Shown in pieces: positions 1 through 64,000 of a DNA stretch of 64,000 nucleotides; within the stretch, counting starts at the first letter, position 1, and the number at the start of each line of letters is the position of its first letter. The stretch is from Malacoraja senta. Its lineage: Eukaryota. The position numbers and the translations under genes are program-made. The stretch is from positions 8,186,001 through 8,250,000 of the forward strand of contig CM075989.1 in NCBI GenBank assembly GCA_038087875.1. The letters run 5' to 3'. Below the pieces are notes generated by a model, which was given only the letters and a program-made list of their open reading frames with translations, was not told where the DNA came from and did not search any database.

Positions 1-128
1 ATCTAGTTACAACAGAACATTTATTCACTCTCTCAAAAATCAAAGCCATGAGATAAAAGAATTCCTCTGAAATTTGACACAATCCTTTGATTCAAATGCC
101 CAAGTAGTACAAAAGCATCCATCTATAG

Positions 129-171
129 TATAGATGCTGCCTCACCCGCTGAGCTTCTCCAGCATTGTCTA
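129..171 (+). mobile_element. Short 3' fragment of Penelope-pLTR-derived repeat with TSD
   Basis: Matches pLTR tail (tagatgctgcctcacccgctgag..ctccagcat); direct repeat CCATCTATAG at 119-128 and 172-181. Confidence 0.7.
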
Positions 172-714
172 CCATCTATAGACCAAATCACCAAACCAAG
201 CTGAGGGCAAATTTTGATCAAAGACAGTAGGCTATAATTTCCTATGTTTTTGGCAATAAGTACCAGTGGCAGGTCACTCTATGTTTGTTTCCTCAAGTGT
301 AGAATCTTAGGTGACACTGCAACATTTTAGTGATTTACATTCTTAAATTTCCACAGCAATTTCTATCACGGTAAATCCAGCAAATTGGATGACACATTAA
401 GACTATGGGCAAGATGCAGGTAAGAGAAGCCACCAGCAGTGGTACATTAATTTGACCTGCAATTTGACTTTCTCACACACACACCAATTGTGCTCTTTAA
501 TTGAATCCAAAATGGCAATTAAAAAGGGCCCTTCGACTTGCAGCTTGTCTATCCTTTCAGCAGCAGCAGCAGCAGCAATGTCTTCTGTTCCACCACAACT
601 AGATTGGAAACCAGAGTAAACATGACCATTACACCAAGCACTTGCAGTTGGTCTGCAAAGGTCTGCTGGATCACCTGCTTTGCTGACCATTTTAACTTCC
701 TGACCCGTACTTTT

Positions 715-1060
715 CTTTCTGTTGTGGGCCTCTTCCATTGCCAGACTGAGGACATGCACAAACTGGAGGAACAGCTCATCATTTTCCACTTGGGTTCCAA
801 TAACATGAACATTGAATTCTCCAATTTTAGGTAACTAACCTACAAACAACCCCCTTTATTGTCTATCTGCCTATTTAATATCCCTTCACCCTCCCTTACC
901 CATGCTCCACCTGGATTTGCACCCATTTCCCCTTCCACCTACATTCCTTCCTTTGGCTTCACATTCACACCTCTTCTATTCTTATCTCACACCTTTTGTC
1001 TGGCCTTTAACCAACCATTAAAAGCACCAGCATGTGTATCTACCTATCACTCGCCCATCA
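715..1060 (+). mobile_element. Penelope-like element 3' fragment (GIY-YIG C-terminus plus pyrimidine-rich tail), old
   Basis: Translation LSVVGLFHCQTEDMHKLEEQLIIFHLGS..MNIEFSNFR matches the Penelope copies at 55-57 kb. Confidence 0.8.
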
Positions 1061-2397
1061 ATTAGTATAACTGGAACGATCCAATTTTCTAGATATTTCA
1101 GCAATTTTTTTAATTCTAAAAAGTGGTGCACAAATTCCCCCAGTACATTACAGGGATCATACACAAATCTTACTTGGGAGATCAATCAATTCATGTAATG
1201 CTTCGCATCAGGAAAAGCAATGAACTAATAAAATTGCATAGTCAGCAAATTACAATGAAAATCTGCAGAGATTTAAAATTCATCTCCCGTTACTCAAAGT
1301 TGGAACTATTATATTATTGGATGTCTTGCACATCATTGTTTATTTTGATGATAGAAATAGAAATTCAGAAATAAATATACAGCAGCTTTTGTCCACATCG
1401 TACAGCCTCTTTCCTCATCCTAACATTCAAAAAGAATTCAGCTAAGAATATTGCACTATCACACCAGAATTTTTAAAATGTGTCACTGACCACCTGTAAC
1501 AGCACGTTATAAAATATTATATGAATTAGTATAAAAATAACATCACTTGGCAAGTTCTATAATAAAGTAAAGGACATGGATGTTAAGTTCAAAAATAAAT
1601 AATGGATTTCATATCAGACTAAAACACAACATAAGGAATCAGGTTCACTTCTGGTCAGCGAAAATAAGATGTTGGTCAATCATCCGGGTGCCTTTGTTAA
1701 TACACGTCCATGCTCTGATTTTACTTACTTCACTGGTTTATAAACCAGCTTAGATAGAGAAACATCAAACACAGCAATTATTCATAAAGCGCTGAATTAA
1801 AGTGCAGTGGCCTGCCACCATATGGCTTTTTACTAACAATTAAGAGCTCCAACAGCAAACAAATTTCATGGGATTCAGTTTGTTTCCCATAGCAAGTTAC
1901 TTGACACATCACTCAGAGTGAGCAGCCTCTGAATATTACTGTCATAATTGCCTGCCCTTTTAAGGAATGGTCCAATAAATCCAACTAATTACCAGATGGG
2001 TACTGTTATTAAAATCTTTGCTAATGGCACAAATAATAAGTTCACAGTGGCAGCCGCTGACAAGTGTGCAATAACATTTTCCCAAACAGTACCACAGAGT
2101 TGAATGATCATTTTACTGGGAGCTTGCTGGAACACAGCCGAAGGAAAATGATGCTTCATAAATACAGCTCATTTTTCAAAAGTGTTTTCCTTGCAGCTTT
2201 ATTGCAAGATCAATATACATCAAATAATCTCTTATAATCGTACCCAGTATTCAAGCAGAGTGCTAAAGAATTCATTAGCAGCAGGCAACATCAGGTTATT
2301 ACGAAATTATGCTAAGAAATTAAATATCTTAAAGACTTCCGAACTCCCCATCCCCCTCCTACAATCGAACCATTAAATCAAACCTGAAATATACCAT

Positions 2398-2498
2398 ATT
2401 TCATCTGTCTGAAGAAGGGTCTCGACCCAAAACGTCACCCATTCCTTCTCTCCAGAGATGCTGCCTGTCGCGCTGAGTTACTCCAGCATTTCGTGTCT
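2398..2498 (+). mobile_element. pLTR-derived short element with mutated hammerhead core
   Basis: CTGAAGA-AGGGTCTCGACCC-AAAACGTC (GAAA changed to AAAA); perfect 16-bp TSD ACCTGAAATATACCAT at 2382-2397 and 2499-2514. Confidence 0.8.
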
Positions 2499-3129
2499 AC
2501 CTGAAATATACCATGCTTAATCACTGTGATCATTTAAATAATCCATTCATCTTTACTAACAGCACCTTGCAAATATGCCCCATTCTTAAATCAGACCACA
2601 CATTTGAGGTGCACACTAATTGACTAAGCAACCAAAAATTGAACAGCCTGTATTATATCTATCCTTTCTTTGTAATCATCAGCACACCATCATTTTATTT
2701 TGCCTTGAATGAGTGATTTCCAAATCACAATTCCAAATTCCAATTACATTCCAAATTTAAAATGTTGTCAATAACCTTTGTTTTAAACCAAAACAAAACT
2801 TGGTACACAATGTCACATAAACCTATAATGTCTATTCTATTATTGAATGCATTACTTTTGGGAATTTTATGCAAGGGTTGAACATTAAGGAAAATAAGAG
2901 ATGAGAGGTGAATGCAGTAAAGTAGCAAGGTAAAAAAAAAGAGCCATGAATGACAGAGCAGTTCCCATTTCCATTTTTTTCCATTCTAATTTCCTCAAAA
3001 TATTTCAGCACAATGACCTTTAACCACAATTGTTCCTTCATTGAAAAGTAAAAACAGTCTTTTAAGCAATCTTGTGTAATGGATCTACCATGTCGACCAG
3101 TTGAAAGGAATTCCTGTACACTTTATTTT

Positions 3130-3710
3130 TAAGCTTCGACCACAACCAAAAACAAAGACGGACCTCCTCTACACACCACTGACTGGCAGCTGCACGTCGA
3201 TCTGGGCAAACTGCTGAAATTTCCACAGCACATCACAGCAACATCACTCCGGCCAGACATGATCATCACCTCCGAAGTGACAAAACAGCTGATCATTCTG
3301 GAGTTGACAGCGCCCTGGGAAGAGCGTATTGAAGAGGCTAATGAGAGGAAACGCACAAAGTACCAGGAACTGGTGGAGATGTGCCAGGACAGCGGCTGGA
3401 AGACATACTATGAGCCCATAGAGGTGGACTGTAGAGGCTTTGCAGGACGCTCACTCTGCAAAGTCCTCAACCAGTTGGGCATTACGGGGCTGGCAAAGAG
3501 GGCCATTCAATCCGCAAGCGAAGCCACAGAGAAACTTTGGATTAAGAGGGCTGATCCGTGGGCGGTTGCTGCTGGGACGCAAGTCGGGGCTTGGTCAACC
3601 CCGGCTGGGTCGCCTGGGCGAGGGTGTCTGATGTTGAGACCCGAAACACCCGTTGACCCCGGGTCACATCACTGAGGATGCATCCCAGCGCACCTAGAAG
3701 ATGTATTTTT
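3130..3710 (+). mobile_element. HERO/R2-superfamily non-LTR retrotransposon 3' end (restriction-like endonuclease plus 3'UTR)
   Basis: DWQLHVDL..FPQHI..TSLRPDMII..KQLIILELTAPWEERIEEANERKRTKYQEL..PIEV.CRGF is a PD-(D/E)xK RLE domain typical of HERO-clade elements. Confidence 0.8.
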
Positions 3711-5199
3711 CACACATTGAAGACTTGCTCAAGCAAGCCAAATGCTGTAAACACAACATTTAAAATAAATCATGGGGATATTTATCTGGTCAGGCAGTGT
3801 AAATGGAGAAAAGCAATTCAATGATTGAACAATACTTTGTCACACATGCCTAGGTGCAGTGAATACTGCGTTTTGCATACAACCTGATAAAATCATATAG
3901 GAGACCTCACCTAGGCAGTACATGTGTGTCACCACGATTTGGCGCAGACAAAGTTACAAAGGGTTAACCCTCTGCCTTTGCTCTCATTTCTTCACATTCT
4001 CCTTACATCGTCTAATCATCTTTTGCTTAATTACATAACCAAGGAGGAATTCCTAGGTTTAACCATAATAAAGCCTTTAATTTAAATAAGTCATAGACAA
4101 GATATCTGAGGACTCAAGATGAAAACCTCAAGCAACGCCAAAACCTACATTATAAATTCAAAAAGGCAGCAATTTTATGATAATCTCATGTAGATTCCAG
4201 TGACATTTATAAATTGCAAGATTCATGTTTTATGGAGCCCCCTGAGAATTCAATCATATTAATGTTTTACAAGACAAACAATTTTGGGAGGAATTGAAAC
4301 CAGCCAGCCACCTTTTGCATTTTATGAGGAATTCTCAGAGCAAATTAAATTGCAGAAAGTGCAGGAAATGATTACGCTGAAGCAGATGATTTTACTCCCT
4401 TTAAAGTGCAGAGCAGAAAGTATTATACTCTGCCATCACTGATCTCTGTAGTTACATTTAGTCTGGTAATAAATTGTTCATTCACATTATACTTTGAAGT
4501 GATTGATCCAAAACCGCTTCACCTGTGGCAACAGTTCAATTGAAGATAAATGTATAGTTTACTTGTTGGTGGTAAAAAGGAAAATGGAGGAAGATTGGTG
4601 AGGAATATACTGCGAGCAACTGTAAAAAACAAGCATCAAGCAGATATAATTTCTCAAGATCACAACTCTTGTCAGAGTTTAATAAATTAAAATAAATAAT
4701 TTGAAAGGGAAGAATAACACTAATCAAATCATATCAGTTTAAAAAAAAGCTTTATTTTATGCCTAACCCTTCACCTCTGCAGTCTCTCCTTCAATTGTGC
4801 TCACCTTCACCAGAAACTCCCACCTTCACTTGCTTGCTGGACACACCTCTAATCCAATATATGTTGACTCAACATTCACTTTTAAGGCCAACACCACCAA
4901 TAAACTTTCTACAATATGGCAATCCTCATCGTTTAAAATTACCCGCCATATTTCTGTAAAAAGTAGAAGCATTGAGTTTATCTTATTACCAATATCTCTG
5001 CAAGCTTGTAAAACTAACAGCCCCAAAATTCAATGGCCATTTTAGTTCTGCAATAATTTTTTAATACCACCCACAGTAGAAACCAGCTTTTGTGAACATT
5101 TCAACTCTGCTCGCATGGTTCCGTTTACTTTGAGCTAATGCAGCTACATTTGTTGACAGTACTTCTTCCTCTGTGTTACCAAGCTTCTCAACAATGCTT

Positions 5200-5390
5200 C
5201 TATAAGGCAGCACACTATGCAATCATCTCTACACATTGCACTAGATTCCGTGCTCTGCATCTTCTCCTTTATTCTATCTATTGTACTCGAGTTTAACACA
5301 TACATTTATGTATAGTATCTGATCGGATAGCATGCAAAACAAAACGTTTCAATATACCCCAGTATACGTGATATTAAACCTAAAACTTAC
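5200..5390 (+). mobile_element. Rex1/Babar-type LINE 3' tail (old)
   Basis: ggatagcatgcaaaacaaaa..tttca..atacgtgatattaaac tail shared with 39.7-39.9 kb and 45.9 kb copies. Confidence 0.55.
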
Positions 5391-5739
5391 CCACAATTGA
5401 CCCTCTATCGCTACCTATCAGCATTACTCACAAGCATAAGGACTGTTTCCATACAGCCAGTTCTTTGCCAATATCAAACTTCCCAATATCAAATTTATAA
5501 TCTGGATTATAGCAACCTCTTTGCCCAAATTCAGTTGGAACCTCCAGTATGATTTCAGATGAGTTGATTCTCAACAGAAACAAGACTAACATCCTCACGA
5601 GATGGCGGGATCCTGTTGGGAAGGGTTCAAAATAGATTGGTGGGAGTTGGTGGAACAAGAGGGTAAAAACAGGAGGACGTAAAGCAGAGCGAGAAATATT
5701 AGAAAATGAGAGATCAGGTAGGGTGGGGGTTGGTATTTA

Positions 5740-7128
5740 GGAAGGTTCAGGGTAGCTAATGTAACCCCACGTTTTAAGAAAGGAGAGAGAAAACAGGGAA
5801 TTATAGACCTGTAAGCTTGATATCCATAGTGGGTAAGATGCTTGTGTCGATTATTAAAGATGTAATAGCAGCGCATTTGGAAAGCAGTGACAGGATCGGT
5901 CAAAGTCAACATAGACTTAAGAAGGGGAAATCATGCTTGACTAATCTTCTGGAATTTTTTGAGGAAGTAACAAGTAGAATGGATAAGGGAGAGCCAGTGA
6001 ATGTGGTGTATCTGGACTTTCAAAAGCCCTTGACAAGGTCCTACACAAGAGATTGGTGTGCAAAATTAAAGTACATGGTATTGGGGGTAAGGTATTGACA
6101 TGGATATAGAACTGGTTGGCTGACATGAAGCAAAGAGTAGGAATTAACGGGTCCTTTTCAGAATGGCAGGCAGTGACTAGTGAGACTCAGTGCTGGGATC
6201 CCAGTTATTTACAATATATATTAATGATTTGGACTAGGGAATTAAATGTAACATCTTCAAGTTTGCGGATGACACAAAGCTGGGTGGCAGTGTGAGGTAC
6301 GAGGAAGATGCTATGAGACTGCAGGGTGACTTGGATAGGTTGGGTGAGTGGGCAGATGCAGTATAATTTGTATAAATGTGAGGTGGCAAGAACAGGAAGG
6401 CAGATTATCATCTGAATGGTGTCAGATTAGGAAAAGGGGAGGTGCAACAAGACCTTGTCACTGAAAGTAAGCATGCAGTTACAGCAGGCAGTGAAGAAAG
6501 CTAATGGCATGTTGGCCTTCATTGCGAGAGGATTTGAGTTTAGGAGCAAAATGGTTCTACTGCAGTAGTACAGGGCCCTGGTGAGACCGCACCTGGAGTA
6601 TTGTGTGCAGGTTTGGTCCCCTAATTTGAGGAAGGACATTATTGCTATCAAGGGAGTACAGCGTAGATTCACCAGGTTAATTGCCGGATGGCAGGACTGA
6701 CATATGATGAAAGAATGGGTTGACTGGGCTTGTATTCACTGGAATTTAGGAGAGGGGATCTTATAGAAACATAACATTCTTAAAGGATTGGACATGCTAG
6801 ATACAGGAAAAATGTTCCCAATGTTGGCGGAGTCCAGAACCAGGGGTCATAGTATAAGAATAAGGGGTTGGCCATTTTGGACTATGATGCAGAAAAACCT
6901 TGACCCAGACAGTTGTAAATCTGTGGAATTCTCTGCCACAGAAGGCAGTGGAAGCTAATTCACTGGATGTTTTCAAGAGAGAGTTAGATTTAGCTCTTAG
7001 GGCTACAGGGATCAAGGAATATGGGTAAAAAGCAAGAACAGGGTACTGATTTTGGATGAGCAGCCATGATCATATTGAATGGCTGCCTTGAAAGGCCAAA
7101 TGGCCTACTCCTATTTTCTATGTTTCTA
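5740..7128 (+). mobile_element. CR1 LINE, 5'-truncated, disrupted RT
   Basis: GKSCLTNLLEFFEEVTS..YLDFQK, KFADDTKL motifs; CR1 3'UTR ending ttctatgtttcta. Confidence 0.9.
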
Positions 7129-7284
7129 CGAAAGAAAAGACAATAATGCTGGCCAACGACAACAGTTAAAAGAATCATAATGCAAGGAGGGGACATAGTG
7201 TACAAGTACTCGAATGCATCAGTATATGACATCAGTGTAAAGAAAAGAAAATTAAGCATATTTGAATGTTTGCAGCCTTTATTT

Positions 7285-7600
7285 TGTTTTAGTTTTAAAA
7301 ATATGGCGCGGAAACAGGCCATTCGGCCCATTGAGTCCGCATTGACCAGCGATCCCCGCACATTAATACAAGCCGACACACTAGGGACAATTTACACTTA
7401 TACCAAGTATACAAACCCAAGCCAATTAACCTACAAACCTGACGATTTGGAGTGTGGGAGGAAACCGAAGATCTCGGAGAAAACCCATGCAGGTCACAGG
7501 GAGAATGTTTAAACTCCGTACAGACAGCACCCATAGTCAGGATCTAACCCGGGTCTCTGGGTCTGTAAGGCAGTGATTCTACAGCTGCGCCACCGTGCTG
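7285..7600 (-). mobile_element. HE1/V-SINE (tRNA-derived SINE)
   Basis: Reverse strand has a tRNA-like head (ggtggcgcagc..gacccggg), V-domain (ctgtacggagttt..ctcccacactccaaa) and CR1-like tail. Confidence 0.85.
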
Positions 7601-7689
7601 CCTTATAAAAATAGGAGAGTATTGCCACAAATAACAATGAATAAGTATGATGTGATGGTCATTAAAATTACATGTTAAGTTGACCAAGG

Positions 7690-8650
7690 TAAGGATATGA
7701 ACATTCAAGAATATCTTTTGTATTCCAAGGATAGGCAGAAACAAAAAGGAGGGGTACGTATGCCAATAAAATATGCAATTACTGTCATAGAGGCGAATTA
7801 TATTAGCTCAGTCACTGGTGTGAGTAGTATATAGGCCACTTGATGGCAGGTATGCTGTAGAATGCTATACATTCTAGTATACGTTAAAAAAAAAACTAGG
7901 GCTTATAAGAAAGGTACTGAGATAATCAAGTGCAATTTTAATCATCATACCAATGATTGGACAAATCAAACTGGCAGGACATCATTGAAAAATAATATAT
8001 TTGGGATGATTTCTCAGAGCAAAACATTAAGGAAACAGAAAGTACGCCATTTTAGATCTGATAGTGTAATGGAAAGAGAATAATTAAGAATCTAATATTA
8101 TTACAGGATCTCTATGGAAAGAACAATCGAGCACAACGGAATTTCAAATTCCAGTTGAATAAAAGAGATCTTGGTCAGAAACAAGAGTCATACATGAATT
8201 TACAATACTTTGAGGATGAAGAGCTGCTAAAATAGACTAGAAAAATAGATGACACAAGGTGACAGATCAGCACTGGCAGACATTTAAGGTGACATTCCAT
8301 AAATCTCAAATTCTGGTGGGGAAGATGGGTAATAAAAAAAATGCACAATCAGTGCCCGATTTAAACAAATCAAGAATGGCATTGAACTGAAAGAAAAAGA
8401 ATATAAGGTTGCACATATTGTTTAGAGGCAAGAGGATTGGGCTTTTTTTTTTAGAAACCTGTAAAGATAGCAAGCACAAAAACATACCAGAAAGAGCTTA
8501 AACAGACACATATGTTAGGGGTAACAGTTCAGAAAAATAGACTGCCAGTGGATGAGATTGGGGAATTAATAAAATGGGAAATATAGGAATGGTAGTGTTT
8601 TAAAAACATTGCCCAAATTTTAAGAGAAAAATCATATTAAAAATATTGGA
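7690..8650 (+). mobile_element. Highly decayed CR1 ORF2 N-terminal region
   Basis: Remnant NIQEY..KDRQKQKGGV endonuclease-like peptide; A-rich CR1-like composition. Confidence 0.4.
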
Positions 8651-8679
8651 AGTGAAGATAACAGAAAAAAGTCAGATAA

Positions 8680-8985
8680 GGGCGACATGGTGGCACAGCA
8701 GTGGAGTTCCTTCCTTACAATGCAAGGGACCCGGGTTTGATCCCGACTACGGGTGCTGTCTATATGGAGTTTGTACATTTTCCCCGTGACCCGTGTCAGT
8801 TTTCTCCGAGATCTTCGGTTTCCCCCCCATACTCTAAAGACGTACAGGTTTGTAGGTGAATTGGCTGGGTATAAATGTAAATTGTCCCTAGTGTATGTAG
8901 GATAGTGTTAGTGTGCAGTGAATGCTGGTCACTGTGGACTAGGTGGGCTGAAGGGCTTGTTTCCGCACTGTATCTCTAAACCAAA
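8680..8985 (+). mobile_element. HE1/V-SINE
   Basis: A box TGGCACAGCAGTGG, B box GGTTTGATCCC, V-domain, tail gggctgaagggcttgtttccgcactgtatctctaaa. Confidence 0.85.
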
Positions 8986-9265
8986 CTAAAAAAAGTGTGA
9001 AAACTACAGCTATCAGCTGTTCCAGTCTTAAGTCTTTTGTTAACTTGAAGTTTGCAAAATATTCAGACTTGGTAGGAGTGTCTTGCTGATAAGAAAAATG
9101 TATAATTATGCTAACTCGCCTTTGTTCTGTGAGTGGGAGCACGAGAAGCACTGAGCAATGTTTGTGCTCATTGTAATCTCGCCACTTCCGTCTCACGAAT
9201 CAATTAAAGATTGCCATGGTCTACCTTCAACGTTGATTGCTATCTGCTTTTTATGAAACAAGCTT

Positions 9266-10437
9266 TCACAGACTTGGCCATTCAAGAATTGACCATTTTT
9301 TAGCTTTCAAAAACTCCTTTGTTGCATTAGCAGTATGTTTGGGATCATTGTCTTGCTGTAGAATGAATTGCCGGCCAATGGGTTTTGAGGCATTTGTTTG
9401 AACTTGAGCAGATAATAGGTGTCCATACACTTCAGAATTCATTATGTTACTACCATCAGCAGTTGTATCATCAATGAAGATAAGTGAGCCAGTACCTTCA
9501 GCAGCCATACATGCCCAAGCCATAACACCCCCACCAGTGTTTCACAGATGAGGTGGTATGCTTTTGATCTTGGGCAGTTCCTTCTCTCCTCCATACTTTG
9601 CTCTTGCCATCTCTCTCACATAAGTTAATCTTCGTCTCATCTGTTCACAAGACCTTTTTCCAGAACTGTGGTTGCTCTTACTTCTGGGCAAACTGAAACC
9701 TGGCCTTCCTATTTTTGCAGCTAACCAGTGGTTTGCATCTTGCAATGTAGTCTCTGTATTTCTGTTCGGGAATTCTTCTGTGGACAGTGGTCATTGACAA
9801 ATGCACACCTGACTCGTGAAGAGCGTTTCTGATATGTCGGACAGGTGTTTGGGGATTTTACTTTATTATAGAGAGAATTCTTCTGTCATCAGCTGTGGAG
9901 GTCTTCCTTGGCCTGCCAGTCCCTTTGCGATTAGTAAGCTCACGAGTACTCTCTATCTTCTTAATGATGTTCCAAACAGTTGATTTTGGTAAGCCTAAGG
10001 TTTGGCTAATGTTTCTAACAGTTTTATTCTTGTTTCTCAAACTCATAATGGCTCTTTGACTTTCATTGGCACAACTTCGGTCCTCATGTTGATAAACAGC
10101 AATAAAAGTTTCCAAAGGCGATGGAAAGACTAGGTGCTGAGAGCTCTCTTATATCTGCATTAAGGAGGCAATTAAACACACCTGAGCAACTACCTGTGAA
10201 CCCTTGTGTCCCAAACATTATGGTGCCCTGAATTTGGGGGGGGGGGGGGGGGGGGAAACACAGCTGTAATTTCTACATGGTGAAACCAAAATGTATAAAA
10301 ATGACCTTTAATAAAATCTGACAAGGTGCACTTTAACCACATGTGATTTTATTACATATTACATATCTCAAACTATGGAGTACAGAGGCAAGTAAATAAA
10401 TGATGGGTTTTTGTCCAAAACATTATGGAGGGCACTG
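9266..10437 (-). mobile_element. Tc1-family DNA transposon, 3'-truncated, decayed transposase
   Basis: HTH (LGLPKSTVWNIIKK..GRPRKT), [18 protein letters not shown]; one terminus CAGTGCCCTCCATAATGTTT next to TA (10438-10439), inner direct repeat near 10207-10230; other end missing. Confidence 0.9.
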
Positions 10438-11129
10438 TAGTAGGTGGAGTACTCAAGTGGGCTGCTTTTCTCTGGATGAGTGTTGACCTTCAAGTGTTGA
10501 TGGAGCTCAAGTGGACTGCATTCCTTCACACTCCTGATTTCTGCCCTCTAGATGGTGGAAAGGCTTTTGAGTGTAGGGAGGAGAGCTCATTTGCCACAGG
10601 ATACCCATCTCCAACTTGCGCTTGTGGGCGCAACATTTGTCATATTGTTTGTTCGCGACTTGATCACTGAATGTGAAGAGTCGGTGTTTAACTCACTCTA
10701 GTTAGAGTAGGCCAATGCCTGGTACTTTTGTGGCTTGAATGGCACTTACCATTTACCAGCCCATGCTCAGGAGCTTCAAATGGAACTGTGCAGTGCCATC
10801 ATTGGCAATCCTCCAATTTTGACCTTACTATTGAAGGAAGGTACAGCTGATTGTGTTTGTCCTGAGAATGACCTCGACTGAAAGTATTGACCACAAACAA
10901 TCAGTGTTTTTTCTTGCATTTTCTCCTTTCCACTGCTAAATCTCTGCTGGAGAGAGAGAAGAAATCCCATCGGGTCAAATTGTAGCAATGATTGTGTCAA
11001 TCAAGCTACCCATTTAAAACCCTTCCTCCTGCTTCAGCATCCCCAGTAGACGTAAAAGAGCCTACTTAGTATATGAAAGTAAGTCCAGAAAAGATGGGCT
11101 AGGATTTAGGAACAACTAAATAGGAACAG

Positions 11130-11930
11130 ATATGGAAGAGTTGTGAAAGATTGCAGCAGGATCTTGATCGATTGGCCAGGTGGGCTGAGGAATGGTTGAT
11201 GGAATTTAATACAGAGAAATGTGAAGTCTTGTAATTTGGGACATCTAACAAGGGCAGGACCTACACAGCGAATGGTAGGCCTCTGGGGAGTGTTATAGAG
11301 CAGAGGGATCTAGGAGTGCAGGTGCATGGTTCCATGGAGGTCGAGTCGCATAAGGTGGTCAAAAAGGATTTTGGCACATTGGCCTTCATCAGTCAGAATA
11401 TTGATTATAGAAGTTGGGAGTCATGTTGCAGTTGTATAGTTACATTGGTGAGACTGAATTTAGAAAATTGTGTTCAGCTCTGGGCACCATGTTATAGGAA
11501 AGATATTGTCAAGCTTGAAAGAGTTCAGAGAAGATTTACGAGGATGGTGCCAGGACTAGAGTGTCTGAGCTATAGGGAGAGGTTGAGTAGGCTGAGTCTC
11601 TATTCTTTGTAGCACAGGAGGATGAGGGGTGATCTTATAGAGGTGTATAAAATCATGAGATGAATAAATCGGGTAGATACACAGAATCTCGTGCCCAGAG
11701 TAGGGGAATCGAGGACATAGGCCCAAGGTGAAGGTGAAAAGATGAATACGAATCTGAGGGGTAACTTTTTCACTAAGGGTGGTGGGGTAAGGAACAAGCT
11801 GCCAGCGGAGGAAGTTGAGGCTAGGATTATCCCGATGTTTAAGAAACAGTTAGACAGGTACATGGATAGGACAAGTTTGGAGGGATATGGACCAACGCAG
11901 GCAGGTGGGACGTGTAACTATGATTCTATG
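11130..11930 (+). mobile_element. CR1 LINE 3' fragment (second family)
   Basis: LQQDLDRLARWAEEWLMEFNTEKCEV, LERVQRRFTRMVPGL; CR1 3'UTR. Confidence 0.85.
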
Positions 11931-12674
11931 ACTGTCAGAACAAAAAAAAGTGGATATCAATGTGGGAGAGAAAAATGTAGAAACTAAGATGCAAAAAAAG
12001 GCCCAACTTTAACAGTTATAATTTCATTGTCCAAAATACTGTATACTTTACAATTATTTTAATTTATGTCATGGCAACACCACGCTGTAAAATGAAATGC
12101 TTGCTATTTCTGATTCTTCCATGAGATGGAGCTGTTCCCTGTAATCGTCTCCCTCTGCAAAATGTTTGTGAAAAATCTCTTCACACAAACAGAACCAAAC
12201 AATGTACCATTTCTGTGACTAAAAATGTATAAGTCACCCATGGTTTACATAATCATATTTAATGTAAAGTAATCACATGGCATTATGTGAACTTCATGCT
12301 TTCAAAGCTTTTGGTAAAAGAAACTTGAAATTTCAAATTTAACAGATTCTACAGGCAATAATATGATTTTAGAATATTTTGTAGGAAATAGACATCAGAC
12401 CTTAGATATAGGAATATAAAATATATCAAATCACATCCTGTTATGCTGTCCTAAACAGATACACTTCTCCGGACCACTAATATCTTATGCTGCACTGAAG
12501 AGTGACATCATTTTATGTGAAGCTCCTTATAACAGTTTTGACCAACTACAACTGCAAAGAATGGTGGCACAGCCCCAGTCCATTACCTTCCATTCCATCT
12601 TCACGATGCCTGGTACAATGAAGGCTAGAAATATCATCAACAACTCCCACCACCCCAACCATTCCTTTTTCTCT

Positions 12675-13370
12675 ATAATCACAATCACAATAATACTTTT
12701 AGCCAAGTATGTTTTGCAACATATGAGGAATTTCATTTGCCAAGTCAGTCATACAAATAAAAAGCAACAGAACACACAAAATGCATTTTAACATAAACAC
12801 CCACCACAGTGACACCTCTACATTCCTCACTGTGATGCGAAAAGGCGAAAAAAAGTTCAAATCTCTTCCCTTCTATGCTCTCCCGTGGTCGGCCCTCCAT
12901 TGACGGGATGATCTTGACTCCCGTAGCTGGCGGTGTTTGGGACCTCCGCATCAGGGCGATCAGCTCCTGTATCCGGGGGGGGGAGGGGTGTCAGCTCCCC
13001 CACGCCGGCGATCAGAACCCGGGTCGGGACTGGTCAAGCCTCTGCATCATTGGAGTCTCCCAACACGGCGTCTCCCGAGACTGAGAGCTCTTGATATTAA
13101 GTCCGCAGTTGGAACGATCCCAGGCTCCGATGTTAAAGTCCACGCTCCGCGGTGGGGCTCAAGTCAGTCCGAGGAGGCCTCCAGCTCCATCAATGGTATG
13201 CCGCAGATCGGCCGGAGATGCGACCCGGAAAACAATCGCATCTCCGGCAAGGTAAGAAACTGACAAAAAAAGTTTCCCCCTCCCCCTCCCCCCACATAAA
13301 ACAAACCGGAGAACATTTACACAAACTTAACACACACTAAAAATAAAAACAAAGACGAAAAAACAGACAT
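12675..13370 (-). mobile_element. GC-rich non-autonomous retroposon (unclassified), LINE-type tail
   Basis: Shares head and core blocks with 16465-17305 and 63280-63575; tail ends in (TTGTGA)n on the minus strand. Confidence 0.6.
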
Positions 13371-13416
13371 AGGGTTTTTGCACTACTTCAGATTGCATGA
13401 CAATCTTTGCACCATT

Positions 13417-13570
13417 TTATGGAAACAAGGAACTGCAAATGCTGGTTTACAAAAATGGTGCTGGAGTACTTCATCGGGTCAGCGTTTCTTCAGATTGAAA
13501 GGTCCCAACCCAAAACATCTACCCATGTTGTCTAGAGATGTTGCCCACTGACTTACTCCAGCACTTTGTG
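13417..13570. mobile_element. Head-to-head pLTR pair (old) with TSD
   Basis: Inverted pLTR halves; 13-bp TSD TCTTTGCACCATT at 13404-13416 and 13571-13583. Confidence 0.7.
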
Positions 13571-15164
13571 TCTTTGCACCATTCTCCTGTTTGGTCATTA
13601 GAAAAATGTGTGATTTCATTCAGTGTAGAATTTTGTTTAAAAAAAATTCTCAAAGGGCAAGGAAGTTGGTGGAATTTCTGGACACAAATGCATGTTACTA
13701 CAAGAGATATTCCAAAATACATTAAAAAAAAACTATTTTATGAAAATATTTTCTAAGTCAATTAAAAACAGCCCTTGAGCAGTTTATGCCTCGCCCCATT
13801 GCTACAAGCAAAGCTAGATTTGTCAGAAATCCCCATTCAACTCAGCAATGGAACAAGTCAGGACCATCCCTTTGTTACCCACCTGCTACCTACTGGAAGT
13901 TCAGAAGCAGGATAGGCTTACATTGGTTCTGCAACTCAATCACATTGTGCCTGAATTTGCGCCAAATCTTATTTACTCGACCTTTCTGCAGGTTGCAAGC
14001 ACCAAAACTAAAAATCACACCTACACTTGCCAATTTTGTCTTTCGGTTTAGAACATTTTTCTAGCCTTTCATACCACCTCTCTACCCCCCCCCCCCCCTC
14101 CCATCTGTTCTCACTGTATTCTATCCTGGAAAACCATCCTCCTTGTCAGCATCTTTTACAAAAAATATTTACATTATGGAGACAAAGTAATACAGCACTG
14201 AAAAAGATCATTTGACCCACCATGTCTATGCTGACCTTACCTATACCAGTCCAGTTTACCCACAATTGGTCAGTAGCCTTCTGCGTTGGCAATTCAAGTG
14301 CTGGGCTGGACAAATATTGCAAGAGTACCTCATTACTTGTCATTCGAATCACTCTCCCATTTCCCCTAAGATCGTTTCTAAACCTTCCCCTTTCACTTTA
14401 TACCTACGCTATCTCGTTTTAGACCGCCCCCACCAACAGAAAACAATTCTCACTGCCTATCCTATTGTATTAGGTCACCCTTCAGCCACCTCCATTACAG
14501 AGAATACAAACCTAACCATCAATGTTTTCCTTGTAATCAAAGCTAATCGAAGCCAGGTAACATTGTGGTACATTTCTTCCACACTCTGTTCAATGCTTCC
14601 TATAGTATGGTGTTCAGAACTTGCTCATGACAGAAGTGCAGCCATTTGGCCCATGTCAGCTGCCAGAATTAACATTGTGGCCCTAGCCTTGATTTCTCTG
14701 CAAACTATTCACACATATGACCACGGATTCCTGTTATTCAATATTTTTCTACTAAAAGGCATAATTTACAGCAGCCAATTACTTAAACAATATTCTGTGG
14801 GAGGAAAAAAACAAGGTTATATATAAAAAATACAATGCGACTCATTACAGCCACAGAATTAAATTGGAAAATGCCAATTACACAATACTATGCAATAGGA
14901 ATGCTAATGTGTCCCAGTTAATTCCGAATTAAGTAATCAACATATTCCATTGCCACGAACAACACTCAAGGAATACATAAAAGGCACATCAATAAATCGC
15001 ACCAGTGAAAGAAAAACAGCAGGTAATTATCATCAGATAAAGTAACTTGCTGAAGCAGACAAGCAAAAGTAAAAAAGTCAATTCGAGAGAACTAAACTCA
15101 GTGTAGAAATACCAGTTGGGAAGACAACAAGACAAAAAGAATCAATTTCGTACACTATCACCAA

Positions 15165-15370
15165 CCTACGAGTTAGAGAATTTACAATTTCATCAAAGTC
15201 AATGAACCAATAAACTTGTACGTCTTTGGAGTGTGGGAGGAAATCGGAGCACCCAGAGAAAACCCACGTGGTCACAGGAAGAACGTACAGAATCCGTACA
15301 GAGAGCACCCATAGCCAGGATCAAACCTGGGTCCATGGCACTGTAAGAACAGCTTTACCACCATGCCAAC
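15165..15370 (-). mobile_element. HE1/V-SINE
   Basis: V-domain (gagtgtgggaggaaatcggagcacccagagaaaacccacgtggtcacagg) and tRNA-like head. Confidence 0.8.
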
Positions 15371-16464
15371 CTACTTAATACTAGAGGAGATGTGTCGGAT
15401 TCCCATCTCATGGAAATATCGAGTTAGTTATAAAGCAAGAGAGGAAGCAAAAAGTCAAGTTATTACAGTGCTGCAATGGAAGATCACCACATTCACTGAA
15501 AACTAGCTTCCCTAAGCTGAAAATAATACAACCTGCCACTAAGCAAACTTCCAAACTGACCATTTCCAAACTGACCATTCCCAAATCAACAACCACGTAC
15601 TAATGAAACTGCCCATCTTGGGAATCGATGTATTATTTGTCTGGGACTTCAGCAAACAATGCACAAAGCTAAAATCTATATTCACAGTACCGTTTGGACC
15701 CATAATGTAGGTGACCTAGAATGGTGTGACTGCAAGAAAGAAAATGAGATATGGACACTGGTAAATAATTCCTCCCCAATGGCAATTCAGAAACTGTGGC
15801 AATCAAAACACCGATTATGGGTGTGTTTGTTATTCTTATCTGGACTTGGAAGGAGCACAAGTCACTTAAAAAATGTCTGCCTCTAATTATTTACCAGGAG
15901 CTGTTATAACATTAAATGTCATTTTCCTATTTGGTAATAGACATCAGAACTTCTCTACCGATATTTGTGCAGGGTTTTGTTCTGCTTCCATTTTATTATT
16001 CTGCCTAAGCATGCATTTAATTAATGGGGCACAGATAATAGTTGACGATTTAAACAACCCTGGGGCATGAGTTAAGTACAGTTCAAGATTGAACCTGCAT
16101 GAAAACCTCATCAGATGGAGATTGCATGACACTTCATTGAATAACAGGTTAAAGTTTTTTTTAAAGTTTTCTATAGCCAAGATATTAAGAGTGCAGCTTC
16201 ACAATGAACCACTGCATATTTTCAGATTCTCATTTGTATATTATCAATCATTTCTGAAAGCCTTTCTCTTCTGTATATTTCTTGTCATCTGCTTGGATTC
16301 TTTCTACATCTCTCTCTCTCTCTTTCCTCATCCTCCCAACAGCTGCCTAGAACCAGATTTAGAGGGCACATTGCCTTAAATCAAAACATGTTAAATTATT
16401 AGCAAGTCTAAAAGGAACCTGGAACCTGGATTGGGGTACACTGCAGCTAAAACCAGCTTCCATT

Positions 16465-17305
16465 TAGTAAGTACGTTTTATTTATATAGCACGGTTTAAA
16501 TCAACTCGCGTTGAAGCCAAAGTGCTTTACATAAAATAAATAATAAGTTTCCGTACATCCATAGAAAAAGATTAAAAAAAGAAAAATTGACACAACACAT
16601 TATAGAGTTCAACACAAACATCCCCCCACAACAGCATCAAAATTTTCCACTGTGGGGAAAGGCACCAGAAAGTTTAGTCCTCTTCCTCTGTGACCACCCG
16701 AGGTCGGGGCCTTGCAGCCAGTCTGATGTTTTCAGGCCCTCTTGCCGTGAAGCTGGAACTCCGGTGTCGGGTGGACATTCCTCAGCGGCTTCCTCCCTGG
16801 AGACTGCGGCACTCGAGGTCCCCCAGGCCGCGCTGGTTGGAGCTCCGACTGGCGATCTCAGCAAGAGATCCCAGGCTCCGCGGTGTTCTAAATCCAGCGC
16901 TGGACACTCCGCAGACCGCAGCTCCTCGATGTTGGAGTCGGTGGTCACCGCACCCGCTTACCGCTCGGCGACCCAGTAAGGCATCGCCCGCTCCGTGTTG
17001 GTGTCCCAGCGCTGTGCCGCCGCCGAAGCTGTAGTCCTGGTCAGCCCCGACACGAAACGCCGCTCCAGTCTCGATGGTAGGCCGCGAGGAAGGGGCGAAG
17101 AAGCAGCTCGGAGGGAAGCCGCCTCTCCGACCAGGTAGGGACTAGGAAATAAAGTTTCCCCCGTCCCCTCCACATAAAAGACCTCCAACTAACATTTTGT
17201 TTTTTAACAGGACTAAAAAATAAAATAAAAAAGGGTGACAGGGCAGACTGCAGGCAGAACAGCCATATACAACGGCGCCCTACTCCTGCACATCCGCCAT
17301 CTTGA
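16465..17305 (-). mobile_element. GC-rich non-autonomous retroposon with AAGATGGCG head and L2-type tail
   Basis: Minus strand starts AAGATGGCGG (YY1-like LINE 5' motif) and ends TGTAAAGCACTTTG..GTGCTATATAAATAAA; no ORF homology seen. Confidence 0.6.
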
Positions 17306-17808
17306 ACTTTGTTGTTATAGGATGCAGAATCTTGATGTCAACTAGAAATAATGTAGTAGTCGCTGCAAGACCAATTCCAGGATGGACATGAATCAATAAC
17401 TACTGTTCACATCAAGTTCAGTCATAAGAGAAATATACATTGTTTAAAAGGTTGGTCTTCATCTAACAGCAGTGTCGAATGGAAAGCATGCGATTTGCCT
17501 AGTTCTTGCACTGACAGTAGGATCTCAGATTTTATTTGGTTAGATGGATTCTTTTTGTAGTATAATTTGTATGCTTAGATGCAATTGAACATTTTTTTAC
17601 AATAAAGTCAGAAATATGTTTAATTATGTCTTTATTATAATAGTTTCATAACAGCTCAATGTACTAAACTGTACATGCTGAAAGAAACAGGTAAAAGGTT
17701 TTGTGGAGATCAACTTACAATGTTAATTTGAAAATTGCTATGTCTGAACCGTCCTCATGTCTCCTTTAAATACTGTTCCTCACCAAAAAGGTCATTGTTC
17801 AGTGAAAG

Positions 17809-17904
17809 GTACACAAAAATGCTGGAGAAACTCAGCGGGTGCAGCAGCATCTATGGAGCGAAGGAAATAGGTAACGTTTCGGGCCGAAACCCTTCTTCAG
17901 ACTC
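17809..17904 (-). mobile_element. pLTR-derived element with intact minimal hammerhead core
   Basis: Minus strand CTGAAGA-AGGGT-TTCG-GCCC-GAAACGTT (17900-17873); 11-bp TSD TTCAGTGAAAG at 17798-17808 and 17905-17915. Confidence 0.8.
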
Positions 17905-18039
17905 TTCAGTGAAAGATGTGTACAAGCTCTTGCAAGTAAACAAAACATTGTTTGTCTTGACTAAATAAGCTCTACAAGATAACTTGAATTCAGTAACATT
18001 TAAATGTATTGCAGTCAGTACTCAACATTCATTACAGAG

Positions 18040-18435
18040 ACACTACCATCAGCATTCAGAATGCTAATTAGTAGAACTTCAAAGTGTTCCATCCAGCAGA
18101 AACTGATTGCCCTTCTCTCCTTGACACGTTCACCTCCATTCTTAGCTCTCACTGAGGTGGAGGTCTTGGCTGCTGGCCTTGATAGCACTGAGGATCGCAG
18201 ATCATGGCTGTCAGTGAGTTACTGGTCTGCCAATATTCTTTCCACCCACCATGTGTTCTGTAGATCTCAACTTTTTAACTAGACCTTGGCTTTTAGGTGC
18301 CAATAAAGCTGTTACATTTCCCCTCGAGGCAGGTGAAGTTTCCAATCCAGGAAAGCCTTATGTTTTCGGCTAATTAGCTTTTGAATCTCCTGATCATTCT
18401 CATCAAGCAAGTCTGGCTTCTTCTTAAAGAAACCA
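18040..18435 (-). mobile_element. RTE LINE ORF2 fragment (decayed)
   Basis: KKPDLLDENDQEIQKLISRKHKAFLDW..HLKAKV..NTWWVE..DSHD..WMEHFEVLL matches the RTE inter-domain region. Confidence 0.7.
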
Positions 18436-19159
18436 ACATTATTTTCACAGATGTTACTTATGATTGACTTGGAAAGAACTAAACTACAATACTAAAGGAA
18501 AATCGCAACCTACATTGCCTCCTCTTCAGAAGGTCACCCCGACCCAAGTAATCAAACTGTAGTGCACAGATAACACCTGGATTTTTAAACATTCAGAAGC
18601 ATAACACCATCATTAACTATGTTCATTAAAGTCTCATGTTCCTCATTCATAAACAAAAGGTTCTCTGCCAACTTCCCCTGCAGTCCATTAAAACGTCCCA
18701 ATAATAAAAGTTCATTGTGAGAACCAGGAACCTTGACTACTTTCCACATCTTGGGAACAATGAAGGCAGAAAGCTCTTGATCCAATATATCACCAATGCC
18801 GCAAGGAAACTGTGCAGCCCTATTTCGCATAAAAAGGAAGCAAGACCACAGGTACCTCGAGGCAATGGAAATGTATCACAAATTCAGTTTCTACAAAATC
18901 CACCAATTAATTCACTGGGAAGTTAAGGTGAATAAGTGTGAGTAAACTCATCCAGGCTGACACTATGAGTCTCAGGTCCTAACTACATTCATCAGCTCTG
19001 TATCAATATCACCAGGAATACCTGGCCCATGGCTACCCCAAGTAGACAAAAATCATCCAGAAAGGTATTGAGAAACACAAGCCAGGAAGTGCAGTGTAAA
19101 CGCTGGAAGGAGCACACCACCTCACAAACCAATCCAGAGGGACAAGAGGTGCCATGACC

Positions 19160-19360
19160 CGATAGACACAAAATGCTGGAGTAATTCAGCGGGACAGGCA
19201 TCATCTCTGGAGAGAAGGAATGGGTCACTTTTTGGGTCGAGACCCTTCTTCAAAACGTCACCTATTCCTTCTCTCCAGAGATGCTGCCTGTCCCGCTGAG
19301 TTACTCCAGCAATGTGTCTAGCTTCGGTTTAAACCAGCATCTGCAGTTCCTTCCGACACG
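19160..19360. mobile_element. Head-to-head pLTR pair with TSD
   Basis: Inverted arms fused within the hammerhead region; direct repeat GGTGCCATGA on both sides. Confidence 0.8.
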
Positions 19361-20571
19361 GGTGCCATGAACAGACTGGCTGGCAGGTAGTCTGCCTACA
19401 AGATTGGTTGTATGCCATCCTGAGGTGAGGGATCAGCTAAAGACGACAACTTGCTCTGATGTTAATTTTGCTGCTGAAATGCCACATTTGCAGTTACGAT
19501 AAATTGTACTTATTTACAATTATGAGGACACACAGGTGGAAGAAATTGTGGCATCTGGTTTTTAAATTAAACCGTGCTCCAAAACCACAAAACAATCACT
19601 CTCGAGACTGAAAGGAGGGAAAACCCGTACCTGTACTGTAAACATTTTTGTACTATGATGAATCCACCTGGAGCCAGGAAAAACTACTGCAATGGATTTC
19701 AAATAAAATATACATGCCAATGTGCACAGTTAAGCTTTCATTAAAGTCCAAATGTGTGTGGAAGGAGAAGACACTTGTTCTCCATTCTGTCATTTGAATA
19801 AATGGTAATTTCAATCTATTTTCTAATACAGAACACAAGACTTGCATTGAAAGAATAAAGAATTTATTTGCAACTGCAAGGGATCTTTCTAAAAACGTAT
19901 TTTTTCTATTTGCATGTAATGAGGCGGTCGAGGGTAATGAAGTGAATCTTACAAATGAAGCATACATCCTAATAGTTTCAATCATTCTACTGATAGAAAA
20001 TAACTGAAAATACCACGTACAGTATATAAACAGGAATGCTGGATGTTGAATGAAACCAAAATTTAAAGATTTCCAACTCTCCCCAAAACTGATATAAAAA
20101 TTCATGATTTTCTTCATACATGCTTTCTTGACTATTTTTGCAACTGAAAGTTCTTTAAAGCAGTCATAAAAAAAAGCTAAATCAGAACCAATATGTGCTC
20201 AAGTGGTTCTGCATATAGACTAAAAATAATTATTTTTTTCATAAATTACATTTAACTTTGATATTGACAATAGGAAGCCATCAAATGACTTAGATTCCTT
20301 CGCTCCATAGATGCTCTCACCCGCTGAGTTTCTCCAGCATTTTTGTGTAGCTTAGATAAAAACCGAGTTTGTATAATCCGTTCAGACAGTTAAAATAAAA
20401 CATAATAATATGCTATGTTCTCAAATACATGACCAGGCAAGAATAATTCTACTTTAAAATTCCTGTGCATTCTCCAGACTAAATAACTTTGTGGATACAA
20501 TTTTATTGAGTTTTATTTTAAAGCATTATTGAAAATATATCACAACCTCTATAAAAAATACATTTCCCTCA

Positions 20572-20810
20572 GATAGAAGCAAAATGCTGGAGTAATTCAG
20601 TGCGACAGGCAGCATCTCTGGAGAGAAGGAATGGGTGATGTTTCAGGTAGAGACCCATCTTCAGATTCCTGAGACGTCTGAAGAAGGGTCTCGACCAGAA
20701 ACGTCACATAGTCCTGCTCTCCTGAGATGCTGCCTGTCCTGCTGAGTTGCTCCAGCATTTTGTGTCTATGTTGGGTTTAAACCAGCATCTGCTGTTCCTT
20801 CCTACACAAG
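20572..20810. mobile_element. Head-to-head pLTR pair, hammerhead core on each strand
   Basis: Plus strand CTGAAGA..GAAACGTC and minus strand CTGAAGA..GAAACATC; TSD TTTCCCTCA. Confidence 0.8.
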
Positions 20811-21129
20811 TTTCCCTCACATACCTTTCCATATTCCTCAAAGAGTATACAAATCATTGTAATTCAATCTTTATTCCCCAATATTCACACAACTCTGTTC
20901 TATAATAAAATTGCAAAATGCAGTATTCACACATTGTGAATGGGGATGAGAGTATGAAAAAACATTGAGATTTAATCATCATCTCCCAAAAAGAGTTGTG
21001 AAAATGGGCAAGGTGAGAAAGTGTTTTCCCCACAAATGTACTTTATTCATAATATACTGTAAATCCTGATCAGGATACATTTACTGCATCAATTCAATCG
21101 ATTATCTTATAATGTGACAATGCCCCTCA

Positions 21130-22900
21130 TGTTTCCCCCTTAAAATTAAAATCTCTAACACATTTGAGAGGCTGTTTCAAGGCACCCAGCACAAATGTGC
21201 CCAATAGTCCTCTCCACAGAGCCTTTGCAATGGCTGCACTGAGCTCCGGTGGTTCTCTCAGTATGTACCTCGTGCACCTTGGAGTGCGCCAGTCAGCAGC
21301 ATTCACTTGCAGACATCTCCTTACATTGAAAGGGCAACAACCTTCATTCAGACCAAAGTGCATCTTTCACTGATGATCTTCCAGCAGCAGTTTATGTTTA
21401 CTTCATACTACATCCTTAGAAACTGCCTCCCGAGTATAGCTCCTGTGTAATGCTGCTGCTTGAGGCAAACCTCAACAAAGGCCACTACATCCATTTCCAG
21501 ACCTTTGTGGTAAAAACAGTCCACAAGGAGATGAATGATCATCACGTCTGAACCACAACCAGAGCAGAGCAATGGTGAGAGGGAGGCAAGAACTGTGCTT
21601 GTAGGTTCTCACGAGGAGGGTCCCTCCCATCATCTGCCAAGCATGGTCGGTGCTTCTACTTTGAGTGTTATTGCGATAAAGCATTCTGCAAAATAACTTT
21701 ACTGGTTTGCTCTAGGGACCATCCCACAAGATCTACTATCTCCTTTTTGCACAGAGCTATCATGATATTTCACACTTTCACTGCCTGATGGTCTTTTGGT
21801 CAAAGGTATGTTTCCTACAGGAACTTTTCTACAAAAGGCAGGCTACATGACACGATTGATTGATTAATTGACTATATTACAACAACAAGAACAAGCCGAT
21901 CATTTGCAATACAACGTGCAGCCTCAGCACGTTGCAACACATGGTGTTTGCATAGTCCAGCCATACATAAAAGAGGTGGCCATCAGTATGCAGGATAAGT
22001 TGGGTACATATGCCCCACCATCTTTTTTCTGGAGACCCATTCCGGAATGGCAGACAGAACGATAGATGGGTCATGTGACGGAGGAGACGTAGCGGAAGAG
22101 TACGCGCCATACCTGTTTCATGTGCAGTAATACCAAGAGCACCTCACAGCTGGTGAGCAGGTTTTTGCCTCCTGTCAAGCAGGAGCACCACTTCCATATT
22201 CTCAACTTTCACTTTGGTTATTAAACCCAGCTAATTCATGTCACATACCCCAATTGCTCCAAATCAGATTCCCAACAAATAGTCAGATTTAATGCTGAAG
22301 GGAATGGAGTAAAATCTGCAGGCCAGTCGCCAAAGAATATTGCCTCACTCTTGGTACGATTGACTTGGACCCACCTTGGGTTGTGTACCAATGACTGCGT
22401 AAAGCAGTTATAAGCATTTCCTGATTCCTTTCCAAAACCAATTGCAAGGACACAATGCAATGTCATAAATGATCAGAACAGGATCCCTCTTAATTCCTAT
22501 GCCTCAGTTACCTACACATCATATTTACCATTCAGTTCCAATAAAGGTCTCAGAATAAACACCATAACTTAGAGACAACATAATTTTTAAAGAGAAACCC
22601 TATTCTTCTTTCACAGGTGTTTCAGATTTTTCAACTTTGCAGGAATAGAATTCTGTTTCCAAGTGCCGAGTGTGTCTATTTTTATCCATAATTACAACTC
22701 TCAGGCTGTCACAGGTTTGTGATAATGTGCCCACAAGGTCTTTGGTAACTGTGAAATTGGGATATTTTATTCCCTGTACACCTGATCTCCACTTTAGCAC
22801 TCAAAATGTGGTAAGAAAGAGTCACGCAGCAAGAGAATAGTTACTAAAGATAGCAGTATCTTCAGCTACCAGTGACAATACACAGAATTATACTTGACAG
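21130..22900 (-). mobile_element. Tx1/L1-clade LINE ORF2 remnant
   Basis: Remnants VQVNRTKSEAIFFGDW, GFGKES, AWQMMGGTLLVR and YILR...L.AA.AKA.W resemble the Tx1 RT and C-terminal regions; many frameshifts. Confidence 0.7.
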
Positions 22901-25372
22901 TCAGGGAAGCTGCTTTCCGATTGTCCATGGCCACATCAATTCACCTGCACCAGCTAGCAATGGTGTAATGCTGTGGCGATTATCCAAAAATTTTTTGCCA
23001 GATATTTTCTAAAAATCTTGCACACTGTTCTTAAGAGATACTTTGCTTGGCTACTCAAACTCTCACATCTAACTGCACTTTTCTGATATCACAAATCCCC
23101 ATCCCCAAGGTTAAACAGGACTAAAATACCGTCTCTTAATTCAGGAGATGCCAGGATAAATGAAACCACCAATGACACAATTCTAATTCTAAAATTAATC
23201 ATTTTGGGGGAAATGGTTAACTTTCACAAATCATTCAAAGATGGATCTCTTCCAATGCAATGCAAGTATTAATTTATAAAACACCTCAAGTGCTATCATT
23301 TGACAATAAACCTGAAGCTTTGGCAAATTGTTGATGTGTATTGTTGATGCCAGGATCAAATGACATGTAACATCACATCAAACTATTCAATACTCATTTG
23401 GAATTAGTTTATGCCATGTCTTGGAATGAAAAAGTACAAATTGTTTGACGAGAAAAATAACACAAATGCAAGAAATTGCTAATTTGATTAAAACAAAAGT
23501 TTATCAAATTATACTCCACATTAGCCTCAAATGGCTACTTGGCTAAACTACAGGAGGACAAATGGTATCCACAGAACAATATACCACCTCAGCAACAAAG
23601 TCAGACAGCATCTGCAGAATGAGAAAACAAAAATCAATATTTCAAGTGAATGACAAACAGGCCGTTAAGCCCAAGTTAAGAATCTAGATTTTTAAGAACA
23701 GTGAAACTTGAAGGATACAATAAGGCGTCTGAAACGTTGTGACTTGTGTACTGCCTCACCACAATCTACTATTCATACATTCTTGTACTTGGATTTTACT
23801 GTGCTTATGTATAGCAAGATTTTACTGAATTGTATGCAAAAAGAATTTCACTGTACATAAGTACATGTGACAATAAAGTATAATTGAAAGATGAGTTGAA
23901 AATCAGCTTTACACCATGACATTTAAATAGAAAATATTCAGCAGGTTACACTTGCCAAATTTCCAGATCTGCTCAATGCTTGCAGTATTTTCGGTTTTTG
24001 GTTGGATTTCCAACATTTGTAGCTTTTTGATTATCAATTAAAATGTTAAACTTAACAGCAAAAGAATCTCTGAAATACAGCCGTGGAGTTGTTTTCACTA
24101 ATTTACACAAGAATTGTCAGGAAAAAAAGCAGAGAAAAAAATGTGCATATTGGATTCATGTCACGGCAATATGGATTGGAAGATTTCAAGAATATTATTT
24201 TACTGGCAATATATTGCTGATTCAAACCAAGACGCCAACAGTACTAGATTTGAATTAGAATATTGAATCAATATTCGAGAAAAATGGATAGGGAGGCAAG
24301 ACCCAAGAAAACATTTGGTTCACTTTCATTTTTTCTTACCTCTATAAAAAGGTCCATTAAAAGATTATCGACCAATTTTATTAGCAAACATTTAACAAAT
24401 TGAATAACTGGCTATCCAACACATCTAAGCTTTAACTGAACTTGCAATTCTGTTACATTATTCCAATAATTTAGTACAAAAGCAGGGAAGATATAATCTC
24501 CTATCTTAAAAGTTTGAAAACGGATTAAATTACTGAACAAGATATTCTACCTCCATCACAAACTGAAACTTAAATCCACAAAGCACTCAAATAACAGATT
24601 TGATAAGATGCATATGAACAAACAAAACAATGGCAAGTAAGTCTGCATTCTTCCCCCACATTGGTTTATTCATAAATAAATATGGCATTGCACTGTTCCC
24701 TTTCTCTATATGCATCTCCCTTGCCAAAACAAAAATAACTGGTAACCAAACATAAATAACAATGATAAGTTCATATTTACTCTAATGTAAAACTGTCACA
24801 CACAGAGGTGACTCTATATCAACCTATTGTATAGAAAGAGTGACAGTATACAACACAATGAAAATTCAGATAAAGTTCCCACATACCCACCAATTAGGCT
24901 TTTGGGTAAAGGTAGCAGATTAGGAATTACCATCACCTTGTGAATGGTACACACAGCAGACATGGTGCATTAAAATCATAAATGTGAAATGTAGACATAT
25001 GACTGTGGTGAAACTGCTCAAATGCAAGAATGTATAATCTGAAGCACTCAAAATATTCATACGATAAATTATACATCTACATACACCTGGAGCCTTCAAG
25101 ACTTACAAAGCTTGGACAAATTTTGACAACAATTTGTTCCTTAATTGTAGTTCTCCTGCTTACTTCCATTTAATCAGTGTAATAGTATTGTTCGATGTAC
25201 AACCATCCTTTTTCTAAAGCTTCTTCTTGGAAGATCAATCAGGTATCAAAAAGTTACATTAAATTTAATCTGCTTACTCGATAATTTCAGATTCATACTG
25301 GCAGGTCACCTTCTTGTGATAAAGTGAAATACACTTTTCAATACAATTTTTCCCATTATTCTTTTGGGAAGG

Positions 25373-25453
25373 ATATATATATACACATATATATATATAT
25401 ACACATACATTTACACATACATTTACACATATATATATACACACACACACATA
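25373..25453. repeat. (TA)/(CA) microsatellite left of Tc1 (continues 27064-27174)
   Basis: Directly visible. Confidence 0.95.
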
Positions 25454-27063
25454 GAGGGGCTTGCAAAAGTTTTCATACCCCTTGAACTTTTCCACATTTT
25501 GTCACGTTACAACCACAAACGTAAATGTATTTTATTGGGATTTTATGGGATAGACCAACACAAAGTGGTGCATAATTGTGAAGTGGAAGGAAAATGATAC
25601 ATGGTTTTCAAATTTTTTTACAAATAAAAAACTGAAAAGTGTCACGTGCAAAAGTATTCAGCCCCCCTGAGTCAATACTATGTAGAACCACCTTTCGCTG
25701 CAATTACAGCTGCAAGTCTTTTGGGGTATGTCTCTACCAGCTTTGCACATCTAGAGACTGAAATTTTTGCCCATTCTTCTTTGCAAAATAGCTCAAGCTC
25801 AGTCAGATTGGATGGAGAGCGTCTGTGAACAGCAATTTTCAAGTCTTGCCAGAGATTCTCAATTGGATTTAGGTCTGGACTTTGACTGGGCCATTCTAAC
25901 ACATGAATATGCTTTGATCTAAACCATTCCATTGTAGCTCTGGCTGTATGTTTAGGGTCGTTGTCCTGCTGGAAGGTGAACCTCCGCCCGTCTCAAGTCT
26001 TTTGCAGACTCCAACAGGTTTTCCTCCAAGATTGCCCTGTATTTGGCTCCATCAATCTTCCCATCAACTCTGACCAGCTTCCCTGTCCCTGCTGAAGCAA
26101 AGCATCCCCACAGCATGATGCTGCCACCACCATGTTTCACAGTGGGGATGGTGTGTTCAGGGTGATGTGCAGTGTTTGGTTTCCGCCACACATAGCGTTT
26201 TGCATTTAGGCCAAAAACTTCAATTTTGGTCTCATCTGACCAGAGCACCTTCCTCCACATGTTTGCTGTGTCCCCCACATGGCTTGTGGCAAACTGCAAA
26301 CGGGACTTCTTATGGCTTTTTTTCAACAATGGCTTTCTTCTTGCCACTCTTCCATAAAGGCCCGATTTGTGGAGTGCACGACTAATAGTTGTCCTGTGGA
26401 CAGATTCTCCCACCTGAGCTGTGGATCTCTGCAGCTCCTCCAGAGTTACCATGGGCCTCTTGGCTGCTTCTCTGATCAATGCTCTCCTTGCCTGTCAGTT
26501 TAGGTGGACAGCCATGTCTTGGTAGGTTTGCAGTTGTGCCATACTCTTTCCATTTTCGGATGATGGATTGAACAGTGCTCCGTGAGATGTTCAAAGCTTG
26601 GGATATTTTTTTATAACCTAACCCTGCTTTAAACTTCTCCACAACTTTATCCCTGACCTGTCTGGTGTGTTCCTTGGGCTTCATGATAGCGTTTGTTCAC
26701 TAATGTTCTCTAACAAACCTCCGAGTCCTTCACAGAACAGCTGTATTTATACTGAGATTAGATTACACACAAGTGGACTCTATTTACTAATTAGGTGACT
26801 TCTGAAGGCAATTGGTTGCACTGGATTTTATTTAGGGGTATCAGAGGAAAGGGGGCTGAATACTTTTGCACGCGACACTTTTTCAGTTTTTTATTTGTAA
26901 AAAATTTGAAAACCATGTATCATTTTCCTTCCACTTCACAATTATGCGCCACTTTGTGTTGGTCTATCACATAAAATCCCAATAAAATACATTTACGTTT
27001 GTGGTTGTAACGTGACAAAATGTGGAAAAGTTCAAGGGGTATGAATACTTTTGCAAGCCACTG
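25454..27063 (-). mobile_element. Full-length Passport-like Tc1/mariner DNA transposon (DD34E)
   Basis: About 210-bp TIRs (25454-25668, 26851-27063) with inner and outer TGCAAAAGTATTCA repeats; TA at 25452-25453 and 27064-27065; 1.6 kb. Confidence 0.95.
25672..26684 (-). pseudogene. Tc1 transposase with two small frameshift deletions and a near-terminal stop
   Basis: MKPKEHTRQVRDKVVEK..; [20 protein letters not shown] with 34 aa between D and E; frameshifts near 26490 and 25990. Confidence 0.93.
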
Positions 27064-27319
27064 TATATACACACATATATATACACACACATATATATAC
27101 ACACACATATATATACACACACACACATATTTATATATACACACACATACATATATATATATATATACATATATCCTGCTACATAAGCATATCTCACCTT
27201 GAGATCAGACGAGACAACTACAGCAACTTCAGCTACAGCAGCAATGACAATTATGTTAGTGGACCAAACTTGCATGTAAAACCTAAATAAAACAAGTGTT
27301 TATTCAGACAATTACAAAC

Positions 27320-27415
27320 AGTCTGAAGAAGGGTTTCGACCTGAAACTTTGCCTATTTCCTTCACTCCATAGATGCTGCCTCACCCGCTGAGTTTCACCA
27401 GCATTTATATCTACC
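27320..27415 (+). mobile_element. pLTR-derived element with degenerate hammerhead core
   Basis: CTGAAGA-AGGGTTTCGACCT-GAAACTTT followed by the pLTR tail. Confidence 0.75.
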
Positions 27416-27417
27416 TT

Positions 27418-28850
27418 TGTTTATACACCACGTTTGGTGTGGCTACATTGGTGACCCCGACGATCCAAATTTGGGATTTGGGATTTCTCCCGACACACGC
27501 AGCCTCGGGAGACCTGATGTCTGCAGCCGCCAACCCGGCCCTACAGTAAGGTATGCCGCAGGCCGCCTGGGTCATGGGGCGGGGTCCAGGCCATGTGTGA
27601 CGGCCGCCAATCTCTCCCGCATGACCTGCCCGGTGCCGACCACCAGGGCTGAGAGACCGCGGCTGCCGCCGCTCCCCCACCAGCTGCTGCCCACTGGAGC
27701 TGAGAGGCCGTGGCTGCCGCCACTCCCCCACCAGCTGCTGCCCACCGGAGCTAAGAGGCCGCGGCAGCCGTCGCTCCTCCACCAGCTGCTGCAGGAGCTG
27801 CGAGTGTAGCAGCCCCCCTGCCCCCAGCATCACCGACGCCCGCCCGACGGCCCCGGGAGCAGGGACAGAGCGGGCCCACCCATTACCCCACCGGCTGCTG
27901 CTCAAGGCCTAGCCACCCGATAGGTCAGGCCTACCTGGGGCGGCTGCCCAAAGACATCCTTCTGCTTCTCACCGACGGCGACCCCGAAGATCCCTGGGCG
28001 CCTCTGCCAGTCGTGAGTCAGCAGTCCCGCGACGGATTCCCCAGCAGCTTCCAGCCTCCGTCGAAGGCGCGGCAGTGCAGCCGGTCTCCATCGACACCGG
28101 CGACGGCGAGTGGAGTCCCTACCTGCAGTGGTGGGACGAGATCCGTCGATGCCGGCCGCCCCGCACGCTTCTTGGATCGCCTTTGAAAGCCGCCTAAGCC
28201 GGCCGCCAAAATGACCGCCGCGGCCGGCCGGAAGCGACGCTCGACCTTCTCCGACTGCCATCAACAGCGCCACCTTCCGGCCAGATGCCGTCACTGCAGC
28301 ATGACCGCCAGCAACAGCGCCACTTCAGGCCAGATGCTGTCACCGCAACCTCCCGTTTTCCAGCACAGCTTCCCACCCTGCACCATGGACAATTTGAACT
28401 TTCCTACCACTTTGCATTTGATTGCTCACTGTAGTTTGTTTTGTTTCTTTTCACTTTTTTACACTGTATCACCACGCCGGGTTTAGCAATCAGCTTATTT
28501 ATTTATTCTTACTTCTTTGCTTGCTTTGTTGCCGACGTCTCCCAGCCGTTGCTGGGGGCCATATTTCTCCTAGCTGGTCGAGGAGATGCGACTATGTCTC
28601 GTCCATCTGATGGCCCACAGCCGGAGCGTCGACTGCACCCGCGGGCCCCAAAGTCCCGACTCACGGCCGGGGTGCCTCCGACCCACAGCAGGACTCAACC
28701 ATGCCTGCACACTTTCACGTAGAAGGTTAGCGCATCCTACTCCTTTCTCCGGTTCTGGGGGGGGGGGGGTTCTGTGGTGTCAGCTGATAGACAGACTACT
28801 TGCGGTCGAACCCTCGTCAGTGGTTACGAGGGCTGTCACGTGACGTCATG
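27418..28850 (+). mobile_element. Non-autonomous Gypsy-like LTR element relic (tRNA-Trp PBS, G-run PPT)
   Basis: LTR end ..GCTACA (27447), PBS TGGTGACCCCGACG 27449-27462 complementary to the tRNA-Trp 3' end; PPT TCT-G13 then TGTGG LTR start at 28773. Confidence 0.7.
27648..27792 (+). repeat. 51-bp GC-rich tandem repeat, about 2.8 copies
   Basis: Unit gctgagagaccgcggctgccgccgctcccccaccagctgctgcccactgga (AERPRLPPLPHQLLPTG in one frame). Confidence 0.9.
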
Positions 28851-31255
28851 GGTTAAGGAGAGGCTGCAGAAGGTTTTCTGGAAAGGTTTAAAACCAGCTA
28901 CGGCAACCAGTCAGGTGACACTCAGTATCAGCAAGGAAATGACTCGCCACAGTTTTGTGCTACGCTTATGAACTGTTTGCCTTCCAGCGTCGCAATGGCT
29001 ATTAAAACCAATAATATGGACTGGTCAGAGTCTTCACCGGCCCGCATGTCAAGAGCTGTGAAAGCCTTTTGGAAAAACTGTCCTGTTGGAGACAGGGAAG
29101 CCCACATAAAGGCAAAAAATGAATATGTGAGCAAGCCAAACTATTTGCGCTGACTAGAGCCTGCACCCTGGCCGAAGGACTATCTGCAAATATTTACACG
29201 GATTCCCAATATGCTTTTGGAGTGGTTCATGATTATGGACAATTATGGAAGAATGGGGGGTTTCTAACCTCTTCAGGGACAGTGATATCTCACAAAAATT
29301 GGTTTCTAATTTGCTACAGGCCATTCAGTTACCCAGTCAGCTTGCTGTTATCAAAGTTAGAGCCCATACTATAGGCCAAAGCCCCAGAGACATAGGAAAT
29401 CGCCTTGCCGACGAGGCAGCTAAGAAAGCTTTTAGGAGTCACCAAATTGTTGTGCCCCACATGCTGTGGCAGACTAAAAATTATACTAGGAAGTCTCCCC
29501 TGGAAAAAGGAAGTACTTCAGGTACCCAAACTTCAGGTACCCAAGGAAGCCAACCATCCAGGAAGTACTTCAAATATAGGAGGACGATCCTGCCCAGGTA
29601 AAACAGCTGTGGCAGGACTAGGGTTGTGTGGTACGATCCTGTCACTAGCTTGTGGGTTACGCCTGCCAGCAAGACTTGCGTTGTGGGTTATTGAATGTGT
29701 ACACTTTGCAACTCATTGTGGTGCCAAGGCCGTACGTGATATGCTTTTAGAGACCCGGTGGCATCCAAAACCTCTGGACTTGTCCCAGCGTATCTGCCAG
29801 CGATGTCTGATTTGCCAGCAGCATAATCCAGCTAAGGACTGGCCCTGTGAACCAGGTAAGACCCCTTTACCAGCAGGTCCCTTTGAGACTTTGCAAATGG
29901 ACTACATTGAGTTGGAAAGATCTCAGTGTTATATGTTCTTGTAATTGTTGATGTTTTTAGTAAATGGATAGTTATCGTTGGTGCCTCTCATGTGTGTGGT
30001 AGCATTATATTTTTGAATGAATCAGACCAAGAGGAAATATAAAAGATTCAAGGGACTGAGTGGATGATGTTTGAAAGATTCTTTGTGTAACTGATTTTAC
30101 AAAGGATGTGAGTTTATTGCAATAGGCAGAATCAGGGATTGTAAAATGAGCAAATGCAAAGGTGTTGTTAATAAACCATGTATCTGGGGCGTTACTGCGC
30201 TGTATAAAACTGCAGTTGCCGCATGCCTGCCGCTGGGCTGATCCCCTAACACCGCCAGTTCCATCTGGGTGTGAAACCATGTGGATAAATGAAATGGATT
30301 AAAGCATATCCGACCACTGACAATAAAGCCTCTAACGTTGTAAAAATATTATTACGCGAAATCATACCGTGATTCGATGTACCTGCGCGTTTAAGTTCAG
30401 ATAATGGTCCTCATTTTATTGCTGCTATAAACAAAGAAATGTGCCATCAATTACAGATACATCAACAGCTCCATTGTGCGTATCGACCTTAGGTCGCCGG
30501 ATTGGTGGAACGAGCAAACCAGAAATCCAAATTAGCAAAATTAGTGGCACAGACTGGCTTAACATGGTTAAAACTGCTCCCTGTAGCTCTTTTTCAGATA
30601 CGGACCACTCCTTCTGGTACGGCACAAATAACGCCTGCGGAAATCATATATGGTCGACCTTTACAGATGCCATGGAACGACCATGGCCCCCGTGATGGTC
30701 CATTTCCACCAGATTACTGAGGAAATGACATCCTATGTATTAACGTTAATCCGTGCTTTGCGAACTTCTCATTCACGGGTCAGGGCTGCATATGGTGAGT
30801 GCTCAAAGTTCCATCTAATATTGAGCCAGGTTGCTAGGTGCTGGTCAGGAACTGGACGAGTAAGCACCTCAACGCACGTTGGGATGGTAATTTGCAGGTT
30901 CTCCTCACCGCTCCGACCGCAGCCCTTAAATCGAGGGTCGCGCTGCGTGGGTTCACCCGAACCACTGCAAATTGATTGGGGAGACCAATTAAAAGGGGGG
31001 AAGAAGAGTAATTTTATTTTTAATTTAGAGTTTTTTTCGTTTAAGTTTAGTTTTGAATCTTAATAAGTTTAGTTTTTGAATCCTTATTTTGCTATATGGT
31101 TAAGAATATGCAACTGAATACTGGACTGACTGACTGAAGGACGTTTAAATTGAGTGAATTTGTTGTTTAAGCTAATTAAGTAAGAAATTAGCTTTTTGTG
31201 AGGCTTTGCATATTCCAGATAAATCAAAATGAGGCGATTCATCCTGCTATGCATA
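28850..31255 (+). mobile_element. Class I (epsilon-like) endogenous retrovirus fragment: putative gag piece, RNase H, integrase, PPT, probable 3' LTR start
   Basis: ALTRACTLAEG..ANIYTDSQYAFGVVHDYG..W; KVRAH..GNRLADEAAK; H-H-C-C zinc finger; LQMDYI; SSDNGPHF; GLVERAN; PPT AAAAGGGGGGAA near 30991-31002. Confidence 0.88.
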
Positions 31256-32829
31256 GATACATAGAAAATAGGTGCAGTTAGATCATCCAACTCAGTATCC
31301 CGTACCTGCCTTCTCTCCATACCCCCTGATGCCTTTAGCCACAAGGGCCACATCTAACTCCCTCTTAAATATAGCCAATGAACTGGCCTCAACTACCCTC
31401 TGTGGCAGAGAGTTCCAGAGATTCACCACTCTGTGTGAAAACGTTTTTTCTCATCTCGGTCTTAAAGGATTTCCCCCTTATCCTTAAGCTGTGACCCCTT
31501 GTCCTGGACTTCCCCAACATCGGGAACAATCTTCCTGCATCTAGCCTGTCCAACCCCATAAGAATTTTGTAAGTTTCTATAAGATCCCCTCTCAATCTCC
31601 TAAATTCTAGCGAGTATATGCCGAGTCTATCCAGTCTTTCTTCATATGAAAGTCCTGACATCCCAGGAATCAGTCTGGTGAACCTTCTCTGCACTCCCTC
31701 TATGGCTATAATGTCCTTCCTCAGATTTGGAGACCAAAACTGTACGTAATACTCCAGGTGTGGTCTCACCAAGACCCTGTACAACTGCAGTAGAACCTCC
31801 CTGCTCCTATACTCAAATCCTTTTGCTATGAAAGCTAACATACCATTCGCTTTCTTCACTGCCTGCTGCACCTGCATGCCTACTTTCAATGACTGGTGTA
31901 CCATGACACCCAGGTCTCGCTGCATCTCCCCTTTTCCTAATCGGCCACCATTTAGATAATAGTCTGCTTTCCTGTTTTTGCCACCAAAGTGGATAACCTC
32001 ACATTTATCCACATTATACTGCATCTGCCAAATATTTGCCCACTCACCCAGCCTATCCAAGTCACCTTGCAGTATCCTAGCATCCTCCTCACAGCTAACA
32101 CTGCCCCCCAGCTTAGTGTCATCCGCAAACTTGGAGATGTTGCCTTCAATTCCCTCATCCAGCTCATTAATATAAATTGTAAATAGCTGGGGTCCCAGCA
32201 CTGAGCCTTGCGGTACCCCACTAGTCACTGCCTGCCATTGTGAAAAGGACCCGTTTACTCCTACTCTTTTGCTTCCTGTTTGCCAGCCAGTTCTCTATCC
32301 ACATCAATACTGAATCCCCAATACCGTGTGCTTTTAAGTTTGTATATTAAACTCTTATGTGGGACCTTGTCGAAAGCCTTCTGAAAGTCCAGATACAACA
32401 CATCCACTGGTTCTCCCCTATCCACTCTACTGGTTACATCCTCGAAAAATTCTATAAGATTCGTCAGACATGATTTACCTTTCGTAAATCCATGCTGACT
32501 TGGTTCAATGATTTCACCACTTTCCAAATATGCTGCTATCCCATCTTTAATAACTGACTCTAGCAGTTTCCCCACTACCGATGTTAGACTAACTGGTCTG
32601 TAATTCCCCGTTTTCTCTCTCCCTCCCTTCTTAAAAAGTGGGGTTACGTTTGCTACCCTCCAATCCTCAGGAACTACTCCAGAATCTAAAGAGTTTTGAA
32701 AAATTATCACTAATGCATCCACTATTTCTGGAGCTACTTCCTTAAGTACTCTGGGATGCAGCCTATCTGGCCCTGGTGATTTATCGGCCTTTAATCCATT
32801 CAATTTACCCAACACCACTTCCCGACTAA
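31255..32829 (-). mobile_element. Young CR1 LINE, 5'-truncated, RT largely open
   Basis: ORFs 32818-32261 and 32228-31389: YRPVSLTS, QHGF, YLDFQKAFDKVPH, GVPQGSVLGP, KFADDTKL. Confidence 0.95.
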
Positions 32830-32980
32830 TTTAAGAGACAGTTAGACAGGTACATGGATAGGACAGGTTTGGAGGGATATGGACCAAGCGCAGGCAAGTG
32901 GGGCTAGTGTAGCTGGGACATTGTTGGCCGGTGTGGAAGAGTTGGGCCGAAGGGCCTGTTTCCATACTGTATGACTCTAG
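32830..32980 (+). mobile_element. CR1 3' end (second family) abutting the 5' end of the young CR1
   Basis: Same tail as 11840-11930; gggccgaagggcctgtttcc. Confidence 0.8.
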
Positions 32981-33176
32981 GAGCTATCTACCTACATAAC
33001 ATACTGCAAATCATACAGTAGTTGTAGATAGGAGTGGAGTATTTGTAATCCAAGGGAAGAAACCCATAATCAATGAAGTTGCGATGACCTGCAATCTAAA
33101 TGGAATCCAGGATTGTCTAAAGGAAATGTGATAAAATTACCTTTTCACCTCAGGATAAAGCACTATTCATCTACTT

Positions 33177-33550
33177 AGTGGGCAGGACAAAGATAGAATG
33201 TAGTTGGAGACAGTAAGACTGGTGGGAGAACTGGGGAGGGGATGGAGAGAGAGGGAAAGCAACGGCTATTTGAAGTTAGAGAAGTCAATGTTCATATCGC
33301 CGGGGTGTAAGCTACCCAAGCAAAATATGAGGTGCTGTTCCTCCAATTTGCGCTGGGCCTTCAGACTGATTTCAGGGGAGTGGGCAGGACAAAGATAGAA
33401 TGTAGTTGGAGACAGTAAGACTGGTGGGAGAACCAGTCTTACTGTCTCCAACTACGTTCTATCTTTGTCCTGCCCACTCCCCTGAAATCAGTCTGAAGAA
33501 GGGTCTTGACCTAAAACGTCACCCATTCCTTCTCTCCAGAGATGCTGCCT
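33177..33550. mobile_element. Rearranged Penelope 3' fragments with a 67-bp fold-back
   Basis: AQRKLEEQHLIFCLGSLHP..MNIDFSNF on the minus strand; arms 33359-33425 and 33432-33498. Confidence 0.85.
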
Positions 33551-33739
33551 AATAATTTAATATGCTGCCGGAGGGCTGCAATATAATAAGATAAAGGATT
33601 AGTTGCTGCTGCTCAAGTTTGCATTGGACACTGTTGGAGTAAAACAAGGAGGCGAAGAGCACGGAGAACTGAAGTGAGAGGCAATTAGAAGCTTGCTGTT
33701 CTCATTCTGGACTGAAAAGTAGCATTCTGCAGAGAAGAA

Positions 33740-34105
33740 TGTCAGATTGGGAATGAGAGGGAGAGTTGAAGCACTGAGCAACCAGGAGATCAGGTAGGGT
33801 TAAGGCGGACTGAGCGGAGGTGTTCAGCGAAATGATCGCCAAGCTACGCTTGGTCTCGCCGATGTACAGAAGTTGACACCTGGAACAGCGGATACAGTAG
33901 TCGAGGTTGGAGGAGGTGCAAGTGAACCTCTGCCTCATCTGGAAAGATTGTTGGATCCCAATCCCCTGACATCAGTCTGAAGAAAGGTCTCAACCCGAAA
34001 CATCGCCCATTCCTTCTCTTCAGAGATGCTGCCTGTCCCATGAGTTACTCCAGCATTTTGTGTCTACCTTCGATTTAAACCAGCATCTGCAGTTCTTTCC
34101 TACAT
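33740..34105. mobile_element. Penelope GIY-YIG fragment (-) joined to pLTR (+)
   Basis: RQRFTCTSSNL.YCIRCSRCQLLYIGETKR; pLTR with CTGAAGA..GAAAC. Confidence 0.85.
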
Positions 34106-35089
34106 ATTAAATTATTAGCTATAGATAACCACCCTTTCTCCTCCCGCTCCACAGATGCAACTGTATCTCCGTTTCAATGCGTTTCCTTCTATCTCTAGCT
34201 GGGTTTTTTTGTTTTTTTTAAAGCAATTATCAACTTTGTTCTGCACCCTATCACAGGCACCATTTCTGCCTCTCTCCACAATCAAAGACTTATTTTCTTA
34301 GTTTTGCAGTTCCGATGAATGGTGTTTGACCAGAAAAGTAAACTTTGCTCAAGTTGTAAGTGCTTTCAGGATTGCGTGTTTTAGATTTCCAGCAACTGCA
34401 TTATCTTTTCTACTCTAGTTCCCTCTCTCGTCCCTTTCTTAAATAGCAGCATTACATTTACTACATTCCAATCAGCTGGCAGTGTTCCAGGATCCAAGGA
34501 ATTTTAGAAGATGATCACTAATGCATCCACTTATTCAGTAGCCAGTTTTTTTTAGAACCATGGGATACAGGCCATCAGCTCCAGGGCATTTATCAGATTT
34601 TAATTCCCTTAATTTATATATTTTCCCTTCGATGATATTAATAACTTGAAGTCCCTCACTGTCATTAGATAACAAATTTCCCTACATCTCTGCTAGTTAT
34701 TATGTCCTCCACAGAGGCGACAGATGGAAAAAAATGTAATGCTGGAGCAATTTCTTTACTCGCCATTGTAATTTCACCTCGCTCATCTCCAAAAGGTTTG
34801 CTGCTCTATTTTAAATAAATGTATAACTGTGCATGGTAGAAAGACTTTTGTATTTCTTGTTAATGTACTCTCAGTCAACCTTTATGATACTTTTTAGTTG
34901 ATTGTTACGTGTAATCATTCTTTTACATTTTATACCAAGAAAGGTTAGAGCATTTCAACATACTAATGACTCCACTTAATGTGAGAATATATAATAGTCT
35001 CAAAGCATTTCTTCCTGCTTGAACCTGCCTTTGCTCATCCTGTAATAATAGCAGATTTTAAAAGTGACATTATAAGAAATGGTTTAAAA

Positions 35090-36270
35090 ATTTCTTTGAC
35101 AAGATCCCACATAGAATGTCATACAGCATGCAAACAAGCCCTTCGGTCCAAATTGCCCATACGGACCAAGATGCCCATCTACACTGTCCCATCTGCCTAT
35201 GTTTGACCCATATCCCTCTAAACCTTTCCTATCCAGGTACCTGCCCAAATGTCTTTTAAATAATGTTATAGTACCTGCCTCAACAAACTCCTCTGGCAGC
35301 TTGTTTTGGCTTAGCGGAAGAAATCAGAGGGTGGTAGTGGAGGGTTGTTATTCAGATTATAGGCCAATGACCAATGGTGTGCCTCAGGAATCAGTGCTTG
35401 GTCACTGTTAATTGTCATCTATATCAATGATTTCGATGAAAATGTTATTAACATGGTTCATTAGTTTGCAGATGACACCAAAATTGGTGGTATTGTGGAC
35501 AGTAAGGTTCTAAGACTATAATATGATCTAGATAAACTGGGGAAGTGGTCTAAGAAATGGAATTTAACTCCGACTAATGTGAGGTATGCACTTTGTCAAG
35601 TTAAACCAGGGCTTGCACAGTAAATGATAGGACCTTGGAGAGAGTTGCAGGACAGAGACCTAGGGATGCAGGTAACTAGTTCCTTGTAAGCGCCACACGC
35701 GTAGACAGGGTGCTGAAGAAGGCGTTTGATGTATTTCCCTTCATCAGTGAGGGCATTGAGTACAGGGATTGGGACATCACATTACAACTTTACAAATCAT
35801 TCGCGAGCCCACAGGACTCACAGTACAATTATTTGCAGTATTGAGTACTGTATCTGTAGTTCTGGTCGCCCAACTACAGGAAGAATGTCATTACATTGGA
35901 ACAGGTGAAGAATGGATTCATGATGATGTTACCAGGTCTGGAAGGCTTGAATTACAAGAAACTGGGACTGTTTTCACTGGAGCTTAAGAGGCTCATGGCC
36001 ATAGAGATATTCAAAATTATGAGGTTTGTTGGTAAGATGGATGGTTGTGGTCCTTTTCCCCCAGTGTAGCGGAGTCTAAAACTAGAGGCACAGATTTAAG
36101 GTGAGAGGGGAAAGATATTTAAAAAAGGGGACATGATGGGCAACCTTTTCTGACAAAGACGGTGGTAGATACATGGAATAAGCTGCCAGTGGAAACTGTA
36201 AAGGTCCAATTGCAACATTAAAAAAAACATTTAGACATGGGTATGGAAGGTTTAGAAAGGTATGGGCATG
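35090..36270 (+). mobile_element. Old CR1 RT fragment interrupted by an opposite-strand CR1 3' end (about 35112-35302)
   Basis: FDKIPH | WLSGRNQRVVVEG..GVPQESVLG, FADDTKIGG. Confidence 0.75.
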
Positions 36271-37610
36271 TTTCTGTGCCATATAACTATGAATCTAATA
36301 AAATACAATGGTATGCAAAACAAACGGGTTAGTGACGAGTTATGTGATAAGCTGCAAATAATTTAGAGAATAAAATGTCCGTAACTTGACACTGGCGAAA
36401 ATCAACCAATTCATTCCACATGCTTGCACTATCTAGCAACATCCTGAATGCAATAATCTATATCACAGCAGATGTCGACAGATGTTAACTATTTTTACAG
36501 TCGCATATTGCAACAATTATCAGTGATCACATAACCAAATACACTCAGGCAATCGTCATGTTTGTTTCTAACTTCTCTACACCCACACCAGAAACTAATT
36601 TTCTAACCCCAACAACTCCTGAATTCTCTGAAATTAATTTACGGTGCTATCCTCAAAAAGTACTTAAAAGAAAGCAAATTCAATTTGTTCTGCCCAGATT
36701 TCTATTTATTTTTATTCAGCATAAACCTTGCCACATTCTTATGCATTCAAATATCACATTATAAACACCCATTGCCATCAGTTGAGTTTGGTACGTAGGA
36801 AAAAAAAAAGAGTACTTGTATCCATGTGAGAAATAGTATGGGAACACCATCAGAAAAAAATCATTTTAGAACTATCCCTATATTAAATCCAAAATGTGTT
36901 CTTTTGAAATCTACAAATGTAAATAGCAACTCGGATACACAGATGTGCACACAGTTTAGTTCAAATTATTGCTCAGCTTCATCTCCGCAATATACAGATC
37001 ACATGTCAAATCTGCAGTCTAATAGCTTGAACTATATCGAAAAGCAAATCCAAAGTGTATCCTGTAAAGTACACTAACTTAAAATCTACTTAATTTGAAA
37101 GAAATTATTCATAACCATTAGTAGAATTTCAACCAACAGGACTTTGGACAGTACATTTTGCCGATTCATCAACTAACTAACCGTGAAGTCGGGCCGGGGG
37201 AAGCTGGTATTGAGGTTGTAATGCCTAATATATGGCAAGTTAAAAACTTAACATTTGACTGAGGGATCATGGTTGAATTATTCATTAGGAACAGTAAGCA
37301 ATTAGCTGTCATATTGTCCTGAATTTCAAGCTCTGCAAATCACTCATGTTCATATTAAATTAATATCTTAACAGTTGCATGGTTAATGTGGTACAATGAA
37401 CAGAAATAAATAATCAATTTCAAATCAAGAATAACGGCATGTCATTTTCCAACTTTAAAAAGTCTGTTTTCCCTTTTCTTTTGGTCCTCTCCAAAACAAA
37501 TCAAATAAACACTCATTACATTTAGTCACAAAACCAAAATATGCACAATGAAAGAAGATGCCTTCAAAATAAATCATATTTTTTCCCAGAAATAAGTTCA
37601 AAACACTTAC

Positions 37611-37748
37611 TATGGTCAGGTCCCTTATCAGGTAAATGTTAAAATCGATTTGATGTAACTGAATGATCCCCACGTAGACTCTATTCCACACTCTGCATCA
37701 CAACAGTATTTTCCAAAGACATTTCTATAATCTACTCGAGAAGTTCCA
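37611..37748 (-). other. Predicted non-coding exon 3 of an unidentified leftward transcript
   Basis: Acceptor ttatttcag|TGG and donor ATA|gtaagt; stop codons in all three frames. Confidence 0.5.
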
Positions 37749-38369
37749 CTGAAATAAATGCCGAAGTACAGTACCAATATACACCTCGTCAAAATCCCTA
37801 CCTGATATTGTCCAAACCACCAACACATATCTCACCCACCTGAAAATATGTATTGCACAATCCCCCATCTTAGCACAAATCATGATAAATAACATGGTAC
37901 CAATGAGTGTTTTGTCAAAATGCAAACTATAAAGTAAACATACGCCTTAGTGTAACACCAATGACATTATTCAGAACTCAATGTCAACAAATTCCACCGA
38001 TTACAAAAAAAAAGATTTTTACAACATTCTATCATAAACAAAAAACGTTAACATGAGTTGGAATCTCGGCAGCAACTTTCGAGATTAGTGCTCAATCTTC
38101 ATTCTTGGGCTCTTAAAACAGTTTAAATAATGGTGTGCCCGTTTTGTTCTTGGCCACCTTCAAAATGTGTCAAGAAGCCGATATTTTAAATCACATTTGA
38201 CGGCACACGTTCGTTCTACGGCATATTTTATCTTACAGATTTCCGATAACACATCGGGTGAGATAACAAACAGAAGAATCTGAAGTTACTATTTGGTAAG
38301 ATAATATTGTTCTAGGAGGCTTCTCTTAAAAAAAAAAGCAAACAAAAAAACTGCTCTGAAATTACATAC

Positions 38370-38519
38370 CTGTTACTTCCTTGCTAAATGTCTATATCAT
38401 CATATGATTTGGACAAGATAACGAACTTGAAATGTTGGTGTTCAACATGCACCATCTTAAAATCTAATTCCTTTTCACCAGATAAGCCAAGCGTAGCAGT
38501 TAAATACACATAGGCTGCG
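38370..38519 (-). other. Predicted non-coding exon 2
   Basis: Long polypyrimidine tract followed by AG (38521-38520 or 38516-38515); donor CAG|gtatgt. Confidence 0.5.
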
Positions 38520-38637
38520 CTCGGGAGAGAAAAATGGAAAGAAAAACACTACAAGTGGGCGAATGTTGAACTGCTGGTTTGCAGAGAAACTGGCTTCAGA
38601 GGTATTTTCAATTTTTTTTAAAAAGCAAATATCTTAC

Positions 38638-38900
38638 ATTGCAGTTCCACGGGATGTGTTCGACCATCACAACAGTATCAATGGGATTTTGACACCAAGT
38701 GGTTTGTTTTACTTCAGGTTTTTCTTCCTGGCGCACAAGTGCAGGAATATTGGCGGAATGTTAAAATTCGTAGGAGTACAAAAGGAGGTATCCGCACACA
38801 GGAAACAGCAGGATGGCCGAGGCTGCCAACTCTACGTGTGTTGCCAACCGAGCGGGCGGGCAGGCAGGAACAAGCTCGCCTGCCAACTGCACCCACAGGC
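38638..38900 (-). other. Predicted first exon (5' boundary approximate)
   Basis: Starts at the edge of the CpG island; donor AAT|gtaaga at 38637. Confidence 0.4.
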
Positions 38901-39620
38901 ATCCCAGCGTGGGGGGGGAGGGGAAGGGAGGAAGCACGCATGCGCATTGCCCATTCCTCTCCCCCCCCTCCGCGGACGGTTAATGGACAGCTGGTCGGCC
39001 AATCAGCGGGCACAGACCCCCAGCGCACGTCACGCACCCCCTCAGCCAATGGGAGTCAGCGAAAGGGGCGGGACATGAGCGGCGCCAACGGTGGCGGCGC
39101 GGGCTCGTCGGACGCCAACGGCCGCCGGTAAACCGCACCAAGAGTAGGTAAGGCCGATAGAAGTAACCGCACCTCATGCACACCCACCTGGACCGAAGGG
39201 AATCCGATAGGAAAGTCCTTTTTAAAAATGTATCGGTGCTCAGTTTGGAAAAAATGCATGCATAATCAAATCAAACGCTGCCTTTGATTATATGTCGCGG
39301 CACAGGCACATTTCTCCTCACGGGTAGAGTTTCTAAGGGAAGCCGAAACTTGAGACGAGATGTGCTCACACGACACAGCCGCCGGATTTCTCGGAGTTTT
39401 TATTTAATCCACAAGCCGCTGCTATTCGACCGAACTTGACGAACGGCCGGTGTCGCGCGGCGCGGGTGTGATTGACAGGAGCCAGGGGGAGGGGCTAGGC
39501 TGAGCCAATCAAGTGCGTGTGGGTGGGCGGGGCCGGTCGAACACGGGGTGGGGCTAGAGCGCACGCCGTCTGTCAATCACGCACCCCACTCCCGGCGGCA
39601 GGCAGGTGGCGCAGACATGG
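38800..39620. promoter_or_regulatory. CpG-island promoter, possibly bidirectional
   Basis: CpG-rich, no repeat similarity seen; CCAAT boxes (~38999, ~39047, ~39505), GC boxes (~39065, ~39525), NRF1-like GCATGCGCAT (~38938), ACGTCA, two TGATTGACAG motifs. Confidence 0.85.
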
Positions 39621-39689
39621 TGCCCATTGCAGCATGTGCAGAAGATGCCACCAGTGCAAGAGAATAAATAATCATTGCTGTATGTCCAG

Positions 39690-39935
39690 ATGAAGCGTGG
39701 AAAGGAGAAAAAAGATGCTGCATTTTCTGGGTTGATATATACCTGAAAAGCTCGGGCTATCCTTGATCGGATTTTGCTGGATTTACCTTGCACTAAACGT
39801 TATTCCCTTATCATGTATCTATACACTGTAAATGGCTGGATTGTAATCATGTACTGTCTTTCTGCTGACTGGATAGCACGCAAGAAAAGCTTTTCACTGT
39901 ACCTCGGTACAAGTGACAATAAATAAAATAAACTA
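39690..39935 (+). mobile_element. Rex1-type LINE 3' tail
   Basis: ttttcactgtacctcggtacaagtgacaataaa tail. Confidence 0.7.
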
Positions 39936-39960
39936 AAGAAAAACAGAAAACATACGTGGC

Positions 39961-40245
39961 TAGACACAAAATGCTGGAGTAACTCAGCGGAACAGCAAGC
40001 GTCTCCCAAGAGAAGTGATGTTTTGGACCGAGACCCTTCTTCAGACTGACTCGACCCAAAACGTCACCCTTTCCTTCTCTCCAGAGATGCTGCTGAGTTA
40101 CTGCAGCACTGTCCTGCTGAGTTACTGCAGCACTTTGTGTCTATCTTCGGTGTAAACCAGCATCTGCGGTTCCTTCAAAGGTCTGTTTATTGTCACGTGT
40201 ACCAATTAAGGTACAGTGAAACTCGAATTACTGCAGTTCCTTCCT
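39961..40245. mobile_element. Head-to-head pLTR pair with internal duplication and insertion
   Basis: Inverted pLTR halves; TSD AAA(C/T)ATACGTGGC on both sides. Confidence 0.75.
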
Positions 40246-40364
40246 AAATATACGTGGCGACCCTTTGCGTTCTTTGTATATCGTATGCAAAAACAAACAT
40301 TTCACAGTACCTAGATACATGTGACAATAAAATATCATAGTCAAGTCATTGTTTCGCAATCACA

Positions 40365-40540
40365 GCAAGTACCATTCAACACCATTGTGCCAGAGCTACT
40401 ACACTCCAAACTTTCCAAGTTGACTGTGCCCGAACCCCTTTGTCGGATCACCAGCTTCCTGACAGACAAGAAGCAGCATGTTAGGCTGGGAAAGCAATTC
40501 TCGGACCCACAGACCCTCAGCATAGGAGCACCGCAAGGTG
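40365..40540 (+). mobile_element. Rex1/Babar RT fragment
   Basis: FNTIVPELLHSKL..SFLTD..QHVRLG..LSIGAPQG. Confidence 0.75.
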
Positions 40541-42904
40541 TGATCCCATTGTGATGTCATAGCTGCAACTGCCAGCACTGAAGTGTTGAAGTGATTATTA
40601 AAGAGGATTTAATAAACTTAAAAATGTGATAACTTGTGAAATATAACATCAATCTGAACGAAACTTGATACAAACAACCACAGGTCAATGTAAGGTGGTG
40701 CAAAACTTTTTGGCATAGCTCCTTGAGATCGCAGGCACGCAGACAGACGTCCAAACATGATGAGAGTTTTAGTGCTATATAGATAGATAAGATAGATAGA
40801 TAGATATCTTTGGCATATGTTGAACATTCTCTGTTTCAGTCACACTCTGATACCCTCTTCTTGCTTTCACATTGTCTCTGCTGCCAATTTCCACCCTGCT
40901 GTCAGCTTCACATGGTCCGTCTTCACTTTCTCAAGGTATAGGCTGGCAGCCAACACCTACACCTACTGGCACCCACAACTGGCATAACCACACTTCCTTT
41001 CATTCTATTTTTAAATAAGGATGATATTACATTCCCCCCACTCATGGCTCAGGCAGATTTGACAGATTAATGTTTATTAAAGATGAGTAATGACAGATGG
41101 TGTGCCAAGAAGCATATTGATTTTTATGAAGTGATGAGCTAGTTGGACCAAATGGCCTTTCATCATTGAGAATATATAACTGTTAAGACATTTGAACAGC
41201 AACAAATTAACAAGATAATAAATCATTAACCTGTGACATTCTCTTGGGTCGATTTTAAATCTATTTCTTTCTTCACAGATGCTGGCTGACTTCTGCACAG
41301 TTCAGATTTTATGCATCTGCAGTATTTTGCTTTTTTTACCAACATGCTTTCCTTCGGTTTGTTTAGAATTGACTGACCCTTAGCAATGCTAAGGGAATGT
41401 GGTAAAGACACAGTGATGCTATTCTTAAGACAAAGCATTAACCTGATCATTGGAGTGGAAGTAAAGATTCCATCAGCATTGTTCAAAGAATAGATAATTA
41501 TCCTACCTAACATTTCTCCTTCAACAGAAAAACGATTAATTGATTATCTCGCCTAATTTGCCCTTTGTGAACCTTATGTGCAAATTAATAGTTGTGTTCA
41601 CTTGCAGAACAACAGTGATTTCTGTTCAAAAACATCTTATTGTTTAAATATACTTTGTGACTCTATTTTTGCTGTTTTCAGTAACTTTAGATATAGTTAA
41701 CAGGTTATATGAATAGAAAATAGATACATTTTGCATCTGTGCATTGGAAGTATGTTTCAGATCGGTGACATTTTGTTAGAACAAAGTACACAAAAAGATT
41801 TACGTAGCTCCTTCCATAGCCCCAAGACTATAGCATTTCACAACTGCAATTGACTTTCAAAGTGCAGTCACACATTTTATGGTGGAAACTCAGCAAAGTC
41901 CCACAAGGAGCAATGCTATTGAATAATGTGCTTTAATAATGTTGGAGAACTTCTCTGCTCTTGAATAATGTCTTGTAAACTTTTATGTTTGCTTGAGGGA
42001 GAATAGGATCTCAATCCAATATTTCAGAGCTGAATTCCTAGGTATGTCATTGGTGTATCAACCTTGATAATGAGTTAAAGCTTTGAGTGTGGGACTTGAG
42101 ATCAAAACCTACTGACTGGTGACAATTGCTACCAATGTGCCACAGTGAATATCATCTGGATATTACAACCACCATAGTTGGAAGAGTTCTGACCCGAAAC
42201 ATCATCTGTGCATTTCCCTCCACAGAAGCTGCCTGTCCTGCTAAGTTTCTCCAGAAATTTATTTTTTGTTCAAGATCCCAGGTCCTGCTGCCTTTTGTGC
42301 CTCTTGGTCTTGTCTATCTTTGCAAAATAAAAACATGCCATTGTCCCTCAGGCTATGGGGTACAATAACATGAGTACAAAGATGTTTGAAGTAGAACTTC
42401 ACACTGCGATGCCCGAAACAGCTAATTAAAAATGTCATAACAAGAAACTTTCTAAACTCTTACAGTTTTTGTTATTGGCAAAATGCAACTTTCTCATAGT
42501 GATATATGTATACGCATTCTATAACATTTATGTAAGCGTTTAAATCAACAGTATTCACAAGGAAGAGGTCCAAATGAGCTGCTGAAGGTCATCGTCAACA
42601 TTACAATAATCAGCTCGCTTGTGTAATCAAAAAGTGAACCAGCAGGAACCAGATGTGTCTGCCCTGCTCATCTGTGGTAGGTGTTGATACTGTACACTTT
42701 TTTTAATATCCCGTGCGCTCTAAATAAACCAGATAACCTTCTCCATAGATTCTTATTGAAGTCACATGGAACTGCAGATGCAAGAATCTTGAGGAAAACC
42801 CTGGAGTACTGGAGTAACTCAATCGGTGAGATAGCATTTATGGAGGAATGGATAAGCGACGTTTCGGGTTGGGAACCGATCTTTCTACCCACTACTACAA
42901 TTAA

Positions 42905-43300
42905 GAGTCATGCATCAAGAGTTTTTAATTATAATAATGTACCGAAACAGAACAATGAAATTCTTAGTTGCATCAGCACAACAGGTTTGTAAACACAATA
43001 CTCAATTGATAACCTTATAAACAACAAACAAATGAAAAAAATGTAATAAACTTTAAAAAACCTAATATAATACAAAACAAAGCCCGAAGTGCAACCAATT
43101 CAGTTCATAGTTCTAAGTTGGAGTTTGTAGTGTTCAATTGCCTGATCATTGCTGGGAAAAAGCTGTGCCTGAATGATGTCACAGTTTACAGATTCCTATA
43201 TCTTCTTCCCGATGGCAGGAGTGAAACGAGAGGATGGCTAGGGTGCTGTGGGTCCTTGATTCCTTGATGATGCTGGCTGCCATTTTGAGGCAGTTCTTCT
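42905..43300 (-). mobile_element. Rex1-type LINE 3' fragment
   Basis: Minus-strand LLPSGRRYR..SFFP motif and tail. Confidence 0.6.
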
Positions 43301-43649
43301 TATCTCTGATAAATGTTTGGAGAGGTAAGAGGAGGTTCCCTGTGAAAGACATTGGCCATTTGGGCCAAAAAATATATATTATTTATGTAGATTGTAAGCA
43401 TAAAAATAAGTGGTACACTTTGTGGGTGGCCCTCGAGGGAATTTTAATTGTCTTATTTATAACAGTCATGGCATAAACCTACTCATTAGAAATTAGTAAT
43501 TTAAACATTTTGATACGGTTATGTGGCTCAAATGTTAATTGTGTTTTACAATTAATGGCCACTGTTTGGATTTCCCTGAAGCTCTGGAGACCCAATGGCT
43601 GAAAGGAAATGAGAACAGCCGAATCTCTTACCAACGTGTTTTTCCACCA

Positions 43650-43910
43650 ATGCCTATGGACAGAAGGAGTACTTCCCCACAGCCATCAGGCTATTAAACT
43701 CAACTGAAACAAATCTCTGAACATTAATAGACCATTATCTGTTTATTTGCACTTTATCTGCTTATTTATTGTGTGTATATATTTATATAATGGTATATGG
43801 ACACACATATGTTCTGTATTCATGCCTACTATATTCTGTTGTGCTTAAGCAAAGCAAGAATTTCATTGTCCTATCTGGGACACATGACAATAAACTCTCT
43901 TGACTTGAGT
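43650..43910 (+). mobile_element. Rex1-type LINE 3' fragment
   Basis: ttccccacagccatcaggctattaaac..gggacacatgacaataaactctcttgacttga. Confidence 0.65.
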
Positions 43911-44300
43911 AGGAATGCTTCCCCGGGCCACAGTCCAAGCAATCGTCTATTTTATGTATGTTCCTTGCCTCTCCCACCACAGCCCATTACTTATGATCCT
44001 ACCTCTCAGGTAAGGTTTAGAGGGATGTGGGGAGGTGGGACTAGTGTAGATGGGGCATCTTGTTTGGCATAGGCAAGTTTGGCTGAGGGCCTGTTTCTGT
44101 GCTATATCACTCTGATCAATCCAAGCTCATGCCTTCATAATGTCTCCTTAGCTGCAGGCGTTCCTGTCCAACTGTCATCCGATCTCTCAACCTCGCTGAT
44201 TGCAGGCAGGAAACGAGTCCAAAAAATGTGAACTAGCTTTTGTAGTTAAATTAAGGATTACATACCTACCTCTCCCGACTTCTTCCTATTAGACTCTTGT

Positions 44301-44408
44301 GGGAAATTCCTTGACATGGAAATATATTTTCCTTCTAAACATTAATTACTCGATCCATCTTTGATCTTGTCACTTCTGAGATCTTCAGTGATGAGCACAC
44401 ATCATTCA
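44301..44408 (+). repeat. Diverged local duplication, copy 1 (copy 2 at 45491-45605)
   Basis: Shared core ccatctttgatcttgtcacttctgaga(ca)tcttcagtgatgagcacac. Confidence 0.85.
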
Positions 44409-44476
44409 GTCAAACTTTAAAGACAAACTAGCAGCATCATTTGCAAACATACAAACAGTACATGTACAATTCTGCA

Positions 44477-44687
44477 ATAGACACAAAATGCTGGAGTAAC
44501 TCAGTGGGACAGGCAGAATCTCTGGAGATAAGGAATGGGTGACATTTTTCGGGTTGAGACACTTCTTCAGCCCCAAAATGTCAACCATTCCTTCTCTCCA
44601 GGGATGCTACCTGTCTTGCCGAGTTATTCCAGCATTTTGTGTCTACCTTCGATTTAAATAAGCATCTGCAGTTCTTTCCTACAATAC
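44477..44687. mobile_element. Head-to-head pLTR pair with TSD
   Basis: TSD TGTACAATTC(T/G)GCA at 44463-44476 and 44688-44701. Confidence 0.8.
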
Positions 44688-45889
44688 TGTACAATTCGGC
44701 AGTCTGTAGATTAAGGAAGTGAGATACATCAAATAACTGAAAGTTGTTTGAAGTGGAAATACTCTGAAATGTCAGATAGTACCTAAATGAGTAATGTCAT
44801 GTTAGAGGATCAAATAAAAGAATAGTTTAAACGCATTTGAAATATTGACTGTTTTCAAAGTATTCTCATGGATAGTCATAAAATGGAGGAGATTTGAGAA
44901 AATAAATCAAGCTTGATGCAATCGGGACAGCAAGCAGGTTCTGTATAGTCCACCTTTGATCAGCCATATCTCTGATACTCCTGTAGGACCGGGGTAAAGC
45001 TTAATACTCTTGGCTGAGTGATTTCCCGTGTAACACCTTTTAAAGCTTTATATATGGTCTTGAAGATTCAAGTCAGAGCAACAGAACGATCATTGCGTTT
45101 TCGACTGAGGCATTGGCAACTATACTTACATAACTTAATGCCATCCAGATTGAAACAGTCTAATTGATTATCACCCTTGTCACTATAAATTGTATCCCCT
45201 TCAGCACCAACGCACTTCAGCTACAGTAGCTACCTGATGAAGAATTATTACAACGTTTATCGTGGCACTTTTCCAATTGCAAAGACGAGCAGTAAGATTG
45301 TGAGAACACGAAGATTGTAACCATTTTGTCTTGCACATATATTGCCTTACTTAATTATTGCCTGTTCCCCAAGATTCCTTATTTTTTTAACAAGTTTCAG
45401 CCTAAAATTAGTGAACGTAGGCAAATTTGCAAAAGTGCTGGTTCCAAACAAATTCACTGTTTTATTTTCAGAGACACAAAACGGCTGTATGGGAAGTATG
45501 CCTTGACAGGCACATATATTATCCATCTAAATATATTAATTATTTGGCCCATCTTTGATCTTGTCACTTCTGAGACATCTTCAGTGATGAGCACACGTCA
45601 TTCAAATACGTTGCTGTTCTAGGATGTGCTTTACTGGGCAGAGTGGAGATAGTGACACTAATAATGCACCTGAACTCCATGTACTTGATGCTAACATCGT
45701 GTATTTAAATGGAAATTTATTCTGTTTCCCACCGATGAGGTCTCTCGAATTAAAGTGGACAATGTTAATAAACATACACATGCCGTCTTTGTATTTTCAT
45801 TTTTGTGTTGCATTATATTTCAGTGAAATTAAATCATCTGAGAATTAATTATACACCAGAAAAATAACACAACTGAATATAGCTATCGG

Positions 45890-46690
45890 AATTGGTTTAT
45901 TTGACAAGTGTACCAAGAATTGTTTTGCATGCTATCCAAGCAAACAATACCATACATAACAGGTTGTGCAAACAAGGAAAGGAAACAGAGTGTAAAATAT
46001 GGTGTTACAGCTACAGAGAAAATGCAGATTAAAAAAATCTGCAATGAGGTAGATTGGAAGCTCGTGAATACATCGTTAGTATATGAAAGGTGCATTGAAG
46101 ACTGATAACAGCAAGGAAGAATCTGTTTGTGAATCTGGCGGTACGTGCTTTTGAGCGTTTGCATTGTCTGCCCGACAGGAGAAGGGAGAAGAGTGAATGA
46201 TCGGGGTATGAATGGTTGTTGATTATGTTGGCTGCTTTCCCAAGGCAATGTGAAGTATAGATAGAGTCGATGGGGTGAAGTTGATTTGTGTGATGGGCTG
46301 GGCTGAGAGCACAGCTCTCTGCGCTTTATTGTGATGCAGAAGGATAGGGTGCTATCCATGGTGCATTTGCAGAAATTGATGAGTCATTGGAGACATGCCA
46401 AATTTCCTTAGATTTATGAGAACGTATTGGTATGTTTTGTTGACCGTAGCATTGATGTGTTTGGACCAGGTCAAATTATTGATGATATTGACACCTAGGA
46501 ACCTGAAGCTATTGACCATCTCAATTTCAGTGGAGACTAGGTGGTAACTCCACCATGCTTCCTGAAGTCGATAACCAGCTCTTTTCTTTAGCTGACATTG
46601 AGGGAGGTTATTGACTTGACACCATATTACTAAACTCTCTATCTCCTTCCTATACTCTGCCTTGGCATTGTTCAAGAACCTGCCCACTAT
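45890..46690 (-). mobile_element. Rex1/Babar LINE 3' portion (decayed RT C-terminus plus tail)
   Basis: EYRKEIESLVIWCQVNNL..VNSFRFLGVNI.NNLTWS.H. Confidence 0.8.
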
Positions 46691-46808
46691 GGTTAACCTA
46701 TATATACACATACATGACCTTATCAAATTTCCTCCTCAAATGCTTCTTATAGAATTACATTTTCCCATAATTTATATTTCTGTGGCACCTTTAATGCAAT
46801 AAGGTATA

Positions 46809-46899
46809 CTGAAGAAGGGTCTCGACCCGAAACGTCACCCATTCCTTCTCTAGAAATGCTGCCTCTCCTGCTAAATTACTCCAGCTTTTTGTGTCTATC
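46809..46899 (+). mobile_element. pLTR-derived element with intact minimal hammerhead core
   Basis: CTGAAGA-AGGGT-CTCG-ACCC-GAAACGTC at 46809-46836; TSD TAAGGT(A/G)TAC. Confidence 0.8.
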
Positions 46900-47524
46900 T
46901 AAGGTGTACCAATTGTTATTTGAGCGAATGCAACACAAGACTAAGTACAGCCATAAATACACGCTAGTCTGGTGATGTTTCAATGAGAACAATTAGCTGA
47001 GAGTGAGAGATCTTATTCCTTGAATATTGCCATACAATCTTCAAATCTAGCTGAACCACTGTTCAATACAGCCTTTGATTTATTATTTGGTCAGGAAGGC
47101 GATATTTTTGACAAGGTAGTTCTGCAATAATGTGTTCATTAAGATATTTCAAAAATGCAGAATACTTCATGACAAATTATGACAATAATCAAAATTACTG
47201 AATTCTGGTGAGGGATTTTGTTGACATGTAAACTGCAAGATTCAGTTGTGGATTTCATATTAATGGTTTTCTAAACCATAGTAAATTGCAGAGTCCATAC
47301 TCTTCACTTGCACAATATTAAATATTTATACACAATCCCCAGCACACACTGGGCATGTGCGAGTCATTTCAATTTGCCTGCTATATGAATTAAACAGTTC
47401 ATTTTCCTATGCTACAATGATGACTGAACTTCAAAAGAAGTACTTAATTAACTCTAAAACTCCTTGGGAGATCCTGAAAAGGACATGTATGACACCTATA
47501 TACTTGCAAGTTCTTCTCACTTTT

Positions 47525-47800
47525 TAGCTTTTTAGTTTAGGGATACAGAGCGGAAACAGGCCCTTCGGCGTCACCGACCAGCGATCCCCGCACATTAACA
47601 CTATCCTATACTCACTAGGGACAATTTACACTTATACCAAGCCAATTAACCTACAAACCTGTATGTCTTTGGAGTGTGGGAAGAAACCAAAGATCTCGGA
47701 GAAAACCCACGCGGTCACAGGGAGAACGTACAAACTCCGTACAGACAGAACCCGTAGTCGGGATCGAACCTGGGTCTCCGGCGCATCAAGCCCACCGTGC
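47525..47800 (-). mobile_element. HE1/V-SINE
   Basis: B box GGTTCGATCCC on the minus strand, V-domain, tail. Confidence 0.85.
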
Positions 47801-47874
47801 TGTGTTCATTTAAAATCTATCAAATCACATCAACCACTGACTATGCCTAAATAATCATATTTCAGGTATCTATA

Positions 47875-48002
47875 TATGTAGGAAAGAACTGCAGATGCTG
47901 GTTTAAATCGAAGATAAACACAAAATGCTGGAGTAACTCAGCCGGACAGGCAGCATCTCTAGAGAAGGAATGGGTGACGTTTTGGGTCGAGACCCTTCTT
48001 TA
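47875..48002 (-). mobile_element. pLTR-derived element
   Basis: Reverse complement of the pLTR consensus, starting within the hammerhead region. Confidence 0.75.
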
Positions 48003-48741
48003 GGCTAGGATTCTAGGAATCACATGGAATTGAACTTTCTATCAATAATAATTTTTGAAAGTCGTGGTTACTGCTTAGTGTTCTGCGTGATTTGAATGTT
48101 AAAAGCTGTGGATGTGTTAAAATGGGACCAATCAGCTGACTAGAAATGTTCAAGCTGAGACTGGTTAGACTGTTAGTTACAAAAATATGAAAATATGCAG
48201 CTGCAACGCGTAATTTCATTGCTATTTGTTCTTGGTGTTTTCAATTCATAAGGTCATATGGTTATAAGTGATAGGATCAGAATTAGGCCATTCGGCCCAT
48301 CAAGTCTGCCATTCAATCATTGCTCATCTATCTCCCTCCTAACCCCATTCTTCTCCCCATAACATTTAACACCTGTACTAATCAAGAAATTGCATCAGAA
48401 TTTAATTGATACAGAATTTCATTAATAATATGAAATTCTACAAAGATTTGTCCTAAATAAATCATCTGATTATGGTAGAGCTATACAAATTAGGAAGATT
48501 AGAGGTTCCATTCCTAAATCTTCGATGTAGATCTTAGTGAAGACATAAACTGGCATACTTGACACCCCAATAAGGGGAAAAATCAACAAAAATTCTTCAT
48601 CAGGATTTTAGACAAGCATTTTATAAATATTTTCTTTCACTGATTTTCTGTAAAATCCATGCATAAAGGTGCTCCTGCCAAACTCAGATCTCTGAAACTG
48701 CCTACTGGGAAGCCACACGTCACCTCCTGCAGTGTCTAGTA

Positions 48742-49921
48742 CAGGCACGTGCCGTCAGGGTAGGCAAGGTAGGCACTGCCTACCCCGACTAAAATTATAA
48801 AATGATAATTATTAAATATAAATAGTAAAGGCACGGGAGAATTATGCCTACCTAAGAGATCGATCTCTTAGGTAGGCATAATTCTCTGTGTCTTTCATGC
48901 GCAGTACATGTAATACGGGAAAGTGTGCAGCCCACGTGCCGTGGACGCTGCTTCAAGCCATCAATTTCAAGCAGAGCTGAAGGCAGCTGAAATTCTGCCT
49001 TTGCAGCATGGACTGTGTACTGCGCATGCACAGCGCAGCGCAAGCGGCTGTAAAATGGGAAGCGGCAGTAAAAGGACAGCGCCGCTGGGGGGGGTGGGGG
49101 AGAGTTCCTTTCACAGCGTGTGGGGAGTCTGGCCAGCGGTAAAGTTGCAGGAGGGCAGGAGCGTTGAGAAGGAGGGGGTCGGGGATCATGCCAGAGCAAC
49201 CAGCTCAAGAGCGGGTCAGAGGGCGATGGATAACAGGACAGCGGGCGGGGAGCTTACTCCATGTGTCAGTGCGAGTAACCTCAATTGGTCCCTTGTTCGT
49301 GCTGACACAGTAGTGTCCACTGCCCGCTGTCCTGTTATCTATCGTCCGCTCTGTGATCTTTGCTCTTGAGCTGGTCCCCTCACTGTTCAGATAGAGAGCA
49401 CTGCCAGAGGTGACTGGGCTAGCAGAAGGCGCTGAGGTCCGGCGGCCGCTCGCAGCCACCCGAGCTGCTTCCCTCCCCAGCCACAATGCTGTGGCTCCGC
49501 GCCCGGAGGCAGCGGTAAGTGAGTGAGTTGCTGGCATGATCCCCGACCCCCTCCTTCTCAACGCTCCTGCCCTCCCCACAACTTTACCCCTGGCCAGACT
49601 CACCACACGCTGTGAAAGGAACTCTCCGTCCCAAATGGTCCCTTGAACTAGTATTGGCATTCAATAAGAACACAATTGATTCAACTTGTCCCGGTGTGCT
49701 CCCGTTTTTCCCACCATCTCTCCACCTGCCGTCACCCCCCACCCATTCAGTAATTCAGAATGAAGGAGATTTGGAAGCCTTGGGCAAATTGAATTGTAAC
49801 TTTCTTTATTTTTATTCTTTATTTTTACGAAGAGGAGAACAATCTGCGCATGTGCGGTTTAAGATTTTTTTTTAAGCCGACTGACTGCCTACCCTGAGTA
49901 ATTACTCACGGCACGTGCCTA
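48742..49921. mobile_element. Non-autonomous hAT-superfamily element (MITE-like)
   Basis: TIRs CAGGCACGTGCCGTCAG / TAGGCACGTGCCGTGAG; perfect 8-bp TSD GTCTAGTA at 48734-48741 and 49922-49929; subterminal GTAGGCA/TGCCTAC repeats. Confidence 0.9.
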
Positions 49922-51899
49922 GTCTAGTATTAGAGATTATTGGATTGGGCTTCCTGATCTCCATTCCTCTCTTTGAGGTCAGTACCCTGATACCATTTTG
50001 AATAAGATCATTGTTTGTAAATGTTCAAGTATTTACCCAATTCAATTTTTTAACAAAGATAAAGATTTAGCTCGTCCCATGTTTCGAGCTAAGCAATAAA
50101 GAAAAGGAAGTCTGGCTGGTTCTTCCCCTCTTTAACATTGTTGGAATTCTCCCAAATGATACTTAACAAGATAATCAAACTCAACACAAGCTACTGTCTG
50201 CAAGTCAAATATCTTAGTCAGCTGAACCGACATGGAAATATTTTGGAAAATGTTTCCTTAAACATGAGACTACAAGTCTGGTTTAAGCACCATGCACAAA
50301 CAGGAACAAAAATACACCCCAGATTTATGTTATTTATATCTTGTATTAGAATTTGAATATGTGCTAAATCTAATATTTTTGGTGTCATAATGCTGATCCA
50401 CGTATATATTAGCGCTGAATCTAACATATTAACACTTTATGAGTCAGCATTAAAGTATATGAAACTAATGTATCAGATGTAAATTTATCGCATTGGCTCC
50501 AGACTATTATAGATTAGTGATAGGAATGAAAGCAATGCATCAACCTAATTAAGACATAATCCTAATTAGAATTCTAGCATTTATTATAAGGGCTGAGTAG
50601 ACTTTTGATAGGCAAATAATGCATTTTGCAGAGTAATAGGATGTGCTTCCTTGTTGAGAAATGATTACCTCACACCGTTTGCAAACTAAAGCTAATACAA
50701 GTTACCATTTCATTTGAATTCTGTAATCTTTTAAAGTTAAATAAATGTACGACAGTTAAGACAAGAAAATGCCGAGAAAATCCCACTCTGACGACCAATA
50801 CTTTGGATGCTAATTGGATCTATGCTTCAGAAGGTGAATTGACATCTATTCTGATATTTTCCTTTATTTAGGTAGAACCATTGTGCATTCACTAGATACT
50901 CTCCCAATTGCTCTACTTAAATAAAAACATTCTGTATGACTTTGAAATTATACCGTACAATACTAGTGCATGAATACTTAGCAGATCTGTGATTTCTCTA
51001 CTATTTTAATAGAAGAAATCTAAAATTTGAATATCTTAATACAACAAATTAAACATCAGAAACAGAACTTTCATACAGAGACAATTTGCAGGGTGCACTT
51101 TTAAGCCCTTTAGGATTAATGGATAATTTGACTCGTCTTCTCAATCAATGGCATGCTATTTTGTCTCATCAATGCTATTCTCATTTTTAACAATCATAAT
51201 GTTCATATGAATTGCATAGCACCAATGTTTCATGTCACCTAGTGACTAATCTTGATTCTGCAAAGTAACGGGAGTAACAGTGGTAATGGTGTTAACCTAA
51301 GGGGTAACCTTCAGTGCTACTTTTTGACTTTGTGTTTGAGTTCAGTGGGTGGATTAAATGAAGATCCAAAGACCACAAATTATATTTGAATCAATATCTC
51401 CATTAACTGTTAGTAATGGGTTATAATATTCTGAGTAGGCATTCCACCACATGAGGCAAAAGCACTCAGAAATCTCCTTTCCAAAACTCCAATTACTTTC
51501 AACCATGACACCTAATAAGAAATATTATATTTCTGTACTCCAGTCAAGAAATACCACTTGCAGTATGAGGGAGTCAGAATTAAAACTACGATGTTTCCTT
51601 ATCAACTCTGACTCATTGCCTGGACCACAGAAAGCTAAATTATGCTAACAAACATAAATCAGACTGTGTTACCTTGACTTTGTGGATCATATGTATGAAC
51701 TGAAGAGCTATTTTAGAGTAATATTTCTCATGGCATTACATCTTGACTCAGTTTATGCCAAAATGACCTTGTTACAAGTGCGATTTTAAGATCAGTAGAC
51801 AGATTGGGAGTCTGCACCCTGGCTGACTTTCTCCTACCTTGCCTGCAGAGGTTAATTATAGACCTTTCCTAATGTTGATGGTTTAGTTCTATCTATTCT

Positions 51900-52160
51900 G
51901 CCTGATTCAGTATCATCTTTATACATACTAATGGTAAAGCCAAGAAGAAGGTAAGGGAACTCCTGTATGTTGATGATGCTGCACTCATTGCCCAATGGAA
52001 GAAGGACTTCAGGCGATGATGGACAGACTGTCTCATGCTTGCTATGAATACACAGTAACAAGCAGCGTTAAAAAGACTCTTGTCATGGGTCAGGGCACAC
52101 CACCTCCCCCCTGAAATCACCCTAAATACCACTCTTGGAGTATGTCAACAAATCCACATT
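51900..52160 (+). mobile_element. RTE RT fragment
   Basis: VRELLYVDDAALIA..VMGQGTPPPPEITLN..LEYVNK. Confidence 0.7.
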
Positions 52161-53329
52161 GCTACGAATGGGATAAAGTGTAATGAAGACAGTTGCTGTT
52201 ACGCCAGTTCTTTTAATCTTGAAAAGCAATTTGGTCAGTTACTGTGACTATATTTGCTTCCCATTTGTCAATTGTCGAGTGGCACAGTAGGATATCCTAC
52301 TCTCCCAAACTGCCAGAAAAAAGCTATAGAAAAATAAAATACTAACGTGAAAATGAAGCACACAAAAAAGACAAAAGAAAGTTCCACTGCTTAATTGCAT
52401 GAATCTTAATTCCACTTTGTTCCACTTGCATTAATTTAATCTATCTTGCAGAATTAAAAAGTTATGTGCATAACCTATTGATGGATCCTCAGATTTATCT
52501 GTTTAATGGTGGACCTGCTCTTCTGATCTGACTGTCAGATCAATGAGATTTAGGACAGCTGACTGTACCATTTAGTGACATGCAAATGTTAAAATACAGC
52601 ATGAAAAATTGATTGATTAATTTGAAGAGTTATGAATCAACCAGGCCCACTGTCGCAGTGCCAAATTGATTCTGTCTTTTTAGTGCTTGTCATTTCCTGC
52701 TTAATTTCATTCGGTTGGCACTAGAGACCTTAATACAATTAAGACAGTTGTAAAATTAGCAATCTTCAAAGAAATAAAAGGGGTTGCGGAGGGGAACAGA
52801 AATCAATCTCGCTTTGCAACCCATTAATGTAAGCATTTGCATTCTAAACATAATCAAGCAAAATGATAAAATGTTGAAAAGTAAGTACTTTTATGTCTTT
52901 TATGAATATCTTGTAGTTGAGTTCTCAGATCGACAATGATATTGATGCTCAAGCAGGATCCAGTAAAGGCAAAAATATTGACAGCAATCAGCCAAAGACT
53001 AATTTAAAGTTTCTCTTAAGATGCTTTCGTGTTTACTTATATTAGTGGTAATAGTGCCACTTGCTTTCAAAATACGAGAATAGCACAGCCATAATAGCCA
53101 TAATAGTAAATTTACAGATTTATTCAGTTGAATACTTAACTTTGACTGGCTTTTGGATTCAGCATTCTCCCAGCTTCATGAGACTTGTGCCATAACATTG
53201 GATCTTCACAAAAAGCTTATATAAAGCACCAAGATTCATGTATGGCAACATAATGGGCCTGTCCCACTTAGGAAGAAGAAAGGGAGAGACAGTAGGCTGA
53301 GGGAGAGCTGAGAAGGGGATCTATCATCT

Positions 53330-53812
53330 ATCCTCATCTATTGCATCTGCTGCTCTGGATGTCAGCTGCTCTACATCGGTGAGACCAAGCGTAGGCTTGG
53401 CGATCGCTTAGCCGAGCACCTCCACTCGGTTCCCAATAACCAACCTGATCTCCCAGTTGCTCAGCACTTCAACTCCCCCTCCCATTCCGAATACGATCTT
53501 TCTGTCCTGGGCCTCCTCCATGGCCAGAGTAAGGACCACGGTAAATTGGAGGAGCAGCACCTCATATTTCGCTTGGGCAGTTTGCACCCCAGCGGTATGA
53601 ACATTGACTTCTCTAATTTCAGGTAGTACCTACTTTCTCCTCACCTTCTCAGCTCTCCCTCAACCCACTGGTTCCACCTCTTCCTTTCTTCTTAGCGCCC
53701 CCCCACCCTCGCATCAGTCTGAAGAAGGGTTTCGACCCGAAACGTTGCCTATTTCCTTCGCTCCATAGATGCTGCCTCACCTGCTGAGTTTCTCCAGCAT
53801 TTTTGTCTACCT
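53330..53812 (+). mobile_element. Penelope 3' fragment (GIY-YIG plus pLTR with intact hammerhead core)
   Basis: CQLLYIGETKRRLGDRLAEHL..MNIDFSNFR; CTGAAGA-AGGGT-TTCG-ACCC-GAAACGTT at 53719-53746. Confidence 0.9.
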
Positions 53813-54934
53813 TAAATTTGATTTTATGATCTGTAGAGGCTTTTTTTTGCATCTGTAACCATAGGTGTATTAATGCAATTGAAAGCATGAAAGAAAAGGG
53901 ATACAATATTTGGGTCATATCTCTGGTAGGATCATGTGTGTCTTGAATCAGGCACCAGATGATGCTTGCAATGATGCAACGATGAGTTGCTTTGTGAGAC
54001 TGATTTCCCTACCTTCACTTCTCTCTCCAATCAACCCTATTCCCTTCCCTACATCACAATTTCCAACCACACACATGATCATTTCCTTGAGGATTGTTCA
54101 ATTTTACACCTTTATTCATTAAGGTTTCAGTGCCAAAGGTGTGAATTAGGAAATAACAAGCCTAGCTAGACAGAATAAATTTGGCACGCCTAAATTGGAC
54201 CTGGTTGATTCTCAGCTCTTAAAAATTGCAAGTTTAAGATAGTATTATTGGATCGTATTGCAAATACAAGCAGATCAAGATAATCTGAATTGGAACAGAT
54301 TAAAGTTTCAGATGGGACCCAAAAACAATTCTGATGAAAGGTTCACTAGCCATTACAGCTGAAAGAAAGATAAATTTTAATTTCCAGATCAGTCTAAATC
54401 AGTCAAAATTAGCTTTTAATTATTAGATTCACAAATTTGAAAAAAAAAACAATTTTGCAAAATCGGCTGTTTCATAAGGTTTAGATTATGTACTCCATCT
54501 ACTGACACTGGAGAAAGCATTGATATTGTCTATAAATCTGCCTCTTGTACAATATACACTTTAAAAAAATTATGAATCCATAAAAAAGTAAATGGGATTG
54601 TACCAGTATTGTTCCCATTACAATATTATTTTAAACACAAATATAGTGCATAAAGTTATGCACTTCTCCCCATCTTGCCCATGTCCAAACCAGAATTCCA
54701 GAATTATGATCTTTAATCCATCCCAGCTGTCTTTAGAAACCTCCTCACCTCAGTGGTCATTCTTCACCTGGTGGCTTTGATAGTGAGAGTCAGTATTAGA
54801 TTTGGAGGAGGAACCTCTGAACTAAATTCTGCCCACGATGAACATCCAGAGAGGTTGTTTCTTTTTGGATATGTGCATTGCTGACAAAGTCAGCATTTAT
54901 TGCCCTAACTTAATGAGAGTAAGGTATAAACTTG

Positions 54935-57456
54935 TTTAAGAAAGAACTGCAGATGCTGGAAAAATAGGTAGACAAAAATGCTGGAGGAACTCAGCGGGTG
55001 AGGCAGCATCTATGGAGAGAAGGAATAGGTGATGTTTCGGCTTGAGACCCTTCTTCAGACTGATGTCGGAGATGGGGGGGGTGGGGGAAGGAAGAGGAGG
55101 AGACAGTAGGCTCGTGGGATAGCTGGGAGGAGAAGGAGGGAGAAAGCAAGGACTATCTGAAATTTGAGAAGTCAATGTTCATACCGCTGCGGTGTAAACT
55201 ACCCAAGCGAAATATGAGGTGCTGTTCCTCCAATTTGCGCTGGGCCTCACTCTGGCAATGGAGGAGGCCCCGGACAGAAAGGTCAGATTTGGAATGGGAG
55301 GGGGAGTTGAAGTGCTGAGCAACCGGGAGATCAGGTTGGTTAGTGTGAACTGGGCGGAGGTGTTGGGCGAAGCAATCACTGAGCCTGCGTTTGGTCTCGC
55401 CGATGAAGAGAAGTTGACACCTGGAACAGCGGATGCAGTAGATGAGGTTGGAGGAGGTGCAGGTGAACCTGTGCCTCACCTGGAAAGACTGCTTGGGTCC
55501 TTGGATGGAGTCGAGGGGGGAGGTAGAGTGACAAGTTTTGCATTTCCTGCGGTTGCAAGGGAGAGTACCCGGGGAGGGGTGGTATGGGTGGGAAGGGACG
55601 AATTGACCAGGGAGTTATGGAGGGAACGGTCTCCGCAGAAAGCAGAAAGGGGAGGAGATGGGAAGATGTGGCCAGTGGTAGGATCCTGTTGGAGGTGGCG
55701 AAAATGCCGGAGGATTATATGTTGCATGCGACGGCTGATGGGGTGGAAGGTGAGGACAAGGGGGACTCTGTCCTTGTTACGAGTAGAGGGATGGGGAGTA
55801 AGAGCAGAGCTGCTGTTCCACCGAACTTATTTCCACATACCTCGACTCCATCCTATCCCCTCTGGTCATGTCCCTCCCCACCTATGTCCAAAACACCTCA
55901 CACGCTCTTCGTTTCCTTCATGACTTCTGTTTTCCAAGCCCCTACTCCCTCATCTTCCCTATGGATGTCCAGTCACTCTACTCCTCCATCCCCCACCAGT
56001 AGGGTCTTAAAGCTTTCCGTTTCTTCCTCGACCGAAGAACCAACCAATCTCCGTCTACTAATACTCTTCTCCGCCTAGTGGAGCTGGTCCTTACTCTCAA
56101 CAACTTTTCCTTTGTCTCCTCCCATTTCCTCCAAATCCAAGGCGTAGCTATGGGCACGCGCATGGGCCTCAGCTATGCCTGCCTCTTTGTAGGGTACGTC
56201 GAACAATCCCTGTTCTAGGCATACCGTGGCTCTATACCCTGAACTCTACCTCCGCTACATTGACGACTGCATTGGTGCTACCTCCTGCACCCATGCAGAA
56301 CTCACTGAATTCATCCATTTCACCCTTAATTTCCATCCGGCATTCAAATTCACCTGGACCCTTTCCGACATCTCCCTACCGTTTCTAGATCCCACCATCT
56401 CCATCGCAAACAACAGACTACTTACCGACGTCTACTACAAACCCACTGACTTCTAGCTACCTTGACTACACTTCTTCCCACCCTGCTTCCTGTAAGGACT
56501 CTCTCTCCTACTCCCAATGCCTCAGCCTATGTCACATCTCCACCCAGGATGAAGTGGTCCAGATCAGGGCATCGGAAATGTCCTCACTCTTTAGGGAACG
56601 GAGGTTCCCTTCTTCTATTATAGATGAGGCTCTCACCAGGGTCTCCTCTATATCCCGCAGCTCCGCTCTTACTCTCCATCCCCCTACTCGTAACAAGGAC
56701 AGAGTCCCCCTTGTCCTCATCTTCCACCCCATCAGCCGTCGAATACAACATATAATCCTCTGACATTTTCGCCACCTCCAACGGGATCCTACCATTGGCC
56801 ACATCTTCCCATCTCCCTTGTCAATTCGTCCCTTCCCACCCCCTCCCCGGGTACTTTCCCTTGCAACCGCAGGAAATGCTACACTTGTCGCTTTACCTCC
56901 CCCCTCGACTCCATTCAAGGACCCAAGCAGTCTTTCCAGGTGATGCAGAGGTTCACCTGCAACTCCTCCAACCTCATCTACTGTTCCAGGTGTCAACTTC
57001 CCTACATCGGCGAGACCAAGCGCAGGCTCGGCGATCGCTTCGCCCAACACCTCCGCTCAGTTCACACTAACCAACCTGATCTCCTGGTGGCTCAGCACTT
57101 CAACACCCCCTCCCATTCCGAATCTGACCTTTCTGTCCTGGGCCTCCTCCATTGCCAAAGTGAGGCCCAGCGCAAATTGGAGGAACAGCACCTCATATTT
57201 TGCTTAGGTAGTTTACACCCCAGCAGTATGAACATTGACTTCTCCAATTTCAGATAGTCCTTGCTTTCTCCCTCTTTCCCCTCCACCTTCTTAGCTCTCC
57301 CGCAAGCCTACTGTCTCCTCCTCTTCGTTTCTTTTTCCTTTCCCCTCCCCCCCGACATCAGTCTGAAGAAGGGTCTCAACCTGAAACGTCATCTATTCCT
57401 TCTCTCCATAGATACTGCCTCACCCGCTGAGTTCCTCCAGCATTTTTGTCTACCTC
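54935..57456. mobile_element. Penelope-like element with inverted 5' copy (RT plus GIY-YIG, disrupted)
   Basis: Minus copy 54935-55813, plus copy 55814-57456 with MDVQSLY, GVAMGT.MG, YLRYIDD and GIY-YIG; TSD AG(G/C)TATAAACTTG at 54922-54934 and 57457-57469. Confidence 0.93.
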
Positions 57457-58252
57457 AGCTATAAACTTGAACCATTTTGGTCTTCTGTTAAAGGCACACC
57501 ACTGATCTCTTGACTAGAGAGAACTATGATACATTTGTAAATCAGAATGGTGTAGTCATAGCCTTGACAAGTACCCACAGTGCACTTGGTAGATGATAAT
57601 GCACAGTGAACATCTGATAGTGAATATGAACTGAGGACACTGGTGGCTTTTCAATTCACTAGCTAAAGTTGTAGTGCTAGTTCCAAACCCCAGCAAGTAT
57701 TATCAAGGGTCTGTGCAGCCTGTTTGTACTGTATTCACAGGACAACTATAAGTAAATAATAGTTAGTAATTTGAAAAAGAAAGCCAAAACATCACTGAAC
57801 CAATTTGGTTGCACAGCTTTGTAGTGCAGTATGTAATTATTCAAAATGTTCACGAGGATGGATCATATTGTCCATTATAACTGAAGTCATTTGAATAATT
57901 TTGTAATAAGATGCTGTGAAATTCAAACTTGCAGTTATTTTCTTATCCTTGCCCTTTAATTAATGCGGACATCAGTATGTGTTTTCAGCATCCATCATGA
58001 TTCTCATAAATTAATTGACTCGCACCATTGATGCTCAAACATATTTTAAATAAGTAAAGGTGATGAAATTCAATAAAAATAGGAGAGCAACTTCTAAATT
58101 GTGTGATTTACAATACAAGTTTTTCAGGAACAAAAATCATTCGGTTCCACAGCTCCACAGGAGGTCTGGAGTATGTTTATTTGCACCATACATCAGATAA
58201 ATTTAGTAAAAATAACAATTTAATGTTGGGTTGTGGTATAATACCCCATGTG

Positions 58253-61200
58253 AAATAGTAAGATTAAACGAGAACTTACCAAGTTTGAAGTTTGATCTTT
58301 ATTTTATGAGGAGTTACGTTGGTGATTACGTGAAGACGACCCGTCAGGGCGCATGCGCGTCAATCTTCAAAGCAGCGGTATGAAATCACAGATAACACAA
58401 TATTTGAAGTAACATATTAAGATGAGCAACATGAGAACTACCATATGACCTTTTTTATGAGAGAGGATTGGGCATGGCGGGCACGTAATCACCAACGTAA
58501 CTCCTCATAAAATAAAGATCAAACTTCAAACTTGGTAAGTTCTCGTTTAATCTTACTATTTTACTTCGGAGTCACGTTAGTGACTACGTGAAGGGTTCAA
58601 AGCTCTGTGATTTTATGCCGCAGATCCAAATCCTGGCTTCTCACTGCATTGATTGACTTTCGATGAGAAACAATCAATAATGCGTTAAACATGAAATGTG
58701 AATATCATGCAGTAACAATTGATTTGAATAATCAAAACAACCAGTAACCCCTCTATCCCAGGGGAAACTAAACAGGATTTAATCCTGAATTTACAAACAG
58801 CCTCTCACCGATTGGCAATCAGCCGATAGTAAAAAAAATTTAAACAATTCATTTGACCACCCGGCACCTGTAAGAATATGGCCGATGTGAACATCCATCG
58901 CCCTAGCTGACGACGTTGCTGCTGCACTAGTGGAAAAGGATATATACACTTCAGTGTTAATACCTGCCTGAATCAACATTTGCTTTAAACCACCTTGAGA
59001 TAGTCTGCACTGACATTCTCCTATGTGGCAACATGTAACTAATAAACAATGCTGTTTCCACATTTCTTAAGGTCTTTATAGCTTCAATATAATGAAAATA
59101 AATGTGCCATTACACATAAACATGGATCAGTAGATTATGCTGAAACACAATTTTAACAAACCTGTGACACCTGGCCTGCTCTGTTTGAGCAGGACGCAAA
59201 TATATAACATAACATTCTCTTCAGCAACTTCCATCCTGTCTAGCAGAAGCTTTTGCAAACTCTGCACTTGCTATGCTGAACCAATGCCATGAGCATAACC
59301 ACTTTCATGATTAGTTTGGCAAATTCAGAGACATGACAGGAACCTACTGTCGAAGCATCTTGAGGACCACACTTACATCCCAGATCGTCATATACCTGGG
59401 TTAAGGAGGTTTAGAGTTGAAATTCCTTTCATCAAATTCAGCTCTGATATGATGAAATTCAGCTCTGATATGATGAAACCCAATAGGATCTTTCCTAACC
59501 CCATCAAAACCATACGAGGACAAAGCACTTAAAGCTGTATTAATGGAGCTATAACTGAGCCCCTCATCATCGTAGAGTGTCAACAGGAACTCTAAAATAT
59601 CCACAATACCTGCAGTACTATAGTCAATATTATTTTGTACACAATATTGCTCCCATTTTTTTTAACATAAGTAATATACCCCTTTTGAGTACTCTTTCTC
59701 CAGGCTACAGTGAGCATGTCCACCGTTCACCCAGACAGTCCTTGCTCCAGGTATGGCCTTCTTAAAACCTGCAAATTAACAAGTCAATACTATCACATAA
59801 CAGATGACTTTCCCGTGTTAGCGGATGCTCCAGTAAATTCCTACGCTTGGGAACCACCAAAAAGAGGTTGGATCCCTAACTGTAACATCAAAGGGAACCA
59901 TGCTTGATTCGGCCAATTAGGTATTACAAGCACCCCCAAAGCGGCATCCTGCTTGATTTCTTGCAGACTCCGACCTATTAGGCAAAATGGTAGGAAAATA
60001 TATAAAACATACCACCCCAATGTAACGTCAAAGTATCAATTGCAACTGCCACCTGGTCTGGTTCCCATGAAACCTATTTAGGCTGCTGATGGTTGAACCT
60101 TGATGCAAAACAAATCGATATCTGTCATTCATATATAAGTACTATATTATTGAACACCTCCTGGTTCAACATCCAATCCATGTTGTCATGGAACTTTCGT
60201 GACTTGGCGTCTGCTACTATGTAGAATCTACCTGGTAGATAAATATCTGAAATATATTTTTCAATGCACCAGGCCCAAATTTGATTAGCCAATCTGTCAC
60301 AAAATACCGACTTGATTCCACCGATGTGATTAATATATATGCCACTTGCGTAGTATTGTCAATCTGAAACTGAACATGCAGATCACATTTGTTAGAGCAA
60401 TAAGCCTCTTAATAATTAATTGCCCATGCCTGCAGAAGTGATCCCTCTTGCTCAGTCCATCTGCCTCCACAGCTGAAACTCGTATCCGTGACACCCCACC
60501 CGAGTGCACTGACATTCATCTGCAAAATCATGGAAGGCTGGTCAAGCATTACCTTGCTATAACTTCTGGACACATGGTGAATCCACCATTGCAAATCAGA
60601 AATAGCCTTTACTGATAACTGCATAGGTCTATTATAATGACCTGATTGTATCCTTAATGCCTCCATTAGCTTGATACACCTGTCAATTAGCTCTACCCTT
60701 TTTTCCCTGGGCAGAGTCACTTAATTGAATCAATTCTGACCCAAATAGTCAGGTGTTAATTTGGATTCCTCTGGATGAATAATGCCCAATCTTTGAAAAT
60801 TGGATTTAACAACTATCACCTGTTACTTCAGCTGTTCTCTTGGATACCCCTATATTCAGGATATCATCGAGATAAGCCATGAGCACCTGACCCTGGCCTC
60901 TCAGCATGCCTATTATAGGTTTTAACAATTTTGTTGCCATAGTTGATCCATCCAGGTGAATTTCAAATATCCTTATCCTGCAAATAAACAGACATTGAGT
61001 AATGCGCATCTTTAAGGTCTATAGTTGCCATATAGTATCCTCTTGACCCAGTTGCTTGGCAGTGACAATTCCATCTTACAATGTCTATACTATATCCCCC
61101 ATCCTTTTTTGGCCTGGGAAAATATTAGACACAAATTGATGGGGTTGGTGAACCAACTTTACCATTACACCTTTAACACATAAGCTTGCAAGCGCAGTCT

Positions 61201-63052
61201 GAACATCCATCTGTTCTGTTAATGAAAACTGAATAGTTCTCCCAAGAACATGCTGAATGTGCAACTCACAATTTGGATTGAAATCCATTCGAAACCTTTG
61301 AATAACACTCTGTATAAACAGAGCTAAGGTAATTTGCTTCCATTCATCCCAGAAACAGATGTAATGTACCCCAGATTTAAGTTGTGTCACATTTGATATG
61401 TGCACCTGAGAACCAGGCCCACCTACCTCCTTGGTACCTGGTGGATGACGTTGTCCCCGGCTCCTTGGTGGGAAAGCCAATGTTTGACCATGTTCCCGCT
61501 TAGTTTGTCGGTGTACTTTCTTTTTTGGAAACTTGCCGACTGTGGGTGGCTTGGACAAGCCCACCGTCTTTGCCTCGTCATCCATATCCTTGACACACTT
61601 GGCGAGGTCCTCTCCGAAGAGTAGGTTGGCCGGCTGTATGTTGCTAGGCTGGAAAAATACTGCAATCTTGGAATTAATGGTGGGCCGAATGGTACTTTCC
61701 CTGAGACAATTTATCTAAAAAATGGGTGCTACAAAGCAACCCTAGTACCTCTTGCTGCATCTTCGACACATGCCCTCCATCCACCGTTCTCGCGAACGCC
61801 GTGATTCCTGAGGCAAGTAATTTCAGGATTCTCTGCAGCTTCATCTCCTGGGCACTGCACGCCCACGCCCATCTGGCTCCATATCACCCGGTTCACTGCT
61901 GGCACCTTCTGCAACTCGCAGTTACCCCGTCTCTTGGTAATTCCAGACTTCGACAGGACAGCGAATCGTACTGCCAGAGAATGGACCTCTGACAACGGCC
62001 GTTCTTCGCTATTCAACAAAGTCTCCGTTAGAGTCGGGTCAGAACTGAGCTGACCCTATCGTGGAGGCCAGCTCTTCTCCCAGTGGCACTCCATACTCTG
62101 ACTGGACAGCGAATCGTGCTGCCAGAGAATGGACCTCTGACAACGGCCGTTCTTCGCTAATTTCCAAGTCTCCGTCAGAGTCGGGGTCAGAACTTAGCTG
62201 ACCCTCTGCACTCACCTCATGCATGAGGGTGCTTTAAGCAGCCCTCTACCAGGTGCTGCCGGCGTGGCCTTTCTGCAGCCTACCGCCCACACGACTCCTC
62301 CCCGGAGTGTGCGTTTCTGGAGCAACCTCTGGATGAGGTGCTCCATTTGGGAGAACCGTTTAAAAACGTCTCCAGCCCCGTACAGGCTCGTTGTGGCCCG
62401 ACTCAGTTGAGTCCTAGGGCCTCCCAGACTTCCCCGTGCCTTACACCCGACTGGCGTTGGCTTTGGTGCTTTTTAGCAGTCAGTCTGAAGTCGCCCCGCT
62501 CCTGGTCGGCGTTGGCTTTGGTACTTTTTAGCACTCAGTCTGAAGTCGCCCCGCTCCCGGTCGGCGACTGTGCAGGGGTACGAGGCAGCCGCTGACAGAC
62601 CGCATTCCCGCGGCTCTCCTATGCTTTACCTGCGGCTGCCCTCCCCCTGCTCGTCTTCATCATGGTGCCTGTAATAAAAAACACAGAGCACCACAAAAAA
62701 GAAACGTTTCCCTCCAGCTAAATTTCCCACTTAGCTGGAGCTTTAAAACTATAAAAGTACTTTAAAAGTACTTGCTACAGGAGGAGCTCTGTCCTCCCCT
62801 GCTCGTCTTCACCATGGTGCTGCCTGTGACAAAACACAGAGCACAGCACCACAGTAAAGGAAACGTTTTTACTCCAGCTAAGTTTCTCACTTAGCTGGAG
62901 CTATAAAACTCTTTAAAATTACTCTAAAAGTACTTACCACGGGAGGAGCTCTGTCCTCCCACTGTCCGTGCGCCAATGCGACCGACGTAATGACGCGCAT
63001 GCGCCCTGACGGGTCTTCTTCACGTAGTCACTAACGTGACTCCGAAGTAAAA
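58253..63052 (-). mobile_element. DIRS1-like tyrosine-recombinase retrotransposon, full-length structure, decayed ORFs
   Basis: Inverted terminal repeats (ITRs) with extensions and internal complementary region (ICR) 58482-58593; gag-like (~61400-62663), RT MAYLDDIL, RNase H (SALGWG), methyltransferase-like (DIDLFAS..PNWPNQAWFP ~59890-60130), YR (ILEFL..LSYSSINTA; AAATS..AGWS ~58800-59720). Confidence 0.93.
61955..62204. repeat. About 100-bp block duplicated at ~150-bp spacing in DIRS gag region; further ~55-bp duplication at 62453-62567
   Basis: ggacagcgaatcgt.ctgccagagaatggacctctgacaacggccgttcttcgcta present twice. Confidence 0.9.
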
Positions 63053-63279
63053 TTCAATCTGGCAACAATTAACTATAGGTTGGTGAGACTTCTATCAATG
63101 GTAGGGAAATTATTGGAGAACTTTTTAAGGGAGAGGATTTATGTACATTTATAAAGCAAGGTGTTGATCATGGAATATCAGCTTGTCTTTAGCACCTGTG
63201 GCTGAGAGGAGAAAGGGACAATATCTAATTAGAAATTGCACTGTGACTCAAAAGGGTCATTCAAGCAACATTGCTTAGA

Positions 63280-63575
63280 GGTAGTCAATAGTCAATTTTA
63301 TTCGTCACATACACCCAAAGGTGCAGTGAAATGAATTTGCCAGCAGCGGTACAATTTAAAAAAAACCCACAAAACACAATTAGATTTAACGCAAACATCC
63401 ACCACAGCATTCTACACTGTGGTGGAAGGCACAAAGTTCAGTCAGTCCTCCTTGTTCACCCGTGGTCGGGGCCATAAACCTCCGCAGTCGCCGCTACGGA
63501 CGGCCAGATGTACAGGCCCTCTTGTCGGGACAATCGAACACACTCCGCGGCTTGGAGGTCCCGAATTGGCGCAAT
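63280..63575 (-). mobile_element. 3' part of GC-rich non-autonomous retroposon with Rex1-type tail
   Basis: Core block shared with the 12.8 kb and 16.6 kb elements; tail ttcactgcacc..gtatgtgacgaataaaattgactattgac. Confidence 0.6.
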
Positions 63576-64000
63576 GTTTAGAAAGGAACTGCAGATGCTG
63601 GTTTAAACCGAAGATAGACACAGAAAGCTGGAGTAACTCAGCGGGACAGACAGAGAGAAGGAAGCAACCGCAGAAGATGCAACACCTGTCCCTATACCTC
63701 CTCCCTCGACTCTGTTCCAGGGACCCCGACAGTCCCTTCGGGTTAGGCAGAGGTTCACTTGCACCTCCTCCAACCTCATCTACTGTATCTGTTGTTCAAG
63801 ATGTGGACTCTTATACATTGGCGAGACCAAACATAGACTGGCCGATCATTTCGCTGAACACCTTCGCTCAGCCTGCCTGAACCTACCGGATCTTCCAGAT
63901 GCTAAATACTTTAATTCTCCTTCCCATTCCCACACAGACCTTTCTGTCCTAGGTCTCCCCAATTGTTAGAGTTAGGCTAAACGCAAATCGGAGGAACAGC
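63576..64000. mobile_element. Penelope fragment: inverted pLTR piece then GIY-YIG (+), cut by the window end
   Basis: VRQRFTCTSSNLIYCICCSRCGLLYIGETK. Confidence 0.85.

Follow-up and report, generated by a model that had tools for sequence, protein, structure and literature searches.

The repeat at the centre of this analysis lies on the minus strand at positions 17809-17904 of the window, by which we mean the whole stretch of 64,000 nt analysed here. It is a 96-nt stub, flanked by two exact copies of an 11-bp target site duplication (TSD; 17798-17808 and 17905-17915, given for the plus strand). In two other organisms the site is empty: contigs join position 17797 to 17905 and lack exactly 107 nt, i.e. 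the 96-nt element plus one copy of the TSD. In a third organism, one contig flanks the locus on both sides. From the 11-bp repeat and the empty site in which 107 nt are skipped, it follows that 17809-17904 was inserted recently and in one step, and that its TSD is genuine. The stub carries a minimal type I hammerhead core (17873-17900, minus strand, found by pattern match), comprising the C3-A9 box, the extra nucleotide, a 4-bp helix II, the G12-A14 box, a 2-bp palindromic helix III and H17, with a predicted cut between 17873 and 17872. Positions within the repeated module will be counted from C3 of the hammerhead (+1; the base before it is -1), which places the predicted cut between +28 and +29. 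On this scale, the stub starts 3-4 nt before C3 and ends at about +92, at the presumed proximal start site of reverse transcriptase (RT).

The window holds 31 module-matching pieces, grouped as 21 insertion units, where an earlier note made from the bare sequence had spoken of more than a dozen insertions. The intact cores which that note placed at 17873-17900 (-), 46809-46836 (+) and 53719-53746 (+), as well as its mutated cores at 2409, 20678, 27323, 33493, 33977 and 57363, were all recovered. Its statement that many copies stand alone with TSDs of 9-16 bp overstated the number of lone stubs: single-orientation stubs with a TSD of at least 9 bp occur only three times in the window (2404, 17809 and 46809), and most other TSD-flanked units are head-to-head pairs (five, at 13426, 19161, 20571, 44477 and 54935). 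The stub at 2404-2502 (+) has a 16-bp TSD (2382, 2499) and short target-derived filler at its 5' junction; the one at 46809-46900 (+), with an intact core, has a TSD of about 10 bp with one mismatch that overlaps the ends. A further stub starts at -4 (27319-27416, +) and has no TSD of at least 9 bp, a tailed stub (47877-48006, -) extends to the distal RT start at about +129, and two others (130-179, +, with an 8-bp flanking repeat, and 20294-20357, +) start within the module, downstream of the core. As for the pairs, an old one at 13426-13573 joins a tailed and a tail-less arm (15-bp TSD), 19161-19359 consists of a tail-less minus-strand arm and a tailed plus-strand arm (12-bp TSD), both arms of 20571-20807 begin at the preferred start described below (13-bp TSD), and 44477-44683 has a 14-bp TSD, each of these four TSDs containing one mismatch. 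An older pair at 39961-40175 again combines a tail-less with a tailed arm.

The earlier note also presented its copies as short elements of about 90-280 bp, which holds for some of them but not for those at 53719, 57363, 33493 and 33977. The core at 53719 terminates a 5'-truncated copy of about 490 nt (53324-53812, +), made up of the end of the GIY-YIG ORF, the 3' UTR and the module. The cores at 33493 and 33977 both sit inside one complex unit (33177-34104), built of inverted pieces of pLTR, 3' UTR and endonuclease end and possibly representing more than one insertion. The core at 57363 terminates a 1.6-kb copy with RT and endonuclease sequence, within a 2.5-kb head-to-head insertion (54935-57454; 10-bp TSD, 54925-54934 and 57460-57469) whose tailed minus-strand arm extends to about -758 and whose tail-less plus-strand arm extends to about -1581. 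Two fragments of a Cys-linker and GIY-YIG reading frame lie here, one at 55153-55614 (-) with its stop about 95 nt upstream of the core, the other, broken, at 56694-57257 (+) with its stop about 105 nt upstream of core 57363. At the edge of the window, a short tailed arm (-) stands head-to-head with an endonuclease-end copy that leaves the window (63576-64000). A near-identical duplicate of 56300-57460 was found about 148 kb downstream (G000:C13:8390515-8391675) and represents either a segmental duplication or an assembly duplicate.

An autonomous Neptune-like Penelope-like element (PLE) carries this module as its pLTR. Cores in the window lie about 95-105 nt 3' of the stop of a Cys-linker/GIY-YIG frame, and an upstream walk through the genome led to elements with the module at both ends: in one of them (L262) positions 104-702 recur at 3287-3895, in another (L264) 190-653 recur at 4029-4488. 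The ORF between these repeats is broken and contains RT motifs, a CxxxxCxxC linker and GIY-YIG. The RT motifs DKG and YIDD were read by eye in L263 and L264, and the RT region matched neither Pfam nor PDB sequences. The GIY-YIG of L262 matched PF01541 of Pfam just under the cut-off (E 4e-4, 21 bits, cut-off 22.6), and the two GIY-YIG fragments of the window had no Pfam match. All coding copies found are broken. The element body directly adjoins a tail of about 34 nt, the first ATG follows about 45 nt beyond the tail, and the partial-tandem pLTRs, the tail and the inverted neighbour copies together give the anatomy of endonuclease-bearing PLEs. CxxxxCxxC precedes the endonuclease, and a Cys motif resembling a Zn finger, set in the linker that joins RT to endonuclease, is described as the mark of Neptune and Nematis PLEs (PMC8557442). 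We call the element Neptune-like on the strength of this linker motif and the reported vertebrate distribution, and the other features examined agree with the assignment. Several lineages whose 3' UTRs differ have the module in common from about -5 onward. Two proposals of the earlier note are supported here: that the motif is a minimal type I hammerhead of a PLE pLTR, and that the Penelope RT/GIY-YIG protein effects insertion.

Two further observations concern the body of the element. The N-terminal part of its ORF contains a variable region of Pro/Thr/Arg-rich repeats (L263, about 1360-2120; L264, about 1180-2050) whose length differs by copy. Several body-bearing copies (L238-L249) lose similarity near +390 to +440 of the element, possibly at a further RT start site or as members of a deleted lineage.

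The exact core was matched at least 41,995 times in the 1.94-Gb genome and never by the reversed-pattern control. Scanning with a profile built on the 70 nt that follow the cut site yielded 495 matches (49-161 per block; none in reversed DNA) in a sample of 1.064 Mb, which consists of five blocks of 200-264 kb and is not random DNA. If the sampled blocks are typical, the genome would contain roughly 0.9 million module copies. The 411 matches scoring at least 35 bits, 194 of which include the core start, form the copy set used below. A TSD of at least 11 bp was found beside the core in 13 of 152 non-inverted sampled copies, against none in 455 shuffled pairings. The scale is large but the family ordinary, as pLTR fragments of PLEs with minimal hammerheads are already known across animal genomes. 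Thousands of dispersed single motifs have been ascribed to truncated PLEs, and the 4,000-9,000 described for coelacanth and Xenopus, counted with another descriptor, compare with the at least 41,995 exact copies here (PMC4209133).

The core shares with the minimal hammerheads of metazoan PLEs the catalytic boxes, the extra nucleotide, the G10.1-C11.1 pair and the palindromic 15.2-16.2 (PMC4209133). Its helix II has 4 bp, against the 7-8 bp described as usual in Schistosoma motifs, and its helix I has 2 bp, the length proposed in the earlier note, against the usual 4-5 bp, 2 bp being described for a D. virilis variant (Cervera and de la Pena 2014, PMC4209133). Rfam at its gathering threshold returned no hammerhead in the window. 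The predicted pairing probability is about 0 for helix I and about 0.01 for helix II, with alternative pairings sequestering the core; single stubs folded no better than shuffles (z -1.5 to +0.2), and minimum free energy folding of the module dimer did not give the hammerhead dimer. By these models, unaided hammerhead folding is predicted to be negligible. In PAc, the Poseidon element from Anolis carolinensis, the hammerhead is described as cleaving only with protein (Frangieh et al. 2024, PMC11167929).

Conservation of the core differs between lineages and single copies. Frequent lineage-level changes affect loop 2, 11.4, 1.1 (A or G opposite U) and H17 (C or U), and none of them conflicts with the fold. 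In single copies, CpG sites decay as they would in neutral DNA (of 199 copies, 67% retain G12 and 72% retain 16.2), and the catalytic positions together with the 4-bp helix II are intact in 56 of the 194 core-start copies. Variability of N7, as a sign of ribozyme constraint among copies, was absent (A 0.86). The core is conserved no more than the downstream hairpin region, both being common to lineages with differing 3' UTRs. Likely, constraint on the ribozyme is confined to active master elements, the stubs carrying it along as a passenger. As a separate observation, L121 (about 4340-4480) has two exact cores 38 nt apart (G000:C1:3997405 and 3997443), a head-to-tail duplication of the hammerhead only that amounts to a natural dimer substrate; similar back-joints of 34-39 nt occur in contigs of other runs.

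Next to the core, the copies have a sharply preferred 5' start. Among 149 non-inverted core-bearing copies, 70 begin at -6 to +4, with the ends concentrated at -6 to +1; we will call this edge, about 6 nt in width, the wall. Stops occur there at a rate of 0.067/nt, compared with about 0.003/nt from -7 to -200 (Fisher p 3e-50), and upstream of -7 the 5' ends spread smoothly to about 2 kb. Of the young copies with an exact core, 31 of 72 start at the wall and one at -7 to -20. When junctions were simulated at -10, -20 and -40, most came back at their true positions, with a few of those from -10 to -40 collapsing to the wall, and the start peak is therefore not produced by the method. The wall stands at the same place (mean -2.2 to -2.7) in four reference classes with different 3' UTRs, and in four sequencing runs from other studies the loose ends of contigs lie at -6 to -3. 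When 25 loci were picked for their body start, five proved to begin at -7 to +3, including two with long bodies, and others pass upstream or begin within the module. Short target-derived filler or microhomology is frequent at the 5' junctions, and the stubs have no upstream sequence in common. The 3' ends are bimodal, at about +93-95 and about +127-130, the latter including the tail, and tails are equally frequent among stubs (28/72), among long copies (26/68) and among inverted ones (14/35). Thus, the clustering right before the core, which the earlier note had described as starts at or just before the CTGA, is real and strong, and the tabulated 5' breakpoints agree with its expectation that the length distribution would not be continuous: there are discrete starts and two 3' sites. 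A peak of starts at +21 was rejected as a separate start, since by inspection it is due to internal tandem units of 66 nt and fold-back junctions. Such tandem units, spanning about +21 to +86 and without the C3-A9 box, recur in the block G000:C1:3000001-3200000 (L021-L040); because they recur at many loci, they were probably inherited from the pLTR of one lineage.

Ordinary random 5' truncation would account for the smooth spread of 5' ends upstream of -7, and the existence of two-pLTR elements would allow solo modules to arise by recombination between pLTRs. Truncation of this kind is refuted by the hazard profile, which shows stopping at the wall about 20-fold above background, and recombination cannot yield TSD-flanked head-to-head stubs with one tail; an origin by either route is very improbable. 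The presence of a hammerhead in the module, with lineage-level core changes that all preserve the fold, would also be in keeping with stubs as reverse transcripts of ribozyme-cleaved RNA. A cleaved template, however, begins at +29 and lacks the core, and only two of the 411 copies have their first match there. In a subset of 226 of the 411 copies, chosen by downstream similarity alone, the wall stops 36 of the 96 non-inverted copies at risk, whereas 5 of 139 stop near the cut site, corresponding to 0.047/nt at the wall and 0.009/nt near +29. For PAc, unprocessed, uncleaved RNA is described as the main template (PMC11167929). For core-bearing stubs, an origin from cleaved RNA is refuted, and we hold it to be extremely improbable, although cleaved RNA may have given rise to some minor class of copies.

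Head-to-head pairs were found 71 times, and in 35 of them the flanks form a TSD with at least 10 matches, against 0 of 400 controls. In 59 of the 67 pairs that could be classified, one arm is tailed and the other tail-less (p 1.5e-10). An enlarged set of 94 pairs contains 25 in which both arms reach the wall, drawn from a pool that includes loci chosen for long copies: in 16 both arms stop there, in 6 both pass, for example in the 2.5-kb insertion 54935-57454, and 3 are mixed, where 10.5 mixed pairs were expected (exact p 6e-4). This shared behaviour of the two arms makes it likely that the wall belongs to the RNA. Many pair arms begin within the module, and these, together with the width of the wall of about 6 nt, call for trimming or microhomology joining.

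We consider it probable that each repeat arose in one step, by insertion of the pLTR module of an autonomous Neptune-like PLE, and is likely a dead-end stub: RT would start within the module and then likely reach the 5' end of an uncleaved RNA, about 3 nt upstream of the core, and run off it. The PLE protein, probably as a dimer, would nick both target strands, and one cDNA would be primed from each of two internal start sites. If a single cDNA survived, a single stub would result; if two were joined, a head-to-head pair. The wall would correspond to the 5' end of the uncleaved RNA, most likely set by transcription start at an initiator-like pentamer at -5 to -1 that is common to all lineages; the likeness to the initiator consensus is our own assumption. 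In D. virilis, transcription is described as starting within the pLTR (PMC2377424), in keeping with such a start. RNA in which the module follows the 3' UTR and ORF, be it a 3' pLTR, tandem read-through or a circle, would give rise to the long copies. Stubs end at the RT start sites, and PAc is described as needing RNA beyond its RT start sites for copying (PMC11167929). By analogy with this Anolis element, stubs likely lack the downstream RNA needed for recopying and would be dead on arrival.

The 3' ends fit the two-site internal initiation described for PAc, in which two internal RT start sites bound the tail, both target strands are nicked and extended, and the hammerhead lies upstream of the start sites, as it does here, and is dispensable for insertion in vitro (PMC11167929). 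PAc differs in clade, and its ORF is described as starting in helix II, whereas the first ATG here follows the tail. Furthermore, the start site of PAc in vitro is given as the same for both strands, whereas 59 of 67 genomic pairs here used one site per strand (PMC11167929).

Alternatively, the wall could reflect a block to RT on a longer RNA, either by a protein-held fold or by a protein occupying a splice acceptor (a polypyrimidine tract and AG) immediately 5' of helix I. All lineages have a pyrimidine-rich 3' UTR that ends in CAG at -4 to -2, a GT resembling a splice donor is present in many of them at the ORF stop, some 100 nt upstream, and an excess of G at -4, as a signature of a cap, was absent from the first 100 of 4,957 matches (G32/A41/T27, p 0.12-0.22). 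In D. virilis, the hammerhead is described as lying about 120 nt downstream of the transcription start, and helix I as the point where an intron ends (PMC4209133, PMC2377424); both points favour the splice acceptor. Against such a block, the position of the wall is unmoved by differences in C-runs between lineages, the abundant lineage A has no donor-like GT, the ORF-end region was found as an upstream exon in none of the 78 stubs tested (best score 22), and no GT..AG joint occurs among the joints listed (15/64). Coupled arms would be unexpected from independent stalls, though occupancy of a shared RNA could produce them. On balance, we regard a block as unlikely, though it deserves serious consideration.

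The earlier note had interpreted the repeats as a retrozyme-like, prolific non-coding element mobilised by the Penelope RT/GIY-YIG. Such an element would amount to a separate, self-propagating but non-autonomous family of retrozyme or SINE type that cycles by way of its own transcripts or circles and uses the PLE protein in trans. Very high copy number, discrete lengths and the 56 core-start copies with intact catalytic positions and helix II would suit such a family, as would one clade of the tree (96/88) with 11 stubs and 3 long copies. Animal retrozymes are described as derived from pLTRs (bioRxiv 10.64898/2026.07.22.740005), and those of non-LTR type as tandem repeats of 150-400 nt with canonical hammerheads and abundant circRNA (PMC7229834; bioRxiv 10.64898/2026.07.22.740005). 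The repeats resemble these in being non-coding and short and in having a type I hammerhead, pLTR ancestry and long TSDs, but the stubs stand alone or in head-to-head pairs, and their motif is a minimal one that occupies the 5' edge. No consecutive complete hammerheads in tandem were found, and the hammerhead is non-canonical, with a 2-bp helix I and no loop 3; rare core duplications of about 38 nt and the 66-nt units without the C3-A9 box do exist. Among the 194 core-start copies there are 20 same-strand neighbours closer than 1 kb, against an estimated 17 or so expected by density, and their spacings, 152-980 nt, show no period. In every lineage, stubs are found beside long coding copies, and the two kinds are intermixed on a tree of 46 stubs and 54 long copies: 29 label changes were counted against 32.8 after shuffling (44-56 of 500 shuffles as low), the tree having few columns and weak resolution. 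In addition, the 5' junctions vary and flanks are not carried over, G12 is retained in just 67% of copies through CpG decay, and twin-primed events need a tail on the template, which about 60% of the stubs lack. A family of this kind is largely refuted here and we consider it improbable.

Returning to one-step insertions of the pLTR module, we tentatively propose, as an extension that is possible but rather unlikely to hold in full, that a dimeric enzyme primes both strands on one RNA, with one subunit per start site, and that this RNA exists in two states. Linear, capped, uncleaved RNA beginning 3 nt before the hammerhead would yield, from the first module it contains, only 'strong-stop' stubs of about 97 or 131 nt. 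RNA in which the module is continuous with the 3' UTR, as a circle made by the hammerhead or a tandem or strand-transfer equivalent, would yield long, tailed and more-than-unit copies. If true, this two-template model would explain how the pLTR is regenerated and would make the ribozyme a switch from the dead-end to the productive template, with stubs as a genomic fossil record of the PLE cycle.

With endonuclease-bearing (EN+) Neptune PLEs as described in PMC8557442, the element shares the single ORF of RT, Cys linker and C-terminal GIY-YIG, the partial-tandem pLTRs, a tail (30-40 bp and often one-ended in those PLEs), the hammerhead in the pLTR, frequent 5' truncation and the adjacent inverted copy. 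In contrast to that description, a single wall of 6 nt immediately 5' of the core is where about half of the copies here stop, and the pairing of one tailed with one tail-less arm and the coupled stopping are quantified here. The literature searched, mostly open-access, contained nothing relevant on a 5' wall, on a strong-stop or twin-priming model in PLEs, or on this family in sharks and skates. The start wall, the quantified one-tail rule and the arm coupling were likewise absent from it, while the family itself appears to be a PLE of known type. The value of these three patterns is mechanistic, as they give sharp predictions on how a poorly understood class of elements is copied.

Several other transposable element relics were observed in the window. 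Two open frames without a Pfam match were judged by eye, 3133-3675 (+) being presumably the end of a LINE with a restriction-like endonuclease and 61085-61714 (-) presumably a DIRS-like gag/RT start. Broken RNase H/integrase-like frames at 29233-29944 (+; Integrase_H2C2 of Pfam, E 3e-5, under the cut-off) represent an LTR retroelement or a retrovirus-like relic. LINE-type RT fragments, which we take to be CR1-like, are located at 31389-32830 (-) and 11235-11612 (+) (RVT_1 of Pfam, E 5e-12 for 31389-32294), and a fragment of a Tc1/mariner-type transposase lies at 25952-26494 (-; HTH_Tnp_Tc3_2 of Pfam, E 1e-25).

Follow-up and report, generated by a model that had tools for sequence, protein, structure and literature searches.

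Head-to-head pairs of short repeats in the genome of the skate Malacoraja senta are probably very short insertions of a Neptune-type Penelope-like retrotransposon, primed from both nicked strands of the target at two internal RNA start sites, with the two cDNAs joined at their inner ends. The pairs are real and abundant, represent a known kind of Penelope insertion and provide a useful mechanistic record, and they are not viroid-like. Five of them lie in the window, by which is meant the whole stretch of 64,000 nucleotides that was analyzed, and the original prediction had described each as two inverted pLTR halves inside a single target-site duplication. This proved correct: all five are minus/plus (5'-to-5') pairs of one repeat, each within its own duplication of 9-12 bp and each composed of one short and one tailed arm. 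The arms had likewise been described as unequal, and at all five loci the outer end falls at +89 to +93 on one arm and at +123 to +128 on the other. In the numbering used here, 0 is the C of the CTGAAGA core and the predicted hammerhead cut lies after +27; inner ends at the five loci were placed by split alignment. The features are as follows.

13405..13583, no strand assigned: 13.4-kb pair, older and internally deleted, tail on the left arm, without a complete core; inner ends +56/+5 with 14 nt between; duplication 13405-13416/13572-13583 (12 bp)
19148..19370, no strand assigned: 19.2-kb pair, junction +1/+21, without a complete core; duplication 19148-19157/19361-19370 (10 bp)
20563..20571, plus strand: left copy (9 bp) of the target-site duplication of the 20.6-kb pair
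20572..20665, minus strand: short arm of the 20.6-kb pair, pLTR -1 to about +92; core letters kept, helix II and helix III damaged
20666..20675, no strand assigned: 10-nt filler at the head-to-head junction of the 20.6-kb pair
20676..20808, plus strand: long arm of the 20.6-kb pair, pLTR -2 to +128
20678-20705, plus strand: core of the 20.6-kb long arm, helix II closing pair broken
from about 20771, plus strand: 35-nt tail of the 20.6-kb long arm
20811..20819, plus strand: right copy of the target-site duplication of the 20.6-kb pair
39952..40258, no strand assigned: 40.0-kb pair joined at -5/+12, with other sequence breaking up the tail; only the minus arm has the core region, in mutated form; duplication 39952-39960/40250-40258 (9 bp)
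44463..44697, no strand assigned: 44.5-kb pair, junction 0/+17, core letters on the minus arm only; duplication 44463-44472/44688-44697 (10 bp)

At 20.6 kb, where the junction is -1/-2 with 10 nt of filler between, CTGAAGA..GAAAC is present on both strands, as had been claimed. This is the sole locus of the five to keep the core letters in both polarities, the core having been removed from at least one arm by the junction or by a deletion at the other four. Contigs of two other organisms, with flanks about 5% different, extend from the flank into the ends of the copies at 19.2 and 20.6 kb, none of them bridging the whole hairpin, which suggests that these two copies may be old insertions common to other organisms.

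Such pairs are equally evident in unselected DNA. In a sample of 100 stretches of 10 kb (1 Mb), taken at round coordinates on large contigs, 405 arms were found in 297 clusters, among them 212 single arms, 56 simple head-to-head pairs and one simple tail-to-tail pair, and the 108 adjacent arm pairs comprised 75 head-to-head, 10 tail-to-tail and 23 tandem arrangements. The density is about 56-75 head-to-head pairs per Mb or, extrapolated to 1.94 Gb, roughly 110,000-145,000 pairs, these counts being lower bounds because the profile search overlooked some overlapping arms (four were noticed among the solos). Together, the 56 sampled simple pairs and the five of the window make up a set of 61, in which both copies in L064 are counted; 30 loci picked by their likeness to the 20.6-kb copy were excluded from all counts. 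A long and a short arm are combined in 43 of these 61 pairs and in all of 32 young pairs (both L283 and L284, from one duplicated site, being among the 32). Around 21 of the 43 long-plus-short pairs there is a duplication scoring at least 9, versus 0.5% of shuffled flank pairs, and the other 22 are without a clear duplication, as expected of old copies. The orientation bias and the flanking duplications show that head-to-head pairing is not due to chance. In old pairs, arms differ by 0.124 within pairs vs 0.178 between pairs, and in the 32 young pairs by 2.9%, with 34 shared variant calls; judged by these differences, the two arms have the same source at birth and decay independently afterwards. 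In L269, and perhaps in L231, a source-variant site differs between the arms, which hints that two RNAs may have contributed to some events.

The junctions bear on how the pairs arise. In principle, a non-autonomous, fold-back mini-element, similar to a MITE or a retrozyme, could be transcribed from a few masters and inserted again as a whole, and the great abundance of the pairs would fit such an element, as would an identical 27-nt junction in hundreds of copies: genome-wide, exact palindromic joints were found at 482 and 820 sites. The original prediction had likewise raised a propagating subfamily with shared junctions. Yet there are 58 junction types among the 61 pairs of the sampled stretches and the window, with at least 1 nt of filler at 43 junctions and none at 18. 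Fifty of the 61 unselected junctions lie away from any palindrome; the 11 palindromic ones (about one in six) comprise six on the palindrome at -5..+3 and five on helix II. Furthermore, the shared joints lie on palindromes that pre-exist in the parent, and the central palindrome base comes from either arm, in a ratio of 18:14 among the 32 young pairs and of 7:5 among older sites (scored by eye in the 12 of 15 sites that were orientable and independent), ratios based on 32 plus 15 sites, every one of them from the largest contig. Since the central base is not fixed relative to the tail, the recurrent joints would not come from a master copy. They are found in several source variants, the variant being identical in the two arms, and an ORF-bearing copy (L202) carries the same palindromic joint at its 5' end; along with the mixed central base, these observations argue that palindromic joints formed repeatedly by annealing. 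Among the 32 young pairs, no arm-specific change was found to recur in one direction, except through the local duplication of one pair. The remaining identical junctions (L008/L011, L014/L015 and two in L064) look like duplicated segments, with shared flanks checked for L064 only. Re-insertion as a unit is thus quite unlikely and, for the two commonest joints, largely refuted; by the sequence of their junctions, the pairs are joined anew at each insertion.

The parent of the repeat is recognizable in the window, where decayed 3' ends with a GIY-YIG-like frame are followed by the same repeat as the pairs.

54931..55614, minus strand: 3' end of a parent element with pLTR and tail
56694..57469, plus strand: 3' end of a parent element with decayed linker and GIY-YIG frame, 3' UTR and a pLTR that stops at the short site

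As a separate observation, positions 55153-57254 of the window recur about 148 kb further on (C13:8389371-8391469) at 99.9% identity, which is either a recent segmental duplication or an assembly duplicate.

Genome searches found a young parent family with open frames of more than 1,200 aa and 95-98% protein identity. Many intact 1,212-aa frames of this young Penelope-like family occur at loci L188-L203, on several contigs, and the family offers a ready substrate for in vitro study of a Neptune-type element. At 16 fetched loci with intact parents, the longest frames among those listed are 1,200-1,302 aa. The loci listed are arranged as core, short end, tail, 34 nt, ATG, 1,212-aa ORF, 3' UTR and core again, from which it follows that the arms of the pairs are pieces of the pLTR and that the tail belongs to the 5' leader of the element. 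The 3' pLTR of the parent terminates at either the short or the long site, and pLTR matches flank the ORF on both sides at L188-L201 and L203, among the loci listed, and also at L144. The 1,212-aa ORF matches RVT_1 at residues 696-865 (E 7e-6) and, C-terminal to this RT, GIY-YIG at 1116-1149 (E 0.0014), both Pfam matches lying below the cut-offs; a PDB sequence search with the parent protein gave no matches. Thus, the features of an EN+ Penelope-like insertion are present, namely an ORF with RT and C-terminal GIY-YIG, flanking pLTRs, and an inverted, 5'-truncated copy with a 30-40 bp tail inside the duplication. The consensus and the intact parents also keep a minimal type I hammerhead, with the core letters, the G-C closing pair of helix II and a palindromic helix III. 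A zinc-finger-like motif between RT and endonuclease marks the Neptune clade and is shared with Nematis (PMC8557442). A C-x4-C-x2-C motif precedes the GIY-YIG domain in the L189 protein, and this linker points to a Neptune or Nematis type, the putative clade being assigned by the linker motif alone.

The original prediction placed the junctions in or near the ribozyme, and their distribution is indeed non-random. Among 94 clean inner ends of pairs, 48 fall at -7..+5 and 28 at +6..+24 (76/94 in -7..+24), with none beyond -7; this count leaves out 14 pairs whose arms are separated by more than 15 nt, some of which reach further upstream. Solo copies share the limit, 115 of 221 starting at -10..+9, as do 13 of 28 solo starts defined by a duplication (-11..+10). 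Of 46,703 exact core copies, 52% leave the consensus at -2 to -5 (11, 21, 19 and 16% per step), most at -3 and -4, and 48% run on through -5. In some pairs, such as L291, both arms reach into the end of the ORF, which together with this 48% indicates that copying also takes place from the 3' pLTR of longer RNAs. The short arm extends further 5' than the tailed arm (median +3 vs +15, p 0.003, n 34).

This 5' wall falls in TCAGT just before the core, a sequence that we take to be an initiator-like motif. The internal promoter of Drosophila Penelope includes an initiator (PMC2377424), and Adineta Pen2a carries an initiator-like TCACT (PMC3846280); an ACGT in the skate repeat, a candidate downstream promoter element, lies about 3 nt off the spacing expected from Drosophila Penelope (PMC2377424). 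Judged from DNA ends only, the common break point immediately ahead of the ribozyme is likely to mark the RNA start of the element. In 39 inspected 5' ends, counted after the duplicated loci L251 and L270 had been dropped, 15 are preceded by a re-copied piece of the element start, vs 11% in controls, and 2 are point variants of longer copies. Such pieces are as expected if the enzyme runs off the end of its template and then jumps back. G is common at -3 and -4 among the matches listed, for which a cap-derived G was considered, and the re-copied filler also ends in G.

Two other causes of the wall were considered. Cleavage by the ribozyme as the origin of the template 5' end was rejected, as only 2 of the 94 pair ends and 4 of the 221 solo ends lie near the predicted cut (+28). 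Splicing would make a small circle, and the genome contains zero copies of the direct joint, a result at the DNA level only; no splice-type direct joint was found in the fetched loci either. A pyrimidine tract and AG do lie directly before the core, with a donor-like site at the ATG (L189:2330-2345 and 2495-2505). Helix I is where an intron of Drosophila Penelope ends.

The probable sequence of events, then, would begin with nicks about 10-15 bp apart in the two target strands, from both of which the element protein would prime reverse transcription at about +92 and about +128 of one RNA. The template would be the 5' leader of a transcript starting in the initiator-like TCAGT; given such a start just before the core, the enzyme would run off the RNA 5' end after 95-130 nt. 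The cDNA ends would be joined either by annealing at a palindrome within the ribozyme itself, as in about one pair in six, or through filler, leaving dead, decaying copies in which the ribozyme cores would be passengers, predicted to be kept from folding by the rod. What is seen in support is that a pair has a single duplication, that one of its arms is short and the other tailed, that the two arms come from one variant, that junctions are seldom repeated and that inner ends accumulate at -5 to -2 in pairs and solos alike, and the recurrent Penelope inversion mechanism that had been proposed at the outset is upheld. A vertebrate Penelope-like protein cuts and extends both strands, initiates within the RNA at two sites bounding the tail and uses uncut RNA (PMC11167929). 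Because both arms cover the same stretch of RNA, priming on one RNA would need strand displacement.

A more specific version is put forward tentatively: the stubs may be integrated strong-stop cDNAs, made by a two-headed Penelope RT at both nicks from a single RNA, with two start sites in the 5' leader and run-off at the capped end, the palindromes of the hammerhead serving as annealing points and not as a cutter. If this were true, about 100,000 pairs would give single-base positions for the transcription start and the two initiation sites, and head-to-head Penelope inversions would be explained without an antisense template.

The main rival is self-priming, in which a strand would fold back at a palindrome and copy itself, with the endonuclease later trimming one arm to produce the tail. 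Both elements of this model are in print, fold-back self-priming having been proposed on an antisense template (PMC3846280) and endonuclease resolution of the tail having been published separately (PMC8557442). The arms are nearly always of the same source variant, which would fit snap-back copying and priming on one RNA equally well, and the strong recurrence of the two palindromic joints is also in its favor. Nevertheless, self-priming is rather unlikely, since it does not account for the junctions off palindromes, for the filler joints or for a central base drawn from either arm, and the end of the short arm coincides with the ends of solo copies and of 3' pLTRs. Moreover, tail ends matched reverse-transcription starts in vitro (PMC11167929). 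Priming from both nicks thus remains the preferred reading.

The original prediction had further envisaged rod-like RNAs bearing ribozymes of both polarities. The rod stands, as a prediction for a read-through transcript: at 20.6 kb, the fold is -148 and -128 kcal/mol on the two strands (z -16 and -14), a rod-like form that follows from any inverted repeat. Ribozymes of both polarities as a rule are not supported. An Rfam scan of the window found no hammerhead family, with seven weak, unrelated matches, and although both arms span the core in 14 of the 61 pairs, the invariant core letters are present on both strands in three, one intact ribozyme fold in two and both in none; hammerheads functional in both polarities were not found. 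At 20.6 kb, neither arm has the minimal type I features intact, the plus arm having a broken closing pair and the minus arm a helix II mismatch and a lost helix III palindrome. Opening the core against the rod is predicted to cost about 30 kcal/mol on either strand there, and helix II has a probability of 0.0000.

Viroid-like RNAs, with hammerheads working in both polarities, that would be cut, circularized and perhaps copied from RNA to RNA, are therefore extremely improbable as an explanation of the pairs. Viroid hammerheads likewise face each other in a rod, being silent in the stable fold and folding during transcription (PMC11722881), which is a point of agreement with the predicted rod and the two-stranded core letters of the 20.6-kb copy. 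In a head-to-head pair, however, transcription passes through the antisense arm first, so that the core is predicted to be paired on emergence; each strand has a single core, so that no unit can be cut out, and the minimal type needs a partner (PMC4209133). In addition, core letters are kept no better than neighboring positions, ends show no excess at the cut site, and no circle-forming joint was found at the one site tested. Nor are the pairs retrozymes, which are head-to-tail arrays with at least two complete ribozymes, as the arms at the five loci face head-to-head and neither strand carries more than one core. A 52-nt pLTR piece (+10..+58) does occur in head-to-tail arrays beside the element end (L159:2525-2743, L160:2572-2790, L162:4118-4388); these arrays are without most of the core and so are not retrozymes as defined. 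An unbroken helix of at least 30 bp is predicted in 16 of the 61 pairs, making a role as a passive source of dsRNA plausible.

Several other elements were observed in the window. Positions 33177-33550 hold a longer inverted insertion of the same Penelope-like element, whose 3' UTR region contains an almost perfect inversion of 67 nt. At 58245-58569, inverted arms of 88 nt (97%) surround 149 nt; these are unrelated to the pLTR and may represent either a MITE or one end of a DIRS-type element. Nested GC-rich inverted repeats with 25-49 nt arms lie at 48837-49660. An LTR-type or retrovirus-like element has left disrupted RNase H and integrase zinc-binding frames at 29233-30000, and a Tc1-type transposase fragment lies at 25952-26494. 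Finally, positions 31389-32830 contain LINE reverse transcriptase fragments, presumably of CR1 type.

Penelope-like elements are the closest mobile relatives of telomerase. In primates, inverted Alu pairs give hairpin RNA when read through in introns, and the tens of thousands of short inverted repeats present here could do the same. How inverted, tailed Penelope-like insertions form is unsettled in published work (PMC8557442, PMC11167929), and this genome combines a young intact family with minimal insertions in very large numbers, which allow one to read off where copying starts, how far 5' it goes and by what rule the ends are joined. No description of such a density of minimal pairs in cartilaginous fish, or of the 5' wall, was found in a literature search that covered mainly open-access papers.

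The inverted-pLTR-plus-tail architecture itself is already published for Penelope-like elements (PMC3846280, PMC8557442, PMC4209133). Inverted-pLTR insertions of Adineta Pen2a (PMC3846280; scheme in PMC8557442) resemble the skate pairs in their head-to-head pLTRs, in a palindrome or overlap at the joint, in the 9-10 bp duplication, in the 30-40 bp tail on one arm and in the initiator-like pLTR motif (PMC3846280). In contrast to Pen2a, the skate insertion consists of two pLTR stubs only (110-280 bp), at about 56-75 per Mb, with most copies ending at a single 5' wall and most joints lying off palindromes. Poseidon_Ac of the green anole (PMC11167929) is similar in its two internal starts bounding the tail, in its pLTR hammerhead and in giving no sign of cut RNA as template; its ORF begins inside the hammerhead, whereas the skate ORF begins 34 nt after the tail and has a cysteine linker of Neptune type.

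Likewise, the minimal hammerheads of metazoan Penelope-like elements (PMC4209133) share the CUGANGA core, the bulged base before helix II, the G10.1-C11.1 pair and the palindromic four-base helix III, and hammerhead pairs on opposite strands, 100-700 bp apart, were already noted in that work. Unlike in those hammerheads, helix I here has only two pairs next to the core, and the probable RNA start would shorten it. Non-LTR retrozymes (bioRxiv 10.64898/2026.07.22.740005) are also non-coding, pLTR-derived and hammerhead-bearing, but they are head-to-tail arrays with a ribozyme in each unit. Finally, Avsunviroidae and the carnation retroviroid-like element (PMC11722881) are alike in a rod fold of similar length with facing hammerhead letters. 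Viroid-like RNAs of this type are, however, circular and replicated from RNA to RNA, whereas the skate DNA form is not head-to-tail and has cores decayed or deleted on one strand.

Follow-up and report, generated by a model that had tools for sequence, protein, structure and literature searches.

A high-copy, defective DIRS1-like retrotransposon with ICR-matched ends in Malacoraja senta, probably amplified in trans from a long-dead master

Trans-mobilisation of defective retroelements and non-autonomous DIRS-order elements are both known already, which limits the surprise of the locus described here. Defective LTR masters are copied in trans, and HERV-H has been read as a case of trans-complementation; Chlamydomonas TOC1 has direct repeats of the split kind and is not known to retain anything recognisable of pol. 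DIRS1-like elements, as presented in the cited passages for Dictyostelium DIRS-1 and for Xenopus, Tetraodon and Anolis (PMC3266345, PMC9210276, PMC7192593), possess inverted terminal repeats (ITRs), a right extension (rE, a term from the relevant passage of PMC3266345) and a two-part ICR with a 3-bp overlap, all as found here. According to the same passages the Xenopus elements have TTT ends like the present one, and gag, RT-RH-MT, YR is the DIRS1-like order. In contrast to these elements, the present one has every ORF destroyed and nonetheless occurs in many copies with lesions in common; at 4.8 kb it is also shorter than the vertebrate elements in the table of PMC3266345 (5.6-6.2 kb). TOC1 (PMC9940879) and zebrafish DIRS-N1 (PMC5400779; compared by name only) are described in the passages cited as non-autonomous DIRS-order elements, mobile without working proteins of their own, whereas here the ITR/ICR frame still encloses some 4 kb of coding DNA that is decayed but recognisable. 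Among Repbase DIRS families, 36/75 in X. tropicalis and 13/20 in X. laevis are degenerate, with interrupted ORFs or incomplete repeats (PMC9210276); the passages of that paper treat this as degeneration and do not discuss trans-mobilisation, and some of these families may represent the same phenomenon. HERV-H loci (PMC6629862) include many copies with shared gag/pol deletions and intact terminal repeats; the passages show shared deletions only, and their LTR/integrase chemistry contrasts with the ICR-templated ends and tyrosine recombinase considered here. A near-full-length, dead-ORF, non-autonomous DIRS family was not found in the main text of the open-access literature searched.

The window, i.e. 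the whole stretch of DNA analysed, is 64,000 nucleotides long; no second DIRS copy was found within it. The main features of the element are as follows.

58253..63052, minus strand: defective 4,800-bp DIRS1-like retrotransposon of the tyrosine-recombinase type, belonging to a high-copy family
62991..63052, minus strand: left terminus / left ITR, 62 bp, starting TTTT; the outer 35 bp match the ICR exactly
58482..58593, minus strand: ICR, 112 bp, an 80-bp half and a 35-bp half overlapping in the 3-bp circle junction 58559-58561
58302..58362, minus strand: right ITR, with a single mismatch to the left ITR at 58337, outside the ICR-covered part
58253..58301, minus strand: right extension (rE), 49 bp, pairing with the ICR alone and ending TTT
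61400..62630, minus strand: decayed gag, outer limits approximate; alignable part 61923-61583 with 2 frameshifts and 1 stop
59765..61391, minus strand: decayed pol (RT, RNase H, methyltransferase-like domain), 14 frameshift calls and 5 stops
58808..59741, minus strand: decayed tyrosine recombinase (YR), 10 frameshift calls and 4 stops

Positions 58482-58561 are the reverse complement of 58253-58332 (80/80 identical) and 58559-58593 that of 63018-63052 (35/35), together 115/115, and the two ICR halves overlap in TTT. At 10% per-copy divergence the probability of zero mismatches in these pairs is 1e-10. The ITRs are imperfect over their 62-bp alignment, the one mismatch falling in the 27-bp inner ITR, which is also regenerated in the replication model. 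TTTT at the 5' end and TTT at the 3' end, versus four T in the ICR junction, are predicted by a 3-bp core crossover. As in a terminal NTT, the TTT matches the circle junction, apparently without a separate target duplication. Among the repeats found there was no terminal A1...B1A2B2 set of the Ngaro-like or PAT-like split direct kind; the terminal repeats are inverted.

The gene order gag, RT-RNase H-MT, YR was recovered by tblastn and profile alignment. The proteins used in the alignment carry RVT_1, RNase_H, Dam and Phage_integrase matches; scanning the window's own three frames against Pfam yielded just one weak match, below the cut-off. Frameshift-aware alignment to intact relatives yielded 26 frameshift calls and 10 stops for gag, pol and YR together, in placements that vary somewhat between two alignments, plus deletions, those in pol spanning about 12, 15, 39 and 9 codons. 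YLDD is kept in RT and the segment aligned to YRALPNGLTTAPRLF is deleted; in YR, FSTS stands in place of HSTR, and Phe occupies the column of the conserved C-terminal Tyr. HSTR varies among annotated DIRS1-like elements (13/28 in the relevant passage of PMC3266345), so that losing it counts for little by itself. Of 113 highly conserved pol residues, 25 are altered here, versus 4-6 in each of four intact relatives. The copy lacks the open gag, pol and YR with catalytic residues of an autonomous element, and the sequence implies a neutral decay of the coding region of some 6-10%. Low CpG was considered as a further sign of decay (o/e 1.6-1.85 in the ends and ICR vs 0.32-0.37 in pol and YR); the argument is weakened by an intact 713-codon DIRS pol frame of an unrelated host (metagenome locus L001) with an o/e of 0.49. 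The sequence-only reading, which paired exact ICR-terminus identity with dead gag, RT, RNase H, MT and YR, is borne out on both counts, with 'perfect' limited to the ICR pairs by the inner ITR mismatch.

Among RH-MT-YR and RT-RH-MT proteins that are wholly or partly intact, the closest found are Leucoraja erinacea LOC129695449 (P0160) and the intact pol proteins P0161-P0163; at only 47-52% identity to this copy they represent related families and not the immediate parent. Protein searches did not find an autonomous partner, the best long intact relatives being those at 47-52% in pol. The decayed MT region found no matches in protein searches by words; an alignment query did retrieve relatives.

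Contigs were compared for 4 of 24 sequencing runs, X4 and X6-X24 (shares 0.03-0.17) being left out. The flanks are as follows.

57504..58252, no strand: left flank, single-copy; X1 contig 57504-58266 equals the window at depth 23 and enters the element by 14 bases
63053..63281, no strand: right flank; X1 contig 63094-63281 is identical, at depth 17.6, single-copy

A flanking Penelope-like ORF led in the ESM Atlas to GIY-YIG clusters without a usable taxon.

The family comprises hundreds of copies, as judged from contig depth and not from enumerated loci: the flanks are single-copy, and mean per-contig depth in the interior is 161-478 times that of the flank at 8/8 site-run pairs in organism A (five sites in X1, three in X2). 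Summed interior depth reaches 4.6e4-5.8e5 against about 23 in the flank (X1), a sum that is no copy number. Depth rises and falls in the bins holding the element termini. The ends are deeper than the interior in organism A and far deeper in organism C, values that are inflated by double mapping; deeper ends fit other families having the same ends. Organism C, a relative, differs at 35/938 flank bases (3.7%), and its right-flank contig aligns from exactly 63050 and not further into the element. With the record orientation assumed, and with no joint across the element among the joints listed, the insertion site looks empty in organism C; its patchy, low interior cover and the zero flank cover of X3 were not read as showing absence. 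Among the listed joints, which derive from contigs only, none revealed a polymorphic empty allele; the left junction is reached by X1 and not by X2. No RNA run was among the data sets listed as carrying this sequence.

Lesion sharing was read from gap counts in one run, X3, of an independent study, and not from aligned full-length copies. The eight long X3 pieces listed differ from the window copy at 57/2,748 bases (2.1%). X3 pieces with at least 31 letters per side bridge 18 of the 26 frameshift calls, leaving 8 unbridged. A frameshift within a gap-free piece is a shared lesion, and the calls bridged in this way are all common to other copies (8/8). Another lies in a piece with a net length change of +15, in which the window's frame offset is kept, and the remaining nine fall in the YR piece; of its 25 gap letters, one homopolymer accounts for 3 and the duplication in YR probably for 21. 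No X3 piece spans any of the three largest pol deletions; the one with 15 extra letters shows that some deleted sequence survives in other copies. Just 232 places in a 6,101-base stretch carry another letter at 10% or more (X1). At two homopolymer runs close to frameshifts, minor length variants occur (13% and 5% at one, 14% at the other). An intact subfamily was considered as their source and dropped, because one variant does not fit the residues seen in intact relatives and homopolymers are prone to vary in any case.

Four internal duplications were recorded.

62636..62960, minus strand: 5' leader, unit of ~160 bp duplicated in tandem; 152 bases align, 19 of them mismatched
62453..62562, no strand: 55-bp tandem duplication in gag, 3/55 mismatches
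61942..62205, no strand: 148-bp-spaced tandem duplication in gag, 7/113 mismatches
59431-59472: 21-bp duplication in YR

A joint skipping one leader unit is present in runs X1 and X2. The letters of the first copy of the 148-bp-spaced duplication are rare in the family. The mismatches of this duplication look nearly private to the locus and exceed expectation for a 1%-old copy (P ~0.009). This excess suggests that the insertion is older, that the duplication is chimeric, or that the copy belongs to an older and less common sublineage. As a clock the internal duplications are ambiguous.

Shared frameshifts, high copy number and the apparently empty site in organism C make it likely that a dead DIRS1-like master was amplified in trans into a high-copy family by the enzymes of an intact relative. 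An element of this type would have lost coding function long ago and decayed by about 6-10% with its ITRs, right extension, ICR and TTT junction kept, and one or a few dead copies would then have served as masters. Transcription would start from the left ITR, as in the DIRS-1 model, and be followed by reverse transcription with proteins supplied by an intact DIRS of that genome. In the model both ends would be rebuilt on the ICR, resetting ICR-terminus identity every cycle; insertion would be completed when the TTT junction recombines with a TTT in the genome, the junction anatomy being observed and YR the presumptive enzyme. For Dictyostelium, the passages of PMC7192593 report that DIRS-1 RT acts in trans and that the ICR is essential, and that a coding-deleted DIRS-1 element did not complete a scorable cycle. 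The outcome is hundreds of near-full-length copies a few percent apart, with common frameshifts and single-copy flanks. Compared with the decay (6-10%) the burst is recent (~1%), and it probably followed the divergence of this lineage from organism C. The sequence-only reading had proposed a long-defective element still being mobilised, and had named single-copy status, private lesions and orthology in distant species as contrary signs. Depth and shared frameshifts show the opposite of the first two, and orthology probably fails too, since the site seems empty in organism C. Death long before insertion and amplification as a family stand; 'still' remains conjecture, as the terminal pairs allow about 2% divergence per copy and X3 pieces differ by 2.1%.

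The timing of the amplification in trans can be read in two ways. The regenerated terminal pairs show 1/142 mismatches, i.e. 0.35% per copy and up to ~2%, which makes them a loose clock. There is about an even chance that the family spread once, ~1% ago, and that it and its helper are silent today. The X3 differences are compatible with the terminal mismatches in such a single burst (Fisher p = 0.37), nearly all family depth carries another letter than the window at no fewer than about 14 sites, and 0.35% corresponds to 2.5-25 million generations at the epaulette-shark mutation rate (7e-10 per generation, CI 1.4-14.1e-10, in the passage of PMC10587355), whose fit to this host is assumed. Against silence stand the retention of every CpG in the ICR pairs and the 9,464/36,371 X1 contigs that are at least 99% alike, a set of short contigs, those at the ends among them. 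More doubtfully, the dominant DIRS lineage would be a full-length parasite of a distant helper: a cycling master, dead for 6-10%, would be gathering sublineage-specific deletions and duplications, be held at ~4.8 kb by a need of size or RNA structure, have only its ends in common with the helper, and be inserting today.

An old single insertion that decayed in place, its ICR and termini kept identical by gene conversion or hairpin repair, would draw on the 80-bp pair, whose halves lie just 149 bases apart in a very stable hairpin (58253-58600, z = -21.6, 0/100 shuffles folding equally well), and on internal duplications that diverge more than the ends (11/189 vs 1/142, p = 0.015), some with private-looking letters. 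It is very unlikely, as the 35-bp pair is exact too despite a spacing of 4.4 kb, and the high-copy family, its common frameshifts and the apparently empty site all oppose it. Multiplication at the DNA level, by segmental duplication, satellite-like amplification or capture by another transposon, would need no helper, and none was found; it is less probable again, as flank depth is single-copy (on the left up to the terminus, on the right at 63094-63281), the amplified unit ends at the TTT cores, and ICR-terminus identity would not be reset after 6-10% decay. High-copy repeats polish badly and several frameshifts sit in homopolymer runs, as they would if indel errors had produced the frameshifts or polishing with multi-mapping reads the identical ends. 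Such an assembly artefact is the least probable reading: the X1 flank contigs match the window at 763/763 and 188/188 bases, the independent study's contigs carry the same frame offsets, and deletions of tens of codons with 22% conserved-residue change are not polishing errors; ends homogenised through polishing are a residual possibility.

With the DIRS cycle only partly tested, hundreds of dead-ORF copies with clean ends, probably made from a dead master, would provide population-scale evidence for a full cycle in trans, and a dead-ORF vertebrate family permits a copy-by-copy test of ICR templating. For annotators, a DIRS copy riddled with stops need not be an old insertion, and the identity between ICR and termini across ~115-140 bp offers a usable, coarse clock. 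Were the lineage indeed a parasite of a distant helper, its copies would be a natural test of ICR-templated termini and of the whole cycle in trans, YR integration included.

The DIRS1-like retrotransposon copy is 4,800 bp long and lies on the minus strand, running from 63052 to 58253. Its main features, in window positions, are as follows.

58253-63052, minus strand: the element
58302-58362: right inverted terminal repeat (ITR)
62991-63052: left ITR
58482-58593: internal complementary region (ICR)
58559-58561: TTT, the overlap between the two ICR halves
58340-58362 and 62991-63013: ITR core, conserved, CpG-rich, containing the palindrome GCGCATGCGC
62712-62740 and 62872-62900: self-complementary stretch and AAGTACTTTAAAAGTACTT-like palindrome, present in each unit of a 5' leader duplication

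The ICR halves match the ends at 80/80 and 35/35 bases, confirming the exact identity claimed in the sequence-only reading. A crossover within the shared 3-bp core predicts exactly the observed T counts of 4 at the ICR junction, 4 at the 5' end and 3 at the 3' end. The ITR is imperfect and 62 bp long, with a 49-bp extension outside it at the right end. It has 1 mismatch in its inner 27 bp, a part likewise rebuilt every cycle in the replication model as outlined in PMC7192593. The ends and ICR agree with the DIRS1-like anatomy as described in PMC3266345 and PMC9210276, and all structural tests place the element in the DIRS1-like superfamily. The CpG observed/expected ratio is 1.6-1.85 in the ends and ICR, versus a window mean of 0.45. 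The GCGCATGCGC palindrome is presumably an NRF1-type promoter motif, and the CpG-rich ITR core containing it may be a selected promoter. Structure in the leader RNA is possible, judging from the two self-complementary stretches.

The RT-MT region, used as a read-through query, retrieved 2,989 relatives (E up to 0.001), representatives of which contain RVT_1, RNase_H, Dam and Phage_integrase domains; the nearest named relative is a Leucoraja erinacea protein. Together with a Penelope-like motif in the flank, of a kind known from skates, this tentatively hints at a cartilaginous fish as host. Lesions were called by frameshift-aware alignment against the four nearest pol proteins, five tyrosine recombinase (YR) and four gag sequences. 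The pol (RT-RNase H-MT) contains 14 frameshifts, 5 stops and deletions of about 12, 15, 39 and 9 codons, YR contains 10 frameshifts and 4 stops, and gag 2 frameshifts and 1 stop, so that the ORFs are dead, as previously claimed. The total of 26 frameshifts is approximate, alignment to 72 more distant proteins giving a similar pol picture with some placements shifted. Among pol columns conserved in at least 90% of 104 reference proteins, 25/113 are changed in the element versus 4-6 per protein in four held-out intact relatives; at 95% conservation the values are 13/82 and 2-3. In simulation this excess corresponds to about 6-10% neutral substitution. The element does not qualify as autonomous. 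A metagenome contig (L001:1285-3423) carries an intact DIRS pol frame of 713 codons and is 71% identical to the element at the DNA level across 154 bases.

Four of 24 public runs, all contigs, were compared with 57500-63600 at 85% likeness: two from a single study of organism A (X1 and X2), which may be where the window comes from, one from organism B (X3) and one from organism C (X5). Summed depth, which does not give copy numbers, was 22-30 over the left flank and 4.6e4-5.8e5 in interior bins for X1, and 2-3 and 6.3e3-5.2e4 for X2. Mean per-contig depth at single sites, a safer measure, came to 161-319x the flank value for five sites in X1 and 216-478x for three in X2, so that exact words across the interior are common to hundreds of loci; a single-copy insertion had been the alternative. 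X1 contigs at 57504-58266 and 63094-63281 are identical to the window and at single-copy depth, and the amplified unit is therefore the element itself.

The sequence-only reading had proposed a search for the same disabling mutations in other copies. Eight long X3 pieces listed differ from the window at 57/2,748 bases, and X3 pieces with 31 or more letters per side span 18 of the 26 frameshift calls. All eight frameshifts in gap-free pieces (61851, 61718, 61346, 60853, 60129, 60107, 60003 and 59861) are thus common to the window and X3, and the same holds for two deletions, of 1 codon at 60784 and of 2 codons at 60257. Across 60335 the X3 piece gains 15 letters and loses none; it therefore keeps the frame offset of the window and includes some sequence absent from the window's copy. 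Over YR, 25 letters are missing and none extra; a single T run accounts for three, and the duplication at 59431-59472 probably for another 21, which would leave at most one other YR frameshift not common to X3. These matches all come from a single run of unspecified type, X3; eight frameshift calls and the three largest deletions fall outside the spanned set. Two X3 pieces terminate at or beside the large-deletion breakpoints 60934 and 60663, where deleted and undeleted forms may both exist. In X1, another letter reaches at least 10% at only 232 places of 57500-63600, which puts the element within about 4% of the majority of its high-copy family, below its own decay. Further deletions and differing repeat counts in other copies, among the X1 joints listed, are as expected if sublineages kept cycling.

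ICR-terminus identity is a coarse clock. In the regenerated terminal pairs 1/142 positions are mismatched, or 0.35% per copy (95% interval 0.01-2.0%), and the ICR pairs alone (0/115) set a per-copy upper limit of 1.3-1.6%. At 10% per-copy divergence the chance of 0/115 would be 1e-10. Set against 6-10% coding decay, these ends place decay and insertion far apart in time, and the earlier claim that decay long predates insertion holds. At the epaulette-shark mutation rate (as given in PMC10587355), which may not fit the element's host, 0.35% corresponds to 2.5-25 million generations. Three internal duplications carry 11/189 mismatches versus 1/142 at the ends (p = 0.015), which fits death before mobilisation. 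In the 148-bp duplication, the first unit contains letters rare in the family, among the rows listed, in excess of expectation for a 1%-old copy (P about 0.009); these would be explained by a rare older sublineage, by a duplication that joined two diverged templates, or by an insertion age closer to 2%. A single burst, at roughly 1% per copy, is compatible with both the terminal mismatch count and the 2.1% by which X3 differs (p = 0.37).

Flank contigs of organism C differ from the window at 35/938 bases. The right-flank alignment starts exactly at 63050, in the core, with 37 letters unaligned; if record coordinates follow the record's own direction, as assumed here, these replace the element end and the site is empty in organism C, which is likely overall. 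Depth in this organism is very high over the ends and ICR and lower and patchy over the interior, which fits related DIRS families having ends in common. To the right of the DIRS copy, at 63212-63600, lies another very high-copy repeat. Contigs from X1, X2 and X5 link DIRS ends to its position 63572-63579, which suggests recurrent insertion of DIRS copies at one site within it. Other repeats in the window are:

53324-57455 and 63573-64000, both orientations: Penelope-like GIY-YIG fragment cluster, 70-85% alike, flanking the DIRS copy
25451-27066: Tc1/mariner-type DNA transposon, terminal inverted repeats of about 216 bp (96% identity), 180-codon transposase piece (HTH_Tnp_Tc3_2, E 1e-25)
31283-32830 and 5749-7059: LINE-type RT frames (RVT_1 matches) of 301 and 189 codons, plus a 77.5%-identical inverted copy
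29396-29941: 182-codon frame, weak integrase zinc-binding match below cut-off, probably an LTR-element remnant

Gypsy/DIRS1 elements are put at 2.5-3.7% of batoid genomes in 10.64898/2026.10.27.761883. Non-autonomous members of the DIRS order include Chlamydomonas TOC1, as treated in PMC9940879, and zebrafish DIRS-N1, known by name only (PMC5400779); many Xenopus DIRS family sequences are described as degenerate (PMC9210276), and HERV-H loci as having deletions in common (PMC6629862). PMC5633606 and PMC8498967 served as background. Literature searches turned up no description of trans amplification for a DIRS family that is nearly full-length with dead ORFs; Repbase or Dfam may contain one, and the PMC9210276 supplements may bear on this. 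As reported in PMC7192593, the ICR is required and the DIRS-1 RT works in trans; a coding-deleted construct made cDNA with no scorable insertion, a result tied to the marker, and transformed cDNA suggests that the remaining proteins are also trans-acting. In such a scheme the dead master would be transcribed, an intact DIRS would supply gag, RT and YR, the ends would be repaired on the ICR template, and the repaired copy would integrate at TTT. A helper DIRS was not found, the best intact proteins from protein searches being 47-52% identical in pol.

The data show a high-copy element whose cis anatomy is intact and whose ORFs are dead, with frameshifts common to other copies and with single-copy flanks. 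The sequence-only reading of a defective master amplified in trans is mostly upheld by copy number, common frameshifts and decay versus young ends. The family probably derives from a DIRS master that had long been decaying, and was defective, when it was amplified in trans, and the chances that it is active at present are about equal either way.
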